From positions 62,001-126,000 of the forward strand of contig MCFE01000072.1 of assembly GCA_002104905.1 (NCBI GenBank): a DNA stretch of 64,000 bases, read 5' to 3'. The stretch comes from Basidiobolus meristosporus CBS 931.73 (taxonomy: Eukaryota > Fungi > Basidiobolomycota). How positions within the stretch are numbered: the first letter of the stretch is position 1; every line of letters begins with the position of its first letter. Made by a program: the position numbers and the translations under genes. This document shows positions 1-64,000 of the stretch, piece by piece. The notes under the pieces are model-generated. The model worked only from the letters and a program-made list of their open reading frames with translations, did no database searches and was not told where the DNA came from.

Positions 1-10
1 GGAATCTTAC

Positions 11-512
11 GTAGACACAGAGATGCCACCTGTACTGAGAACGGGATGTTCAAATCAGAGGCAGCATCAATGCAGCCAAAGTTGAAGACATCACACATCA
101 CAAAGTTTGGCTTTTCTTCAGCAAATATCCTTTTCAGCTGTTGATAGGAATAATCATAAGCTGTGTGCCACATTATCGCGACAACTTTCATGATATCCAT
201 GTGAGGGTCACTAATCAGCCTCTTTGATGCTTCCTTGATCTCCTCAACAGTTAGTGGCCCATCACCCATTGGTATTTTTCGCATCCCCCAAGGGTTCGCT
301 AAATCAAGAAATGGCGTGAAACTAGCAAAGCCCACTTCGTATCCACGTCGTTCTAATGCACTTGCAACTTGAAAAATAGGCTTCGCATGAGAGTATCCCC
401 CATAATGGGACGAGATGATGATTTTACCTGGCTGCCGCCAAGTCTCGTTAAATGAAACCTGGCCTGTGGCCAAAGAGATAAAAGATGGTAGAATAAGGAG
501 TGTAATTTTCAT
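11..512 (-). CDS. UDP-glycosyltransferase (GT1) paralog A, exon 1 only; the rest of the gene lies left of the window
   Basis: Manual translation from ATG at 512: MKITLLILPSFISLATGQVSFNETWRQPGK...GGYSHAKPIF...MCDVFNFGCIDAA. Ends at a phase-1 GTAAG donor at 10, the same position as in the other paralogs. Confidence 0.9.
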
Positions 513-552
513 ACTGTATGATTTGATTCTCCTATAGACATCATACGCATAC

Positions 553-559
553 TTATATA
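553..559 (-). promoter_or_regulatory. TATA box of UGT-A
   Basis: TATATAA 41 nt upstream of the ATG; position conserved across paralogs. Confidence 0.6.
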
Positions 560-1563
560 GTAAAAATTGCAGTGTAGAGAATCATCTTTTGGTCCAAAGA
601 CCCTCATCTACGAATAGTTCAATCTGATAAGGATGGGTGCACAAAGAATCTGATAACTCGCTGTACATTATTTCCATCTGATAATTTTGAAGTACACTAC
701 ATATCGCTTGTGGTACTACTTTTACTTAAACTCCCCCCATCAATCGTCTTACTCAACATGTATCATCATACTTAATGCAATCAATAAAGCTCTGTATATC
801 CGCTAGAACGGAAAAACTGTCAACAAACATACAACATGAATATTAGTGTACACTTCATTGTTAACTCTGAGTCATTTCAAATGCGGTGTCAGCCAGTACA
901 ACGAAGATTCAGATATAGAAGTATTTCTCGCATACCAAACATCACTCCAATATATCCCCAAAGGAATGAACTAGACAGCATGTGGTAACTGCGGAGCGTC
1001 TAGTTTATGTTTATGATGTCCTTTAAACTCAGCGAACAGGTTCAAGTCATTGCATATGCTCGTGTGTGATGATCATTACCAAATACGGCCTCGATTTCCA
1101 AAATAGGATAGAGAAGGTGTTGTGTGGCAGCCAGGCTATACTTTCGAAGATGAGATGGATGGGTCAAGTATATATGCTCCTGTACCGAGCCAGTTTATGA
1201 AGCCCTTTATTAAATTGGTTTCTCCGCAGTTGATATTTCAGCTTGCGAATTCAGTCCAATGAAGCCCTAGTCTAGATAATCATACACAATACCTGATGTC
1301 GACCCTGTCTTGTTTTGTTGGGACCAATTAGGTCTTGGCCACAAATCCACCACTTCGATCATTTGTTATTGTTAAATTATTAAGCCCTCTGATCAGAAGT
1401 TATTTGCGATTTATTTATAGCCTATTTTAGATGACAATTCTAAAGGTAGGGTGTGGATAGATGGTTACATGCTACTTGTCATAAATGTGCATTTATCTTC
1501 AACTAATTATAATTTAAGTTGGCTGCAAAGCCCTTCATATCAATTTGTCAAACGAAGTTACCT

Positions 1564-3342
1564 TCATAACGTCTTAACTTTTGTGGATTTTACAGTAGGG
1601 TTGGTAACATCAATAGCCATCTGACTCAACTTGAATAATCCATATGATAGTAAACTTGAGATGATGATTAATATCAAGTAGATATCCAAGTCACATTGTT
1701 GCCAGAGCGTCCATCTAGACTCCGGAGATTGGTGGATGCTCTTCATGGGGTCATCCGTCTTCCCGGCATATATCATCTGCTCAGCAATATCGGCCGCATA
1801 CTGAATCCGTTTGGAGTTGATTTGGGCCAGAAGCTGCATGCGATGTACATTCCTTGCGAAGTGGCCGTCTTTATCCTCAAGCAGTAGCCTGGTTTTCTCC
1901 ATCATCTCAGGGACGCTGAAGGTGGTGAGCTCCATGGGAATAGAGACTCCGGCAGACTGAAGGTTGGCAGCATTGTAAAAGTGATCCCCGAAAGTTGGTA
2001 TGTTGAGCACCCTGGTTCCAGTCACCAATGCTTCATTTGAGCTATCCAGACCCCCATGAGAAACAAATAGCACAGTGCTTGGGTGGGAAAGAATGGAGAA
2101 TTGGGGTGCGAAATCAAGGATCCTGATATCCTCATGTTGATTCTTCAGGATTTGTTCAACCTGGATGGTGGCATTGTTGACACGTATCTCTTCAGGGAAC
2201 TCTTCGGTGGCTGATGCGGAGAGAGGCCAGATGGCACCATCGATGACTTTGTCCTCGAGCAACTGCAACACACTAGTCAGGATTTTGGTGATGGTGGATC
2301 TTTCAAGTTGCGCGACGGTGCCGAATGCGATGTACACCACCTTTTGACGAGAGTCAAGGAATGTCTGCAACTCGGGCGTCAATGCTGGGTACTCGGATGA
2401 GAGCAGAGGCCCAACAAGGTGAACATTCGGTGGCAAGATCTTGGGTTTCTATGAACAATGGGTTAGATCATGAGCATGAGTCTGAAGTAAGTGACATGGA
2501 GATTCTCAGTCAAAACTTACATCGATACCGAAGAAGCTGTTGACAAACATGACTCCCTTGTCAATGTTGTTGAAGCCGAACTCTTTCCGGGCCTGTGCCC
2601 CAACCTTGACTCGCTCTCTGTTTGCTATCCGTGCAAAGCGCCAGTTTTTCCAGAGATACATCAAGCGACGCTTGAAATTACGATTGAACCGGCTAACGAT
2701 CCCCGAATCCATGGCAGCGGATCCAACATCCAATGAGCTGGTTATGGTATCTGAAATTGAGTGCACTATTGAGAATGATTGAGACCGTTTGTTAGTGACA
2801 GGCTAGCACGTATGCGAATTGGAGGGAGACCTACATATTCCTAATGAAGGGAGTTGTACAGTAAATGGAATGCCCAAATCGTGAGCTGCATCAATACAAC
2901 CAAAGTTGAAAACATCACACATCACAAGGCCTGGCTTGCCGTCAGCCAGAATTCTTGAAAGCTGCTTATACGAGTGCTTATATGATAGCTCCCACATGAA
3001 TGTGATGATTGTAAAGATACTACTGTTACCAGGTTCGCGAATACGTTTCCTTACAAGCTGCTTGTACTGTTTCAATGTTACAGGTCCATCCCCAATAGAG
3101 ATTCTTTCAAAGCCCCAAGGTTTTGCCAAGTTTACGAAGGGAGTGAAGCTGATGAAGCTTACTTCATGTCCGCGCTCTTTCAAAACATTGGCGATCTGGA
3201 ATATAGGTTTTGCGTGAGAATATCCTCCGTAGTCAGAAGCGATCAAGATTTTGCTTGGTTGCCGCCATGTCTCATTGAACACAAGATGGCCCGTCACGAG
3301 AGTGACGAGAGAAGATAGAAAATTTAATGGATAAAGCTTCAT
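1564..3342 (-). CDS. UDP-glycosyltransferase paralog B, intact, about 545 aa; exons 3342-2835, 2765-2521, 2448-1564
   Basis: GT..AG introns of 69 and 72 nt give a continuous frame. Signal peptide, catalytic His (GGYSH) and Asp (CDVF), UGT signature FAPQ..HGGLDSSNEAL..GDH, C-terminal TM helix and KVKTL tail. Confidence 0.93.
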
Positions 3343-3382
3343 ATTTTCTGTGTGAATCTCCTTCAAACGATTAACATTGCTC

Positions 3383-3389
3383 TTAAATA
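3383..3389 (-). promoter_or_regulatory. TATA-like box of UGT-B
   Basis: TATTTAA 41 nt upstream of ATG 3342. Confidence 0.5.
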
Positions 3390-4859
3390 TCCCAACATGA
3401 AGCAATATTGGTTCCTTCCAACCCTTTAGATTTCACACCGTTGACGATCTGAATACACTTCGTGTCACAAAGATAGACAGCGAGTATGCTTGGATGATCT
3501 ATCCCATTCGACCAATAGATTTTACACCCAAATATTAGTTTAATGACTTCATCGTCAATTACCCCAGTAACCAAGTGCTAGAATATGCCGCCCCAACCGC
3601 GAGAACGGAGAATCAATCGGCGCGCATGATGCTTTACAAATTTGTATTAGCTGTTGGAGGCTATTCGCTGGTACAGCAATATTCTTAAAGCACGGAGCAG
3701 AAAACTCGCTTGCTTATTATAGTATGATGATCCTGAGTAGCCCAGCAATTTCAGATTGATTGCGGAGTGTATCAACGTCAACCATCGCTGCTCGGCGCAT
3801 GTTAAGGCCGAAGAATCGTGGTGATGGTGTAGATGACGATCGATGGCCAAATATAACCAAGATGACTTAGTGTACCAGGGCACGCTACTTTCAATCGCTT
3901 GATTGGAAATGTAATGATGTGATGGCTAGTGTATTCCAAATGATATCGCGATTTTGGCTTTAGCTGCTTCATACCATGTACCACCATTAATATGATTCTA
4001 TGTAGCTAAGCCCTTGCGGTATTTCACCCGAATTAGCCGGAAACGTATGGACGAATGAAATGCATGCTGTCAGCACATACACCAGTAGAGGCCCCATTCT
4101 TTCTCTTATCACTGCAATTCCCGATTTCGAAGGTCCTGAGTTGTAACAAGAGACTGGGGCCAGGCTCTTCTCGTTGATGATGTGTTCAACGAATTAATGA
4201 AGATCACTTGTAAGCAACAACTTCTACAAACACCATGCTGTTTGCACAACCAAACCAGATATTGGATGTGGTGACAATCATTCAAGGATGCAAAGAATGC
4301 TGTGGTTAATCTTAGTCATCTGTTCTTTCATGACAAGGTGATTCATCAATGCCCTTTATAGATCCACTTGCTTTCATAGCATAATGTCATTTATATGGCA
4401 ATATCCGCAGCATACTGATCTGAGTACATTGATGGCAATATGGATAGAGTAGGTGTTTATTTTGAATTGGACCCAGGGTATTCACACGTAGGGTTGTTTT
4501 CGCTTGGCAGTTTATTGCTAAACAACGAACTACTCCAACATTTGGCAGCATCATTCCAGGTATAGAAAGGTGCAGATCATAAGATGTGTACAAAATCTGG
4601 GGATGTTTGGAACTGAAGAATTAGCACAATACGAGCACCATTGGAGCAAGTAGAAAACCATAATATAATATAAGGATACAAAAGTTTAGTAATGGTTTTG
4701 AGTTTTTGCAATAAAGAATCCTCTATTGATATGATACATCCTTTGCAGCTAGTTGTAACGCATGAGCAATCATGCCCAATATTATTTACAGTATGTGACA
4801 ATAAGGTTGGATTGTGTATTTCATTGCAACAAAGACTTCATTGTGCTGGTCTGTATACA

Positions 4860-6170
4860 AATTCCCAATAGTTTGGTTTTGGTAGGCTGAACAGGTGGGT
4901 TAATGGCACCAGCAACCCATCCGGCCAACTTGAATGCTATATAGAATATTGAAGCAGAGCAAACAACCAACATCAGGTAGGTATCCAAGTAATACTGCTT
5001 TCAAAGTAGCAATCTGGACTCAGGTGATTGGTAGATACTCTTCATAGGATCATCTGCATCTCCAGCATAGATCATCTGCTCGGCAATGTCAGCTACTTGC
5101 TCAGTTCGTTTAGAGTTGATTTGGGCCAAGAGTTGCATATGACGCAGATTCCTTGCAAATTTACCATCCTTATCCTCAAGTAGTTGTCGAACTTTTTTTA
5201 TTCATTTCTGACACGGAAAATGTGCCCACTCTCATAAATACCGATACACCGGAGGCTTCGAGATTAGCAACATTATGGAAGTGGTCACCAAAGGCTGGAA
5301 TATTCAATATTTTTATGCCAGTTACCAGTGCCTCATTAGAGCTATCCAAGCCACCGTGTGGTTTCTGAATACTAACTGCTAGATTCCACGACCTGATTCA
5401 TGATAAAATGCCAATGTAGCTTGCATTCATACAGATAAAAACTATTCACAAAAACAACATCTTTGTCCACATTGCTGAACCAGAACTCTTCTTGGACCCG
5501 TGAATCGAGTTAAAACCGATCCTTATCCACAACTTGTGCAAAGAGCCAGCTTTTCCAAAGTGAAGTCAAACGGTGTTTGAAGTTACCACTAAATCGACCA
5601 ATGAAACTAGAATCTACACTTGTAGCTCTATTGTCCAAAGCCGCGGAAACGGTATCATATATTGAGTGTACTGAGTATTCAATTTGACAGAATTACCTTC
5701 AAATAGACGAAAAAAGGAGTATTCGAGAGATTTGCATACATCCAGTGATGGTACTGGTACAGAGAATGGAATACTGGGATTGTAAGCTACATCAGCACAG
5801 GCAAAATTGAAGATGTCCCACATCACAGAACTCTGCTGTTCTTCCGCGAAAATCATTGTTGGTTGCTGATAGGTATAAGAGTATGTGACCTTCCACATCA
5901 TGAAGACAACTATGAGGATGTTTTCCCCATCAGGATCTCGCATGAGCTCGTTTAACTTCTCCATTGTTAAAGGCCTATTCACCATGGAAATCCTGGCAAA
6001 TCCACGAATGGTGTAGAACTGACGAAGCCAACATCGTATCCACGTTTCTTGAGAAAATTGGCTTTGCATGGGAATATCTTCCGCAATGAGAAGAGATCAA
6101 TATCTTCCTTGATTCTCGCCAAGTCTCATTGAATAATGCCTAACTGGAAAGCAGCCATAAGAGAAGGCAT
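4860..6170 (-). pseudogene. UGT pseudogene C
   Basis: Recognisable FNETW..SHAKPIF, exon 2 remnant with an in-frame TAA, and HGGLDSSNEAL..GDH..QSPESR. Deletions in exon 1 and the first half of exon 3, plus frameshifts and a TGA replacing a Trp codon. Confidence 0.88.
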
Positions 6171-6448
6171 GGTGGGAAATCCCAAAGCCTAATGCTACCT
6201 TATTCGAGGGAATACTCCTACTTATTTAAACTCAACCTGACTCCATGATGCAAATCGGCTATACATACAACTAGATCAACTATCCTAATATGGTCGAAAT
6301 TTCTTGTTCATTTGATGTAACAATTCGATCCATTGAAAGGTATTGAAAATTCCCAATTAAATAGAATTAGTTTCTGAATGAGCGATCATCACGGCCTCGG
6401 TAGATTCTTAATGGTTATGTGGCCTTGATGAATACTCCTATTATATAT

Positions 6449-8217
6449 TTATAGTTTTTTGACCTTCGCTGATTGATTCGCAAGGATGCAAAGTCTTCGG
6501 AGTGACCTGTACGTCAAGTAAGGTAAAGAAACACCGGCACCGATCAATATCAGGTAGATATCCAAGTCGTATCTCTTCCACAACACTAATCTAGATTCGG
6601 GGGATTGATAGATGCTCGTCATGGGCTCATCAGGTTTACCAGCATAGATCAACTGCTCCACGACATCCGCAGCGTAGTGAATTCGTTTGGAACTGATTTG
6701 AGCCAAAACCTGCATGCGACGTAGGTTACTCGCAAACTGGCCACCTTTATCCTCGAGTAGCAATTTGGCCTTGTCGGTCATTTCTGAGGAGGTGAAGGTG
6801 GTGATCTCCATTGGGATGGAAACCCCGCAGGACTGGAGGTTCACAGCATTGTAGAAATGGTCACCGAATGCTGGGATGTTCAGTATTTTTGTGGCAGTTA
6901 CCAGTGCCTCGTTAGAGCTATCCAAGCCACCGTGTGAAACAAATAGGACGGTGTTGGGGTGCGAGAGGATGGAAAATTGGGGGGCAAAATCAAGCATTCT
7001 GAAACTCGCATCTTGGTTCTTCAGGATGGGTTCAGTTGGAATGGTGGCAGTGGTGGTGGTGGTGGTGGTGGTATTATTGTTGATCAGTATTTCTTTGGGG
7101 AACTCCTCAATGGATGATGCGGAAATGGGCCAGATGACTCCATCAATCGCTTTGTCATGAAGCAGCTGGGACACGCTGGTCAGTATTCTCTCGATAGTGG
7201 ATTGCTCGAGTTGCATGTGAGTGCCGAAAGCGATATAGACCACCCTCGGATGTGAGTCAAGGAAGGCCTTCAAGTCAGGGGTCAGTGGCGGATACTCGGG
7301 CGAAAGCAAAGGCCCAACGAGGTGAACATTGGGCGGTAGATACTTTGGTTTCTGAATCGTAGCGGTTAGATATTGGGTCACAGACAAGTGTACAGTATTA
7401 TGGTGACTTACATCGACTCCAAAGAAGCTGTTCACAAATATCACCCCTTTGTCCATATTATTATATCCAAACTCTTGTCTCGCCACTGATCCAACCTTGA
7501 TTCGATCCTGGTTTGCCTTCCGGGAAAAGCACCAATTGCTCCACAAGAAGCGGAAACGACGCCTAAAGTTGCGATTGAATCGACTTAGGATTCCTGTATC
7601 CGTATCGGCGGATCTTTTATCCAAGGAGTCAGTGACAGTATCTGTTACTGAGTGCACTATAGTAAAAGGTGTTAGGCTTGTGTAGCGACTTGATTCGTGA
7701 TGGACTTACTGAGGCCCAGCGAAGGAAGTTGAACTGAGAAAGGGATATTCAAGTGATAGGCAGCATCAATACACCCGAAGTTAAATACGTCACACATGAC
7801 AAAGCTAGGTTTCTCCTCAGTAAGAATCCTCGTCAGCTGTCTATAGGAGGACTCATAAGTGATATCCCACATGATCGTGACTATCTTCATGATGCTATCC
7901 CTATCAGAATTTCGAGTAGCTTCTTTCATAATCTCCTTGTACTCTTTCATGGGTAAAGACCCCTCTCCCATAGACAATCTGTTAAATCCCCAAGGTTTCG
8001 CCAAATCTAAGAACGGCGTAAAGCTGGCAAAGCTGACTTCATACCCACGTTGTTTCAGCACATGGCCGATCTGTAGGATTGGTTTTGCATGGGAATATCC
8101 GCCATAATGGGATGAAATCAGTACCTTCTTTGGTTGTCGCCAGGTTTCATCGAACAAAAATTGGCCAGCTACCAGAGAAATGAGATAGGGTAAAGTGAGC
8201 AATGAATAAGCCTTCAT
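6449..8217 (-). CDS. UDP-glycosyltransferase paralog D, intact, about 551 aa; exons 8217-7710, 7656-7412, 7351-6449
   Basis: Introns of 53 and 60 nt at the conserved positions. All motifs are present; carries a poly-Thr insertion; tail KVKKL. Confidence 0.93.
7050..7072. repeat. (GTG/ACC)7 coding microsatellite giving poly-Thr
   Basis: gtggtggtggtggtggtggtggt, translated on the minus strand within NNNTTTTTTTTATIP. Confidence 0.9.
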
Positions 8218-8259
8218 GCTGCTCGATTCAATCTCTGGGGGAATCTAACCAGTTTGCTC

Positions 8260-8266
8260 TTATATA
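8260..8266 (-). promoter_or_regulatory. TATA box of UGT-D
   Basis: TATATAA 43 nt upstream of the ATG. Confidence 0.6.
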
Positions 8267-9129
8267 TCTACAAGTGCCAAATGTAAATTCTCTATTTGTG
8301 CCACATGTAGTCAACACCACGGAATGTAAACCTCAAGCATGTGCTATCGAAAATTATGCGGATCAGTTGTTTATGCCTATTTTTGGGTATCTGTCGCTCG
8401 TCACATCGACAATGGCCCTTGGCACTGACAGCGATGCATTAGCACATGGGTAGCTTCATGGGCGAATGGGGCTTCTACTGCTCAAAGAATGCAGCAAATG
8501 CTGCTAGCACGCGATTTCGAAGCGTCAGACTTTTATATATAACTGTCTGATACGCCTTACCAAGAGTCAAAATCCTTTCTAGACATCGGGGTTGCGAATT
8601 GATTTTTCCAGTAGCAAAGCCCTACGGATCACGTTTACGAGTACCGCACTACGTGAAAGTTAGCATTGATTGTGTAAAAAGATGTAAAGAACAGTCATGA
8701 TGGATACCAACTGCAGGCGCGATAAATAATAGTCATTTGATTTGCTCAGGGTTGACTGCATGTCAAACGTGCATATAGATTATCATCTTGATTGCGCCGT
8801 TATATAAAAACGCATTATGCTTGCTTACGACAGAAGTTGGAATTGCAAGTTGAAAGCCAGAAGCCCGAGTTTGCGTGCCATAGATCGAGTTATATGAATC
8901 CGTTATATGCCTTCGGCTTGAAACTGTTGCCACTCAATAGCACTAACCGAACATCATTAACGGATTGCGGGTAGAATTGCCAGTGTTTGCTTTGCTTTGC
9001 GCATTTACGGCCGCAAATCCATTTCTTCTCATATCGATTACTACTGGACTACTTTCAAATTGTTGCATATTTCATTGTTGTATAAGTCCATGTATTTAGA
9101 AGCAAGGCCCTAATCTGGTTCCGATTAAC

Positions 9130-9395
9130 TTATCTTGACTTTGATAGCCCTATGTAGGCAAACCATTCGGCCAGCCTCAGTGATATGTATAGAAGAGTTG
9201 ATGTGGAGCTAGCCAAGAGTAAATAAAGATCATAATCCAACTGTGTCCAGAGTTGTAGCCTATCAGGGGTTTGGTAAGTACTCTTCAATTGCTTGGCAAG
9301 ATCAGCAGCATATTGTATCCATTTAGAAGTTATCTGAACCAATGTTTGCAAGGGTTGTACATTGCTGGTTTAGCGTGGTCTTTTGGAACATTGAA
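9130..9395 (-). pseudogene. UGT 3-prime relic (C-terminal about 80 codons)
   Basis: QITSKWIQYAADLAKQL..YQTP..LYLLLASS aligns with QINSKRIQYAADVAEQM..YQSP..IYLI; no upstream exons found. Confidence 0.8.
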
Positions 9396-9638
9396 TTGAT
9401 GAAGGCTTTTATTTTCTTTGGGGGGGAGGGTGATATACTAGTCGTTTGAAGGTTTAAAGTGGGGTAAAAATAATGACCATAGACAGGGATATTCCGGTCA
9501 GAGGTACCTCGTTGGAGCTGAGCAAATCTTCATGGCTCACCGGAATTCTATATCGCTTTATTTATACTTCAAAAAGAGCTGATTGCCAAGAATAAATTCA
9601 GTAGCTGTAAATACAGAGCCCACAAGATATATCTCCAC

Positions 9639-11403
9639 TCACAGTATTTTGGTTTTGGTGGCGAGAGTATACGAGTTACTGGTATCAATAAACCATTGAA
9701 CTACTTTAAAGATTGAATAGAATAATAACGAAGCGGTGGATGCCAATATCATGTATATATCAGCATCCCACCGTTTCCAGAATGGCCATCTGGATTCAGG
9801 TGATTGGTAGATGCTCTTCATCGGATCCTCGGTTTTGCCAGCATAGAGCATTTGTTCGGCAACATCTGCAGCATATTGAATCCGTCTGGAGTTGATCTGG
9901 GCAAGTATCTGCATGCGGCGCACATTGCTGGCGAACTGGCCATCCTTGTCTTCGAGAAGTAGCTTGGCCTTCTCAACCATTTCTCGTGATGGTGAAGGTG
10001 GTGATTTCCATCGGGATGGACACCCCAGATGTTTGCAGATTAGCAGCATTGTAGAAATGATCTCCAAAGGTAGGGATGTTCAACACCCTCGTTCCAGTCA
10101 AGAGCGCCTCATTGGAGCTGTCCAGGCCACCATGAGAGACGAATAGCACGGTACTAGGATGGGAGAGTACGGAGAACTGGGGTGCAAAGTTGAGAATTCG
10201 GACATTTTCATGCTGATTCTTGAGGATGGGATCCACTGGGATGGTGGCATTGTTGATGTATACTTCATCCGGGAACTCCTCGATGGCTGAAGCGGAGATG
10301 GGCCAGATCACCCCATCAATAGCTCCATCGTCGAGCAGCTGCAATACGCTAGTCAGTATGTTAACTATTGTGGGCTGTTGAAGCTGCATGATTGTGCCGA
10401 AGGCTATGTATGCCACTCGTTTACGAGGGTTTAGGAATTCCTCCAGGTCAGGAGTCAGAGGAGGATACTCGGGGGAAAGCAAGGGCCCAACAAGGTGAAC
10501 ATTGGGTGGTAGATTCTTTGGTTTCTGAGGGTTGGTGGTGAGATGTTAGGTCGGGGACAGCTATGCAATACCAAGGCAACTTACATCGATTCCAAAGAAG
10601 CTGTTCACAAAGATCACACCCTTATCGATGTTGTTGAATCCAAACTCTTGTCGCGCCACTGATCCTGCCGTGATCCGATCCTTGTTTGCCAGCTGTGCAA
10701 ATCGCCAGTTATTCCACAGGTATTCTAATCTGTGCTTGAAGTTACGATTGAACCGGGTAATAATTCCAGAGTCAGCAGCAACAGTTCCAATGTCCAACGA
10801 GTTGGTAATGCTGTCGGATATGGAGTGCACTGGACAGAGTGGAGAGAGTTAGTCGCTACGAGGTGGTGCATGTGTCAAACTATTGGTAGGCTTACATATC
10901 CCTAATGAAGGCATCTGCATGGAGAATGGAATACGCAAAGAATGCGCGGCATCGATGCATCCAAAGTTGAAGACATCGCACATCACAAAGCTTGGTTTTT
11001 CCTCAGAAAAGATCCGGGTGAGCTGTTGATAGGAAGGGATGTATGCCAATTGCCAGAATACTGCGACGGCTGTAACGATGTTCTTCCTGTCGTGATCTCG
11101 AGTGGCATTTTTCATCGTTTCTTTGATCTGATCGGCGGTCAATGGCCCGTCACCCATGGTGATTCTCCTGAAACCCCATGGCTTGGCTAAATCTATGAAC
11201 GGCGTGAAACTGGCATAGCTCACTTCGTAGCCCCGCTGCTTGAGAACACTGGCGATTTGAAAAATCGGCTTTGCATGGGAGTATCCACCGAAGTGTGACG
11301 AGATGATGATTTTTCCTGGCTGTCGCCAAGTCTCGTTGAGCAGTGAATGACCTGATGCCATTGCGAGCAGCACTGATAGGACAAGAGATATAATGAACGT
11401 CAT
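9639..11403 (-). CDS. UGT paralog E; exons 11403-10896, 10829-10585, 10524-9639; one +1 frameshift near 9985 (likely consensus error, otherwise a pseudogene)
   Basis: Splice sites conserved (66- and 60-nt introns). Exon 3 is 886 nt versus 885 in intact paralogs; tail KTKIL. Confidence 0.8.
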
Positions 11404-11441
11404 GGTGTTGATGATGAGGTTGATCTCGATTTAAGCTGGTC

Positions 11442-11448
11442 TTTTATA
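11442..11448 (-). promoter_or_regulatory. TATA box of UGT-E
   Basis: TATAAAA 39 nt upstream of the ATG. Confidence 0.6.
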
Positions 11449-11899
11449 CCCTCGAAGCTAGGAGGGCCTGGCTGCACGTTATTGCGTACTCGCCCGGAAT
11501 AGCAAGCTGCCTTCATCATACTTTGTGCCATGTGTAAATGGGCTATACATTTGTTAGAGCTCTCTATCTAAACGAGGATTATATTAAGAATATGCAGCAA
11601 CTGCAGCATGAATTCAGTACACCTTTAGTCATAATTAGTGCTCACCTGGGCATGTGCGATAGGGGCTTTAGTGCCTGAGCGTAAAAATAATCAAATGGCA
11701 CTAGGATTTTCCGAACAATTATTAATGAATAACCCCATGGACATTGCTGAGCCCTGGAAAAAACCTGTAATTATTAGATGGTGTCGGTCTTCATAAAGAT
11801 GAATAGGAGAGACCAACAGATGGACCATGTTAGTGTCTTGACCCGCGATTTCTACAGTATTTTGCCTTGATAATTAACAACAATAGCAAGCTAATAAGA

Positions 11900-12262
11900 G
11901 GATATGGATAGTAAGATTAATTAATCAAGTCGAAAGTCACACTTCCATTGTGGATTCAGCGGTTGACGAACGCCCTTCATCGGTCTTTGGGCTTTACAGA
12001 CATAACGCATCTGCTCGGAAACATTCGCAGTATACTGAATTCATTTTGAGTTGATCAGCGACTTCTTTTGTAAGTAACTCTGAGAAATGTGGGGTGAATA
12101 CTTGCAGAACATAAGATTCAGTAAGGCGAACATTGGGCAAGGGTTTCTTCACAGATCACCCCCTTAACTACATTGTCGTCAAGTCACCCATTTGTCATCG
12201 GTTGAGTAACAGGTAGTTAAAGCTGCAACTGAATCCAAAGAATCGGTAACAATAAGCACGGA
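11900..12262 (-). pseudogene. Heavily deleted UGT relic
   Basis: Minus-strand fragments VTDSLDS, DNVVKGVI, LPNVRL and IQYTANVSEQMRY..PMKGVRQP match exon 2 and exon 3 motifs in order, with large deletions. Confidence 0.7.
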
Positions 12263-12737
12263 ATAGAATACGATTTTTACCAAAGTTCAATTGCTATAGA
12301 ATTTTGCGTTCTCTACGTATTGTGTCATATGCAGATAGGGAGAGCTCCGTTCTCGTATGTGATATGTGGATAAGGAATGTTTGTATCGCACATGTATTGA
12401 GCTAGTAGTGAGCACCCAAATGGATTAATACAATGCAAACTCAGGCCATTACCCTTGCCCTGAAACAGACGAGCCACTATCATGCCCATGTGGGGGTTTT
12501 CGCGGTGGAGGAGTCCTACTTCAAATCCGTGATGATATAATCAAATCCATATTTGCTATATATATATATTCACCGTCATGCTGTATGTTCGAAATGGTCA
12601 TTTATTTATGAAATCTGGGTTGTGAGGAATTTCTGGGGCATATCCTGTATTAATCTGAGCACGTTGCAGTTGATTTGGATAAAAATACACATCACTGATC
12701 GCGTAAGATGAGGTGGAGTTGATTTTGGGGCTGCTGC

Positions 12738-14505
12738 TCAAACCAATTTTACCTTGGTGGGTTGTATTGTAGGATTGGTAGCATTAACAAACCACTGAGC
12801 TGACTTGAAAAAGATGCAGAATAATGCTGCACTGATACTGCCCATGATCAAGTAGATATCACAGTCATACCGCTTCCAGAATGGCCATCTGGATTCAGGT
12901 GATTGGTAGATGCTCTTCATCGGATCCTCGGTTTTACCAGCGATAGACCATTTGTTCGGCAACATCTGCAGCATATTGAATCCGTTTGGAGTTGATCTGG
13001 GCAAGTATCTGCATGCGGCGCACATTGCTGGCGAACTGGCCATCCTTGTCTTCGAGAAGTAGCTTAGCCTTCTCAACCATTTCCTGTGATGGTGAAGGTG
13101 GTGATTTCCATCGGGATGGACACCCCAGATGTTTGCAGATTAGCAGCATTGTAGAAATGATCTCCAAAGGTAGGGATGTTCAACACCCTCGTTCCAGTCA
13201 AGAGCGCCTCATTGGAGCTGTCCAGGCCACCATGAGAGACGAATAGCACGGTACTAGGGTGGGAGAGTACGGAGAACTGGGGTGCGAAGTTGAGAATTCG
13301 GACATTTTCATGCTGATTCTTGAGGATGGGATCCACTGGGATGGTGGCATTGCTGATGTATACTTCATCCGGGAACTCCTCGATGGCTGAAGCGGAGATG
13401 GGCCAGATCACCCCATCAATAGCTCCATCGTCGAGCAGCTGCAATACGCTAGTCAGTATGTTAACTATTGTGGGCTGCTGAAGCTGCATGTATTGTGCCG
13501 AAGGCTAATGTATGCCACTCGTTTACGAGGGTTTAGGAATTCCTCCAGGTCAGGAGTCAGAGGAGGATACTCGGGGGAAAGCAAGGGCCCAACAAGGTGA
13601 ACATTGGGTGGTAGATTCTTTGGTTTCTGAGGGTTGGTGGTGAGATGTTAGGTCAGGGACAGCTATGCAATACTAAGGCAACTTACATCGATTCCAAAGA
13701 AGCTGTTCACAAAGATCACACCCTTATCGATGTTGTTGAATCCAAACTCTTGTCGCGCCACTGATCCTGCCTTGATCCGATCCTTGTTTGCCAGCTGTGC
13801 AAATCGCCAGTTGTTCCACAGGTATTCTAATCTGTGCTTGAAGTTACGATTGAACCGGGTAATAATTCCAGAGTCAGCAGCAACAGTTCCAATGTCCAAC
13901 GAGTTGGTAATGCTGTCGGATATGGAGTGCACTAGACAGAGTGGAGAGAGTTAGTCGCTACGAGGTGGTGCATGTGTCAAACTATTGGCAGGCTTACATA
14001 TCCCTAATGAAGGCATTTGTATTGAGAATGGGATACGTAAATGATGGGCAGCATCGATGCATCCAAAGTTGAAGACATCGCACATCACAAAGCTTGGTTT
14101 TTCCTCAGAAAAGATCCGGGTGAGCTGTCGATAGGAAGGGATGTATGCCAATTGCCAGAGTACTGCAACAGCTGTAACGATGCTCTTTCTGTCGTGATCT
14201 CGAGTGGCATTTTTCATCGTTTCTTTGATCTGATCGGCGGTCAATGGCCCGTCACCCATGGCGATTCTCCTGAAACCCCATGGCTTGGCTAAATCCATGA
14301 ACGGCGTGAAACTGGCATAGCTCACTTCGTAGCCCCGCTGCTTGAGAACACTGGCGATTTGAAAAATCGGCTTTGCATGGGAGTATCCACCGAAGTGTGA
14401 CGAGATGATGATTTTTCCTGGCTGTCGCCAAGTCTCGTTGTGCAGTGAATGACCTGATGCCATTGCGAGCAGCACTGATAGGACAAGAGATATAATGAAC
14501 GTCAT
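12738..14505 (-). CDS. UGT paralog F (near-identical to E); exons 14505-13998, 13931-13687, 13626-12738; four +1 insertions in exon 3 (errors or pseudogene)
   Basis: Exon 3 is 889 nt (885+4), with extra bases near 13508, 13491, 13084 and 12922 relative to E/G; tail KVKLV. Confidence 0.72.
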
Positions 14506-14543
14506 GGTGTTGATGATGAGGTTGATCTCGATTTAAGCTGGTC

Positions 14544-14550
14544 TTTTATA
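14544..14550 (-). promoter_or_regulatory. TATA box of UGT-F
   Basis: TATAAAA 39 nt upstream of the ATG. Confidence 0.6.
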
Positions 14551-15810
14551 CCCTCGAAGCTAGGAGGGTCCTGGCTGCACGTTATTGCGTACTCGCCCGG
14601 AGTAGCAAGCTGCCTCCGCCGTACTTTGTGCCATGTGTAAAATGGGCTATACTTGTGTCAGAGCTCCTTATCTGAGCTTTAGGCACTTTTACTGCCAATG
14701 GTTTTACTGTGTGCGATAGTAGAGATAGCGCTTGAAATATCACAATGGATTAGTAATCAGCAACCTCACACCCACGCATAGTGTTTAGTCTTGAAACAGA
14801 GTACAGAAAGAATGCGGTTTACGTACAATTTATTTTGTGCTTTCGTGATGAATAGGTGCTTACAATTTAGCCCAGGGATCAGTTTTGAATTTCGTGTCGG
14901 CCAGTCACGAAAAAGAAGTCCACATTGAAACCTCAATTTTGGAGGCTGACCAAAGGAGATTTTTGGTTGCGGGTTCCTCTCTCTAAATAGGTGATGTATT
15001 GCTGGGTAGGGCGTTGATCATATACATACAACACCATCTTTTGCCGATTATGGGAACAATACTAGTAATAGACGGGTCCAGATGAAAGGAAACGTGGAGC
15101 CGGGTAACCTCATATTTCTTAGATTACGGAAGTAATCACCTGAATGTATTGATAACATGGCAGATGCTTTTGCAACAGCCCTGAGACAGGCATGCTATTT
15201 TTAGATGGAACCTAGTTGGGAACAAATTTTATAAGGGTGAAAATCCTTGTGTAGATTTCTAAAGAGATGAATAAGGGGTTTGCTTTGTATCCTACGGCGG
15301 TGTGATAACCACCCCACAGGTTGATGTTCACAATTGCTATGGTCAAGGCGTATTTACGTTTTCACTGGTAATAGTGCAAACGTTTCTATATTATACGGCT
15401 AGTGAATTATAGAGATTTTGATTATACATTTGTACATGCATATAACCAAGTACTCATAGTACTAGGAATCAAGCAGATTTAGATGCATTGGAAGTCACTT
15501 CTTAAATACTTAATAAGAATGGAATACAAAATATTAACAAGCACAAGAAACCGTATTACCTAGACTGTTACTGATTGCTTTTTAATGCTAAATAAGTCAT
15601 CAAATGTACTTCAGACCTGCACATGAGACGATGGGGCTAAACGGTGTTGCCGGGTTGGCTTAAACGCAAAGGTGTATTTATCGAAGATACAGCGGAGTTT
15701 GTGAGGAGTATGCCGTACTGATTATATTACTCAACGAAGAGACTACTGATATTACAAGTACATAACATGGATTACCATAGGGAAAGTCCATGGTACTTTT
15801 ACATCAAGAA

Positions 15811-17572
15811 TCATAGTATTTTTACCTTGGTGGATTGGGCTGATAAGTTAATCGTATTAGCAAGCCACTGTACTGATTTGAACAGCGCATAGAATAGCGA
15901 CGCGCAGAAACTAGTTATTATCAAATAGATGTCACAGTCATACCGCTTCCAGAATGGCCATCTGGATTCAGGTGATTGGTAGATGCTCTTCATCGGATCC
16001 TCGGTTTTACCAGCATAGAGCATTTGTTCGGCAACATCTGCAGCATACTGAATCCGTTTGGAGTTGATCTGGGCAAGTATTTGCATGCGGCGCACATTAC
16101 TGGCGAACTGGCCATCCTTGTCTTCGAGAAGTAGCTTGACCTTCTCAACCATTTCTGTGATGGTGAAGGTGGTGATTTCCATCGGGATGGACACCCCAGA
16201 TGATTGCAAATTAGCAGCATTATAGAAGTGGTCACCGAAAGATGGGATGTTCAGTATTCTTTTACCAGTTAACAATGCCTCATTGGAGCTGTCCAAACCA
16301 GCGTGTGAGACGAAGAGCATGGTATGCGGATGGGAGAGTATGGAGAACTGGGGTGCAAAGCCAAGGATTCGGAAGTCTTCGTGTTGGTTTTTGAGGATTG
16401 ATTCGGTTGCTATGGTCACATTGTTGACAATGATTTCACTTGGAAATTCTTCAGTATCCGATGAGGCAACTGGCCAAATAACTCCGTCAATTACATTGTC
16501 GTGAAGCAAATGTACAACTCCCGTCAGTATCTTGGTTATTGTTGCTTGCTGAAGTTGCATGTGGGTACCAAATGCGATGTAGACAACCCGCTGATGAGTG
16601 TTGAGGAAGTTTTCCAGATCGGGTGTCAAAGAAGGGTACTCAGGGGAGAGCAAAGGCCCTACCAGATGAACATTGGGTGGCAGGGTTTTCGGTTTCTAGA
16701 CATGGTTGGAATAAATTTAGGGATCAAGCAATGCCATCATATGCTGGTGGGCTTACGTCGATTCCGAAGAAGCTATTCACAAAGATCACACCCTTATCTA
16801 TGTTGTTGAAGCCAAACTCTTGTCGAGCCACTGATCCTGCCTTGATCCGGTCCTTGTTTGTCAGTTGTGAAAATTGCCAGTTCTTCCATAGATATTGTAT
16901 GCGGCGCCTGAAATTCCGATTAAACCGGTGAAAAATTCCGGAATCTGCGGTTACAGTTCCAATATCCAGTGAGCTGGTAACCACATCAGATATGGCGTGC
17001 ACTAAATCAAATAGTGAGCATGAATCATCAGGAGTAGCACATTCCCCTAGATGCTAAGACTTACGGATCCCCAAGGAAGGCACTTGCACAGAGTACGGAA
17101 TCTGTAAATCATAAGCAGCGTCGATACACCCGAAGTTGAAGACGTCGCACATCACAAAGCTAGGATCCTCTTGAGCAAATATTTTCTTCAACCGCTCATA
17201 CGTGTAGCCGTATGCTGCTTGCCACATTGTTGTGACAATCGTTAGTATGCTTTCTCTATCAGGGTTACGGGTAGCTTCAGTCATAGCTGCTTTGAGCTCT
17301 TCCAGAGTCAACGGGCCCTCGCCCATAGAGATGCTCTCGAATCCCCATGGCTTCGCTAAATCCACAAACGATGAGAAACTGACGTAGCCAACTTCGTAGC
17401 CTCGTTGCTTGAGAATGCTTGCTATTTGAAGAATGGGCTTCGCATGTGAGTATCCACCGTAGTGGGACGAAACCAAAATCTTTCGTGGCTGTCTCCAGGT
17501 CTCGTTGAGCAGCGTCTGACCAGATGCAAGTGCAATCAAGGACGATAGAGTGAGGAGTATGAATCGTTTCAT
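15811..17572 (-). CDS. UGT paralog G, intact, about 545 aa; exons 17572-17065, 17001-16757, 16695-15811
   Basis: Introns of 63 and 61 nt; all motifs present (HAGLDS variant); tail KVKIL. Confidence 0.93.
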
Positions 17573-17608
17573 GGGAAAGAATACCTGACCATTAGAGGGT
17601 CGGACTTC

Positions 17609-17615
17609 TATTATA
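17609..17615 (-). promoter_or_regulatory. TATA box of UGT-G
   Basis: TATAATA 37 nt upstream of the ATG. Confidence 0.55.
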
Positions 17616-19446
17616 AGTGTCTGGTTCCCAGGCTTGACCGATGATTGATTTTCTATGCCTCTTCAAATGTGATGGCACGCAATACCGGTTTCTCTTCAGT
17701 AATAGGGGTGCTCTTGAGGCTTTACAGCTAATAGTGCCCGAGATCAATATAATTAAATACCGCGAAGCACATGAACGGATAAATACCTGACTGACACTCT
17801 GTTAGTTCCATTAGTAATGATGCGACTAGGCATAAATCAGGACTTCATCAGCCCTGAAACAGGCGAAGTTATGTTTGATAGCGTGCGTGAATTCGATGAC
17901 ATGATGAGGTTATTTTGGTGGTGTCCCTGGCCGCATAGCTGAGGAATCTGTATAGTTTCCATCTTCAGGTTTTGACTTTGCACTGTGTAATATGCCACAA
18001 AAATAGATCAAGCATTTTTGTGACACATCATGCCACTCGGGGGAGAAGTCACCGGAAAAATACTTCTCGCCTGATGCGGATAGACAATTGTTCCCATTTT
18101 TGGAGACTTCAAGTTAGTATGCATGTACGCGGAATTCGCAAAGTGTATACTCGTAAGTGGTTATCATTTCTCTGCTTTGGTAGAATCTTTATATGTTTAA
18201 AAATCATGCATTCCCTATTACTTGCCCATATTATTCTTTAATTCAGAATTCTCCATTTGCCACGTTGCATGTTGAAAATTCCAAGTGGTATAATAGATGT
18301 GCGTTGCTGTAATCTAGAGATGTTACTGGCAGATATTGCGTAAGTTTTTCCTTTATACATGACCTGACATATCTACTTAGCTTCTGATAGGTGTTTCATG
18401 CAAAGCTTCACTGCAATATTTAGCAATGGGGAAAAACAATGTTAAGCATATATCTGCCAAAATGCTCAGCACTAAAACATGAAAACTGGAACATTCCACA
18501 AACTACTTATCCTCCAATCACTTGCTCAGAACCTACACAATAATGCAGAGCAGAATTCATGACATATGCTTGGATCTCTGTGGGTACTACTACAGTATGC
18601 AATAGACAAAGTTTGGTATTGCAAGTGGATTGAGCATATAGTGCTTCTGACCTATGGTCAAGGACTACACTATGAAATCTAAGTATTAGAATGCATCCAT
18701 TAATTTGCTGTTATTCTGCTAGTATTCCAACAGTATTTTGCAGGCATACAGCTGGTGTTGTTCTTTCAAATATTCAGTTATAATTTTTAGGTGCAACAAT
18801 TGTGTAGCTGATTATCATACTAGGTATTGATGCCAGTTGGCATAGTGTTATCTTGAATAGATATTCATATTTGACTGCCAAATGGCTAGCACCTGGGATA
18901 TAGAGAGTTAAAAGTTTTGAGAACTTGGAATCAGCTGATAATATGATGATATTACACTAGCCTTTTCTAAGTTTTTTTTCTTTCAGAATTATTCTCATTG
19001 CAGCTCACTACTAATCAAAAGGTCTAACACCAGGTGTATTCTTCACTTACAGAGGAAAGATGATGCAGTAAGTTTGTAACTATTGAAAAATCTGTTTAGT
19101 AGTTATCAGGGGCTAAAATAAGATTTAGTAATGAAGTAGCTATATTAAAGGTACATGAAGCTTGCTATCTGAAATAATGTACTCTATCCACTCTATAACT
19201 CTGGAGAAAAGTATGAAAGAGTAGAATATGATGCAGGATACTGAGGCTCCATATCTCATTGAAAGAAGTACTACACATCTATTGACGCATATAGTTAGTT
19301 CACATATGAACAAGCTTGCAAACAGAGGCAATCTTGTCAGCATGCTACCAAGTTATGGTTTACTTGTATGCCTCCATTGCAGGATACTCCACTTGCTCCA
19401 AAATCAGAGTTGTTATATTTCTTATAAAAAAAATTTGGTCTTGTGA

Positions 19447-20385
19447 CCCTTTGGAAAATAATCTGGTCCCACAGGTGGATCCAATTTGGATCAGCCATCA
19501 AGATCCCATCAGGAGACCGCAATATTACCAGCAGCTTGGAATTAATGGCCATCTACATGATCTTTTGATGGGATCACAATGGCATTTGGCTAATTCACAA
19601 CCAAATAAAGTTAAAACATAATGGTGTTTGTACTGCATTTTACCAAGGGTGGCATCGCATTGTTGCGGTCTTAGTGTGCTCTACAATTATTTGAGTGGAT
19701 CTATCCAGCCAGTACATCCAATTGACTTACATGGCAAAGAACTTGATGGTGTTTTGGGAGCCTCATTGCAAGCCTCTGATGGCCTTATCATGGTGGTACA
19801 ATGGCCTACAGCTAGTTCTGAATAATGCTACCATACCAATTTACCAAATGGTATTTCCTTTTTCTACCTGCCCTTGTGCAATTCATATATCCTACTGTAG
19901 AATCACCCCTCTTTACTGGCTTACCCACTACTACCTTGGGTATTTCACTCATAGTTTGAATCAAAAATACTATGGACTCCTGATTACCAGCCTCTACAAT
20001 GCACACACCTGCCGCAATTGACATACTTCTATCACCTCTAATTTACAGCTTTTTAGTGTGACACTTGCAAAGTTGCCATATACCTTGTATTGCTGGTAAC
20101 ATATTCATCTTGCAAATATATGCTTGGTTACCACCACTTCTGACATGAATACCTCCTGAATATCCACCAAGAACTTTTTGGTATTTAGCCAATATATTCC
20201 TTCTCCCTGCTGGATTCTAGTCCCCCCTATAGGTGCGCTCTGACTCTTGTTTGTGTGAGTTCCACATTGTATGGTGTAGATATTGGCTTGTGACCAACAG
20301 AAATCTGGCATACCTTGGTAGAGTTTTCCTAATAAAAATTAGTTGCTTGTTTCACCCAACCGAACTTTGCATTACTTAACTGATT
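19447..20385 (-). mobile_element. CMC/EnSpm element right end and transposase 3-prime remnant
   Basis: Begins CCCTTTGGAAAA; reverse-complement homologue of about 56000-56571. Confidence 0.7.
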
Positions 20386-20389
20386 GCCC

Positions 20390-21250
20390 AATATACTGTG
20401 CATTGATAAGTATCCTAGCTATTTTACCTACAGTGCTGTTTTCTCCTATATATAACTTTCCTCTGTATTTACCAGCCAATATCATGAATCTCTTCAGATA
20501 TCCAAACACATGCTCTACCCTCACTCTGAAATGTTAAATATCTCATTGTAGAGCTTCTGCTTCCTGCTTAGCACACCATTCCTTGGCTTCCCATATGCTG
20601 TAATACATTGTAATCTCTGACAATCCTCTCCTATATAAGCTAAGTCTGACATACATTTCTTGCCTCTACTGAATTCTGGATGATTCTCTACCTAGAGTGC
20701 TTTGTCATGCCTACTTCCAGCAAATGGCCCACTAAACCAGATGATGTTACTCTCAATGTCAGACAGCGCTTGAAACTTCACACAGTGTGCCTTGTACTTG
20801 CCAGAACAAAAGTGTCTCTGCCCTCTGGAAGGTCTGTTGATACTGACTGGGAAGGTATCTAAAATACTCCTTATATGGAACCTATTGCTGAACACTCTGG
20901 GATATGGAAGTCTATTGGAACTTATGAACCTAGTATTCCAAGCTTGCTCTAAGTCATTCATACCCTCTGCAAGGTGATTCTCCATTGCTGTCAGCTGGGA
21001 GTGAAAGCTTCTAGGACTTTTGTTGCCATGGATGATGCGGGATGAAACCTTGTGGGGCAATACTTCTTGTAATAACAGAGAAGCTTACCAAGGGATCTCC
21101 TTGAGTAGATTGGGGTAGATGGTCCACAGTACTTGGTATAGATCTCCACTAGTATGTCAAAAGAAATCCAGTGGTAGTGATGGGATTGATGAGAAAAGAC
21201 CATTCAGATGAGTAAGTCATGTTAAAATTGGTAGGTGATCCAAGCTGAGA
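20390..21250 (-). pseudogene. PHIS (Harbinger/ISL2EU/Pangu-type) DDE transposase remnant
   Basis: ILDTFPVSINRPSRGQRHFCSGKYKAHCVKFQ..GPFAGSRHD..SDLAYIG..KLYNEIF..RVRVEHVFGYLKRF matches DDE_Tnp_4-type motifs; stops and frameshifts present. Confidence 0.82.
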
Positions 21251-21855
21251 TGTGATTGATATGTGCAATCTACTTTATTTATCTAATTTTCCATGCATTA
21301 TGATTCAATCTCCATGAATTGCCATGTATCCCATCATTATGTTGCAGAAATCATCCTTAAACAATGATCTTAGTAGTTTGTATTGATGCTTTACTCATAA
21401 GTCTATAATTATATAGGAATCTGCAATTGATGGGATCCAATCCATGTCAATGCAATCTGAGATACATCATGCATAATATCTGGAAAATTCCACAATCACA
21501 TTGGTCTTCCTATATATATTTCATATAAGACCTGGTTGATGCCAATACACTACTGTATAAATATCCAAATCCATCACCAAGGTCCCTATACAAAGTCTCA
21601 GCTCATCTTTAGTACAACCCAGACAAAACCCATCCCTCAACTCACAAGCATGGTCTGGACCAGAGAAGTCAATGTTGATGTTGGATCTGTTTGAGTTTTT
21701 GCCAAATGATTCTAGTATGGAGAAAGTGTCTATGATCAGCCTTCATACAGATATTTGGGCACTACTCATTAATCTAGCAGAAGTAGATACCTCAGAAATT
21801 TGACCAGAGATGGAAGAGCCTGAGTAGAAAACTGTGGCATGAGTTCTACATCAAG

Positions 21856-22788
21856 ATGCCAGTGGATATATATAAGAAGATATATAAAAAAACAAGTATT
21901 GAAATCAAGAATGAGCTGAGAGTGAGGGGATTTGATGAGGAAGCCTTGCTGGAACAATTTTGCGTGCAATTTGCACAGTACAGGCTAGACTTGTCCGTTT
22001 GTGCCTCAACTCTGGGAACCAAAGAGATCTTGAATGAATTTTTGCCTCAAATGACTAATTTGTTACATAATATATTGGTAGAGCAAAGTGGCTTCCAAGA
22101 GCAATATACACAGGACTCATCCAGGCAACAGTTCCAAATTATCAGACAGTGGATAAGTGAATACCTTGAGGAATCAGAAGGTGAGATTCAAGAAGAAGAA
22201 TACAGACCACAAGCAACAGCATCTAGGTTGTGCCAGCACTCTTTGCTGGACTCCTTACCATCCCTTGCAACCTCAGTGCACCCTGCACATGTCAGCTCAA
22301 ACTATGCCAACACCCTTCACAAGAGTGCCCTGCATCAACTCAATGTGTGTTGGGTCAACAACATGCTTCAGAGCAAAACCACCAGAACTTGCCAAACTGC
22401 TCATATAGACACAAGTCCATTGGAGCAGGCCAAATTGGGTCATCAAGTGCCTCCACCACAAGAGCCTTTGGCAAGTAAAAGAACGCCTCAGCATGTAACA
22501 CTGCAGGCCGGTTCAGTAGCATCATCCAGAGCAATTAAGCATGGCCAAGCTGCAGCATTGCACTCATCAACTAGGAGGCAAAATACTGACTATAAATACA
22601 CAAGTAGCCAGGAGGATAGTCAACAAGGAAGTAGTTTAGGTGTCCCTATGAAAAATCTCAAGCTTGGAATTCATCTGATTTTTAGCTGGTACTCTGCTGG
22701 TATTCTAATGATACTTTGCTGGTATTCAGCTGGTGTTTTGGGCTCCATACTTCAAATGCAATTTTTGATGGAATTAATGGGCAGCTAA
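21856..22788 (+). CDS. Putative second ORF of the PHIS element (310-aa open frame, function unknown)
   Basis: Divergent from the transposase; a decayed homologue sits at about 58700-59880 (-) in the same arrangement. Confidence 0.45.
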   Translation: MPVDIYKKIYKKTSIEIKNELRVRGFDEEALLEQFCVQFAQYRLDLSVCASTLGTKEILNEFLPQMTNLLHNILVEQSGFQEQYTQDSSRQQFQIIRQWISEYLEESEGEIQEEEYRPQATASRLCQHSLLDSLPSLATSVHPAHVSSNYANTLHKSALHQLNVCWVNNMLQSKTTRTCQTAHIDTSPLEQAKLGHQVPPPQEPLASKRTPQHVTLQAGSVASSRAIKHGQAAALHSSTRRQNTDYKYTSSQEDSQQGSSLGVPMKNLKLGIHLIFSWYSAGILMILCWYSAGVLGSILQMQFLMELMGS

Positions 22789-23829
22789 TTACCAAGTTTG
22801 GCATGGATGCTAGTTTGCCTAGTCTCCTCCTGGAGAACCTGTTTGCTTGCCTGCACAGTAGCTCAGAACAGAGATAATGAGAGTTGTCAATTTTAAGAAA
22901 CTTGGAATTCAGCTGATACTATGATGGTATTTTGCTGGCCTTTTCTCAATTTTTCTCTTAGGGGTGTGCAAAATGAATCACTACCAAATGCTTCAGTAGT
23001 AATCCCTGTGAGAAAAAAACCTAGGAGAAGATGATCCAATTGCATTGAATTGCTACTATTTGTCATGATCCAAACAACACATTTTTTTTGCAATCCAACT
23101 GAAACAACCGCAAATCAGTGATCACTAAATATTTGATGTAAGCAATATCAAGGTTGTCTCACATTTGAAACAGAGCCCCTATAAATAAACACCCTGCATA
23201 TATGCACGTCATCTATTACACCAGTGCAGCCATTTGACCCATTTCACACCTGTTTGATCAGTTGCATGCTAGCTATGACACCTTGTCCAATCACTAGGAT
23301 CAGGGATATACTTGCTTAGTGGGCAAAATGGTATATTTGATGGCAAATCAGGTTGCTTGTGTATTGGTCAAAGAGCCAATTGGGAGCTGACAGCTTCAGG
23401 ATACTTTTGGACCAATTAACCACTGAGATACCATCCAATCAGAGTGATAGTAACCAAAATGGTAGGTATCAGTGTAGCTTATAGTATTATACTCATTTAA
23501 TTCCATTTACATTAAAGAAACATATCCAAATACCAGATTTTATTTACCATAATAGCGGGATCCAATCTCACATGTGATGCAAACATTATGAGTTGGTGCA
23601 ATCATCTGTGCCAACCTCATTGTTTCAGACTGTGCCATAGTGTGCAAAACTGTCCCGCATGGTGCAAAATTGTCCAAGAGCAATCCTGCCTACTGGTAGC
23701 TATAATATTGCACCCAATTGTTCTTAGAGACCACGGGTTGTGCTGCATGCCCTGGAACAGTACAATAGAACAAGTCTAATCAGTGGCAAGCTGGATTTGC
23801 TGATAGAGTTCTTGTTTAACAAGAATCCA

Positions 23830-24430
23830 TCCATTGCCAAGGCAAAGGCATGGTCATACATACCTTCAAAGTAGCCCTTGCTTCTTGGCTGTTTGTAATA
23901 TTTGCTATCCAGTATTTTGGATATGCTTGCGCTTGGCTAATACCAAGTGTGGTACTTTATAGCATCACAATATTTGTTGGACTGCATAAGCTTCTATGGA
24001 TGGGGTATTACTGGAGTATATCTGGAGTGCTAACAATGTTCTCCCCCAATGGTAGTAGAATCCTGACAAGTTGGACACCTTGCAATGGAGGTATTTTCTG
24101 ATGTGAATGCCATGCAATTATTAACACATGCTGGTACCAGGATGGTCTCTGGGACATATGTTTCCAGCTGTACAACAGCTTTCCCTTCATACCTTGTACA
24201 TGGTAAGTTGCATCCCAGGATTATTTTGGCATGAAGTAGCAGTAAACCCTCAAGCCTCCATTACTGATATTAGTGGAAACATGCCACTTCTCTGGCCACA
24301 ACATCACATCATTCACCAGTAGATGGATTACTGGGACTAACTTGACTGCATAAAGCATCCTTGGCATTTTTTTCTATGGGTGTTGACTCATTGAATAATG
24401 GGATTTTGCCAGGCTCATGCAGGGTACTGT
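23830..24430 (-). mobile_element. CMC/EnSpm transposase 5-prime remnant
   Basis: Reverse-complement homologue of about 54120-54720, including the C-x-N-x-C/CP-x-C region. Confidence 0.7.
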
Positions 24431-24960
24431 TGGTATGGAATATGGGCTCACAATCCATCAGCCCTTTTGTTTCACCCATCATACTGGAAAAAATTCACTT
24501 TTTGACCTTTTTTTTGGATCAATGCTGTGAAGGATGTGAAAGTGCACAAAAGGAATGAAGACATGCATCTGGTACTTAATACCCATGGCACTCTGAATCT
24601 ATCTACTGTGGCTAGTATCATGTTACAAAAATGCATGGCACTATCTTGGTTCACTGGTATCATCTGGCACCAAAAATGCATTGTATAGGTTTTACTTTGG
24701 GCTTATATTTAAGTATAGTGCCTGAGAATACCCAAGGACCAAGATAGTGCCATGTGTTTTTGTGACATGATAAAAGCCACAGGAGCTAGATTCAAAGTGC
24801 CATGGGTATTGAGTACCAGATGCATGTCTTCATTCCTTTTGTGCACTTTCACATCCTTCACAGCATTGATCCAAAAAAAAGGTCAAAAAATGAATTTTTT
24901 CCAGTATGATGGGTGAGTCAAAGGGGCTGATGGATTGTGAGCCCATATTCCATACCAACA
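24428..24960. repeat. Foldback hairpin (arms about 243 bp, spacer about 47 bp), PHIS-family derivative
   Basis: 24428-24670 is the reverse complement of 24718-24960; the core is homologous to 60300-60780. Confidence 0.88.
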
Positions 24961-27760
24961 AAGTGGGTCAGTGGGAGACTTGAGGTATTTCTTGATTGTT
25001 GTTGCTGTGGAGTTGGTGGCTTGGCTGGTCTTGACTTTCTCAAGGAGTAAAGGAGCTATAATACTGGAGGACTGGGTTGCAAGGAGTTCAAAATGTCTTT
25101 TGTTGAGTACAGGGTTTTTCATTTGCCAACAGCCATCATCCCCTTCTTCAAGGGAATACTCCACCATTCTGGAGAGGGCATCAGCTTTTCCTTATTTCAC
25201 ACCTGGTCTATAGGTGATGGCAAAGTCAAAGCTAGACAGGAAGAGGGACCATCTAGCTTGTCTCTGGCTCAGTACTTTTGAGGTGGTAAAGTACTCCAGG
25301 TTCATGTGGTCACAGAAGATCTTTATCTTTTGGGCTCCACCATCATGGTAGTGACTCCATTGTTCAATGGCAACAACAATTGCAAGTAGTTGCTTGTTGT
25401 AGCTATCATAGTTTACTTCAGCCAGAGTAAACTTTCAAGAGTAGAATGTAATAGGGTGTAGCACATTCTTGTTGTCATACTGGCAAAGGATAGCACCAAG
25501 GGTAAAGTTAGAGGCATTGGTTTCTATGATGAAAGCTCTCTCAAGATCAGGGAGGGCAAGCAGCAGGGCACACAAGAAAGATTTCTTGGTAGAATCAAAG
25601 GACTCAGACTGTTCCTTATTCCAGGCAAAGGGCAGATTTTCTGGGGGAGCTTTGTCCAGGGAGTGACTATCTTGGAGTAGTTGGCAATGAATCTACAGTA
25701 GAAGCTGGTAAATCCAAGGTAGGATTGCACTTCTTTTACAGAACAGGGAGCTTTCCAGGATTGAATGGCTTCTACTTTCTTGGGTGGCATTCTTGTTCCA
25801 TTTGAGCTTATAGGATAACCTAGGAACTCAACTTCCGTCTAGTCAAACTCTCATTTTCCAGTTTGGTATAGAGGCCAGTGGTGTCAAGCATTGTCAGGAC
25901 TTTCTTCACATGAGAATTATGTTGTTCTTGAGTCTTGGAGTAGACCAGGATATCATCAAGGTAGATAACCACAAATTGGTTGGGGTACTCATGGAATATG
26001 TCATTCATCTGGTGTTCAAAGACCGCAGGGGCATTGGTGAGGTCAAATGGCATAACTTTATACTCAAAGTGAACATATCTTGTTCTGAAGGCAGTTTTCT
26101 CTTCATCACTAGACTTCATCCTGACAAGGTTTTAAGCTCCTCTAAGACCAATTTTAGTAAATACTTTGGCAGCAGAGATTTGATCCAACAGGGTGTTGAT
26201 CTGGGGCAAAGGGTACCAGTTCTTGATTGTGATCTTATTTGGTGCACAGTAGTCTACACACATTCTTAGGTTATCATGCTTTTTTTGACAAAGAGGATGG
26301 GGGCACCAGCTGGGTACTTAGATTGCTGAATAAGACCTTTCAGGAGGTTATCTTGGATATGACCATGGAGCTCTTTCAGCTCAGGTTGCAAGAGGTTGTA
26401 GATAGAGCTAAAAGGTGGGGTTTTTCCATCCTCAAGGTCAATGGGACAATTCAAGGGTCTATGTGCTGAAAGTAGTTCTGCTTTCCTCTTATCAAAGACA
26501 TGGGCAAACTCTTGATACTTAGCAGGTATTCCATTGGAAGCAGTTCCCTCAGTGATGATGGGCTCCTGAGTCAAGGTTACTAAGCCATGAGCTTCCAAGG
26601 ACTATGGGGTAGTGGGGAGAGTAGATGATGTTGAAGACTATTGTCTCATGGTGACCAGTGCTGGACAGATGGAGTAGATGTGTCTGACAGGTAACGGCAC
26701 TGGAGGAAAGGGATCTTTCATCAATAACTTATACTTGGTTGGGACAGGATTTTGGGATAGTGCAGATTTTGTGCTTCTGGACAAAGGACTGGTCAATAAA
26801 ACAGGAGTAAGCACCAGAATCTATGAGGGTAAGGACATGGACAGTACTGGATTCAGGAATATGGATGCTACATGCATTCTCAAGGACTGGATGGACTTGG
26901 TATCATATAATGTTTCCTGAATGTATTAAATTTCCATTGGAGTGTCCAATTGCAAGCCTGTCATTGTAATTGGACACTGGAGCTTCCCAATAACTCTGGA
27001 CAAGGCTGTTCACTAGATGATTGCAGGAGTTTGAAGCTGGCCTTCTTGTTGTGACAAGACCTGGCAAAGTGGCCTGGTTGGCCACAGTAAGGCAGAGGTT
27101 TGCAAGTTGATGTCTGGACCTTTCCTTGTTTTTAAGTTTCTTGTATTTGGCACTGTCAATTTACATTTTATCATCAGGCTTAGTACTGGGTGTCTGGATT
27201 ACTAGGAAGGAGGTTGGCTGATAAGTATGTTAGAACTTTTGTTTCTTCTAGAGAAGACAACTGTCACATTGGATTGCTTGATGTATAGCTTCACCCAAGG
27301 TAGTTGGGTCAGGGAGTATGAGTAGTGGGTCACTGACTTCATCATTGAGTCCATCTTGAAACTGACTAACTAGGGCAGCATTACCCCAAAGGCTCAAGTA
27401 ACTGGCCAGTAGCCGGAATTCAGAAGCATAGGCAGATGCAGGTCTGTTTCCTTGCTTCAAGTTCTTGATCTTGTTGGCAGCAGTTCTGGCTTGGTCAATG
27501 TTGCCAAATGTTAGATCCATTTCTGCAAGAAAGGCATGGTAGTCACTGAGTAGAGGAGAGTTGGTTGCCACCAAAGAGGAGAGTCATTTCTGGACAGTTC
27601 CAGTAAGCAGGTTAAAGATATAACCTACTTCTGCTTGATCTGTTGGGAACTGATTGGGTTGTAGCAACAAGTGAATTTAGTAAAACTTTCTAGAAGGAAC
27701 TGGAATCTCTTCACCAACTTGATTTAGCTTGAGCATTGGGAACCAGGGATGTCATGTGAT
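24961..27760 (-). mobile_element. Decayed Ty3/gypsy retrotransposon (gag, RT, RNase H)
   Basis: Gag QPNQFPTD..YIFNLLTGT and FQDGLNDEV; RT GAPILFVKK and YLDDILVYSKT; RNase H ETNASNFTLGAIL; many stops and frameshifts; no LTR seen. Confidence 0.9.
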
Positions 27761-27769
27761 CCTGACATG

Positions 27770-30100
27770 TAGCAATTTGGCAATACCACACCTTATTGCC
27801 TGGTTTCCATTTTTGTCTTCTTGGCTTCTTGTTTTTAGGTGCAGGGCAACATTGTTTTTTAGCATTCTTGAATACTTTTTTGTATAGATGGAGAGTACAG
27901 TGTATTCAACCTTGCTGTATAGTTATTATGTGCTGTCAGGGGGACACCTTTCATCATTAATCCAGCTTCTTTGCAAAGCTTGGGTCTCTGTTCACATAGA
28001 ATTTCATAAAGGGGAAAACCTGTTGTTTTATTTGGTGTGGTACACATTGCTAGGAGTGCTGGTGGGAATAGCTTGGTCCATGACTGGGAAAGTTCCCAGT
28101 GAAGCTTCTCTAATATGCAGCAACATGACTGGTTCATCCTCTTGGCTAATCTGTTAGTCTGGGGATGATATGTGGCCATGAAAACCTGTTTCATGCCCTT
28201 CAATTTAGACAGGTGGGCCATAGTGTTGTTTAGGAAGCAACAACCATTGTTGGACAGAAGTATCTAAAGATATCCATGCTTGCAGATGAGGTGTTCTAGT
28301 ATGAATTGGGTGGATGTCTTCTGATCTTTCTTTTGGAGAGCTAGAGCTTCTACCCAACTTGAGATATAATTGCTACCAACAATTATGTATTGTTTTCCTT
28401 TCTTTTTCTGATAAAGGAGCCAACAAAGTCAATCCCTACTTGGTGGAAGGGTAAGTTGACCAGCAGTGGTGCAGTTGTCCCTATTTTCTGACTCTGATTA
28501 AATCTTTTTCAAGTGGTGCATCTTTATATTACATTTATAATGTTGGTTATCATTTTTTTGTAATAAGATGCCTTTCTTAACATCTTATATGTCATTGGGG
28601 GTAAGTGTGCCCTAATGACATATGTCTTTCTTGTATGATTTCCTTGCAGGCAGTTAGTGGGGATACCTTGGCTCTGAACTGTTCTTGGAGGAACAATAGT
28701 TGATTTTCTTATACTTTGTTCTAACACTATTTCCTTCAAAATTCTCTCTTTTGTTTGTTTGTAAAAATGTATTTGAGATACTTCCCCTTTATTTTAAAGC
28801 AGATCACATCCTTGTAATTATCACTAATGCATATTTGGCAGATGGGATAGCAACTGTAGAAGTCTGCATCCTGGTGCCTCTTGCCAGTGTAGCAAATTAT
28901 CTCAAAGTTGTATTCCTGTAGTCAGAGTTATTGGATAGTTGTGTGTGTGGTTGTTTAGCAAATGGCACATGTAACCAATTAAGTGGAATTTGCTGGGCTG
29001 GTGGTACTGTCCCAGTATGGTACCAACACTAGTGAGGCTTCCATCACAGTTAATAAAATATTACAAATCCCAATTGGGAAAACATGATGCTGGGGTGACA
29101 TCAGGGAATGTTTTAGCTGATTGAATGCTCCCTTTTGAGGCTCTAACCACATAAAACACTGGCCTTTCTGCATTAATTTGTACAGGGGGGCTGCCATTGT
29201 CACAAAGCTTTTGACAAAGTGGCAATTGTACCTGGTTAATCCTGGAACCCAGACACTGCATTGATATCCTTTGGTGCAGGTGTATCTTCAACATCCCTCA
29301 GTAGTAAAGTAGATGGGTGTATCCCATCTACCAAGATCTTGTGGCCCAGGAACAACAATTTTGTATACTGGAAGTGACACTGCCTGGGGTGTTGTTTGAG
29401 TTGGTTCTTGAGGAAGGCTGTCAGGATGCATTGCACATTGTGTATATGTTCTTCTACATCTGGGGAATATACTGTGATGTTGTCTAGATACACAAGAGCT
29501 CATTCCTATTGTAAATTTCCTAGTACCTTATCAATCATCCTTTGCAACATAGTGGGGGCATTGTACAAGCCAAAGGGTGGTTGTTTCCATTTGTATAATC
29601 CAAAAAATGTTAGGAAAGAGGTTTTGGGGCAATATTCTGGGGCTACTTCTACTTGTCAATGCCCAGAGATTCATTCAAGAGAGCTAAAATATATAGTTCT
29701 GACTAATCTGTCCTAGAGGTTGCTTATTTGAAGTAGTGGATACATGTCATTCCACATGACAGCATTGACTTTCAGTAGTCAATGCAAACTGTTGCTTTCA
29801 GTCCTTCTTTGGGACTTACACTATGGGGGAGGCCCACAGAGAGTGGCTCTCTGCAATGATATTGTCCTTAAATAAAGTTTCAATTGTCTCTTTGATAAAT
29901 TCAAGGTTAATTTTTGAGTTCCTATAGGCTTTTTACTTGATGATGTATTTTTGGGCAAGGTGGATTTGATACTATACCCCAGGAATATGGCCATTTGCAT
30001 GGTTCTCAGTAAATATTCAAGCAAAAGGGTGCATTTCTTCTAGTAAGTTGTTGAACAGCTGAAGAATATATCCATCCCAGCTGATCTAAGGCAAGATATT
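27770..30100 (-). mobile_element. Second decayed Ty3/gypsy pol remnant (RT, RNase H, integrase)
   Basis: YLDNITVYSPD (degenerate YxDD); integrase ATYHPQTNRLAKRMN..TPNKTTGFPLYEIL. Confidence 0.82.
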
Positions 30101-30632
30101 AACTGTGTTTGCTGACTGGACTGCCCAGTATAGTAAAAGATGCTCACACCTTACTACTTGCCCTGTATAGGGCTTTGGACTCATTATCATTGTCTAAAGG
30201 TGGTGAGCAGCATTGTGGCAGTATCAAGTAGAAGAATATGTCTACTTACCACTTGCTCATAGAAGCTAGCCCTATGAGAAATCATTGTGATGATCCCATT
30301 GAAAGGCCCTCACAAGTTCTAAGTCTGGTGACCAAGAGGTGCTGATCCCATCAGGACACCATATAAAGACCGTCAAAAAATAATTGTACCCCAGATATCA
30401 AAAAAACTTGGTCGATATTTCTCATCTCAACATTACAAAAGTGGCTTTTGATTAGTTCTCCACCAGTTTTTTCACTTTCTGATCCCAGACACTTTTTGAC
30501 CTCCTACATTTGTGTGCATTGATTGGCTATTACCTCTTTTTATGCCTACAAATTGATTTATTTCTTTTCAAACTTCAGTTGTACCTCAATTGCCAGTTGC
30601 ATGGACTTATGCAAGTACCTAAACCCTACACC

Positions 30633-30982
30633 GGTTGTAAATATTTGTATTTCCACCTAAGTATTCATCTAACTTAGTCACCTGGATCATTACCTTCATA
30701 TCTTAGAGAATACTGACCAAATTCCTTGTTGGGATTTACTTAGAATATTTTCACCAAAATATTAGGTACCCAGAACATCAAAATTCGCAAAGTTGTCCAA
30801 ACAGCCCCAAACTTTGCACACATGTTCCTGGGACCTTTCTTAACCAATTCTACATGTTTGTTACGCCAAGACCAGGCAAAAGTATCAATACTACTTTTAC
30901 ATTCAATAAATCATTAAGTAAAAAACCACAAAATCTACTTGTTCTCCCAATCACTTCCAATATCTCCAAGACTCTTACAACA
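30633..30982 (+). mobile_element. Solo LTR of the copia family (350 bp), 5-bp TSD ACACC
   Basis: (T/G)GTTGTAA...TTACAACA; ACACC on both flanks; homologous to 40928-41275 and 53120-53468. Confidence 0.85.
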
Positions 30983-31228
30983 ACACCAACATTGAGCTCA
31001 ACCCCACAATCAACAAGTAACCCCACTTAAATTCACCATTCAATAAGTATTACTGCTCTATTTCTATGTTTCCATTACTTTAGCAGGAACCCTATGGATT
31101 ATGCCACTGTTCATTCACTGATTGCCATATATCCTGGTCATCAGCCAGCACTGCAAGGTCTAGCTCTTTATCTGCCAATCTTTGCAATAAGACCTTGCAA
31201 TATTCAAGTGCGTTTAGTTGGGTACTGC

Positions 31229-32298
31229 TGTAGTGGGGTGACAGTGACACCCACTGACAGTTGTGCTCATTCCCTCATTTTCTACTTCCCTTTATCTCTA
31301 CTACATTTATTTTAGTTTTATCCCATTTGTCTTACCCAATCAGTACTATCCCATAAGCCGGTTGACTATCACACCTGCTTACCTTATTGCATAAGTTACC
31401 CCTCACTTTATGTAGATTACTAGCTATAAGTGCTTCTATATTAGGCAAGTACCCGTGCAAGTACCCGTGACACATGATCAACCCATGTCACCATCCCTAT
31501 CATTTCCATACCATATATGGTATCCCTTTGTTACACAGGTTTCAGAATACTGATTCCTGATTGGTTGGATGTGCTGTGCCTCTTAGAACCTTCCGGCACC
31601 TACTTAGAACATTCTTAGGTCATTCTGATGTCATTAAGATTTCTATTGATATCCAGAACCTTCTGGAGCACCATGATTAGTAATCACTTAGCCAGTAAGA
31701 AAAGTATATAAGGGAGGCTATCCCTCAACAATAAATCATCATCCCTTTTATCAATATACCAACTTGTTGATTAGTGTGATCACTGCTACCTGCTGCTACC
31801 TGAACTTCCAACCCCAGACCACAGGACACTCCCAGGAAACCGTGCTGACAGCCAACTGACCTTGGAGGCACTACTTGTGAGGAATACTCAGAGTAGGTAT
31901 CTTTTATTATATTTGATTCTTTCCCAAGTTTGTTCTTGTACAGGCAAAGATATTTTTCTGTCTTTGTAACTATTGACCACTGCTGCATTCTTATCAAGTC
32001 CCTGCTGGTGGAGTTTACAGTTGTTTTGACTTTGGAAGCTTTAGTACATTGTCATCTCAAAGGATGCTGAACCCAGCACATACTTTTGTTAAGATGCCAA
32101 CTAAGTTGGGGATTGTAGCTCATTAGTTTTCCCTTGACAAGCTTGTGGCTTTATTCCCCTTCACATTAGATTAGAGACAGAACCCAAGTATTGCTAGCAA
32201 GCTTTTGCCAGAGGTTATTGCACCCAGTGAACACCCAACACACAAAACACTTCAGAAGTGTTGGATATATCTCTCCCTTGGACTTATACACCACCACA
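31229..32298 (+). mobile_element. Solo LTR (about 1.07 kb), 4-bp TSD CTGC
   Basis: Termini TGTAGTGG...CCACCACA; removing it restores the host sequence (actgc|tcttgaag) seen uninterrupted near 51035; internal TATATAA and AATAAA. Confidence 0.8.
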
Positions 32299-33727
32299 CT
32301 GCTCTTGAAGAAGTGCTGCAACCTTTTGGTTTGCCTATAGATGTTACAAATTCCACCAATGGCATTGTGATGACATTTTTAGTTCTTGACATAGTTACTT
32401 TGTCTAACAATAGGATCTCCACTGTGTAAACCATGGGGACATGGAGGCTATAGTAGACAATTTGCCTTTCACTGCAAATTCATCTACCTCACCAGAGTGT
32501 ACATCAACTGGTTGTGCTTCCAATTTGTGTGAAAAAAGCTGCTTTCTTGTTGGTAATTCTTCTTGGCTATGATGGGATTCAGCTTGTTCTAGACTTAAGG
32601 CATTAATTGGCAAGAGCTGCAGCTTTTTCTCACCCTTCCCTGTGTCTGGCTTGGGTAGACTTTTTCCCCTTTATCTTCTCCTTTATCACTGCAGGGTCTG
32701 TCATTGCTATTTTGTCTGAGTGCTTCTTGTATTGAGCTATGTTATCTCTGTGAAATAATGCTGCTCTGATGCATCTGTTTTGGTTTGTTAGTCCCTTGCT
32801 GGCAATCTGCAGGCAACCTGACACTTCTTTCCTGCTTGTATCAAGGTCTCAGCCCATGCTCTGGTGGGCTCCTGAGGTAGCTGCTTGTTTCCATCACCAC
32901 TAGGTTCTTTACTGCCACTTTTACCAAGCCCTTCCTGAGTAGAACTAAGCTTCTTTGTTGATAAATGTTGTGCTAGTGCATCCATGCCTGCCAGCATTTG
33001 CCTTATTGGCACTCTTCCAGCTACCTGCTTCCTCTTTGATGCTTACTTAGAGCTTTTGGCCCTGCTTGTAACAGGCACTTGAGGAAGCTGCTGGCTTTTA
33101 GCCACTACACCATTGTTCTGCAGCCTTTGATAGTTTCTGCTTTTCTCAAGATACTTGCTTAGCATATCAATGTTGGCCCAAATCTGTTTGCTAGTTTAAA
33201 TCCAGGATAATGCTGATGGTACAAGTCAAGCACATTCTATTGAGACTTGAGTTCCTGATGGTCCCATGGGATGCTGGCCTTAAGGTGTTAACATGCAAGA
33301 CTTTAAATGGCCTTTTGAATATTAGCCCACTCTTTATCATTGCACTCAATGGCATTGTGATTCTACAATGTCTTCTAATTCTTGGGCTTTGGAATGATTA
33401 CTACATTTTTTCCTCCCATGCTGTAATAGGTTTTTCTGTGGGCTTTGTTTTTAGGCCCTGTTGTTGTGCTTCAAAGACTGTACAGTGTTCCACTGCTGTT
33501 ACATTAGGAATTGGCTCAATTCTTTGCTGTGACATTGAACTACTTGAATTCCTTCTTTGCAGCAAAGATACTAACATCTCTACCTGAGATGTTGATTGCT
33601 TGTCACATATTATCTGCTCATCCTGTTTCTGGAATATTTTGTGATTTCTCTGGGCCATTACATCTATCCTATCAGCCACCACATCTATTTGTCTTGTTAA
33701 TGCTTCCATATGAGCTGACAACATACT

Positions 33728-34122
33728 AGACTTGTTCTGTTGGATAGTGCCACATTGAGCCATGAGTGCCAAATGATGCCATAGTGTGCCAGAGAGGTCA
33801 AGTGGGCCTATACTTGGCCACAGAGTGTGAAACATAGCTCTGCAACTTCATGCAAAGCAGCCCCTGTGTTTCACCCATTGTGTTGGAGAAAATCCATTCT
33901 CTGACCTTTTTTTTGGATCAATGTTGTGCAGGATATATTAGAGCACAAGCAGATTGAAGATATGCATCTGGTACTCAATACCCATGGCACTCTGAATCTA
34001 GCTCCTGTAGCTTGTATCATGTCACAAAAATGAATGGCACTATCTTGGTCCACTGGTACTATCTGGCACTATATTTAAATATTTGCCCTAAAGTAAGATC
34101 TATACAAAGCACTTATAGTGCC
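33728..34122. mobile_element. Half of the foldback element (left arm plus spacer; right arm deleted)
   Basis: ACT|AGACTTGTTC start; spacer is the reverse complement of the 60512-60552 spacer. Confidence 0.82.
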
Positions 34123-35113
34123 ATAACCTCTGGCAAAAGCTTGCTAGGAATACTTGGGTTCTGTCTCTAATCTAATGTGAAGGGGAATAAAGCCACAAGC
34201 TTGTCAAGGGAAAACTATTGAGCTACAATCCCCAACTTAGTTGGCGTCTTAACAAAAGTATGTGCTGGGTTCAGCGTCCTTTGAGATGACAATGTACTAA
34301 AGCTTCCAAAGTCAAAACAACTGTAAACTCCACCAGCAGGGACTTGATAAGAATGCAGCTTTGGTCAATAGTTACAAAGACAGAAAAGTATCTTTGCCTG
34401 TACAAGAACAAACTTGGGAAAGAATCAAATATAATAAAAGATACCTACTCTGAGTATTCCTCACAAGTAGTGCCTCCAAGGTCAGTTGGCTGTCAGCACG
34501 GTTTCCTGGGAGTGTCCTGTGGTCTAGGGTTGGAAGTTCAGGTAGCAGCAGGTAGCAGTGATCACACTAATCAACAAGTCAGTATATTGATAAAAGGGAT
34601 GATGATTTATTGTTGAGGGATAGCCTCCCTTATATACTTTTCTTACTGGCTAAGTGATTACCAATCATGGTGTTCCAGAAGGTTCCAGATATCAATAGAA
34701 ATCTTAATGACATCAGAATGACCTAAGTATGTTCTAAGTAGGTGCCGGAAGGTTCTAAGAGGCACAGCACATCCAACCAATCAGGAATCAGTATTCTGAA
34801 ACCTGTGTAACATGGGGATACCATATATGGTATGGAAATGGTAGGGATGGTGACACAGGTTGATCATGTGTCACGGGTACTGGCGCGGGTACTTGCCTAA
34901 TATAGAAGCACTTGTAACTAGTAATCTTACATAAAGTGAGGGGTAACTTATGCAATAAGGTAAGCAGGTGTGATAGTCAACCGGCTTATGGGATAGTACT
35001 GATTGGGTAAGACAAATGGGATAAAACTAAAATGAGTGTAGTAGGGATATAGGGAAGTAGAAAATAAGGGAATGAGCACATCTGTCAGTGGGTGTCACTG
35101 TCACCCCACTACA
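34119..35113 (-). mobile_element. Second, inverted copy of the 1.07-kb LTR, 3-prime truncated
   Basis: Near-identical reverse complement of 31229-32222. Confidence 0.85.
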
Positions 35114-35762
35114 GCGGGTCCGCAGAGATTGCCAATTGCCTGCTTGACTGAGTGCCTGAGGAGTCCACATTATTCCCTTCAGTGGGCACACTGCCCACAA
35201 GGCCTTTTTGGGTTGTAGCCTAGATTGTAAGACTTAATGTCAAAGCAAGCTGCTGTCCATTTGTTCTTCTGCTGTTGTCAATGGTGGGGTGCAGTTGGGA
35301 ACCAGATAACTGTTGCAATGTAAGAAGTGATCTGGATAAAAGGAACTTGTCAAGTTATAGTGACAAAAGTTGAACAGTTGCTTATTCATAAAGAGGATCA
35401 GTATGTATACCTTTGCAGAAGCAATACAGCTGTAACACTAAGTAAGGAGGGTTGCTTAGCATTCAGCAGCATTCGGTAACAGTTTCAGGGTTAGTACATA
35501 ATGTTTGGTAAAAAGTGTTGATTTGATCTTCACTGTAGGGGAATAATCATAGAATCATAGATGTGAAGAAACTGGCAAAGTTGGGGCTGCAAATAAGTCC
35601 TACATTGACCAACACTGGTCTAGAACTGTAAAGTAAACTTATAGCTGCTGAATGATAACAAATAGTCCAATATTCCAATGCCCCCCCTCAACTCAATAAT
35701 CTCTTAATACTAATTCCTCTCTGAGATTGCCAAATTGTGGTCTAGCTAGTAGTTTTGTCATT

Positions 35763-35943
35763 ACACTTGTTCCATCATTCCAGCTGATCATAGCACCCAA
35801 TAGTGCCATAGCATGCCAGATGGTGCCATAGAGTGCCAATTTGGGATCAAAACTGACATGTGTATGACACTAAAATATCAAATTAATAACAAAATATACA
35901 GCACTCTCTGGCACTATGATCAATGGCACAATGGAACAAGTCT
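35763..35943. mobile_element. 181-bp MITE, TIR A(G/C)ACTTGTTCCAT, TSD ATT
   Basis: att|ACACTTGTTCCAT...ATGGAACAAGTCT|att; internal TAGTGCCA-like motifs. Confidence 0.85.
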
Positions 35944-37959
35944 ATTATATCTGCCACCATTTTGTCCATTAGACACTAATTCTCCAATTCACCTCCAATA
36001 TATCTCTCTAATATTTCAACAAAACCAACTCTACTAAGCTATTTTCCACAGCTCCCCTTGCAAAGTGGTGTTGTATATCTATGTGGTTGGTTCTGGCATG
36101 ATTAGTAGGATTCCTAGCAAATAAAATACAACTTTGATCATCTTTGTAATTACAGGTTGGGTCATCTGAACCAAAGCCTAAGTCTTTGAATAACATCTGT
36201 AGCTTTATAGTCTCCTTAGTTGCTTGAGAAGCAGCCATGTATTCAGCTTCTGTTGTAGATAGGGCCACAGTTGGTTGTTTCTTGCAATTCCAAGTAAAAG
36301 CTGCACTGGCATAAAGAAATACCTACCCAGTGGTAGAGCTTTGGTCAATCAGATCTCTACCCCAATCTTAATCACTATAAACATCATATATTTGCTTATT
36401 AGCTGCTCCAGAGTATTCCTGTACCATATTTATAGTACCTTGTAGATATCTGAAAATCTGCTTAACTACTGTGATTTGATCTGATCCATAACTTTGCATG
36501 AGTTGACTGACTATTCTAGCTGCCACTGTAACATCAGACATGTTGACACCATCAAGTACATCAGGCTACCATCCCATGATTGATATGGAAGGTTTGGTCC
36601 ATATGAGCCATTTTCACCTAAAACTGGCTGAGATTTGCTCAATTTTAGATTATTGTCCATAGGGGTGGCCACAGGCTTGCAATTTTGCATATTGAGGCAC
36701 CTAAGAGTATCCCTGATGTACTTAGACCAATTCAGCACAATTTTTTGTGTAGGTATGTTAAAATTCACTTCAATTCCAAGAAAATAGCTCAATTTTTCAA
36801 GATCTTTCAACTCAATCTTGCTGAAGAGACCTCATTTTATCTGTTTAGGTGCCTCCTGGTCCCTTGTAGCTATTATTTGGTTGTCCATATTAAGAACTAG
36901 GATGATCACATTCTTTTTGAGCTGTTTCACATATATACTGTGATCTGCAGTGTGACAAATGAACCCAATACAGCTATTTCCTGAGTCCACACACCTTATG
37001 GGGGCCTTTGGATTGGTTAACCTTCTGGTTGCTCCATGTATATAGTTTCTTGCAAATCCTCATTGAGAAGGGCTGCTTTGATGTTCATTTGGTGTAGAAC
37101 TAGACTGTGAGCAGCTGCCAGGGCTAGAACTGTCCAGAAGGAGTTAAACTTGGCAACTGGAGCAAATGTTTGCTTGAAGTCTAGTCCCTTGATCTAGGAA
37201 TAGCCTTTGGCCACCAATCTAGCCTTGTATTTATCACCAGTACCATTTGATATTATGATGATCTTGTAGACCCATCTACATCCTATTGGCATTCTTCCAT
37301 TTGGTGAATCTACAAGTTCCTACATTTTTGCTTTGATCAGTGTTTGGTATTCCTCCTGCATGGCTTGTTGCCACGTAGTAGCATCTGGATTTTGCATTGC
37401 CTGTTCCAGATTCTGAGGCTCAGCACATAAGGCAAGCTAAGCTTCTTCATGATCTTTGGATGTCTGCCACCAGGATCCAGGGGAATTTCTTATTCTGGTA
37501 GATCTCCTAACTAGGATAATCTGCTCTGATCTGTAGCTGGTAGAATTGTCTTCCATATCTGGCTGAATTTGGTACATATCTTCTTCATTAGTGTTGATTG
37601 TGCCATCAGGCAGCTGGCCAATGATTTCTGTGGCTTTCTGATCAGCATTCTCCTCAAATACAACATCCATGCTCTTGATCAGCTTCTGAATTATGCCATT
37701 ATATGCTTTATACCCTTTAGTATCATCACAATACCCAAGAAAGATCCCTTTTCTACTCTTTGGTTTCAGCTTTAAGCGTTTTTTGTCAGCAATGTGATAA
37801 AAGCCACTGCTGCCAAAGATCATGAGGTGCTGGAGGTATGGTTTTTTGCCTCTATATGCTTCAAAGGGTGTAGATTTACGTAGTGCTGTTGTGGGCATCT
37901 ATTCTTGATGTATACCATGGTAGAAACAGGTTCAGCCCAAAACCTGTAGTCCATTCACT

Positions 37960-38924
37960 TGTTACAAGTCTTGGTATAAGAGTTGTAGAGGAATAGGGAG
38001 TTTAGCTAGTATTGTATTCACCAAAGCTTAAACATTCAAGCAGCAGATCATAACATTCTCCCCTACTAAAGTTGAGAGGGTTCTCCTGAATCTCTTTTCT
38101 TGTGATAGCAATATCTTGATGGTTGAGTATTATCAGTAAGTCTTGCAAGCTTGAGTCTGTCCCTATGTACTAAGTCTTCCTGAATATTGCCTTGTTTGTT
38201 CACTAGTTGGTAAGTTGCAAATGGACATTCTCTGATGATCTTGAATGGTCCTGTTCATTGTGGCTCAAACTTCTTTTGAGTGTTGTTTCTTAGCAATACA
38301 AAGTTCCCAACTATCAATGCTTCTGGTGCTTTAGTCTTATCAAATATCTGCTTCATCATTTCTGCTCTTTGAGATACTTTGGTCTGTGCCTCTTGACATC
38401 TTTGTTCCAGTTGATGGTGTCTACTTGGCTGACTGAGTTCATCTTCTAAGGTGTCTGTAAGCTTTGGTTGTGTGAGATCTCCTGGAATCCTGGGTTCACA
38501 TCCATACACTAAGTAAAATGACAATTGTTTGGTAGTGTTGTGTACTCTGATTCTGCATGCAAAGAGTGCTTGGTCTATATACTCATCCCATTTACTGACA
38601 ACTCCATCTGCATACTTGGTCAGCATTTTTCCAAAAAATCCATTAAACTGTTCAGTTACTCCATTAGCTCTGGGGTGATATGCCAAGGTTTTCAAGTGTT
38701 TGATCTGCTGCATTTCCTGGTAAGCTTCCAATGTCTTTGCCATAAAGTTTGCACCTTTATTGGCTAGAATCTCTACAGGGCATCCAAACTTCATATGGAT
38801 CTCATGGTAGATGAAACTTGCAACTTCTTGCTCACTGGCCATAGGTACAGCTTTAGCCACTGGCCATTTAGTGTCATGATCAATTGCTACCAGGATTCAA
38901 TGGTTGCATTTCCTGGTAGTTGGT
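37960..38924 (-). mobile_element. 5-prime-truncated copy of the 42-47 kb gypsy element (IN C-terminal half, PPT, internally deleted 96-bp LTR) inside the copia integrase
   Basis: Highly similar to 45765-47000; the LTR keeps both termini only. Confidence 0.9.
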
Positions 38925-40927
38925 TTTGAATTCTCATCAAACAACACATCCCTAGACTAGATTAACTTTTTTGCCGTGGTATTTCAGAGTTGGTATGCTT
39001 TACTTTCATTGCAGTAGCCCAACAGTGTGCAGTTAACATTTTTTTGCTCAAATTACAATAGATTTCTGGGCAGTGTCTGGGCATAGAGAGCACACCCAGA
39101 TATTGTTAGTTGCTCTGCACTTGGTCTGTATCCATACCATGCTTCAAGTGTAGTAGAATCACAAAGTATACTGTTATAACTCCTATTTCTGGAGTGTGCA
39201 GATGTCAACTGATTCCACTCAATAATCACAGGATTATGTTTGATCATGGATCATAGATCTTGCCATATCAATTATTGATCTGTTTGCAAATTCTGCTACT
39301 CCATTTGGCTTTGGGGAGTATAGGACTGTAGTCTCTTGCTTCATCCCATGAATTTTGCAGAAATGTAAGAGGGGTTTGGAGGTATATCCCCCACCTTTGT
39401 CAGAGTGTATTTTCTTGGTTTGTCACCAGTTTGTTGCTCCACCATGATTTTAAACTCCCTGAACTTAGATAGCTTCTTCCTTTCTCTCCATGAGGTAGAC
39501 CCATGTGTATATTATATAATCATTAGGAAAATGATCAAATACTTCATTTCAGTTAACAATTTATTTTGCATAGGTCCACACAGATCTGAGTGCATTACAT
39601 ATAGTTTTTTCTTAGTTTTGACTAACCCAGAGCTCTTGAACACTTGTTTGGTTTGTTTCACATACAAGCAGGCTACACAGTGTTCCAAATTAGCTGGGGG
39701 ATCAAATTTTACTGCAGAAATAGCTAATCTTTACTCATTTTGTTCAAATAATCAAAATTGATGTATACAAATCTCCTGTGCCAAAGCATTGGTGTTTCTT
39801 CATTTGAGATACTTATATTGGCTACCAGATATAATGGAATACATGTCACCTTACACAGATTCTTATCTCTGATACCTGAAGTAAAGCAATCATCATTTTG
39901 ATCATTGATCATGCATACAGATTTGTTAAAGCTGAAACTGAGTTCATCTGCTGTGGTCTTGCTTACAGACAATGAATTCTTGGCTATTTCTGGTATACAG
40001 GGTACTTCTTTAAAGGTCAGTTTATGGCTTCCTCACTGCTTCTAAGGTTTACTTGGATCATGTGTGTAGAGTGTTGAGATGCTCTGGAGTCAATATACCA
40101 CAGCTGAGAATCCTTGTTTGTGGTCATATTTAGTGCATATTTGTAGAGTAAATCATCAGTTGCTGGAGCATATTCATATTCAGGCTTTTCTGCTGACTAT
40201 TTGTGTTTTTGAAACACCCATCTGAGGTGTGTCCTTTCCTTTTTCATCAGTTGCAAAACATGTTGCTTTTGCCTTTCAAGTGTCTTGGATAGCTTTGTTG
40301 TTGGTTATCATTGCTTATTAAAGCATTTTCATCTCCCTACTTTTTGGTGCATCATTTTCTTAATTCTTCATCCAGGTGCCTTCTCTATATGTAATTTAAG
40401 GTCAAATCTTCAGTTCTTGACTCTAGGGCTGATACAAGATCCTGAAACTTCTCTGTCAGGCTATTCAGGATAGTTACTATCACATCCTAGTCAGTAGTTG
40501 GTATGCCAACAGATTCCATCTCATCTACCAGCAGGGTATCCTGTGGATTAGATTTTTCATTTCATCTCCTGGCAGCATCTTTGTAGTAAAGATTTTTTTC
40601 TAAGATGCATTTTTATGGCAGCTGAACATGACTGGTAGGTGTCTTTTAATGCCTCCAAGCATTCTTTGCCCTTTTTGCTCTTGGGTATTGAATTAGCTAT
40701 TTCCTTTGACCTCAAGGCAAATGCAGTTGAAGGCACTTTATTCTTTCTTTTTGCACTTCAAGAATTCCTCATCATGCTTTGAGGAGGGCATTCTTCTCCT
40801 TTCTTGTAGTAGCATCTGCATCTTCCCCTTCCATAGGTGGTAATTAGATCCATCCAACAGCATAAGGAGAGTTCCAGTACTAACAGTAGTAGACATTGTA
40901 GAGAGTGAAAGCTTGGTGCTTGTAACC

Positions 40928-41275
40928 TGTTGTAAAAGTCTTGGAGATACTGGAAGCAAATGGGAGAAGAAGTAGATTATGCTATTTTTGCTTAATGATT
41001 TTTTGAATGTAACAGTAGTATTGATACTTTTATATGGTCTTGGCATGGCAATCACATGGAATAGGTTTAGAAATGTCCCAAAAACATGTGTGCAAAGCTT
41101 GGGGCTGTTTTAATGACTTTGAGAGTTTTCATGTTCCAAGTTCCTGATAATATGGTGAATATTTCCCAAGTAAATCCCAACAAGGATTTTGGTCAGTATT
41201 CTCTGAGATTTGAGGGTAATGATAAAATGACTGAGTAAGGTAACTATTTAGGTGAAATTACAAATTTTTACAACA
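40928..41275 (-). repeat. Copia 5-prime LTR (about 348 bp)
   Basis: TGTTGTAAAA...TTTTACAACA termini; followed by GGTTACAAGC (possible degenerate copia-type PBS) and the gag ATG at 40896. Confidence 0.8.
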
Positions 41276-42060
41276 AGAACATCATCTTTCTGCAGAGAAA
41301 ACATACAAGACTCAGCATAAAATTGCAAGAAAGCTGGCAAGCTAGACATCATTGGCCAGTATGTGGAATTAATTGGAAACTAGAGATACTTAAGATAGAG
41401 GGTATCTGTTAGAGCAAAAGCTTTCCACTGGGAGCAATGCATGTGCTTTTCAACAATATCCCTATACTGACAACCAAGTTGTTCATGGAGCATTGGAAGC
41501 TGAATGTGCTGTTGGAGATACTGGAGAAGTATGCTGCTTCTGTGTCCATTTGCTACTCCATGTTGCTTGGTGTGTTGGGAATATTGGACCTTACTTCACC
41601 TCTTAGGAGTTTCCTATGGCACAGATATGTGGGGAGAGAGGGAGACAAGTCAAACCACAAGTATTACCATATCCCATCTTGCTTGATGTGTTGAGAATAG
41701 TGGGCCTTGCTTCACCTTTTGGGAGTTTCCTATGAAACCAAAATGTGGGGAGATAAGACAAGTCAAGTTGCAAGTACCACCATATCCTAATCTCATCAAG
41801 AATATTACCTTTGGGTCCAACATGGATGTGATTAGTTGGTAAATGGAACAAACTGGAAGAGTTGCAAATACTGAGGGCAGATTTTTGATTTCAGCTGTAT
41901 GTGGAATACCCAAGGTAGTAGTGGGTAAGCAAAAGAACAGGGGTAATTCTACAGTGAAATATTTGAATTGTGCAAGGTGAGGTAGTAATAGGAGATCCAT
42001 TTGGTAAACTGGTGCACTTGCATTATACAGAGCTAGCTGTAGGCCACCATACCATTGTAA

Positions 42061-42429
42061 TGTTATGATCTGCTGCTCAAATGTTTAAGTTAGATCAGTT
42101 TTTAGTCAAATCAACTAGTATATGTTTTAGGTTATCAGTATATCAGTATTATCTATGAAATCAGTAGCATTAGTCAGCAAATAAATCAGCAGATCCTTAT
42201 CAGACAGAAATAGATATATTAAGTAGGATCTTATTGGGTGATGATGATGCAATCAAATGAGTCATCAGCCACAACCTACATTAGGAAATACAATTAGTCA
42301 GCAATTGATCTGGCAAAATGTATATAAGGAGCTGCTGGAACCTCAATAAAAATCAGTTCAAGTTTTAGTGAATACAATACTAGCTAAACTCCCTATTCCT
42401 CTACAACTCTTATACCAAGACTTGTAACA
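42061..42429 (+). repeat. 5-prime LTR
   Basis: TGTTATGA...TGTAACA. Confidence 0.97.
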
Positions 42430-42430
42430 T

Positions 42431-42443
42431 TGGTGGCAGCGGT
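42431..42443 (+). promoter_or_regulatory. Primer binding site, complementary to a tRNA-Leu-like 3-prime end
   Basis: TGGTGGCAGCGGT is the reverse complement of ACCGCUGCCACCA, the 3-prime end of eukaryotic tRNA-Leu(AAG/UAG) as I recall it; host tRNA not checked. Confidence 0.7.
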
Positions 42444-42487
42444 AACCAGAAACCTCCCTCCTGAAGAAAGAAGAAACCACCCTCAAG

Positions 42488-45400
42488 ATGTCGGACAATC
42501 AAGAATGGAAGAATGCCATGCAGCAAATCCTGGCCCAACAGCAATAGCTACTCCAGATCCTCAGCCAACAGCAACAAGGAATGACTACCATGGCTCAGAG
42601 CCAGCAAAGCCCTGTCAAGAGCAACTTTAGTGTGAAGGTCAACCAGTACTATGGCAGAGTCAATGAAAACCTGGGAACTTGGCTCTTTCAGATTGAAGAA
42701 GCTTTTAAAGCTAAAGGAATTGCTCCAGAGAGCAAGTTGCATTATGCAGCTTCTTACCTGGCAGAGGCAGCTTTACAGTGGTACCACAACAAGATCAGGT
42801 CAGCTACTATGATGGGATGCTCTACAATCTCTACCTGGGATAAGTTTGTATCAGATATTCAGGATGCTTTTGAACCTCCACACCAGCAGACACTACTAAG
42901 AAGGAAGTTAAACACACTCAGACAGAAAGGAATGGTGCAAGAATACATCTATGAGTACAGATGTCTACTTGGACAAATTGAAAGAATGGACCCCTTGGAT
43001 CAAGTTGAATACTTTATTGATGGGTTGAAAGAAAGAACTCGCAAGGAAGTCAATTACCAAAGACCTCAGACTATTGAAGAAGCCATCAAGATTGCCATTG
43101 ACTATGACTCAGCTATGTTTGGAGTTGAGAAGCCTACAGTGACTAATCAGAAAGGCTATAATCAATATGAAAGAAGACAATCAGAAGCAGTACCAATGGA
43201 AATAGACGCTATGCAGAAGAATCCCTCCTCAGAAGAATGCAAGAAGAGAGGACTTTGCTTCAATTGCCACCAGCAGGGACATATTGCAAAGTACTGCCCT
43301 CAGAGAAGAAATGGACACCAGCCAACAAGAACCTTCAACCATATTGAGTCCCATGAACACAGTAATGTGGAAGATGAGCTTGAAGAAGACTCGGAACTCA
43401 CCTTCCATATGACAGAAGAGTACTTATCCCAAATGACTTCAAACTCAGGGAAGTTATTGTACTTGAATGGAGTAATCAATGGAGTACCTGCCAAGATCAT
43501 GATTGACTCAGGAGCATTGCATGAGTACATGTCAAAGCAATTTGCTTTGAAAGCTGGAATCAACTTGGAACCTACCAAATCAACTTCAGTCTCCACAGCT
43601 GATGGGAACTCCCACATAATCAACCGTATTACCCAGCCAGTAAGAATGAAGATCAATGACTATGAAGAAGACCTACAGGCTTATATATTTGGGAACTCCA
43701 AGTTTGACCTTATACTTGGGAAAACCTGGCTATTTTGTCGTAATCCATCAATCAACTGGAGAACCCATGCTACTCAGATCCAAAAAGACAACAAGACCTA
43801 TGAGCTATTACCTGCCAGGCTGGATTTCAACTTGGTCAATTCCAGTGTGTGTGAGACAAGTGAACTTAGCAAGACCCAGTTCTGTAGAGCACTTAGAAAA
43901 GGTACCCAGATGTTCCTCATGGCGGTATTACAGGAGGATTCCTCTACCCCAGCACCCCAGCAGGTCCAGACTCTCTTGAAGAAATATTCAGACGTGTTCC
44001 CAGATGAGCTTGTAAACCTACCACCAGTCAGAGACGTGGATCATGCCATTGACACAAGAGATAGCCCTCCAGTGAGCAAGACACCTTACAGAATGAGTCC
44101 ATTAGAATTGGAGGAAATGAAGAGACAAATTGATCAGCTATTGGAGCAAGGATACATCAGGCCCAGCAAGTCACCCTGGGGAGCACCAGTGCTTTTTGTG
44201 AAAAAGAAGGATGGAACACTTAGGATGTGCATTGACTACAGAGCCCTGAACTCAGTTACCGTCAAGAATAAGTACCCCATACCTCGGATTGATGAGCTTC
44301 TAGACCAACTTAATGGAGCCACTATTTTCAGCAAGATTGACCTCATGTCAGGATACAACCAGATTAGGGTAAAGCCAGAAGACATCCCCAAGACAGCATT
44401 CAGGACCAAATATGGACATTACAAGTACTTAGTCATGGGTTTTGGCCTCACCAATGCCCCTGCAACATTCATGATGCTGATGCAGACTGTCTTTCAGGAG
44501 TACTTAGACAAGTTTGTGATAATCTACCTGGATGACATATTGATATAGAGCAAGACAGAAGTGGATCACATAGTGCACATTGAAAAGGTCTTGAAGAAAC
44601 AAAGAGAGAACAAGCTATATGGCAAGCTAGCCAAGTGTGAATTCTTCAAGGAGCACGTTGAATACCTGGGACACATAGTGACTAGCACAGGAGTAACCTT
44701 AGACCCAAAGAAGATGGAAGTAATCAAGAATTTGAAGCAGCCCCATAGCATATCAGAACTCAGATCATTCCTCGGAATGGTTTCCTATTATCGGAGATTT
44801 GTCAAGTCTTTTGCAAGTATTGCAGCCCCTTTAACTGATATCCTCAAGAAAGACAACACCTACAAGTGGGACATAGCTTGTGAGACTGCCTTCCAGACGC
44901 TCAAGAATGAACTTGCTAAGCTGCCAAGCCTAAGAATACCAGACTTCAGAAAAGAGTTCACACTGTGCACAGATGCTTCAGATTATGCAATTGGTGGAGT
45001 GCTGAGCCAAGAACACAAGGGAAAGGACTACCCTGTTGCCTTTGAATCCAAGAAACTGAACTCAGCAGAACAAAACTATCCAGTCCATGAGAAGGAGATG
45101 CTTGCTATAATACACTGTTTGAAGACATGGAGATGCTATATTGAAGGAGTCAAATGCACTGTGAAGACTGATCATGCCTCCCTCAAGTATATATTTACTC
45201 AGAAGGTACTCTCTAGAAGAATGACAAGATGGAATGAATACATTCAGCAATTTGACCTGGAGATTGTCTACTGCCCAGGAAAAAACAACACGGTTGCTGA
45301 TGCCTTATCAAGATTAGATCAAGTTGCACAACTCAACTTGGTGCATGAATCAGATTGGCCTAGCCTATTACCAAAGTACTTGGAGGACCAAGCCATTCCT

Positions 45401-46621
45401 AATGAGATGGATGAAGATATCAAGAAGATAATCCGTGATGAAGCCAGCAAATTTGTTGTACAGGATGAAACACTCTACCAAATTGTTGATGGAAGCCTTA
45501 TTGCCTATTGTCCTTATGTTGCTCGCCTGGATTTAATGCATAAGCTACACAATGGATATGGACATCTTGGGATTGAAGGAACCTATAGCCTTGTGAAAGC
45601 CAGAGCATGGTGGCCCAGAATGAAACAAGATATTGAGAAGCTAGTGAAAACATGCCCAAACTGCCAAATCAATCAAGGCCAGCCACAAAGAATTACCAAA
45701 CTCTTCCCTTTGGAGCCTGTAACACCATTTGAGAGATGGGGGATTGACTTTATTGGAAGACTACCAACTACCAGGAAATGCAACCATTGGATCCAAGTAG
45801 CAATTGACCATGCCACTAAATGGCCAGTTGCTAAAGCTGTACCAATAGCCAGTGAACAAGAAGTTGCAAGTTTCATTTACCATGAGATCCTGATGAAGTT
45901 TGGATGCCCTGTGGAGATCTTATCCAATAGAGGTGCAAACTTTATGGCAAAGACATTAGAGGCTTACCTGGAAATGCAGCAGATCAGACACTTGAAAACC
46001 TTGGCATATCACCCCAGAACTAATGGAGTCACTGAGCGGTTTAATGGATTATTTGGAAAAATGCTGCCCAAGTATGCAAATGGAGTTGTCAGTAGATGGG
46101 ATGAGTATATAGACCAAGCACTCTTTGCATGCAGAGTCAGAGTACACAACACCACCCAGCAATCACCATTTTACTTAGTTTATGGATGTGAACCAAGAAT
46201 TCCAGGAGATCTCACACAACCAAAGCTTACAGACACCTTCGGAGATGAACTCAGTCAGCCAAGTAGACACCAGCAACTGGAACAAAGACGTCAAGAGGCA
46301 CAGACCAAAGTATCTCAAAGTGCAGAAAAGATGAAGCAGAGATTTGATAAGACTATAGCACCAGAAGCATTGACAGTTGGGAACTTTGTATTGCTAAGAA
46401 ACAACACTCGGAAGAAGTTTGAGCCACAATGGACAGGACCATTTAAGATCATCAGAGAATGTCCATTTGCAACTTACCAACTGGTGGACAAACAAGGTAA
46501 TATCCGGGAAGACTTAGTGCATAGGGACAGACTCAAGCTTGCAAGACTTGCTGACAATACTGAACCATCAAGATATTGGTATCACAAGAAAAGAGATTCA
46601 GGAGAACCCTCTCAACTTTAG
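42488..46621 (+). pseudogene. Single-frame gag-pol (CCHC knuckle, PR, RT, RNase H, IN with GPF) with two premature TAG stops
   Basis: In frame from ATG 42488; TAG at 42545 and 44546. [36 protein letters not shown]; second integrase Asp reads Asn. Confidence 0.93.
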
Positions 46622-46631
46622 TAGGGGAGAA
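46620..46631 (+). promoter_or_regulatory. Polypurine tract
   Basis: AGTAGGGGAGAA immediately before the 3-prime LTR. Confidence 0.85.
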
Positions 46632-47000
46632 TGTTATGATCTGCTGCTTGAATGTTTAAGTTAGATCAGTTTTTAGTCAAATCAACTAGTATATGTTTTA
46701 GGTTATCAGTATATCAGTATTATCTATGAAATCAGTAGCATTAGTCAGCAAATAAATCAGCAGATCCTTATCAGACAGAAATAGATATATTAAGTAGGAT
46801 CTTATTGGGTGATGATGATGCAATCAAATGAGTCATCAGCCACAACCTACATTAGGAAATACAATTAGTCAGCAATTGATCTGGCAAAATGTATATAAGG
46901 AGCTGCTAGAACCTCAATAAAAATCAGTTCAAGTTTTAGTGAATACAATACTAGCTAAACTCCCTATTCCTCTACAACTCTTATACCAAGACTTGTAACA
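46632..47000 (+). repeat. 3-prime LTR
   Basis: 369 bp, near-identical to 42061-42429. Confidence 0.97.
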
Positions 47001-47324
47001 GTAATAATGCCATGAGAGGCTTACAATGAGGCTGTCAAAACACCATCATGTTTTTGTCCATTTAAGGCAAATGAATGTGCTGGTAGGTTAGATCCTGTCA
47101 AAAGTGATAGAGGGCGCTAAGACCTCAACAATGACATGCCACCCTAGGCAAAATTCTCTACAGACACTGTTATGTTTTTCACTTTATTTGGCTGTAAAAT
47201 TAGCCAGATGCACTTCTAATCCTGTCATAAAATTATGTAGATGGTCATTATTTCCCAGCTGCTGATATCATTGCAGTCTCCCAAAGAAATTTTGACAGCT
47301 GATCTGGATTGAAACACTTTAATA

Positions 47325-50300
47325 CTAGCAGCTTGGAATTAATGACCATCTACACAATCTTGTGACATGATTACAACAGCATTTTGCTAATTTCAAAGCT
47401 GAACAAATTTGATAAAACATAACAGGGTTTGTATGGTGTTTTGCCAAGAGTATCATGTCATTGTCACAGTCTTAGTGCGCTTAACAACTATTTGAGTGGA
47501 TCTAACAGGTTGGTACATGCAATTGCCATTTATGGCAAATAACTTAACAGTGTTATGATGGCCTCCCTGCAAGCCTGCAAAGGTATTAATACAGCATTAT
47601 GGCAGCCTATAGCTTGTTCTGTATAGTTCTACTGTACCAATTTACCCAAAGGTGTGACTCCCAATACTTCCAATGTACATTTAATAGAAATGGCTTCAGA
47701 AGGCCACTTGAATAAATACATATCCAATTTATCCAGTCCTTGCACTTGTATTGTTGCAAAAGCATATGAATATTGATTGGAGCCCAAGAGAAGTACTTAG
47801 GGTAGCAGATACTATGTAATATCTTGCAAATTCTTTCAAATTTCTCTGTTATCTCAAAGGGCTTGTTTAGCTTGAAATGCCCCATGTAAAACTTGGTCGT
47901 CAGTAAAGGGATATTGTTGACAAGTAAATGCATAGCTCCCCGTGAAAAGCTTTTGCTCCAGCAGATGTCCTCTGTCTTCATTATCTCTGGCTTCCAGTTA
48001 AATCCATATTCTGGCCAGTTGTGTATAGCTTGCCAGCTCTCCTGCAATTGCATGCTGACTTCTGTATATTCTCTTGGTGGAAAGATGATTTTCTTGGTGT
48101 TGGTGTTTAGGTAATTATAATATGTGTGAGTTATGGAGTATACCCCCTGGATCTCACACATTCAACAGCAATATCATGTATTGTGCCCAGAAAAGCCAGC
48201 TCTCTTGCTGATGGCTGGGGTCCCACCAATGCAGATATAATTTGTGCTTTTACATGGTAGCTATTGACTTTTGTTCTGCTAAAAAGCAGACAAAACGTAT
48301 TCAGCAATGGATACCAGTAGCTCTCCAGGTTGAATAGTGATTTAGGTCAAGATATCAGTAAGACTGCCATCAGATTTTTGCTGATACCAAAAGATAGGCA
48401 ACAGATTCAGCTATGCAATGTTTGCCATTACATGTAGCTTGATTGATACTGAGTTTGGAACTTTATGACTTCACAACATTTATTGGACTGCATGAGCTTC
48501 TTTATACAGGGTATTACTGGAATATATCAAGAGTGTCAGCAATGTTTTCCCCCGATGGTTGTGGAATCCTGACAAGTTGCACACCTTGCAATACTGGCAT
48601 TTTCTGATGTGAATGCCATGTAAGTACTAGCACATGCTGGTATCAGGATGGTCTCTGAGTCATATGTTGCCAGCAACATGATAGCTTTCCATTTATAACA
48701 TGTACATGGTAAGTTGCATCCTGGGATGATCTTGGCAAGAAGTAGTAGTAAATTCTTAAAGCCCCCATTACTGCTATTAGTGAAAATGCACCACTTCTTT
48801 AGCCTCAACATCATATCATTCACCAGTAGTTGGATTACTGGGCTCACTTAATTCTATAAAGCATTCTTGGCATTATTTTCTTTAGGTGTTTTCTCATTGC
48901 AAGATGGAATATTACTGGGATCATGCAAGGTACATTTGTTGGGGATGATAGGCTCACAATCCATCAGTGAGCCTGCTTCTTCAATGCTATCACTCTGCAT
49001 GCCATAATCAGAAAGCTGGGGTGAGCCTAAATTTGTCACAAACTCTCAGGACTCAGTTAGCGTAAGGTGACAAGTATGGCCAGAAGTTGTTATAGAAGTA
49101 TCAAGTGGCTGGCAAGATATTATTGGTACAGTATTTTTTGGGCCTGCATTGGTATGCTAAGAAAGTTTTGCAAGAATAGCAGAAACTATCAAAGGTAGAA
49201 CAACAAGGAAGCAATAGTTAGAAACCAGTAGCCTCTTCAAGTGCCCATCACAAGGAAGACTAAAAGCTCCCAATGATTGTTGAAGGGGCATCAGGTAGCT
49301 GCAAGAGTGCTAATATGGGAAAAGTAGGCAGACTCAGATGCACCATCACAACATTACCAAGGAAAAAGTATGGTTCTATTTAGGAAGAACTTGGTCAAAG
49401 TAGCAGTGAAGGACCTGGCAGTGGTAAAAGCAACTGGCTACCCCACAAGCCCATCACAGCATGGGCTGAGAGCTTGAAACAAGCAGTATAGAGGTGCCAG
49501 GTTGCCTGCAGAGAGCCAGCAAGGAACAAGCAGGCCAAAACAGATGCATCAGAGCAGTATCTATTAAGGAGAAGATATAATTCAACACAAGAAGCACTCA
49601 GACAAAGTAGCAGTGAAAGACCTGGTGTTGACAAAGGAAAAGGTAAAGGGGAAAAAGTTTACCCAACCCAGAGACAGGGAAGCATAAGAAAAAAGCTGCA
49701 TTTCTTGCTACTTGACACTGTAAGCCTGGGACAGATGGAATCCCATCTCAAGACTTAACCCAACCCAGAGACAGGGAGGCATGCAAAAAAAATACAGTTC
49801 TTGCCAGTTAACACCACAAGCCAGGAACAGACTGAATCCCATCATATCCAAGAAGAATTACCCACAAGAAAATAGCTGCTTTCACCAGAATTGGAAGCAT
49901 GGCCAGTTTAGCTACACTCCAGTGAGGTAGATGAGATTGCAGAGGATGGCAATTTGTCTACCACACCCTCCACATCCACCATTATTGACAGAGTGGTAAT
50001 CCCACTGACAGACAAAGTAGCAACATCAAGAACTGACAGGGTTATCCCAATGCCCTTGGTGGAGTTTTGGAACATCAATAGGCACACCAAGAGGTAGCAG
50101 CACTTCTTCAAGAGCAGTGTTCAAGAAAATTCACCTAAATATAGAAAGGATTTATTGCAAAGACTGGCAGATGAGATGCTTGACCTTGCAGTGCTTGCTA
50201 AAGACCAAGAGGTGTGGGAACCAGCAAATGAACAGTGTTATGAAGCCATTTTGTACATGTCAAAGTCTTGGAAATAGAGCATTACAGCAGAAATACTTAT

Positions 50301-50460
50301 TGAGTGGTGGATTTTAATAGAGTCACTTATTGAGTGTGGGGATGGGCTTGATTTCAGTGTAAGGTTCAGGGACTTGTATAGGTCAATATAATTGGCTATA
50401 AGTATAAATATACAACTTGTATGCATGAAAAGTAAGATAAATGGTTGAATCAGGGTAAGG
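47325..50460 (-). mobile_element. CMC/EnSpm copy in reverse orientation (transposase remnant about 47600-49040, ORF-A remnant about 49100-50400)
   Basis: ORFs 47607-48161 and 48536-48847 are homologous to the transposase at 54-55.6 kb. Confidence 0.82.
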
Positions 50461-50847
50461 ATTGTACTGTTCCTGTCAGGACATTGTACAGAGACTGTTG
50501 AAAAATAATTGTGCCCCAGATTTCACAAAAAACTTGATCAAAATTTTTCATCACAATGATGTATAAGTGGCTTTTGATTGGTTCCCTGCCAATTTGCTCA
50601 CTGTCTGATCCCAGACACTCTATTGCCTTCTATGTTTGTGTGCATTGATTGGCTATTGCCTCTTTTCATACTCCTTACTTCCTGACTCTACCATTTCTCT
50701 TACTTTTCATGCATACAATTTGATATATTTCAGTTGCATCTTCAGTTATACAATAGTTGCCTATTGTATTGACCTATACCAGTCCCTATACCCTACACTA
50801 ACAATAAGCCCAGCCCCACACTCAACAGGTGACTCTACTAAAATATA

Positions 50848-52480
50848 TCACTCAATAACTATTTCTGCTGTGACGCTCTGGTTCCACAACTTTGGTGGGA
50901 ACCCAATGGCTTTATGCCACTGTTCATTCACTAGTTCCCACATGTCCTGGTCTTCAGCCGGCACTGCAAGGTCTAGCACCTCATCTGCCAGTCTTTGCAA
51001 TAAATCCTTGCAATATTCCAGTGCGTTTTCTTGAGCACTGCTCTTGAAGAAGTGCTGCAACCTCTTGGTGTGCCTATTAATGTTCCAAAACTCCACTGAA
51101 AGCATTGTGATAGTGTTTTGAGCTCTTGACATTGCAGCCTTGTCTGTCAGTGGGATCTCCACTCTGTCAACAATAGAAGATGTGGAGGCTGTGGTCAACA
51201 AATTGCATTTTCCAGCAAACGCATCTACCTTACTGGAGTGTAGCTCAACTGGCTGCACTTCCAGCTCTTGTGACAACAGCTGTTTTCTTGTTTGTAATTC
51301 TTCTTGAATATGATGGTATTCTGTCTGTTCATGGCTTGTGGTGTTAACTGCCAAGAACTGCAGTTTTTTTTGCATGCCTCCCTGTCTCAGCCTTGGTCAG
51401 ACATTTTTCCCTTAGCCTTCTCCTTTATCACTGCCAGGTCTGTCACTGCTACTTTGTCTGATAGCTTCTTGTAAAGAACTACGTTTTCTCCTGGATAAAA
51501 TTGGCTCTGCCGCATCTGTTTTGGCCTGCTTGTTCATTACTGTCACTCTTCTGGCAACATGATGTTTCTTTTCAGCTTGTTTTGAGCTCTCAACTGTAGT
51601 TGTGATGGGCTCCTTCTGGCAGCCTGATGTTTATTTTCTACTGGTTTTGAGCCCTCAACTGTAGTTGTGACAGGCTCCTGTAAAAGCAGCTGGTTTTTAT
51701 CATTGCCAGGTCCTTCACCAATACTTTGACTGGGTGCGCTTTGAATAGAACTATGCTTTGTCCTTAATAAATGTTGTGCTGGTGCATCTGTATCTGCCTG
51801 CTAGTCCCTAATTGGCACTCTTCCAGCTACCTGGCATCTCTTTGATGCTTGTCTAGGGCTTTTGGCCCTGCTTGTAACAGGCTCTTGAGGAAGCTTCTGG
51901 TTTTTAGCCATGGCACCCTTGTTCTTCTGCCTTTGATAATTTCTGCTTTGCTGAAGATACTTTCTTAACATACCAATGCTGGCCCAAAATCTGTTTGCCC
52001 TTATAAATGCAGGATAATGCTCATGGAACAAGTCAAGTGCATTCTGCTTGGCCTTGAGTTCCTGATGGTCCCATGGTATGCCAGCCTTAAGGTGATGGCA
52101 TGCCAGACTTCTGATGGCCTTTTGAATATTAGCCCAAGCTTCATTAATGCATACAACAGCTTTATGGATCTTCAATGTCTTTTAATTTTAAGGCTTTGGT
52201 ATAAACACCACATTGTGCCCCTCCCACACTGTGATAGCTTTCTCTGTGGGCTTTATCTTTGGGCACTGTTGTTGTGCTACAACAACTGTACAGTGTTCCT
52301 CTGCTATTACATTGGGAAATGGCTCAATTCTTGGCTGTGACATTGCGCTACTTGAGTTCCTTCTTTGCAGCAAAGATACTGCTCTCTCTACCTAGGATAA
52401 TGATTGCTCTACATGTATTATCCACTCATCCTGTTTCTGAGCTATTTCCTGATTTCTCTGGGCCATTGCATCTATCCTAG
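50848..52480 (-). pseudogene. ORF-A of the CMC element (accessory protein, unknown function), fragmented
   Basis: IPWDHQ..YPAFIRANRFWASIGMLRKYL and downstream segments recur at 32.3-33.7 kb, 49.1-50.4 kb and 62.5-62.9 kb. Confidence 0.6.
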
Positions 52481-53119
52481 CAGCCACTGCACTGTAGAAA
52501 TATTAGAGAGATATATTGGAATTGAATTGGAGAATTAAAAGATTTACATGATATTCACTTGATGTTTTATTGAGTTGCAACACAGTATTTATACTTATTG
52601 CAGAACTACGTAAATGCAACTATTTGGTCATTATTAGGGGAGTCTCAGGAGTACATGTGCCAAGTTTTGGCTCATTTGGACAAGTTTCAGATTTTCCTAA
52701 AATTCTGTACTTCTCTAATAATTAGTAAATATCTTACAAACTAATTTTCATGTTGATAATCTGAAATATATCATTTCACTAAGTGCTAGTTCATAATATA
52801 TTAATAATTAGGTGGACTCCTAATTATTTCAACATGCACCTGATTGCTTTATTAATGCTTTGGTATGAGCTGACAGCATACTTGCTAATATGGGTGATGG
52901 TTATATTATCATGGCCACTTGCTAGTCTTCAACTGAGGGTACTGTGTGTGCTACATTCTCATCTGCTCAAGCATAACGGTCAGCTTGTGGCTCTGCAGAG
53001 GTTCTCAATTGCCTACTTGACTGAGAGCCTGAGGAGTCTGCATTATTACCTTCAATGGGCACACTGTCCACAGGGCCTTCTTTGGATGTAGCCTTGCTTG
53101 TTGCACTGAATGCCTAAGC

Positions 53120-53468
53120 TGTTGTAAAAATTTGTATTTCCACCTAAATATTCACCTAACTTAGTCACTTAGATCATTATCTTCAAAAACTAGAGAATAC
53201 TGGCCAAATTACTTGTTGGGATTTACTTGGAATATTTTCACCAAAATACCAGGTACCCAGAACAAGAAAATTCTCAAAGTTGTCCAAACAGCCCCAAACT
53301 TTGCACACATGCTCTTGGGACCTTCCTCAGCCTATTCTACGTGTTTGTAATGCCAAGGCCATGTAAAAATATAAATACTACTTTTACATTCAATAAATCA
53401 TTAAGTGAAATCCACATAATCTACTTGTTTGCCCAATCACTTCCAATATCTCCAAGACTCTTACAACT
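53120..53468 (+). mobile_element. Solo copia LTR
   Basis: TGTTGTAAAA start; homologous to 30633-30982; TSD degenerate (TAAGC/GAAAC). Confidence 0.8.
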
Positions 53469-53943
53469 GAAACAAGCTGTTGTCCAACTGTTCTTCTGTT
53501 GCCATCAGTGGTGGGGCTTGATTGAGAACCGGACAACTTTACTTTATTTTTTGGTGGCATATATATATGGAAGTGAGTCAAACCAAAGGGGAAATAGTGT
53601 TACATATACATGTGTATGTGGTGCCACAATTTTATTTATAATACTTACTATGGCAGGTCATCATTGAATCTTACATTCACGTAGGTGCAATGTCTCAAGT
53701 ACAAGACTGTCTTAAGTTCACATGAGTATTGACCAAAAAGTGATATAATAGTGTTACGTCATTGAAGGTCAAACTGTTTGCCCCATGGACAAGACTACTT
53801 TGACTCAATGTTGTAAGAGAAGAGAAAAAAGACCATGTGGTTATTGTGGCAAGCCTCTCAGCCATGATGCATGTAGACAGTATAGGAAGTATTACAAGGA
53901 TCATGGCCAGTGTTTTGCCACCTAAGTCATATTTGACCAGTCA

Positions 53944-56200
53944 TTGGTCACTACTGTACCAACATTATCTTGCCAGCCAGTTGATACTTCTATATCAGTA
54001 CCTGGCTGTCTTTGTCACCTTGCGCAAACTGAGTCAGGTGAGTTTGTAACACCATTAGGCTCACCTCAGCCTTCTGAATATGGCATGCAGAGTGATAGCT
54101 CTGACAAAGAAGGTTCACTGATGGATTTTGAGCCTATCCCCCCTAACAACAGTACTATGTATGAGCCGGGTCAAATCCTCATATGCAATGAGACAACACC
54201 TGTTGAAACAAATGCCAAGGATACTTTATGGAGCCAAGTGAGCCCAGTAATCTATCTATTATTGATTGATGTAATGTTGTGGCTAGAGAAGTGGCGCATT
54301 TCCACTAATATCAGTTATGGGGGCTCTGAGGATTCTTTACTACTTCTTGCCAAAATCATACCGGGATGTAATTTACCATGTACATGGTATAAGTGTGCAA
54401 CCGTCATGTGGCTGGCAACATATGATTCAGAGACTGTCCTGATTCCAGCATGTGTTAACAGTTGCATGGCATTCACATCCAAGAATGCTACCATTGCAAC
54501 ATGTCCAAATTGTCAGGAATCAACCACCATTGAGGGAAAACATTGTTCACACTCCAGTTATATTCCAGTCATACCCATCCAAGGAAGCTGATGCAGTCCA
54601 ACAAATATTGCAAAGCTATACAGTACCACACTCAGAATCAATCAAGCGCAAGCATATCCAATATATTTGATGGCAAGCATTACAAGCAGCTAAGAAGCAA
54701 GGGCTACTTTGAAGGTATGTATGACCATGCCTTTGCTTTAGCACTTGATGGATTCTCATTAAACAAGTACTCTACCAGCAAATCCTGCTGGCCAATGATT
54801 CTCATCAATCTGAATCTGCCACCCATCTTACGGTATCAGAGCAATAATCTGATGGTAGTCCCATTGGTATCTGGGCCTAAACCATCACCCAACCTGGATA
54901 GCTACCTGTATCCATTGCTGGAAAAATTTTGTATGCTTTCCAGCATGATAACAGTAAGCGGCTGGCATGTAAAAGCACATATTATTATCTGCATTGGAGA
55001 TACCCCAGCCATCAGCAAGATAGCAGGTTTTCCCAGGCACAATGGATGGTATTGCTGTTAAATGTGTGAGTTCCAGGGGATTTACTCCATAACTTACACA
55101 CATTATTATTACCCAAACACTAGCACTAAGAACATCATTTTTCCACAGAGAGAATGTACAGAAGTAAGCATGCAATTGCAGCAAAGTTGGCAAGCTATAA
55201 GCCATTGGCCGGAATATGGAATCAACTGGAAACTGGAGATATATAAGATAGAGGGTAACTGTTGGAGCAAACCTTTTCACTGGGACCAATGCATTTGCTT
55301 TTCAACAGTATCCCTATACTGATGACCAAGTTGTACATGGTGTATTTCAAGCTAAATGAGCCCTTTGAGATACTGGAGAAATTTGAAAGAATTAGCAAGA
55401 TATTACAGAGTATCCCCCACCCTAAGTACTTCTCACAGGCTTCAATTAATATTCATATGCATATGCAACAATACAAATGCAAAGTCTGGATGAACTGAAT
55501 ATGTATTTATTCAAGTGGTGTTTGGAAGCCATTCCTGCCAAGAGTACATTGGAAGCATAGGGAGTCATATTTGGACATTATAGGAATATTTATCCAGAAG
55601 CAGATCACCAATGCCAACTTGATAAATCTACAGCTGTTGTGTGGGGAGTTTGTAAAGGGATTTGAGCAGCTACACTGCAAACATAAAGCGGAATGTATAG
55701 ATCTCTGCCACTACTGTATCTATACTCTACTCTATCTTGGACAGTGTGTGGAGAATATTGGGCCTTGCTTCACCTTTTGATAGTTTCCTATGGAGTGGAT
55801 GTGTGGGGAGATAGGAAGACAAGTCAAGTTGCAGATACAACCATATACCAATCTCATCAGGAATATTACCTTCAATTCACTCATGGATGTGATGAGTTGG
55901 AACATGGAGGATGGCCCAGAAGGGTTGGAAATTACTGAGGACATATGTGCACATGGAGACACCTATGCCTATGTCATTACAAAGCTAAGCAGCCCCAATG
56001 CATGGGTAATCAGTTAAGTAATGCAAAGTTGGGTTGAGTGCAACAAGCAGCTAATTCTTATTAGGAAGACTCTGCCAAGGTATGCTGGATTTCTCATGGT
56101 CACAAACCAACTTCTACACCATTCAATACAGAACTCACACAAACAAGTAGAAAATGGAAACGCCATTTGGTAAATTGGTATGGTAGCACTATACAGAACC
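53944..56200 (+). pseudogene. EnSpm/CACTA (Transposase_21-like) transposase with frameshifts and stops
   Basis: ACVNSCMAF..CPNC; IFDG..ALDGF..WPMILINLNLPP..RY..GPK..NLDSYL..GDTPAISK..HNG..C. Confidence 0.88.
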
Positions 56201-56689
56201 AGCTGTAGGCCGTTATACTGCTAATATAATGCCATCAGTATCTTGCTGTGAGGCTGTCAAAATACTGTCATGTTTCTTGCCATATAAGGAAATTTGACAT
56301 CCTGGCCAACTGGATCCACTTAAAATAGTTGTGGTGCGCTAAAAGACCGCAACAATACCATGCAAATATTGTCACAGCACCAATAAAATATTGTCAAGTT
56401 GTATCCCTTTATTTGGCTGTAAAATTAGCAAAACACTGTCATGATCCTGTCAAAAGATTGTCAGGAGGGTCACTAATTCCTAACTGCTGGCATTATGATG
56501 GTCTCTTAGCAAGATCCTGATGGCTGATCTGGACTGGATCCACCCACAGGACCAAATTATTTTTCATAGGGTATATGTAGCCTGTATTGCAAGGTTTGTG
56601 GATAGTTCACAAGTATCACACAGCAGAGTCATAATTTTCAAAGAGTTGTTTGGTTTTGCAGATATATAATCTTGATAAGATGTAAGGAT

Positions 56690-58000
56690 TCTGCTTTGAG
56701 AGCATCATAATGTTAGCAGCTTGGAATTAATCACCCTCTTCATAATTGTATGGCAGGATTGTGAAGGTGTTTGCCTGTTTTTGCTGCCATAAAAGTAGAA
56801 ACTTGGCAATGTTTTAATAGTCTTTTGGCAGGACTTGCAAGGCTTTTGAAGGACTCAGTGTGGTCTACATTTATTTAAGCAGAACTAACTAGCCAATACA
56901 TGCAATTGCCTTACATTGAAGAGCTTAAGCATGTTTTGACCTGCTTGTTGCAGACCTTGATTGGAATTATCATGGAGTAGTGTGGCCAAAAGCTAGTCTT
57001 GTACAATACTACCACACCAATTTACCAAATGGTGTTTCTTCTTTGTACCTCTCCATGTACATTTGTTACATCCTACTTTTGAATCACCCTTCCTTATTTG
57101 CTTACCCATTACTACCACAGGGCACCCACTGCAATCAACACCAATCTGTCACCCCATCTTTACAGCTTTTCAGTGCAACACCTGCAATGTTACTATACAC
57201 CTGTATTACTTGTGATATATACATTATGCAGGAGTATGCATGGTAGCCACCACTTTACCATGAATACCTCCTAAATACCTGCAGAGTACTTTTGGTACTT
57301 GGTAAATATGTTCCTTCTCCCTGCTAATTCTAGCCACTCACATATGTGTACTGTGGTTCTTGCTGGTACAAATTCCGTATTTAAAGGTACAAAGATTAGC
57401 TTGTATCCTACAGAAGCTTGGAATACATTGGTAAAGAAGTATATATGAGCTTAAGATAGGCTTATATCTGAAACACTAAACCTACAAAAATGTAAGCTTT
57501 AAGAATAATTTACCATTGTATGTTTCCTTGGTATAATTACCCTATAAGAAATATTTATGATGATCATGTCCAAAGTCCATCACAAAGCTAAAGTCTCATG
57601 ACTAGGAGGTAGTGTTCCCACCAGGACACTGTGTAAAGGCTATTGACAAATAATTGTACCCCCAATTTTGCAAGAAACTTGCTCAAAGTTTTTCATCACA
57701 ACTGTACATAAGTGGCTTGTGATTGGTCCTCTGCTAATCATCTCATTCTCTGATCCTGTACATTCAATCACCTCCTTTGTTTGTATACTTAGATTTGCTA
57801 TTGCCTCTTTTTTGTATTCCTTACTTCCCAACTCAACCAATTCTCTTACATTTTATGCATACATATTGATTTATTTCCACTGAAACATCAGCTCTACTTC
57901 ATTTGCCAATTATGTTGACCTATACAAGTCCCTATACCCAACACTAAACTTAAGCCCAACCCCACACTCAACAAGTGACTCTATTAAAATCCACCACTTA
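56690..58000. mobile_element. Further CMC fragments: reversed transposase 3-prime part (56690-57440) and a left end (57540-58000)
   Basis: Homology to 19530-20320; CCCTATAAGAAAT at 57540. Confidence 0.62.
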
Positions 58001-59484
58001 AGGCTTGAGCAGGCCTTTTTCTTTATACATTTACCCCTATGAAAACTAATATGGTCCTGCAGGTGGATCCTATCCAGATCAGCCATCAAGATCCCATCTG
58101 GGGACCATTATAATACCAGCAGCTTGGAATTGATGGCCATCTACACAATCTTATGATAGGATCACAGCAGCATTTGGCAAATTTTGCTGCCAAATAAAGT
58201 TAAAAAACATAATGGTGCTTGAATAGTGTTTTGCCAAGGGTGGCATGGCATTGTTGTGGACTTGTTGCACTCTATAATGCTCAGAGTGGATTGAACTGGC
58301 AGTACATCCAATTGCCTTATATGGCAAAAAGCTTGTCAGTGTTTTGTTGGCCTCATTGCAAGTCTCTGATGGCATTATCATGGCAGTGTGGTGCCCTACA
58401 GCTAGTTCTGTATAATGCTACCATTACAATTTACTAAATGATATTTTCTTCTTCTACTTGCCCTTCCGCAACCCATATATTCCACTCTAGAATCCCCCCT
58501 CCTTATTTGCTTACCCACAACTATCTTGAGTATTTCACATATAATGTAAATCAAAAAACACTATGGCCTCCTGCTTACCAGCCTCTACAATCATGCAAGC
58601 CTACCAAAATTGACATACTTTGCAATAAAAATGTGTTATTTGGTTCATGACAAATAGTAACAATTCAATGCAATTGCATCATCTTCTCCTAGGTTTTTTT
58701 CTCAGAGGGAATACAACTGAAGCATATGGTTGTGATACATTTTGCACACCTGAACTACTTTCTTGTTGACTATAATCTTGGCTACTTGTGTACTTGTAGT
58801 CAGTTTTTTGCCTTGTAGTTGATGAGTGCAATGCTGGAGCTTGGCTGTGCTAAATTGCTTCAGACAAAATGCTGGAATCAGCCTGCAGTGCCACTTGCTG
58901 ACATGTTCTTTTACTTGCCAAGGCTCTGGTTGTAGAGGCACTTCATGTGGGTCATCATCAGTCATTTCACCAGAAGTGACTTGCAGATGGTCAGGTGTGC
59001 TGGTATGTGCAGGTGCAACTTGATGCATTAGCATAGCCCTTGGCTGAGTTCAATGCGATGTTACATGTTGATGAAACTTGGCCTGCTCCAATGGACTTGT
59101 GTCTAAATGAGCAATTTGGTGGGTTCTCTTAGTCTTGCTCTGAAGCGCACATGTTGATTGTATGCGCATTGACTCAATGCAGGACACAGTTGTGAGGGGT
59201 GCTGGCATAGATTTGACTGACATGTGCCAGTGCACCAACATTGCAGGGGATGGTAAGGAATCCAGTGTGGCATGCTGGCACAATCAAGAAGCAGTTGCTT
59301 GCAGTCTGTATTCCTCCTCTTGAAGTTCACCTCCTAATACCTCAAGGTACTCACTTATGCTCTGCCTGATACATCAGAACTGTTGCCTTGATGAGTCCTG
59401 TGTGTATTGCTCTTAGAAGCCACTTAGCTCTACTGATATATCACATAGTACATTAGTCATTTGAGGCAAAAACTCATTCAAAAT

Positions 59485-59695
59485 AGACTTGTTCCATCAT
59501 TCTAGCTGATCATAGTGCCCAATAGTGCCATAGAGTGCTAGATGGTGCCTGATCATGCCACAGAGTGCCAGATGGTGCCATAGAGTGCCAATTTGGGATC
59601 AAAATTGACATTCATATGACCCTAAAATATCAAATTAATAACAAAATATACAGCACTTTCTGGCACTATGATCAATGACACAATGGAACAAGTCT
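59485..59695. mobile_element. 211-bp MITE, TIR AGACTTGTTCCAT, TSD AAT
   Basis: aat|AGACTTGTTCCAT...ATGGAACAAGTCT|aat; removal restores register with the 22010-22050 copy. Confidence 0.9.
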
Positions 59696-60165
59696 AATCT
59701 CTTTGGTTCCCAAAACTGCGGCACAAACAGATGCGTCCAGCCCATACTGTGCAAATTGAGCATGGAATTGTTTGTGCACAGCTTCCTCATCAAGTCCCCT
59801 CACTCTCAGCTCATTCTTGATTTCCTACTTGTCTTGTTGTATATCTTTTTACATACATCCACTGGAATCTTGATGTAGAGCTCATGCCAGAGCCTTCAAC
59901 TCAGATTCTTTCATTTCTGCCCACTCTCTGTGGTATCCAGCTCTGCTAGATTAACTAGTAGTGACCATGTATTGGTATGAAGGCTTATCATAGACACTTG
60001 GGCCATACTAAAATCATTTGGCAAGAACTTAAATGGATCTGTCAATAACGTTTCTGGTCCAGACTGTGCTTGTGAGCTGGGGGATGTGTTTTGTCTGGGA
60101 TGTACTAAATATGAGTTGAGACTTGGTAGAGGGACCATAGAGATGGATCTGGATTCTTATACAGT

Positions 60166-60899
60166 GGACTTGTTCTGTTGGATAGTGCCACATTGAGCCA
60201 TGAGTGCCAAATGATGCCATAGTGTGCCAGAGAGGCCAAGTGAGCCTATACTTGGCCACAGAGTGTGAAACATGGATCTGCATCTTCATGCAAAGCAGCC
60301 CCTGTGTTTCACCTATGATGCAGGAAAAAATCCATTTTTTGACGTTTTTTTGTGGATCAATGTTATGCAGGATGTGTAAGAGCACAAAAGGATTGAAAAT
60401 ATGCATTTGGTACTCAATACCCATGGCACTCTGAATCTAACTCCTGTGGCTTGTAACATGTCACAACAATGCATGGCACTATCTTGGTCCACTGGTACTA
60501 TCTGGCACTATAAGTGCTTTGTATAGATCTTACTTTAGGGCTAATAATTAAATATAGTGCCAGATAGTACCAGTGGACCAAGATAGTGCCATGCATTGTT
60601 GTGACATGTTACAAGCCACAGGAGTTAGATTCAGAGTGCCATGGGTATTGAGTACCAAATGCATATTTTCAATCCTTTTGTGCTCTTACACATCCTGCAC
60701 AACATTGACCTAAAAAAAAAGGTCAAAAAATGGATTTTCTCCAACACAATTGGTGAAACACAGGGGCTGCTTTGCATGAGGATGCAGATCTATGTTTCAC
60801 ACTCTGTGTCCAAGTATAGGCTCACTTAGCCTCCCTGGCACACTATGGCATCATTTGGCACTCATGGCACAATGTGGCACTATCCAACGGAACAAGTCT
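60166..60899. mobile_element. 734-bp foldback element (arms about 346 bp, spacer about 41 bp), TSD AGT
   Basis: Arms are near-perfect reverse complements; agt on both flanks; the empty site matches 21540-21570. Confidence 0.92.
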
Positions 60900-63827
60900 A
60901 GTAATATATTGGCATCAACCTGGTCTTGTATGAAATTTATATGAAAACTAATGTGATTGTTGAATATTCCATACATTATGCATAGTGCATGTTGGATTGC
61001 ATTGACATGGATCAGATCACATCATTGCAGATTTCTTATTTGATTATAGACTTGTGAGTATATTATCAATAAAGCCACAAAGTCATTGTTTCAGGATGAT
61101 TTTTGCAACATAATGTTGGGATTCATGTCAATTAATGAAGATTTAGTCACAATGAATGGAAATAGATAATTAAGCTGATTACACCAAATCAATTTTAACA
61201 CCTCTACTCAATCATGGACCAATTTTTATGACTTACTCATCTGAATGGTCTTTTCTCATCAGTCCCATCACTACAGCCGGATATCCTTTTGACACATTAG
61301 AAGATATATATACCAAGTATTATGGACCATCTAGCCCAATCTAATCAAGGAGATCCCCTGTTAAGCTTCTCTGCTATTAAAAGAGCTATTGCCCTACAAG
61401 CTTTCAATCAACCATTGATGGCAACAGATGTACTGGAGGCTTTCATTCCCAGCTGACGGCAATGAAAACCATCTTGCAGTGGGTATGAATGACTTGGAGT
61501 AAGCCTGGAATACTATACTCAGAAGCACCAATAGACTTCCATATCTCACAGCATTCAGCCACAGGTTCCCTATTAGGAGTGTTTTGGATACCTTCCCAGT
61601 CAGGATTAACAGGCCTTCTAGAGGGCAGAGTCACTTTTATTCTGGCAAATACAAGGCACACTGTATGAAGTTTCAAGTACTGTAACATCATCTGGTTTAG
61701 TGGGTGATTTGTTGGAAGTAGGCATGGCAATGCACTCTGGGTAGAGAATCATCCAGGATTCAGTGGAGAGGAGAAGTGTAGGGCAGACTTAGCTTATATA
61801 GGAGAGGATTGTCTGAGATTAGGATGTATTACAGCTCATAGGAAGCTAAGGAATGGAGTGCTTAGCAGGAAGCAGAAGCTCTACAATGAGATATTTAATA
61901 ATCTCAGAGTGAGAGTAGAGCATACATCTGGATATGTAAAGAGATTCAGCATATTAGCAGGTAAATACAGAGGAAAGTTATGAACAGGAGAAAACAGCAG
62001 AATAGGTAAAATAGTCACAATACTTATTAAAGCACAGTACATTCATACAAGAAGACATCCACCAAGAGAAATGTGTCTGAATCTTTATGAAGAGTAAATA
62101 AAGCACAAAAAGCACTGTTCTGAGTAACATAAGTAAGGTTGATTAGAGTTACCAGTAATTGTATCTTACCACTGGCATAATGGTAGGCATAAGAGTGCTA
62201 TATCAATCTGGCACTATAAACACGCTAGCACTATGTGGCACTATCCAGCCAAACAAGTCTAATATATTCCTTCTCCCTGCTGGATAATAGTCCCCCTTTG
62301 TTGAAAAGCAAATGAATTGCTCCTGGTGGAAAGCATTTGCTCCAACAGATACCCTCTATCTTAAGCATCTCTGGATTCCATTAATTACATATTCTGGTTG
62401 ATGGCTTATAGCTTGCAAACTTTGTTGCAATTACAGATTATCTTTTATATGTTCTCTGTGCAGGAAGACAATGTCCTAGTGCTAGTGTTTGGCCAACAAT
62501 AATGTGTGTGTTATGGAGTAAGTCCCCTGGATCTCACTGATGGAGATCCCACTGACAGACAAGGCTACAACATCAAGAACTCAAAAGACTATCACAATGC
62601 CTTTGGTGGAATTTTGGAACATTAATAGGCACACCAAGGGGTTGCATCACTTCTTCAAGAGCAGTGCTCAAGAATACACACTTGAAAATTGCAAGGACCT
62701 GTTGCAATGACTGGAGGATGAGATGCTAGACCTTGCAGTGCTGGCCAAAGACCAGGATGTGTGGGAACCAGTGAACAAGCAGTGGCATAAAGCTTTTGGG
62801 TTCCCACCAAAGTCATGGAAACAGAGCATTACACCAGAAATACATATTGAGTGGTGGATTTTAATGGAGGTACTTGTTGAGTGTGGTGTTGGGCTTAATG
62901 TTAGTGTAGGGTACAGGGACTTGTATAGGTCAATATAATTAGCTATTGAGGTACAATTGAAGTTTTAACCGAAAGAAACAACTTGTTTGCATGAAAAATA
63001 AGTGAATTGGTTGAGTCAGGTAGTAAGGAGTGTGAAAAAGAGGCAATAACCAATCAATGCACACAAATGTAGGAGGTGAAAGAGTGTCTGGGATCAGAAT
63101 GTGAGAAAATTGGCAGAGAACTAATTAAAAGCCACTTTTGTATTGTTGTGATGAAAAATTTTGACCAAGTTTTTTATGATATCTTGGGTGCAATTATTTT
63201 TTGACACTCTTTGCATAGTGTCCTGGTGGAATCATTACCTCTTAGTCATGGGAATTGGAATCTGTGACAGCCTTTTGATGGAATCATCACAATAATTTTT
63301 CATAGAGAAAGTATTTCTCACAGGCTCCAAGCAATATTGATATCTATATGCAACAATACAAACACAAGGATTGGATGGACTGGATGAATATTTATTCAAG
63401 TGGCCTTCGGAAGCAATTTCTTAGTAGCAACTGAGTCCTGTTTGATTGGATACCTTCAGCTCCTTAGATAGGCAGGCTTTAGTCTCCTCCAATATTTCTA
63501 AGTTATTGGCAGCAATAATAAGTTCATCCGCACATAAAGCTAATAGACCTGAATCTGTTCTATCTGGCTTATTGTATATAGTATAGTCTACAGTACTCCC
63601 TCATGAACCCAAAGATTCCATATATGAGTCCATCTTGCAATTCTAGGCATTTGGTGACTGTTTGAGTCTATTTAGGGACTTTTTAAGCTTACAGATATAA
63701 TGGGAGCTATCCTGGTCAAAAAACCCATCAGGCTGGTCCATGTACCCATCCCAGCAAGTTTCCTTGTCAAAGATGCAATCTTGACATCCATTTGATGACT
63801 CAAAAGCCTATACTTACCTGTAATATA

Positions 63828-64000
63828 CCCTATGATAAATTATTGAGATGATCCCATCAAAAGGCCATCACAAAGTTAGAGTCTTGTGATTAAGAGGTAC
63901 TGATCTTGTCAGGACACCATCCAGAGACCATTGAAAAATAATTGCACCCCAGATTTCACAAAAAACTTCGTCAGAATTTTTCATCATGACAATGTATAAG
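63828..64000 (+). mobile_element. CMC left end running off the window
   Basis: CCCTATGATAAAT; homologous to 30270-30440. Confidence 0.72.

Follow-up and report, generated by a model that had tools for sequence, protein, structure and literature searches.

Introduction

Animal UDP-glycosyltransferases (UGTs) of the ER, namely UGT1/UGT2, the nematode and insect enzymes and UGT8/CGT, are predicted type-I membrane proteins whose catalytic domain lies in the lumen and whose C-terminus carries a di-lysine retrieval signal, and they occur in tandem arrays with a variable acceptor half. Membrane-anchored UDPGTs are also found in Mucoromycota and Glomeromycota (Backusella, Mucor, Rhizopus, Cunninghamella, Rhizophagus), as multi-copy proteins of ~520-580 aa with a signal-like N-terminus, a GT1 domain, a C-terminal membrane helix and often a KxKxx or KKxx end. 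This family probably includes UGT58A1 and UGT59A1, Mucorales phenolic UGTs that are predicted membrane proteins (PMC10334773). In addition, a 2026 survey reported that UGT8-like GT1s occur in multiple copies in Zoopago-, Mucoro- and Glomeromycota (PMC13161914), and our literature search for fungal ER UGTs gave only animal UGT papers. Ascomycete members (Penicillium, lichen fungi, Pseudogymnoascus and others) carry the C-terminal helix as well, whereas a signal peptide was seen in 0 of 12 and a di-lysine end was absent from 11 of the 12, so that their catalytic domain, lacking the signal peptide, would face the cytosol. Soluble GT1s with solved structures, such as the spider-mite TuUGT202A2, OleD, YjiC and plant UGTs, have the GT-B fold without signal peptide, membrane anchor or retrieval motif.

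Here, we describe a tandem array of GT1 genes in a 64,000-nt stretch of DNA (the window) from Basidiobolus meristosporus CBS 931.73, which adds a diverged clade to a family already reported as multi-copy in non-Dikarya fungi. The window corresponds to GenBank contig MCFE01000072.1, with identity across the 10,512 bases compared, and a sequence-only reading had correctly guessed at an early-diverging fungus.

Results and Discussion

Organisation of the array

A tblastn search placed nine UGT-like loci within window positions 1-17,572, all on the minus strand (Table 1), in line with the nine same-strand loci first proposed. A, D and E are intact, the window edge truncates H, B and C are full-length with frameshifts, F is clearly dead, and the remaining two are short C-terminal relics. 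A tenth locus, the intact copy I, lies directly beyond the edge, and the whole array thus comprises ten loci with five intact copies (A, D, E, H and I); its genes are annotated in GenBank as ORY01234 to ORY01240. The sequence-only reading had counted five complete copies, but within the window the frame is open from ATG to stop only in A, D and E. Searches were performed with the exons of A and E, and with the GenBank full-length proteins for D, H and I.

Table 1. Loci and candidate upstream sites in the window.
Feature	Position	Strand	Description
Copy A	15811..17572	-	intact UGT gene, 545 codons; P0004 100% identical to exon 3; PF00201
Copy A exons	17572-17065, 17001-16757, 16695-15811	-	
Copy B	12738..14505	-	full-length; four one-base insertions in exon 3, giving premature stops
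C-terminal UGT relic	11897..12055	-	matches aa 459-514 of copy H protein (P0003), 41% identity
Copy C	9639..11403	-	one one-base insertion at ~9985; GenBank model ORY01238.1, 476 aa
C-terminal UGT relic	9166..9517	-	matches aa 401-533, 38-41% identity; without KxKxx end
Copy D	6449..8217	-	intact, 551 aa; ORY01237.1 (P0001)
Copy F	4923..6133	-	dead pseudogene
Copy E	1564..3342	-	intact, 545 codons; GenBank model ORY01236.1 partial (395 aa)
Three exact ATCTGATAA sites	622..684	+	118-172 nt upstream of copy H ATG
Copy H	1..512	-	exon 1 only (512-11); remainder past left window edge

The GenBank model of copy A (ORY01240.1) covers the last 305 aa only, while the full gene of copy H is represented by ORY01235.1 (P0003, 543 aa). 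Copy D is marked by a threonine run in a loop (NNNTTTTTTTTAT). Copies B and C are near-duplicates with 96-99% identity over the first 1.6 kb. The insertions in B fall at about window positions 13508, 13491, 13085 and 12942, and the one in C leads to a stop after ...TITRNG, ahead of the membrane helix; in both copies, the reading frame of the N-terminus thus no longer extends into the helix and the KxKxx tail. A rescue by extra introns was considered and found not convincing, since the GenBank models omit conserved residues or read out of frame: the extra introns of ORY01239.1 (copy B, 405 aa) bypass insertions one and two together with most of the sequence that is out of frame, and this model terminates out of frame past the fourth insertion, while in copy C a nearby AG cannot restore the frame. 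Two of the seven full-length copies are frameshifted in the assembly, which is PacBio-only and the sole B. meristosporus assembly found; database protein searches returned no second, independent B. meristosporus sequence for these frameshifts. In copy F, both intron donors have changed from GT to GC at retained homologous intron positions, exon 1 carries deletions, exon 3 a deletion of ~420 nt, in-frame stops are present, and KTKLL is no longer followed by a stop codon.

Exon 1 (508 nt, phase 1) and exon 2 (245 nt, phase 0) have the same length in copies A-E, and the introns, 53-72 nt long and bounded by GT..AG, interrupt all five at the same positions and phases; both intron positions and phases recur in the UGT genes of B. 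ranarum. Of the nine loci proposed to have two such introns, these five copies are thus the ones in which both can be demonstrated within the window; the donors of F are mutated, the introns of H lie past the edge and two loci are short C-terminal relics.

Outside the array, the window is transposon-rich, and a transposon-rich, gene-poor stretch adjoins the array. Neither the window nor the adjacent 10 kb on its left yielded an NRPS, PKS, terpene synthase or siderophore gene, which agrees with the earlier remark that a biosynthetic core gene is missing from the window. The left neighbours encode a glutamate decarboxylase (TIGR01788, 642 bits) and a generic PLP aminotransferase. The Pfam families PF00155 and PF00282 are also those of serine palmitoyltransferase and sphingosine-1-phosphate lyase. 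A sphingolipid gene neighbourhood was rejected, as the PF00155/PF00282 neighbours are this aminotransferase and this decarboxylase. Each intact copy has a TATA-like box. Exact ATCTGATAA sites lie 90-172 nt upstream of the ATG of copy H (three) and copy I (one) and are absent from A-E; we take this sequence to match the consensus of fungal GATA-type iron repressors, and these would be candidate sites.

Family, fold and conserved motifs

The proteins belong to PF00201: exon 3 matches with E-values of 5e-15 to 8e-14 (54-56 bits in A, D and E), and the full proteins reach 56-80 bits. These scores are well above the gathering cut-off of 19.5, but those of the full proteins are weaker than the ~114 bits of the Mucoromycota and Glomeromycota family. 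An AlphaFold2 model of the copy D protein (pTM 0.75) adopts the GT-B fold. Foldseek retrieved at least 500 PDB matches for it at E<=0.001; all 39 matches listed are GT-B glycosyltransferases, nearly all of them GT1, each with a probability of 1.0, and the best are GT1 small-molecule UGTs. Soluble GT1s are matched with E-values of 4e-20 to 1e-16 and a TM-score by target of up to 0.79 among the matches listed, at a sequence identity of 13-18%.

The donor signature FAPQFS.LSHP.T.LFVSHGGLDS.NEAL.TG...L..P.FGD[HQ] is present in all copies, while an approximate PROSITE-like pattern, which is not a strict test, matches H and I, but not D. The GG-Y-S-H loop is conserved, and His43 of this loop as well as Asp143/Asp151 (numbering of P0001) fall in columns conserved among fungal relatives; by analogy, His43 and an Asp may form the catalytic pair. 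The signature ends with GDH in the Basidiobolus clade, whereas the 38 other relatives in which the motif was matched all have GDQ, implying that the sugar donor may differ from that of the known relatives. A lead from the plant UGT literature is that GDH at this sugar-contact position could presumably fit a non-glucose donor, e.g., UDP-galactose.

Relatives

Phylogenetic analysis recovered the Basidiobolus clade as monophyletic (support 99) and placed it among fungal relatives. The Mucoromycota and Glomeromycota UDPGTs are alignable at full length with the Basidiobolus proteins, at 27-33% identity over most of the length, and those of Ascomycetes reach ~27-32% over most of the length. UGT families are delimited by at least ~40% amino-acid identity. 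The best near-full-length identity outside Basidiobolus was 33% (37% for short fragments) among the database relatives compared, none of which carried the name UGT58A1 or UGT59A1, so that by this indirect measure the array would fall outside UGT58 and UGT59.

Animal ER UGTs belong to the same Pfam family, but resemble the Basidiobolus proteins mainly in the donor signature: the sole animal match, a C. elegans UGT with a very long branch in the tree, aligns over 14% of the query, and human UGT2B chains over 85-90 residues. Moreover, the Basidiobolus UGTs score no higher to human UGT2B than to bacterial OleD. The label "animal-style" given to these genes therefore does not extend beyond topology, as the sequences group within a fungal family. 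A horizontal origin from animals or bacteria was also considered and has no support: all of the closest relatives come from fungi, the Basidiobolus proteins form a single clade, and B. ranarum shares the introns, the last two points being in keeping with vertical descent.

Protein architecture

The Basidiobolus copies begin with M-K and a hydrophobic stretch of 10-12 residues (Kyte-Doolittle 2.0-3.1), and a Gln or His at position 18-19 is preceded by small residues at -3/-1. Signal peptide and topology calls were made by simple hydropathy and the -3/-1 rule, a heuristic that gives a predicted signal peptide of 17-18 aa and thereby slightly shortens the 18-19 aa first suggested. A single C-terminal membrane helix is predicted from a 19-residue hydropathy maximum of 1.4-2.6 starting 37-41 residues before the end, and the AlphaFold model of the copy D protein has a C-terminal helix at 514-542. 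The tails read KVKIL (A), KVKLV (B), KTKIL (C), KVKKL (D) and KVKTL (E), as had been listed, though those of B and C lie out of frame. Lys at -3 and -5 is kept in A-E, H, I and three B. ranarum proteins, despite tails that are otherwise only 45% identical. Hydrophobic N-terminus, C-terminal helix and Lys at -3/-5 coincide in 5/5 full-length Basidiobolus proteins. As noted earlier, most copies (A, B, C, E and H) carry an N-E-T sequon after the leader, which is D-E-T in copy D; the sequons at about residue 22 and at residue 343 are kept between species. These features fit the type-I, ER-retained topology proposed for the GT1 UGTs, and we infer from them that the intact UGTs may reside in the ER. 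The same architecture is found in Glomeromycota relatives, in about half of the sampled Mucorales relatives and in one C. elegans UGT; being common in these fungal relatives, it is not special to the Basidiobolus array.

Duplication, gene death and gene conversion

Duplication, the death of copies and gene conversion all shape the evolution of the array. Copy E is 98.6% identical to copy I over positions 2943-1713, introns included, i.e., over a tract of 1.2 kb. Copy H sits between E and I, which share this tract. Mean identity is 59% for aa 19-133, compared with 75-77% for exon 3, and dN/dS between old intact paralogues is 0.08-0.17 for the comparisons that allowed an estimate of dS. Judged from these patterns, the variable unit consists of the first ~133 codons and the membrane-helix/tail region, and gene conversion homogenises the sequence between them. 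The idea of diversified acceptor domains in exon 1 is thus upheld in so far as identity is lower in the N-terminal region than in the donor domain, but the unit is not exon 1 as such. Diversity in Basidiobolus arises by whole-gene duplication and gene conversion, without the alternative first exons used in animal UGTs.

Proposed function

We consider it probable that the array is a lineage-specific set of family-1 (GT-B) UDP-sugar glycosyltransferases that act in the ER lumen on lipophilic acceptors, for example in small-molecule conjugation, which is our best guess at the physiological role. An intact UGT would enter the ER via a cleaved N-terminal signal peptide, with its catalytic domain facing the lumen, where the two conserved N-x-T/S sequons would be glycosylated; a single C-terminal membrane helix would hold the protein, and COPI retrieval through the cytosolic KxKxx end would keep it in the ER. 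With the conserved GG-x-S-His loop and an Asp serving as catalytic pair, the enzyme would then use a UDP-sugar to glycosylate a lipophilic acceptor at a hydroxyl or comparable group. The acceptor set may be varied, with, e.g., environmental or endogenous small molecules being conjugated, and the variable first ~133 codons and anchor around a homogenised middle would fit enzymes with different acceptors.

Alternatively, the enzymes might glycosylate membrane lipids (ceramide- or sterol-like) in the ER lumen, as animal UGT8/CGT does, and serve membrane remodelling. CGT, too, is a type-I protein that ends in a di-lysine motif, GDH could fit a UDP-galactose-type donor if the plant UGT lead applies, and an arthropod "2-hydroxyacylsphingosine galactosyltransferase-like" cluster ranks seventh in the Atlas feature search. 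Besides, such proteins have been grouped as UGT8/ceramide-galactosyltransferase-like, which suggests lipid acceptors, and ORY01234, ORY01235, ORY01237, ORY01239 and ORY01240 are contained in the supplement of that survey, although the grouping was made by Pfam domain rather than by assay (PMC13161914). For a housekeeping lipid enzyme, however, an array of ten loci in which copies have died and the N-terminal region varies is unusual, the decarboxylase and aminotransferase encoded next to it are not sphingolipid enzymes, and phenolics are the substrates of the sole characterised membrane-anchored fungal relatives (PMC10334773), so that we regard lipid glycosylation as rather unlikely.

It is still less probable that some copies tailor an endogenous metabolite, such as an iron-linked one, instead of taking part in xenobiotic defence. 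Basidiobolus is rich in secondary-metabolite genes (PMC7466969), and the ATCTGATAA sites lie upstream of H and I only, but these candidate sites are missing from A-E, and none of the biosynthetic genes sought is present in the window or the adjoining 10 kb on the left. A mostly decaying array, whose intact-looking copies lack a present function, might be suspected from the five of ten loci that are broken or fragmentary and from the transposon-rich, gene-poor surroundings; this seems very improbable in view of the low dN/dS between intact paralogues, the retention of motifs, introns and KxKxx in B. ranarum, and the TATA-like box that each intact copy has of its own. Small-molecule conjugation in the ER lumen is the reading that we favour.

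We further speculate, with considerable doubt, that the Basidiobolus clade represents a separate UGT family with a changed sugar donor, given the clade-wide Gln-to-His exchange at the sugar-contact end, and with a cassette-like acceptor diversification, in which gene conversion preserves a common donor core between a variable N-terminal part (~133 codons) and a variable anchor. If true, this cassette scheme would parallel the vertebrate UGT1A shared-exon design, with gene conversion as its mechanism. Together with the relatives, the clade would in that case also point to an ancestral lumenal, COPI-retrieved UGT system in opisthokonts that was turned toward the cytosol by signal-peptide loss in Ascomycetes. 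Members of a single family thus differ between early-diverging fungi, with signal peptide and di-lysine end, and ascomycetes, which lack them, and this offers a testable case of a change in topology.

Basidiobolus inhabits amphibian and reptile guts and insect remains. If the enzymes are active, it would possess a small battery of ER-lumenal conjugating enzymes that could shape its handling of host, dietary or bacterial compounds, and that may also be of interest as possible promiscuous biocatalysts, like the phenolic UGTs of Mucorales.

Loci of the array and their integrity

Tblastn searches with the GenBank proteins as queries detected nine UDP-glycosyltransferase (UGT)-like loci in the window, all on the minus strand, while I, a tenth copy of 545 aa, comes next after H, outside the window. 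Base for base, the first 10,512 bases of the window equal GenBank contig MCFE01000072.1, with window position 1 at about position 62,001 of that record. The sequence-only reading had placed nine same-strand loci in an early-diverging fungus, which is correct on both counts (the host is Basidiobolus meristosporus CBS 931.73), but of the five copies it took as complete only A, D, and E hold a reading frame uninterrupted from ATG to stop. The GenBank annotation covers seven loci (ORY01234 to ORY01240), every one of them named 'UDP-Glycosyltransferase/glycogen phosphorylase'.

UGT-like loci and transposon-derived features in the window
Feature	Position	Strand	State
A	17572-15811	-	intact, 545 codons
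B	14505-12738	-	full-length, four one-base insertions in exon 3
relic	12055-11897	-	short C-terminal fragment
C	11403-9639	-	full-length, one one-base insertion in exon 3
relic	9517-9166	-	short C-terminal fragment
D	8217-6449	-	intact, 551 codons
F	6133-4923	-	dead pseudogene
E	3342-1564	-	intact, 545 codons
H	512-1	-	only exon 1 in window, remainder past the edge
PIF/Harbinger-type DDE_Tnp_4	20692-21060	-	fragment
copia-type SH3	37437-37898	-	fragment
Ty3-type gag-pol	42581-46621	+	
tnp2-type Transposase_21	54543-55061	+	fragment

In copies A to E, exon 1 (508 nt) ends in phase 1 and exon 2 (245 nt) in phase 0, and the introns measure 53-72 nt with GT..AG ends. Copy I has the identical structure, exon 1 of H carries a two-codon deletion, and a B. 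ranarum orthologue has both introns at matching positions and phases. The two shared introns, earlier ascribed to all nine loci, are thus confirmed for A to E, as well as for I outside the window, but not for the relics or H, of which the window holds only C-terminal fragments or exon 1, nor for the pseudogene F, which retains the homologous positions with altered donors. The GenBank models of A (ORY01240.1, 305 aa) and E (ORY01236.1, 395 aa) are partial, although complete frames exist in the DNA. In the models of C and B (ORY01238.1 and ORY01239.1), improbable introns span some of the frameshifts at the cost of about 60 conserved residues, or a stretch is read in the wrong frame.

The insertions in B and C create stops and shift the membrane helix and tail into a different frame from the N-terminus; the third insertion of B and the sole insertion of C fall in one alignment column, with a different base added. 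The assembly (GCA_002104905.1) was built from PacBio reads (PMC7466969). Because it is PacBio-only and the two copies are near-identical neighbours, B and C may equally be real pseudogenes or products of consensus errors; their dN/dS of 0.28-0.39, on few differences, does not discriminate between the two. Copy F is certainly dead, as both intron donors are GC in place of GT, exon 1 has three deletions and exon 3 one of ~420 nt, an in-frame stop is present, and the stop codon after KTKLL is absent.

Family, fold and predicted topology

Exons were searched singly against Pfam, with GenBank's own proteins used as full-length stand-ins. Exon 3 of A, D, and E matched PF00201 (UDPGT) with E-values of 5e-15 to 8e-14, while exons 1 and 2 searched alone gave no Pfam match. 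The full proteins D, H, and I scored 56-70 bits, compared with ~114 bits for Mucorales and Glomeromycota relatives and 160 for a C. elegans UGT. The AlphaFold2 model of D (pTM 0.75) adopts a two-domain GT-B fold, and among PDB structures it best resembles GT1 enzymes acting on small molecules, namely spider-mite UGT202A2, OleD, CalG1, YjiC, and plant UGTs. PDB matches by sequence were restricted to the donor signature, where bacterial OleD (2e-9) and human UGT2B15 (5e-9) scored alike.

The full-length copies all open with M-K or M-T and a run of 10-12 hydrophobic residues, and residue 18 or 19 is preceded by small residues at -3 and -1. Another conserved sequon occurs near residue 343. The C-terminus comprises a hydrophobic helix and a 16-22-residue tail; anchor and tail vary more than any other part of the protein (mean identity 45%), but both lysines are invariant. 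The KxKxx end noted earlier was found in every full-length copy, albeit out of frame in B and C, and the N-E-T sequon, 4-6 residues beyond the putative leader, is replaced by D-E-T in D. By these simple prediction rules, the full-length copies fit a type-I ER protein with COPI retrieval. Exon 3 of D contains an (ACC)n run (window 7000-7050) whose product, NNNTTTTTTTTAT, forms an insertion in the loop bearing the second conserved N-glycosylation sequon.

The donor signature closes with G-D-H in nine Basidiobolus sequences from both species, including exon 3 of A, B, C, D, E, F, and I (e.g., residues 413-416 of P0001, the GenBank protein of D, ORY01237.1), and with G-D-Q in copy H and all the other 37 relatives in which the motif was matched, among them the nematode enzyme. 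G-D-H is a clade-specific change. The position is a sugar contact in plant UGTs and other GT1 enzymes, and in plant UGTs its change from Gln to His shifts the donor preference; for this reason the Basidiobolus sugar donor may differ from that of the relatives, which we regard as a lead.

Relatives in other fungi

Outside the genus, the best near-full-length identity was 27-33%, with matches in Mucorales, Glomeromycota, and some Ascomycota. The maximum-likelihood tree groups the four Basidiobolus proteins in a single clade (support 99) amid fungal relatives. Within this clade the two copies from B. meristosporus pair separately from the two from B. ranarum; the length of the C. elegans branch prevents its placement. 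Neither the database relatives nor the tree gave any sign of transfer from animals or bacteria.

The di-lysine end is present in 5/5 Basidiobolus, 6/6 Glomeromycota, and 11/22 Mucorales proteins, and in most of these it is accompanied by a signal-like N-terminal segment and a membrane helix. Ascomycete relatives (P0014, P0018-P0022, P0026, P0027, P0088-P0091) share the C-terminal helix (10/12) but lack the signal peptide (0/12), and one of the 12 has a di-lysine end, which suggests that, within one family, the ascomycete members are oriented oppositely in the membrane. The predicted features that had earned the array the label 'animal-style' are therefore present, but this design is the common state of the UGT family in early-diverging fungi.

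Evolution of the array

Identities and dN/dS were computed by scripts from a local DNA alignment. Among the old paralogues synonymous divergence is saturated, and dN/dS is 0.08-0.17 where dS is estimable, so these copies are under purifying selection. Along the protein, identity amounts to 59% over residues 19-133, 67-70% in exon 2, and 75-77% in the donor domain. Copies E (window 2943-1713) and I (12997-14227 of L001, the contig stretch reaching beyond the left edge of the window) have in common a 1,231-nt tract of 98.6% identity that begins within exon 1 and spans both introns (100% and 98.6%), with flanks just 55-76% identical, although E and I are non-adjacent, H sitting between them. A tract of ~300 nt near the 3' end is common to A, B, and C (94-97%). 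Both tracts are products of gene conversion, recent for E/I, and the variable unit therefore consists of the anchor together with the first ~133 codons. The proposed diversification of exon 1 accordingly holds for its N-terminal residues, but not for exon 1 as such.

Surroundings and putative function

To the left of the window (L001:14678-18328), a PLP-dependent aminotransferase and a glutamate decarboxylase (TIGR01788, 642 bits) adjoin the array end after I, followed by the proteasome lid subunit RPN5 and a PP2C phosphatase; the left neighbours are ordinary primary metabolism, not sphingolipid genes. GenBank has no gene calls in the 10 kb right of A, window 18000-64000 has few genes and many transposons, and a 310-aa ORF at 21856-22788 has no match in Pfam. 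No NRPS, PKS, or terpene synthase gene was found in the window, in agreement with the earlier statement that it holds no biosynthetic core gene.

Upstream of H, ATCTGATAA occurs three times without mismatch, at -118, -144, and -172 (window 622-684, +), and upstream of I there is one exact site at -121 (L001:12477-12485) and a one-mismatch site at -90; none occurs within 400 nt upstream of A-E. ATCTGATAA agrees with the consensus of fungal GATA-type iron repressors, so an iron response may be limited to the two leftmost copies, H and I.

That the acceptor is a lipid is a serious rival reading, implied by the UGT8-like label: a 2026 survey reported that UGT8-like GT1 enzymes occur in several copies in Zoopago-, Mucoro- and Glomeromycota and were lost from Dikarya, and its supplement lists five of the array's ORY accessions (PMC13161914). 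We nevertheless favour small lipophilic molecules as the putative acceptors, because the only characterised membrane-anchored fungal relatives, Mucorales UGT58A1 and UGT59A1, reported as predicted transmembrane proteins (PMC10334773), act on phenolics, because the model best matches small-molecule enzymes in structure, and because the array has a birth-and-death pattern and a variable acceptor half, as is typical of conjugation enzymes. The data show that the array belongs to the GT1 UDP-sugar transferases, is under selection, and bears features of ER-lumenal residence.
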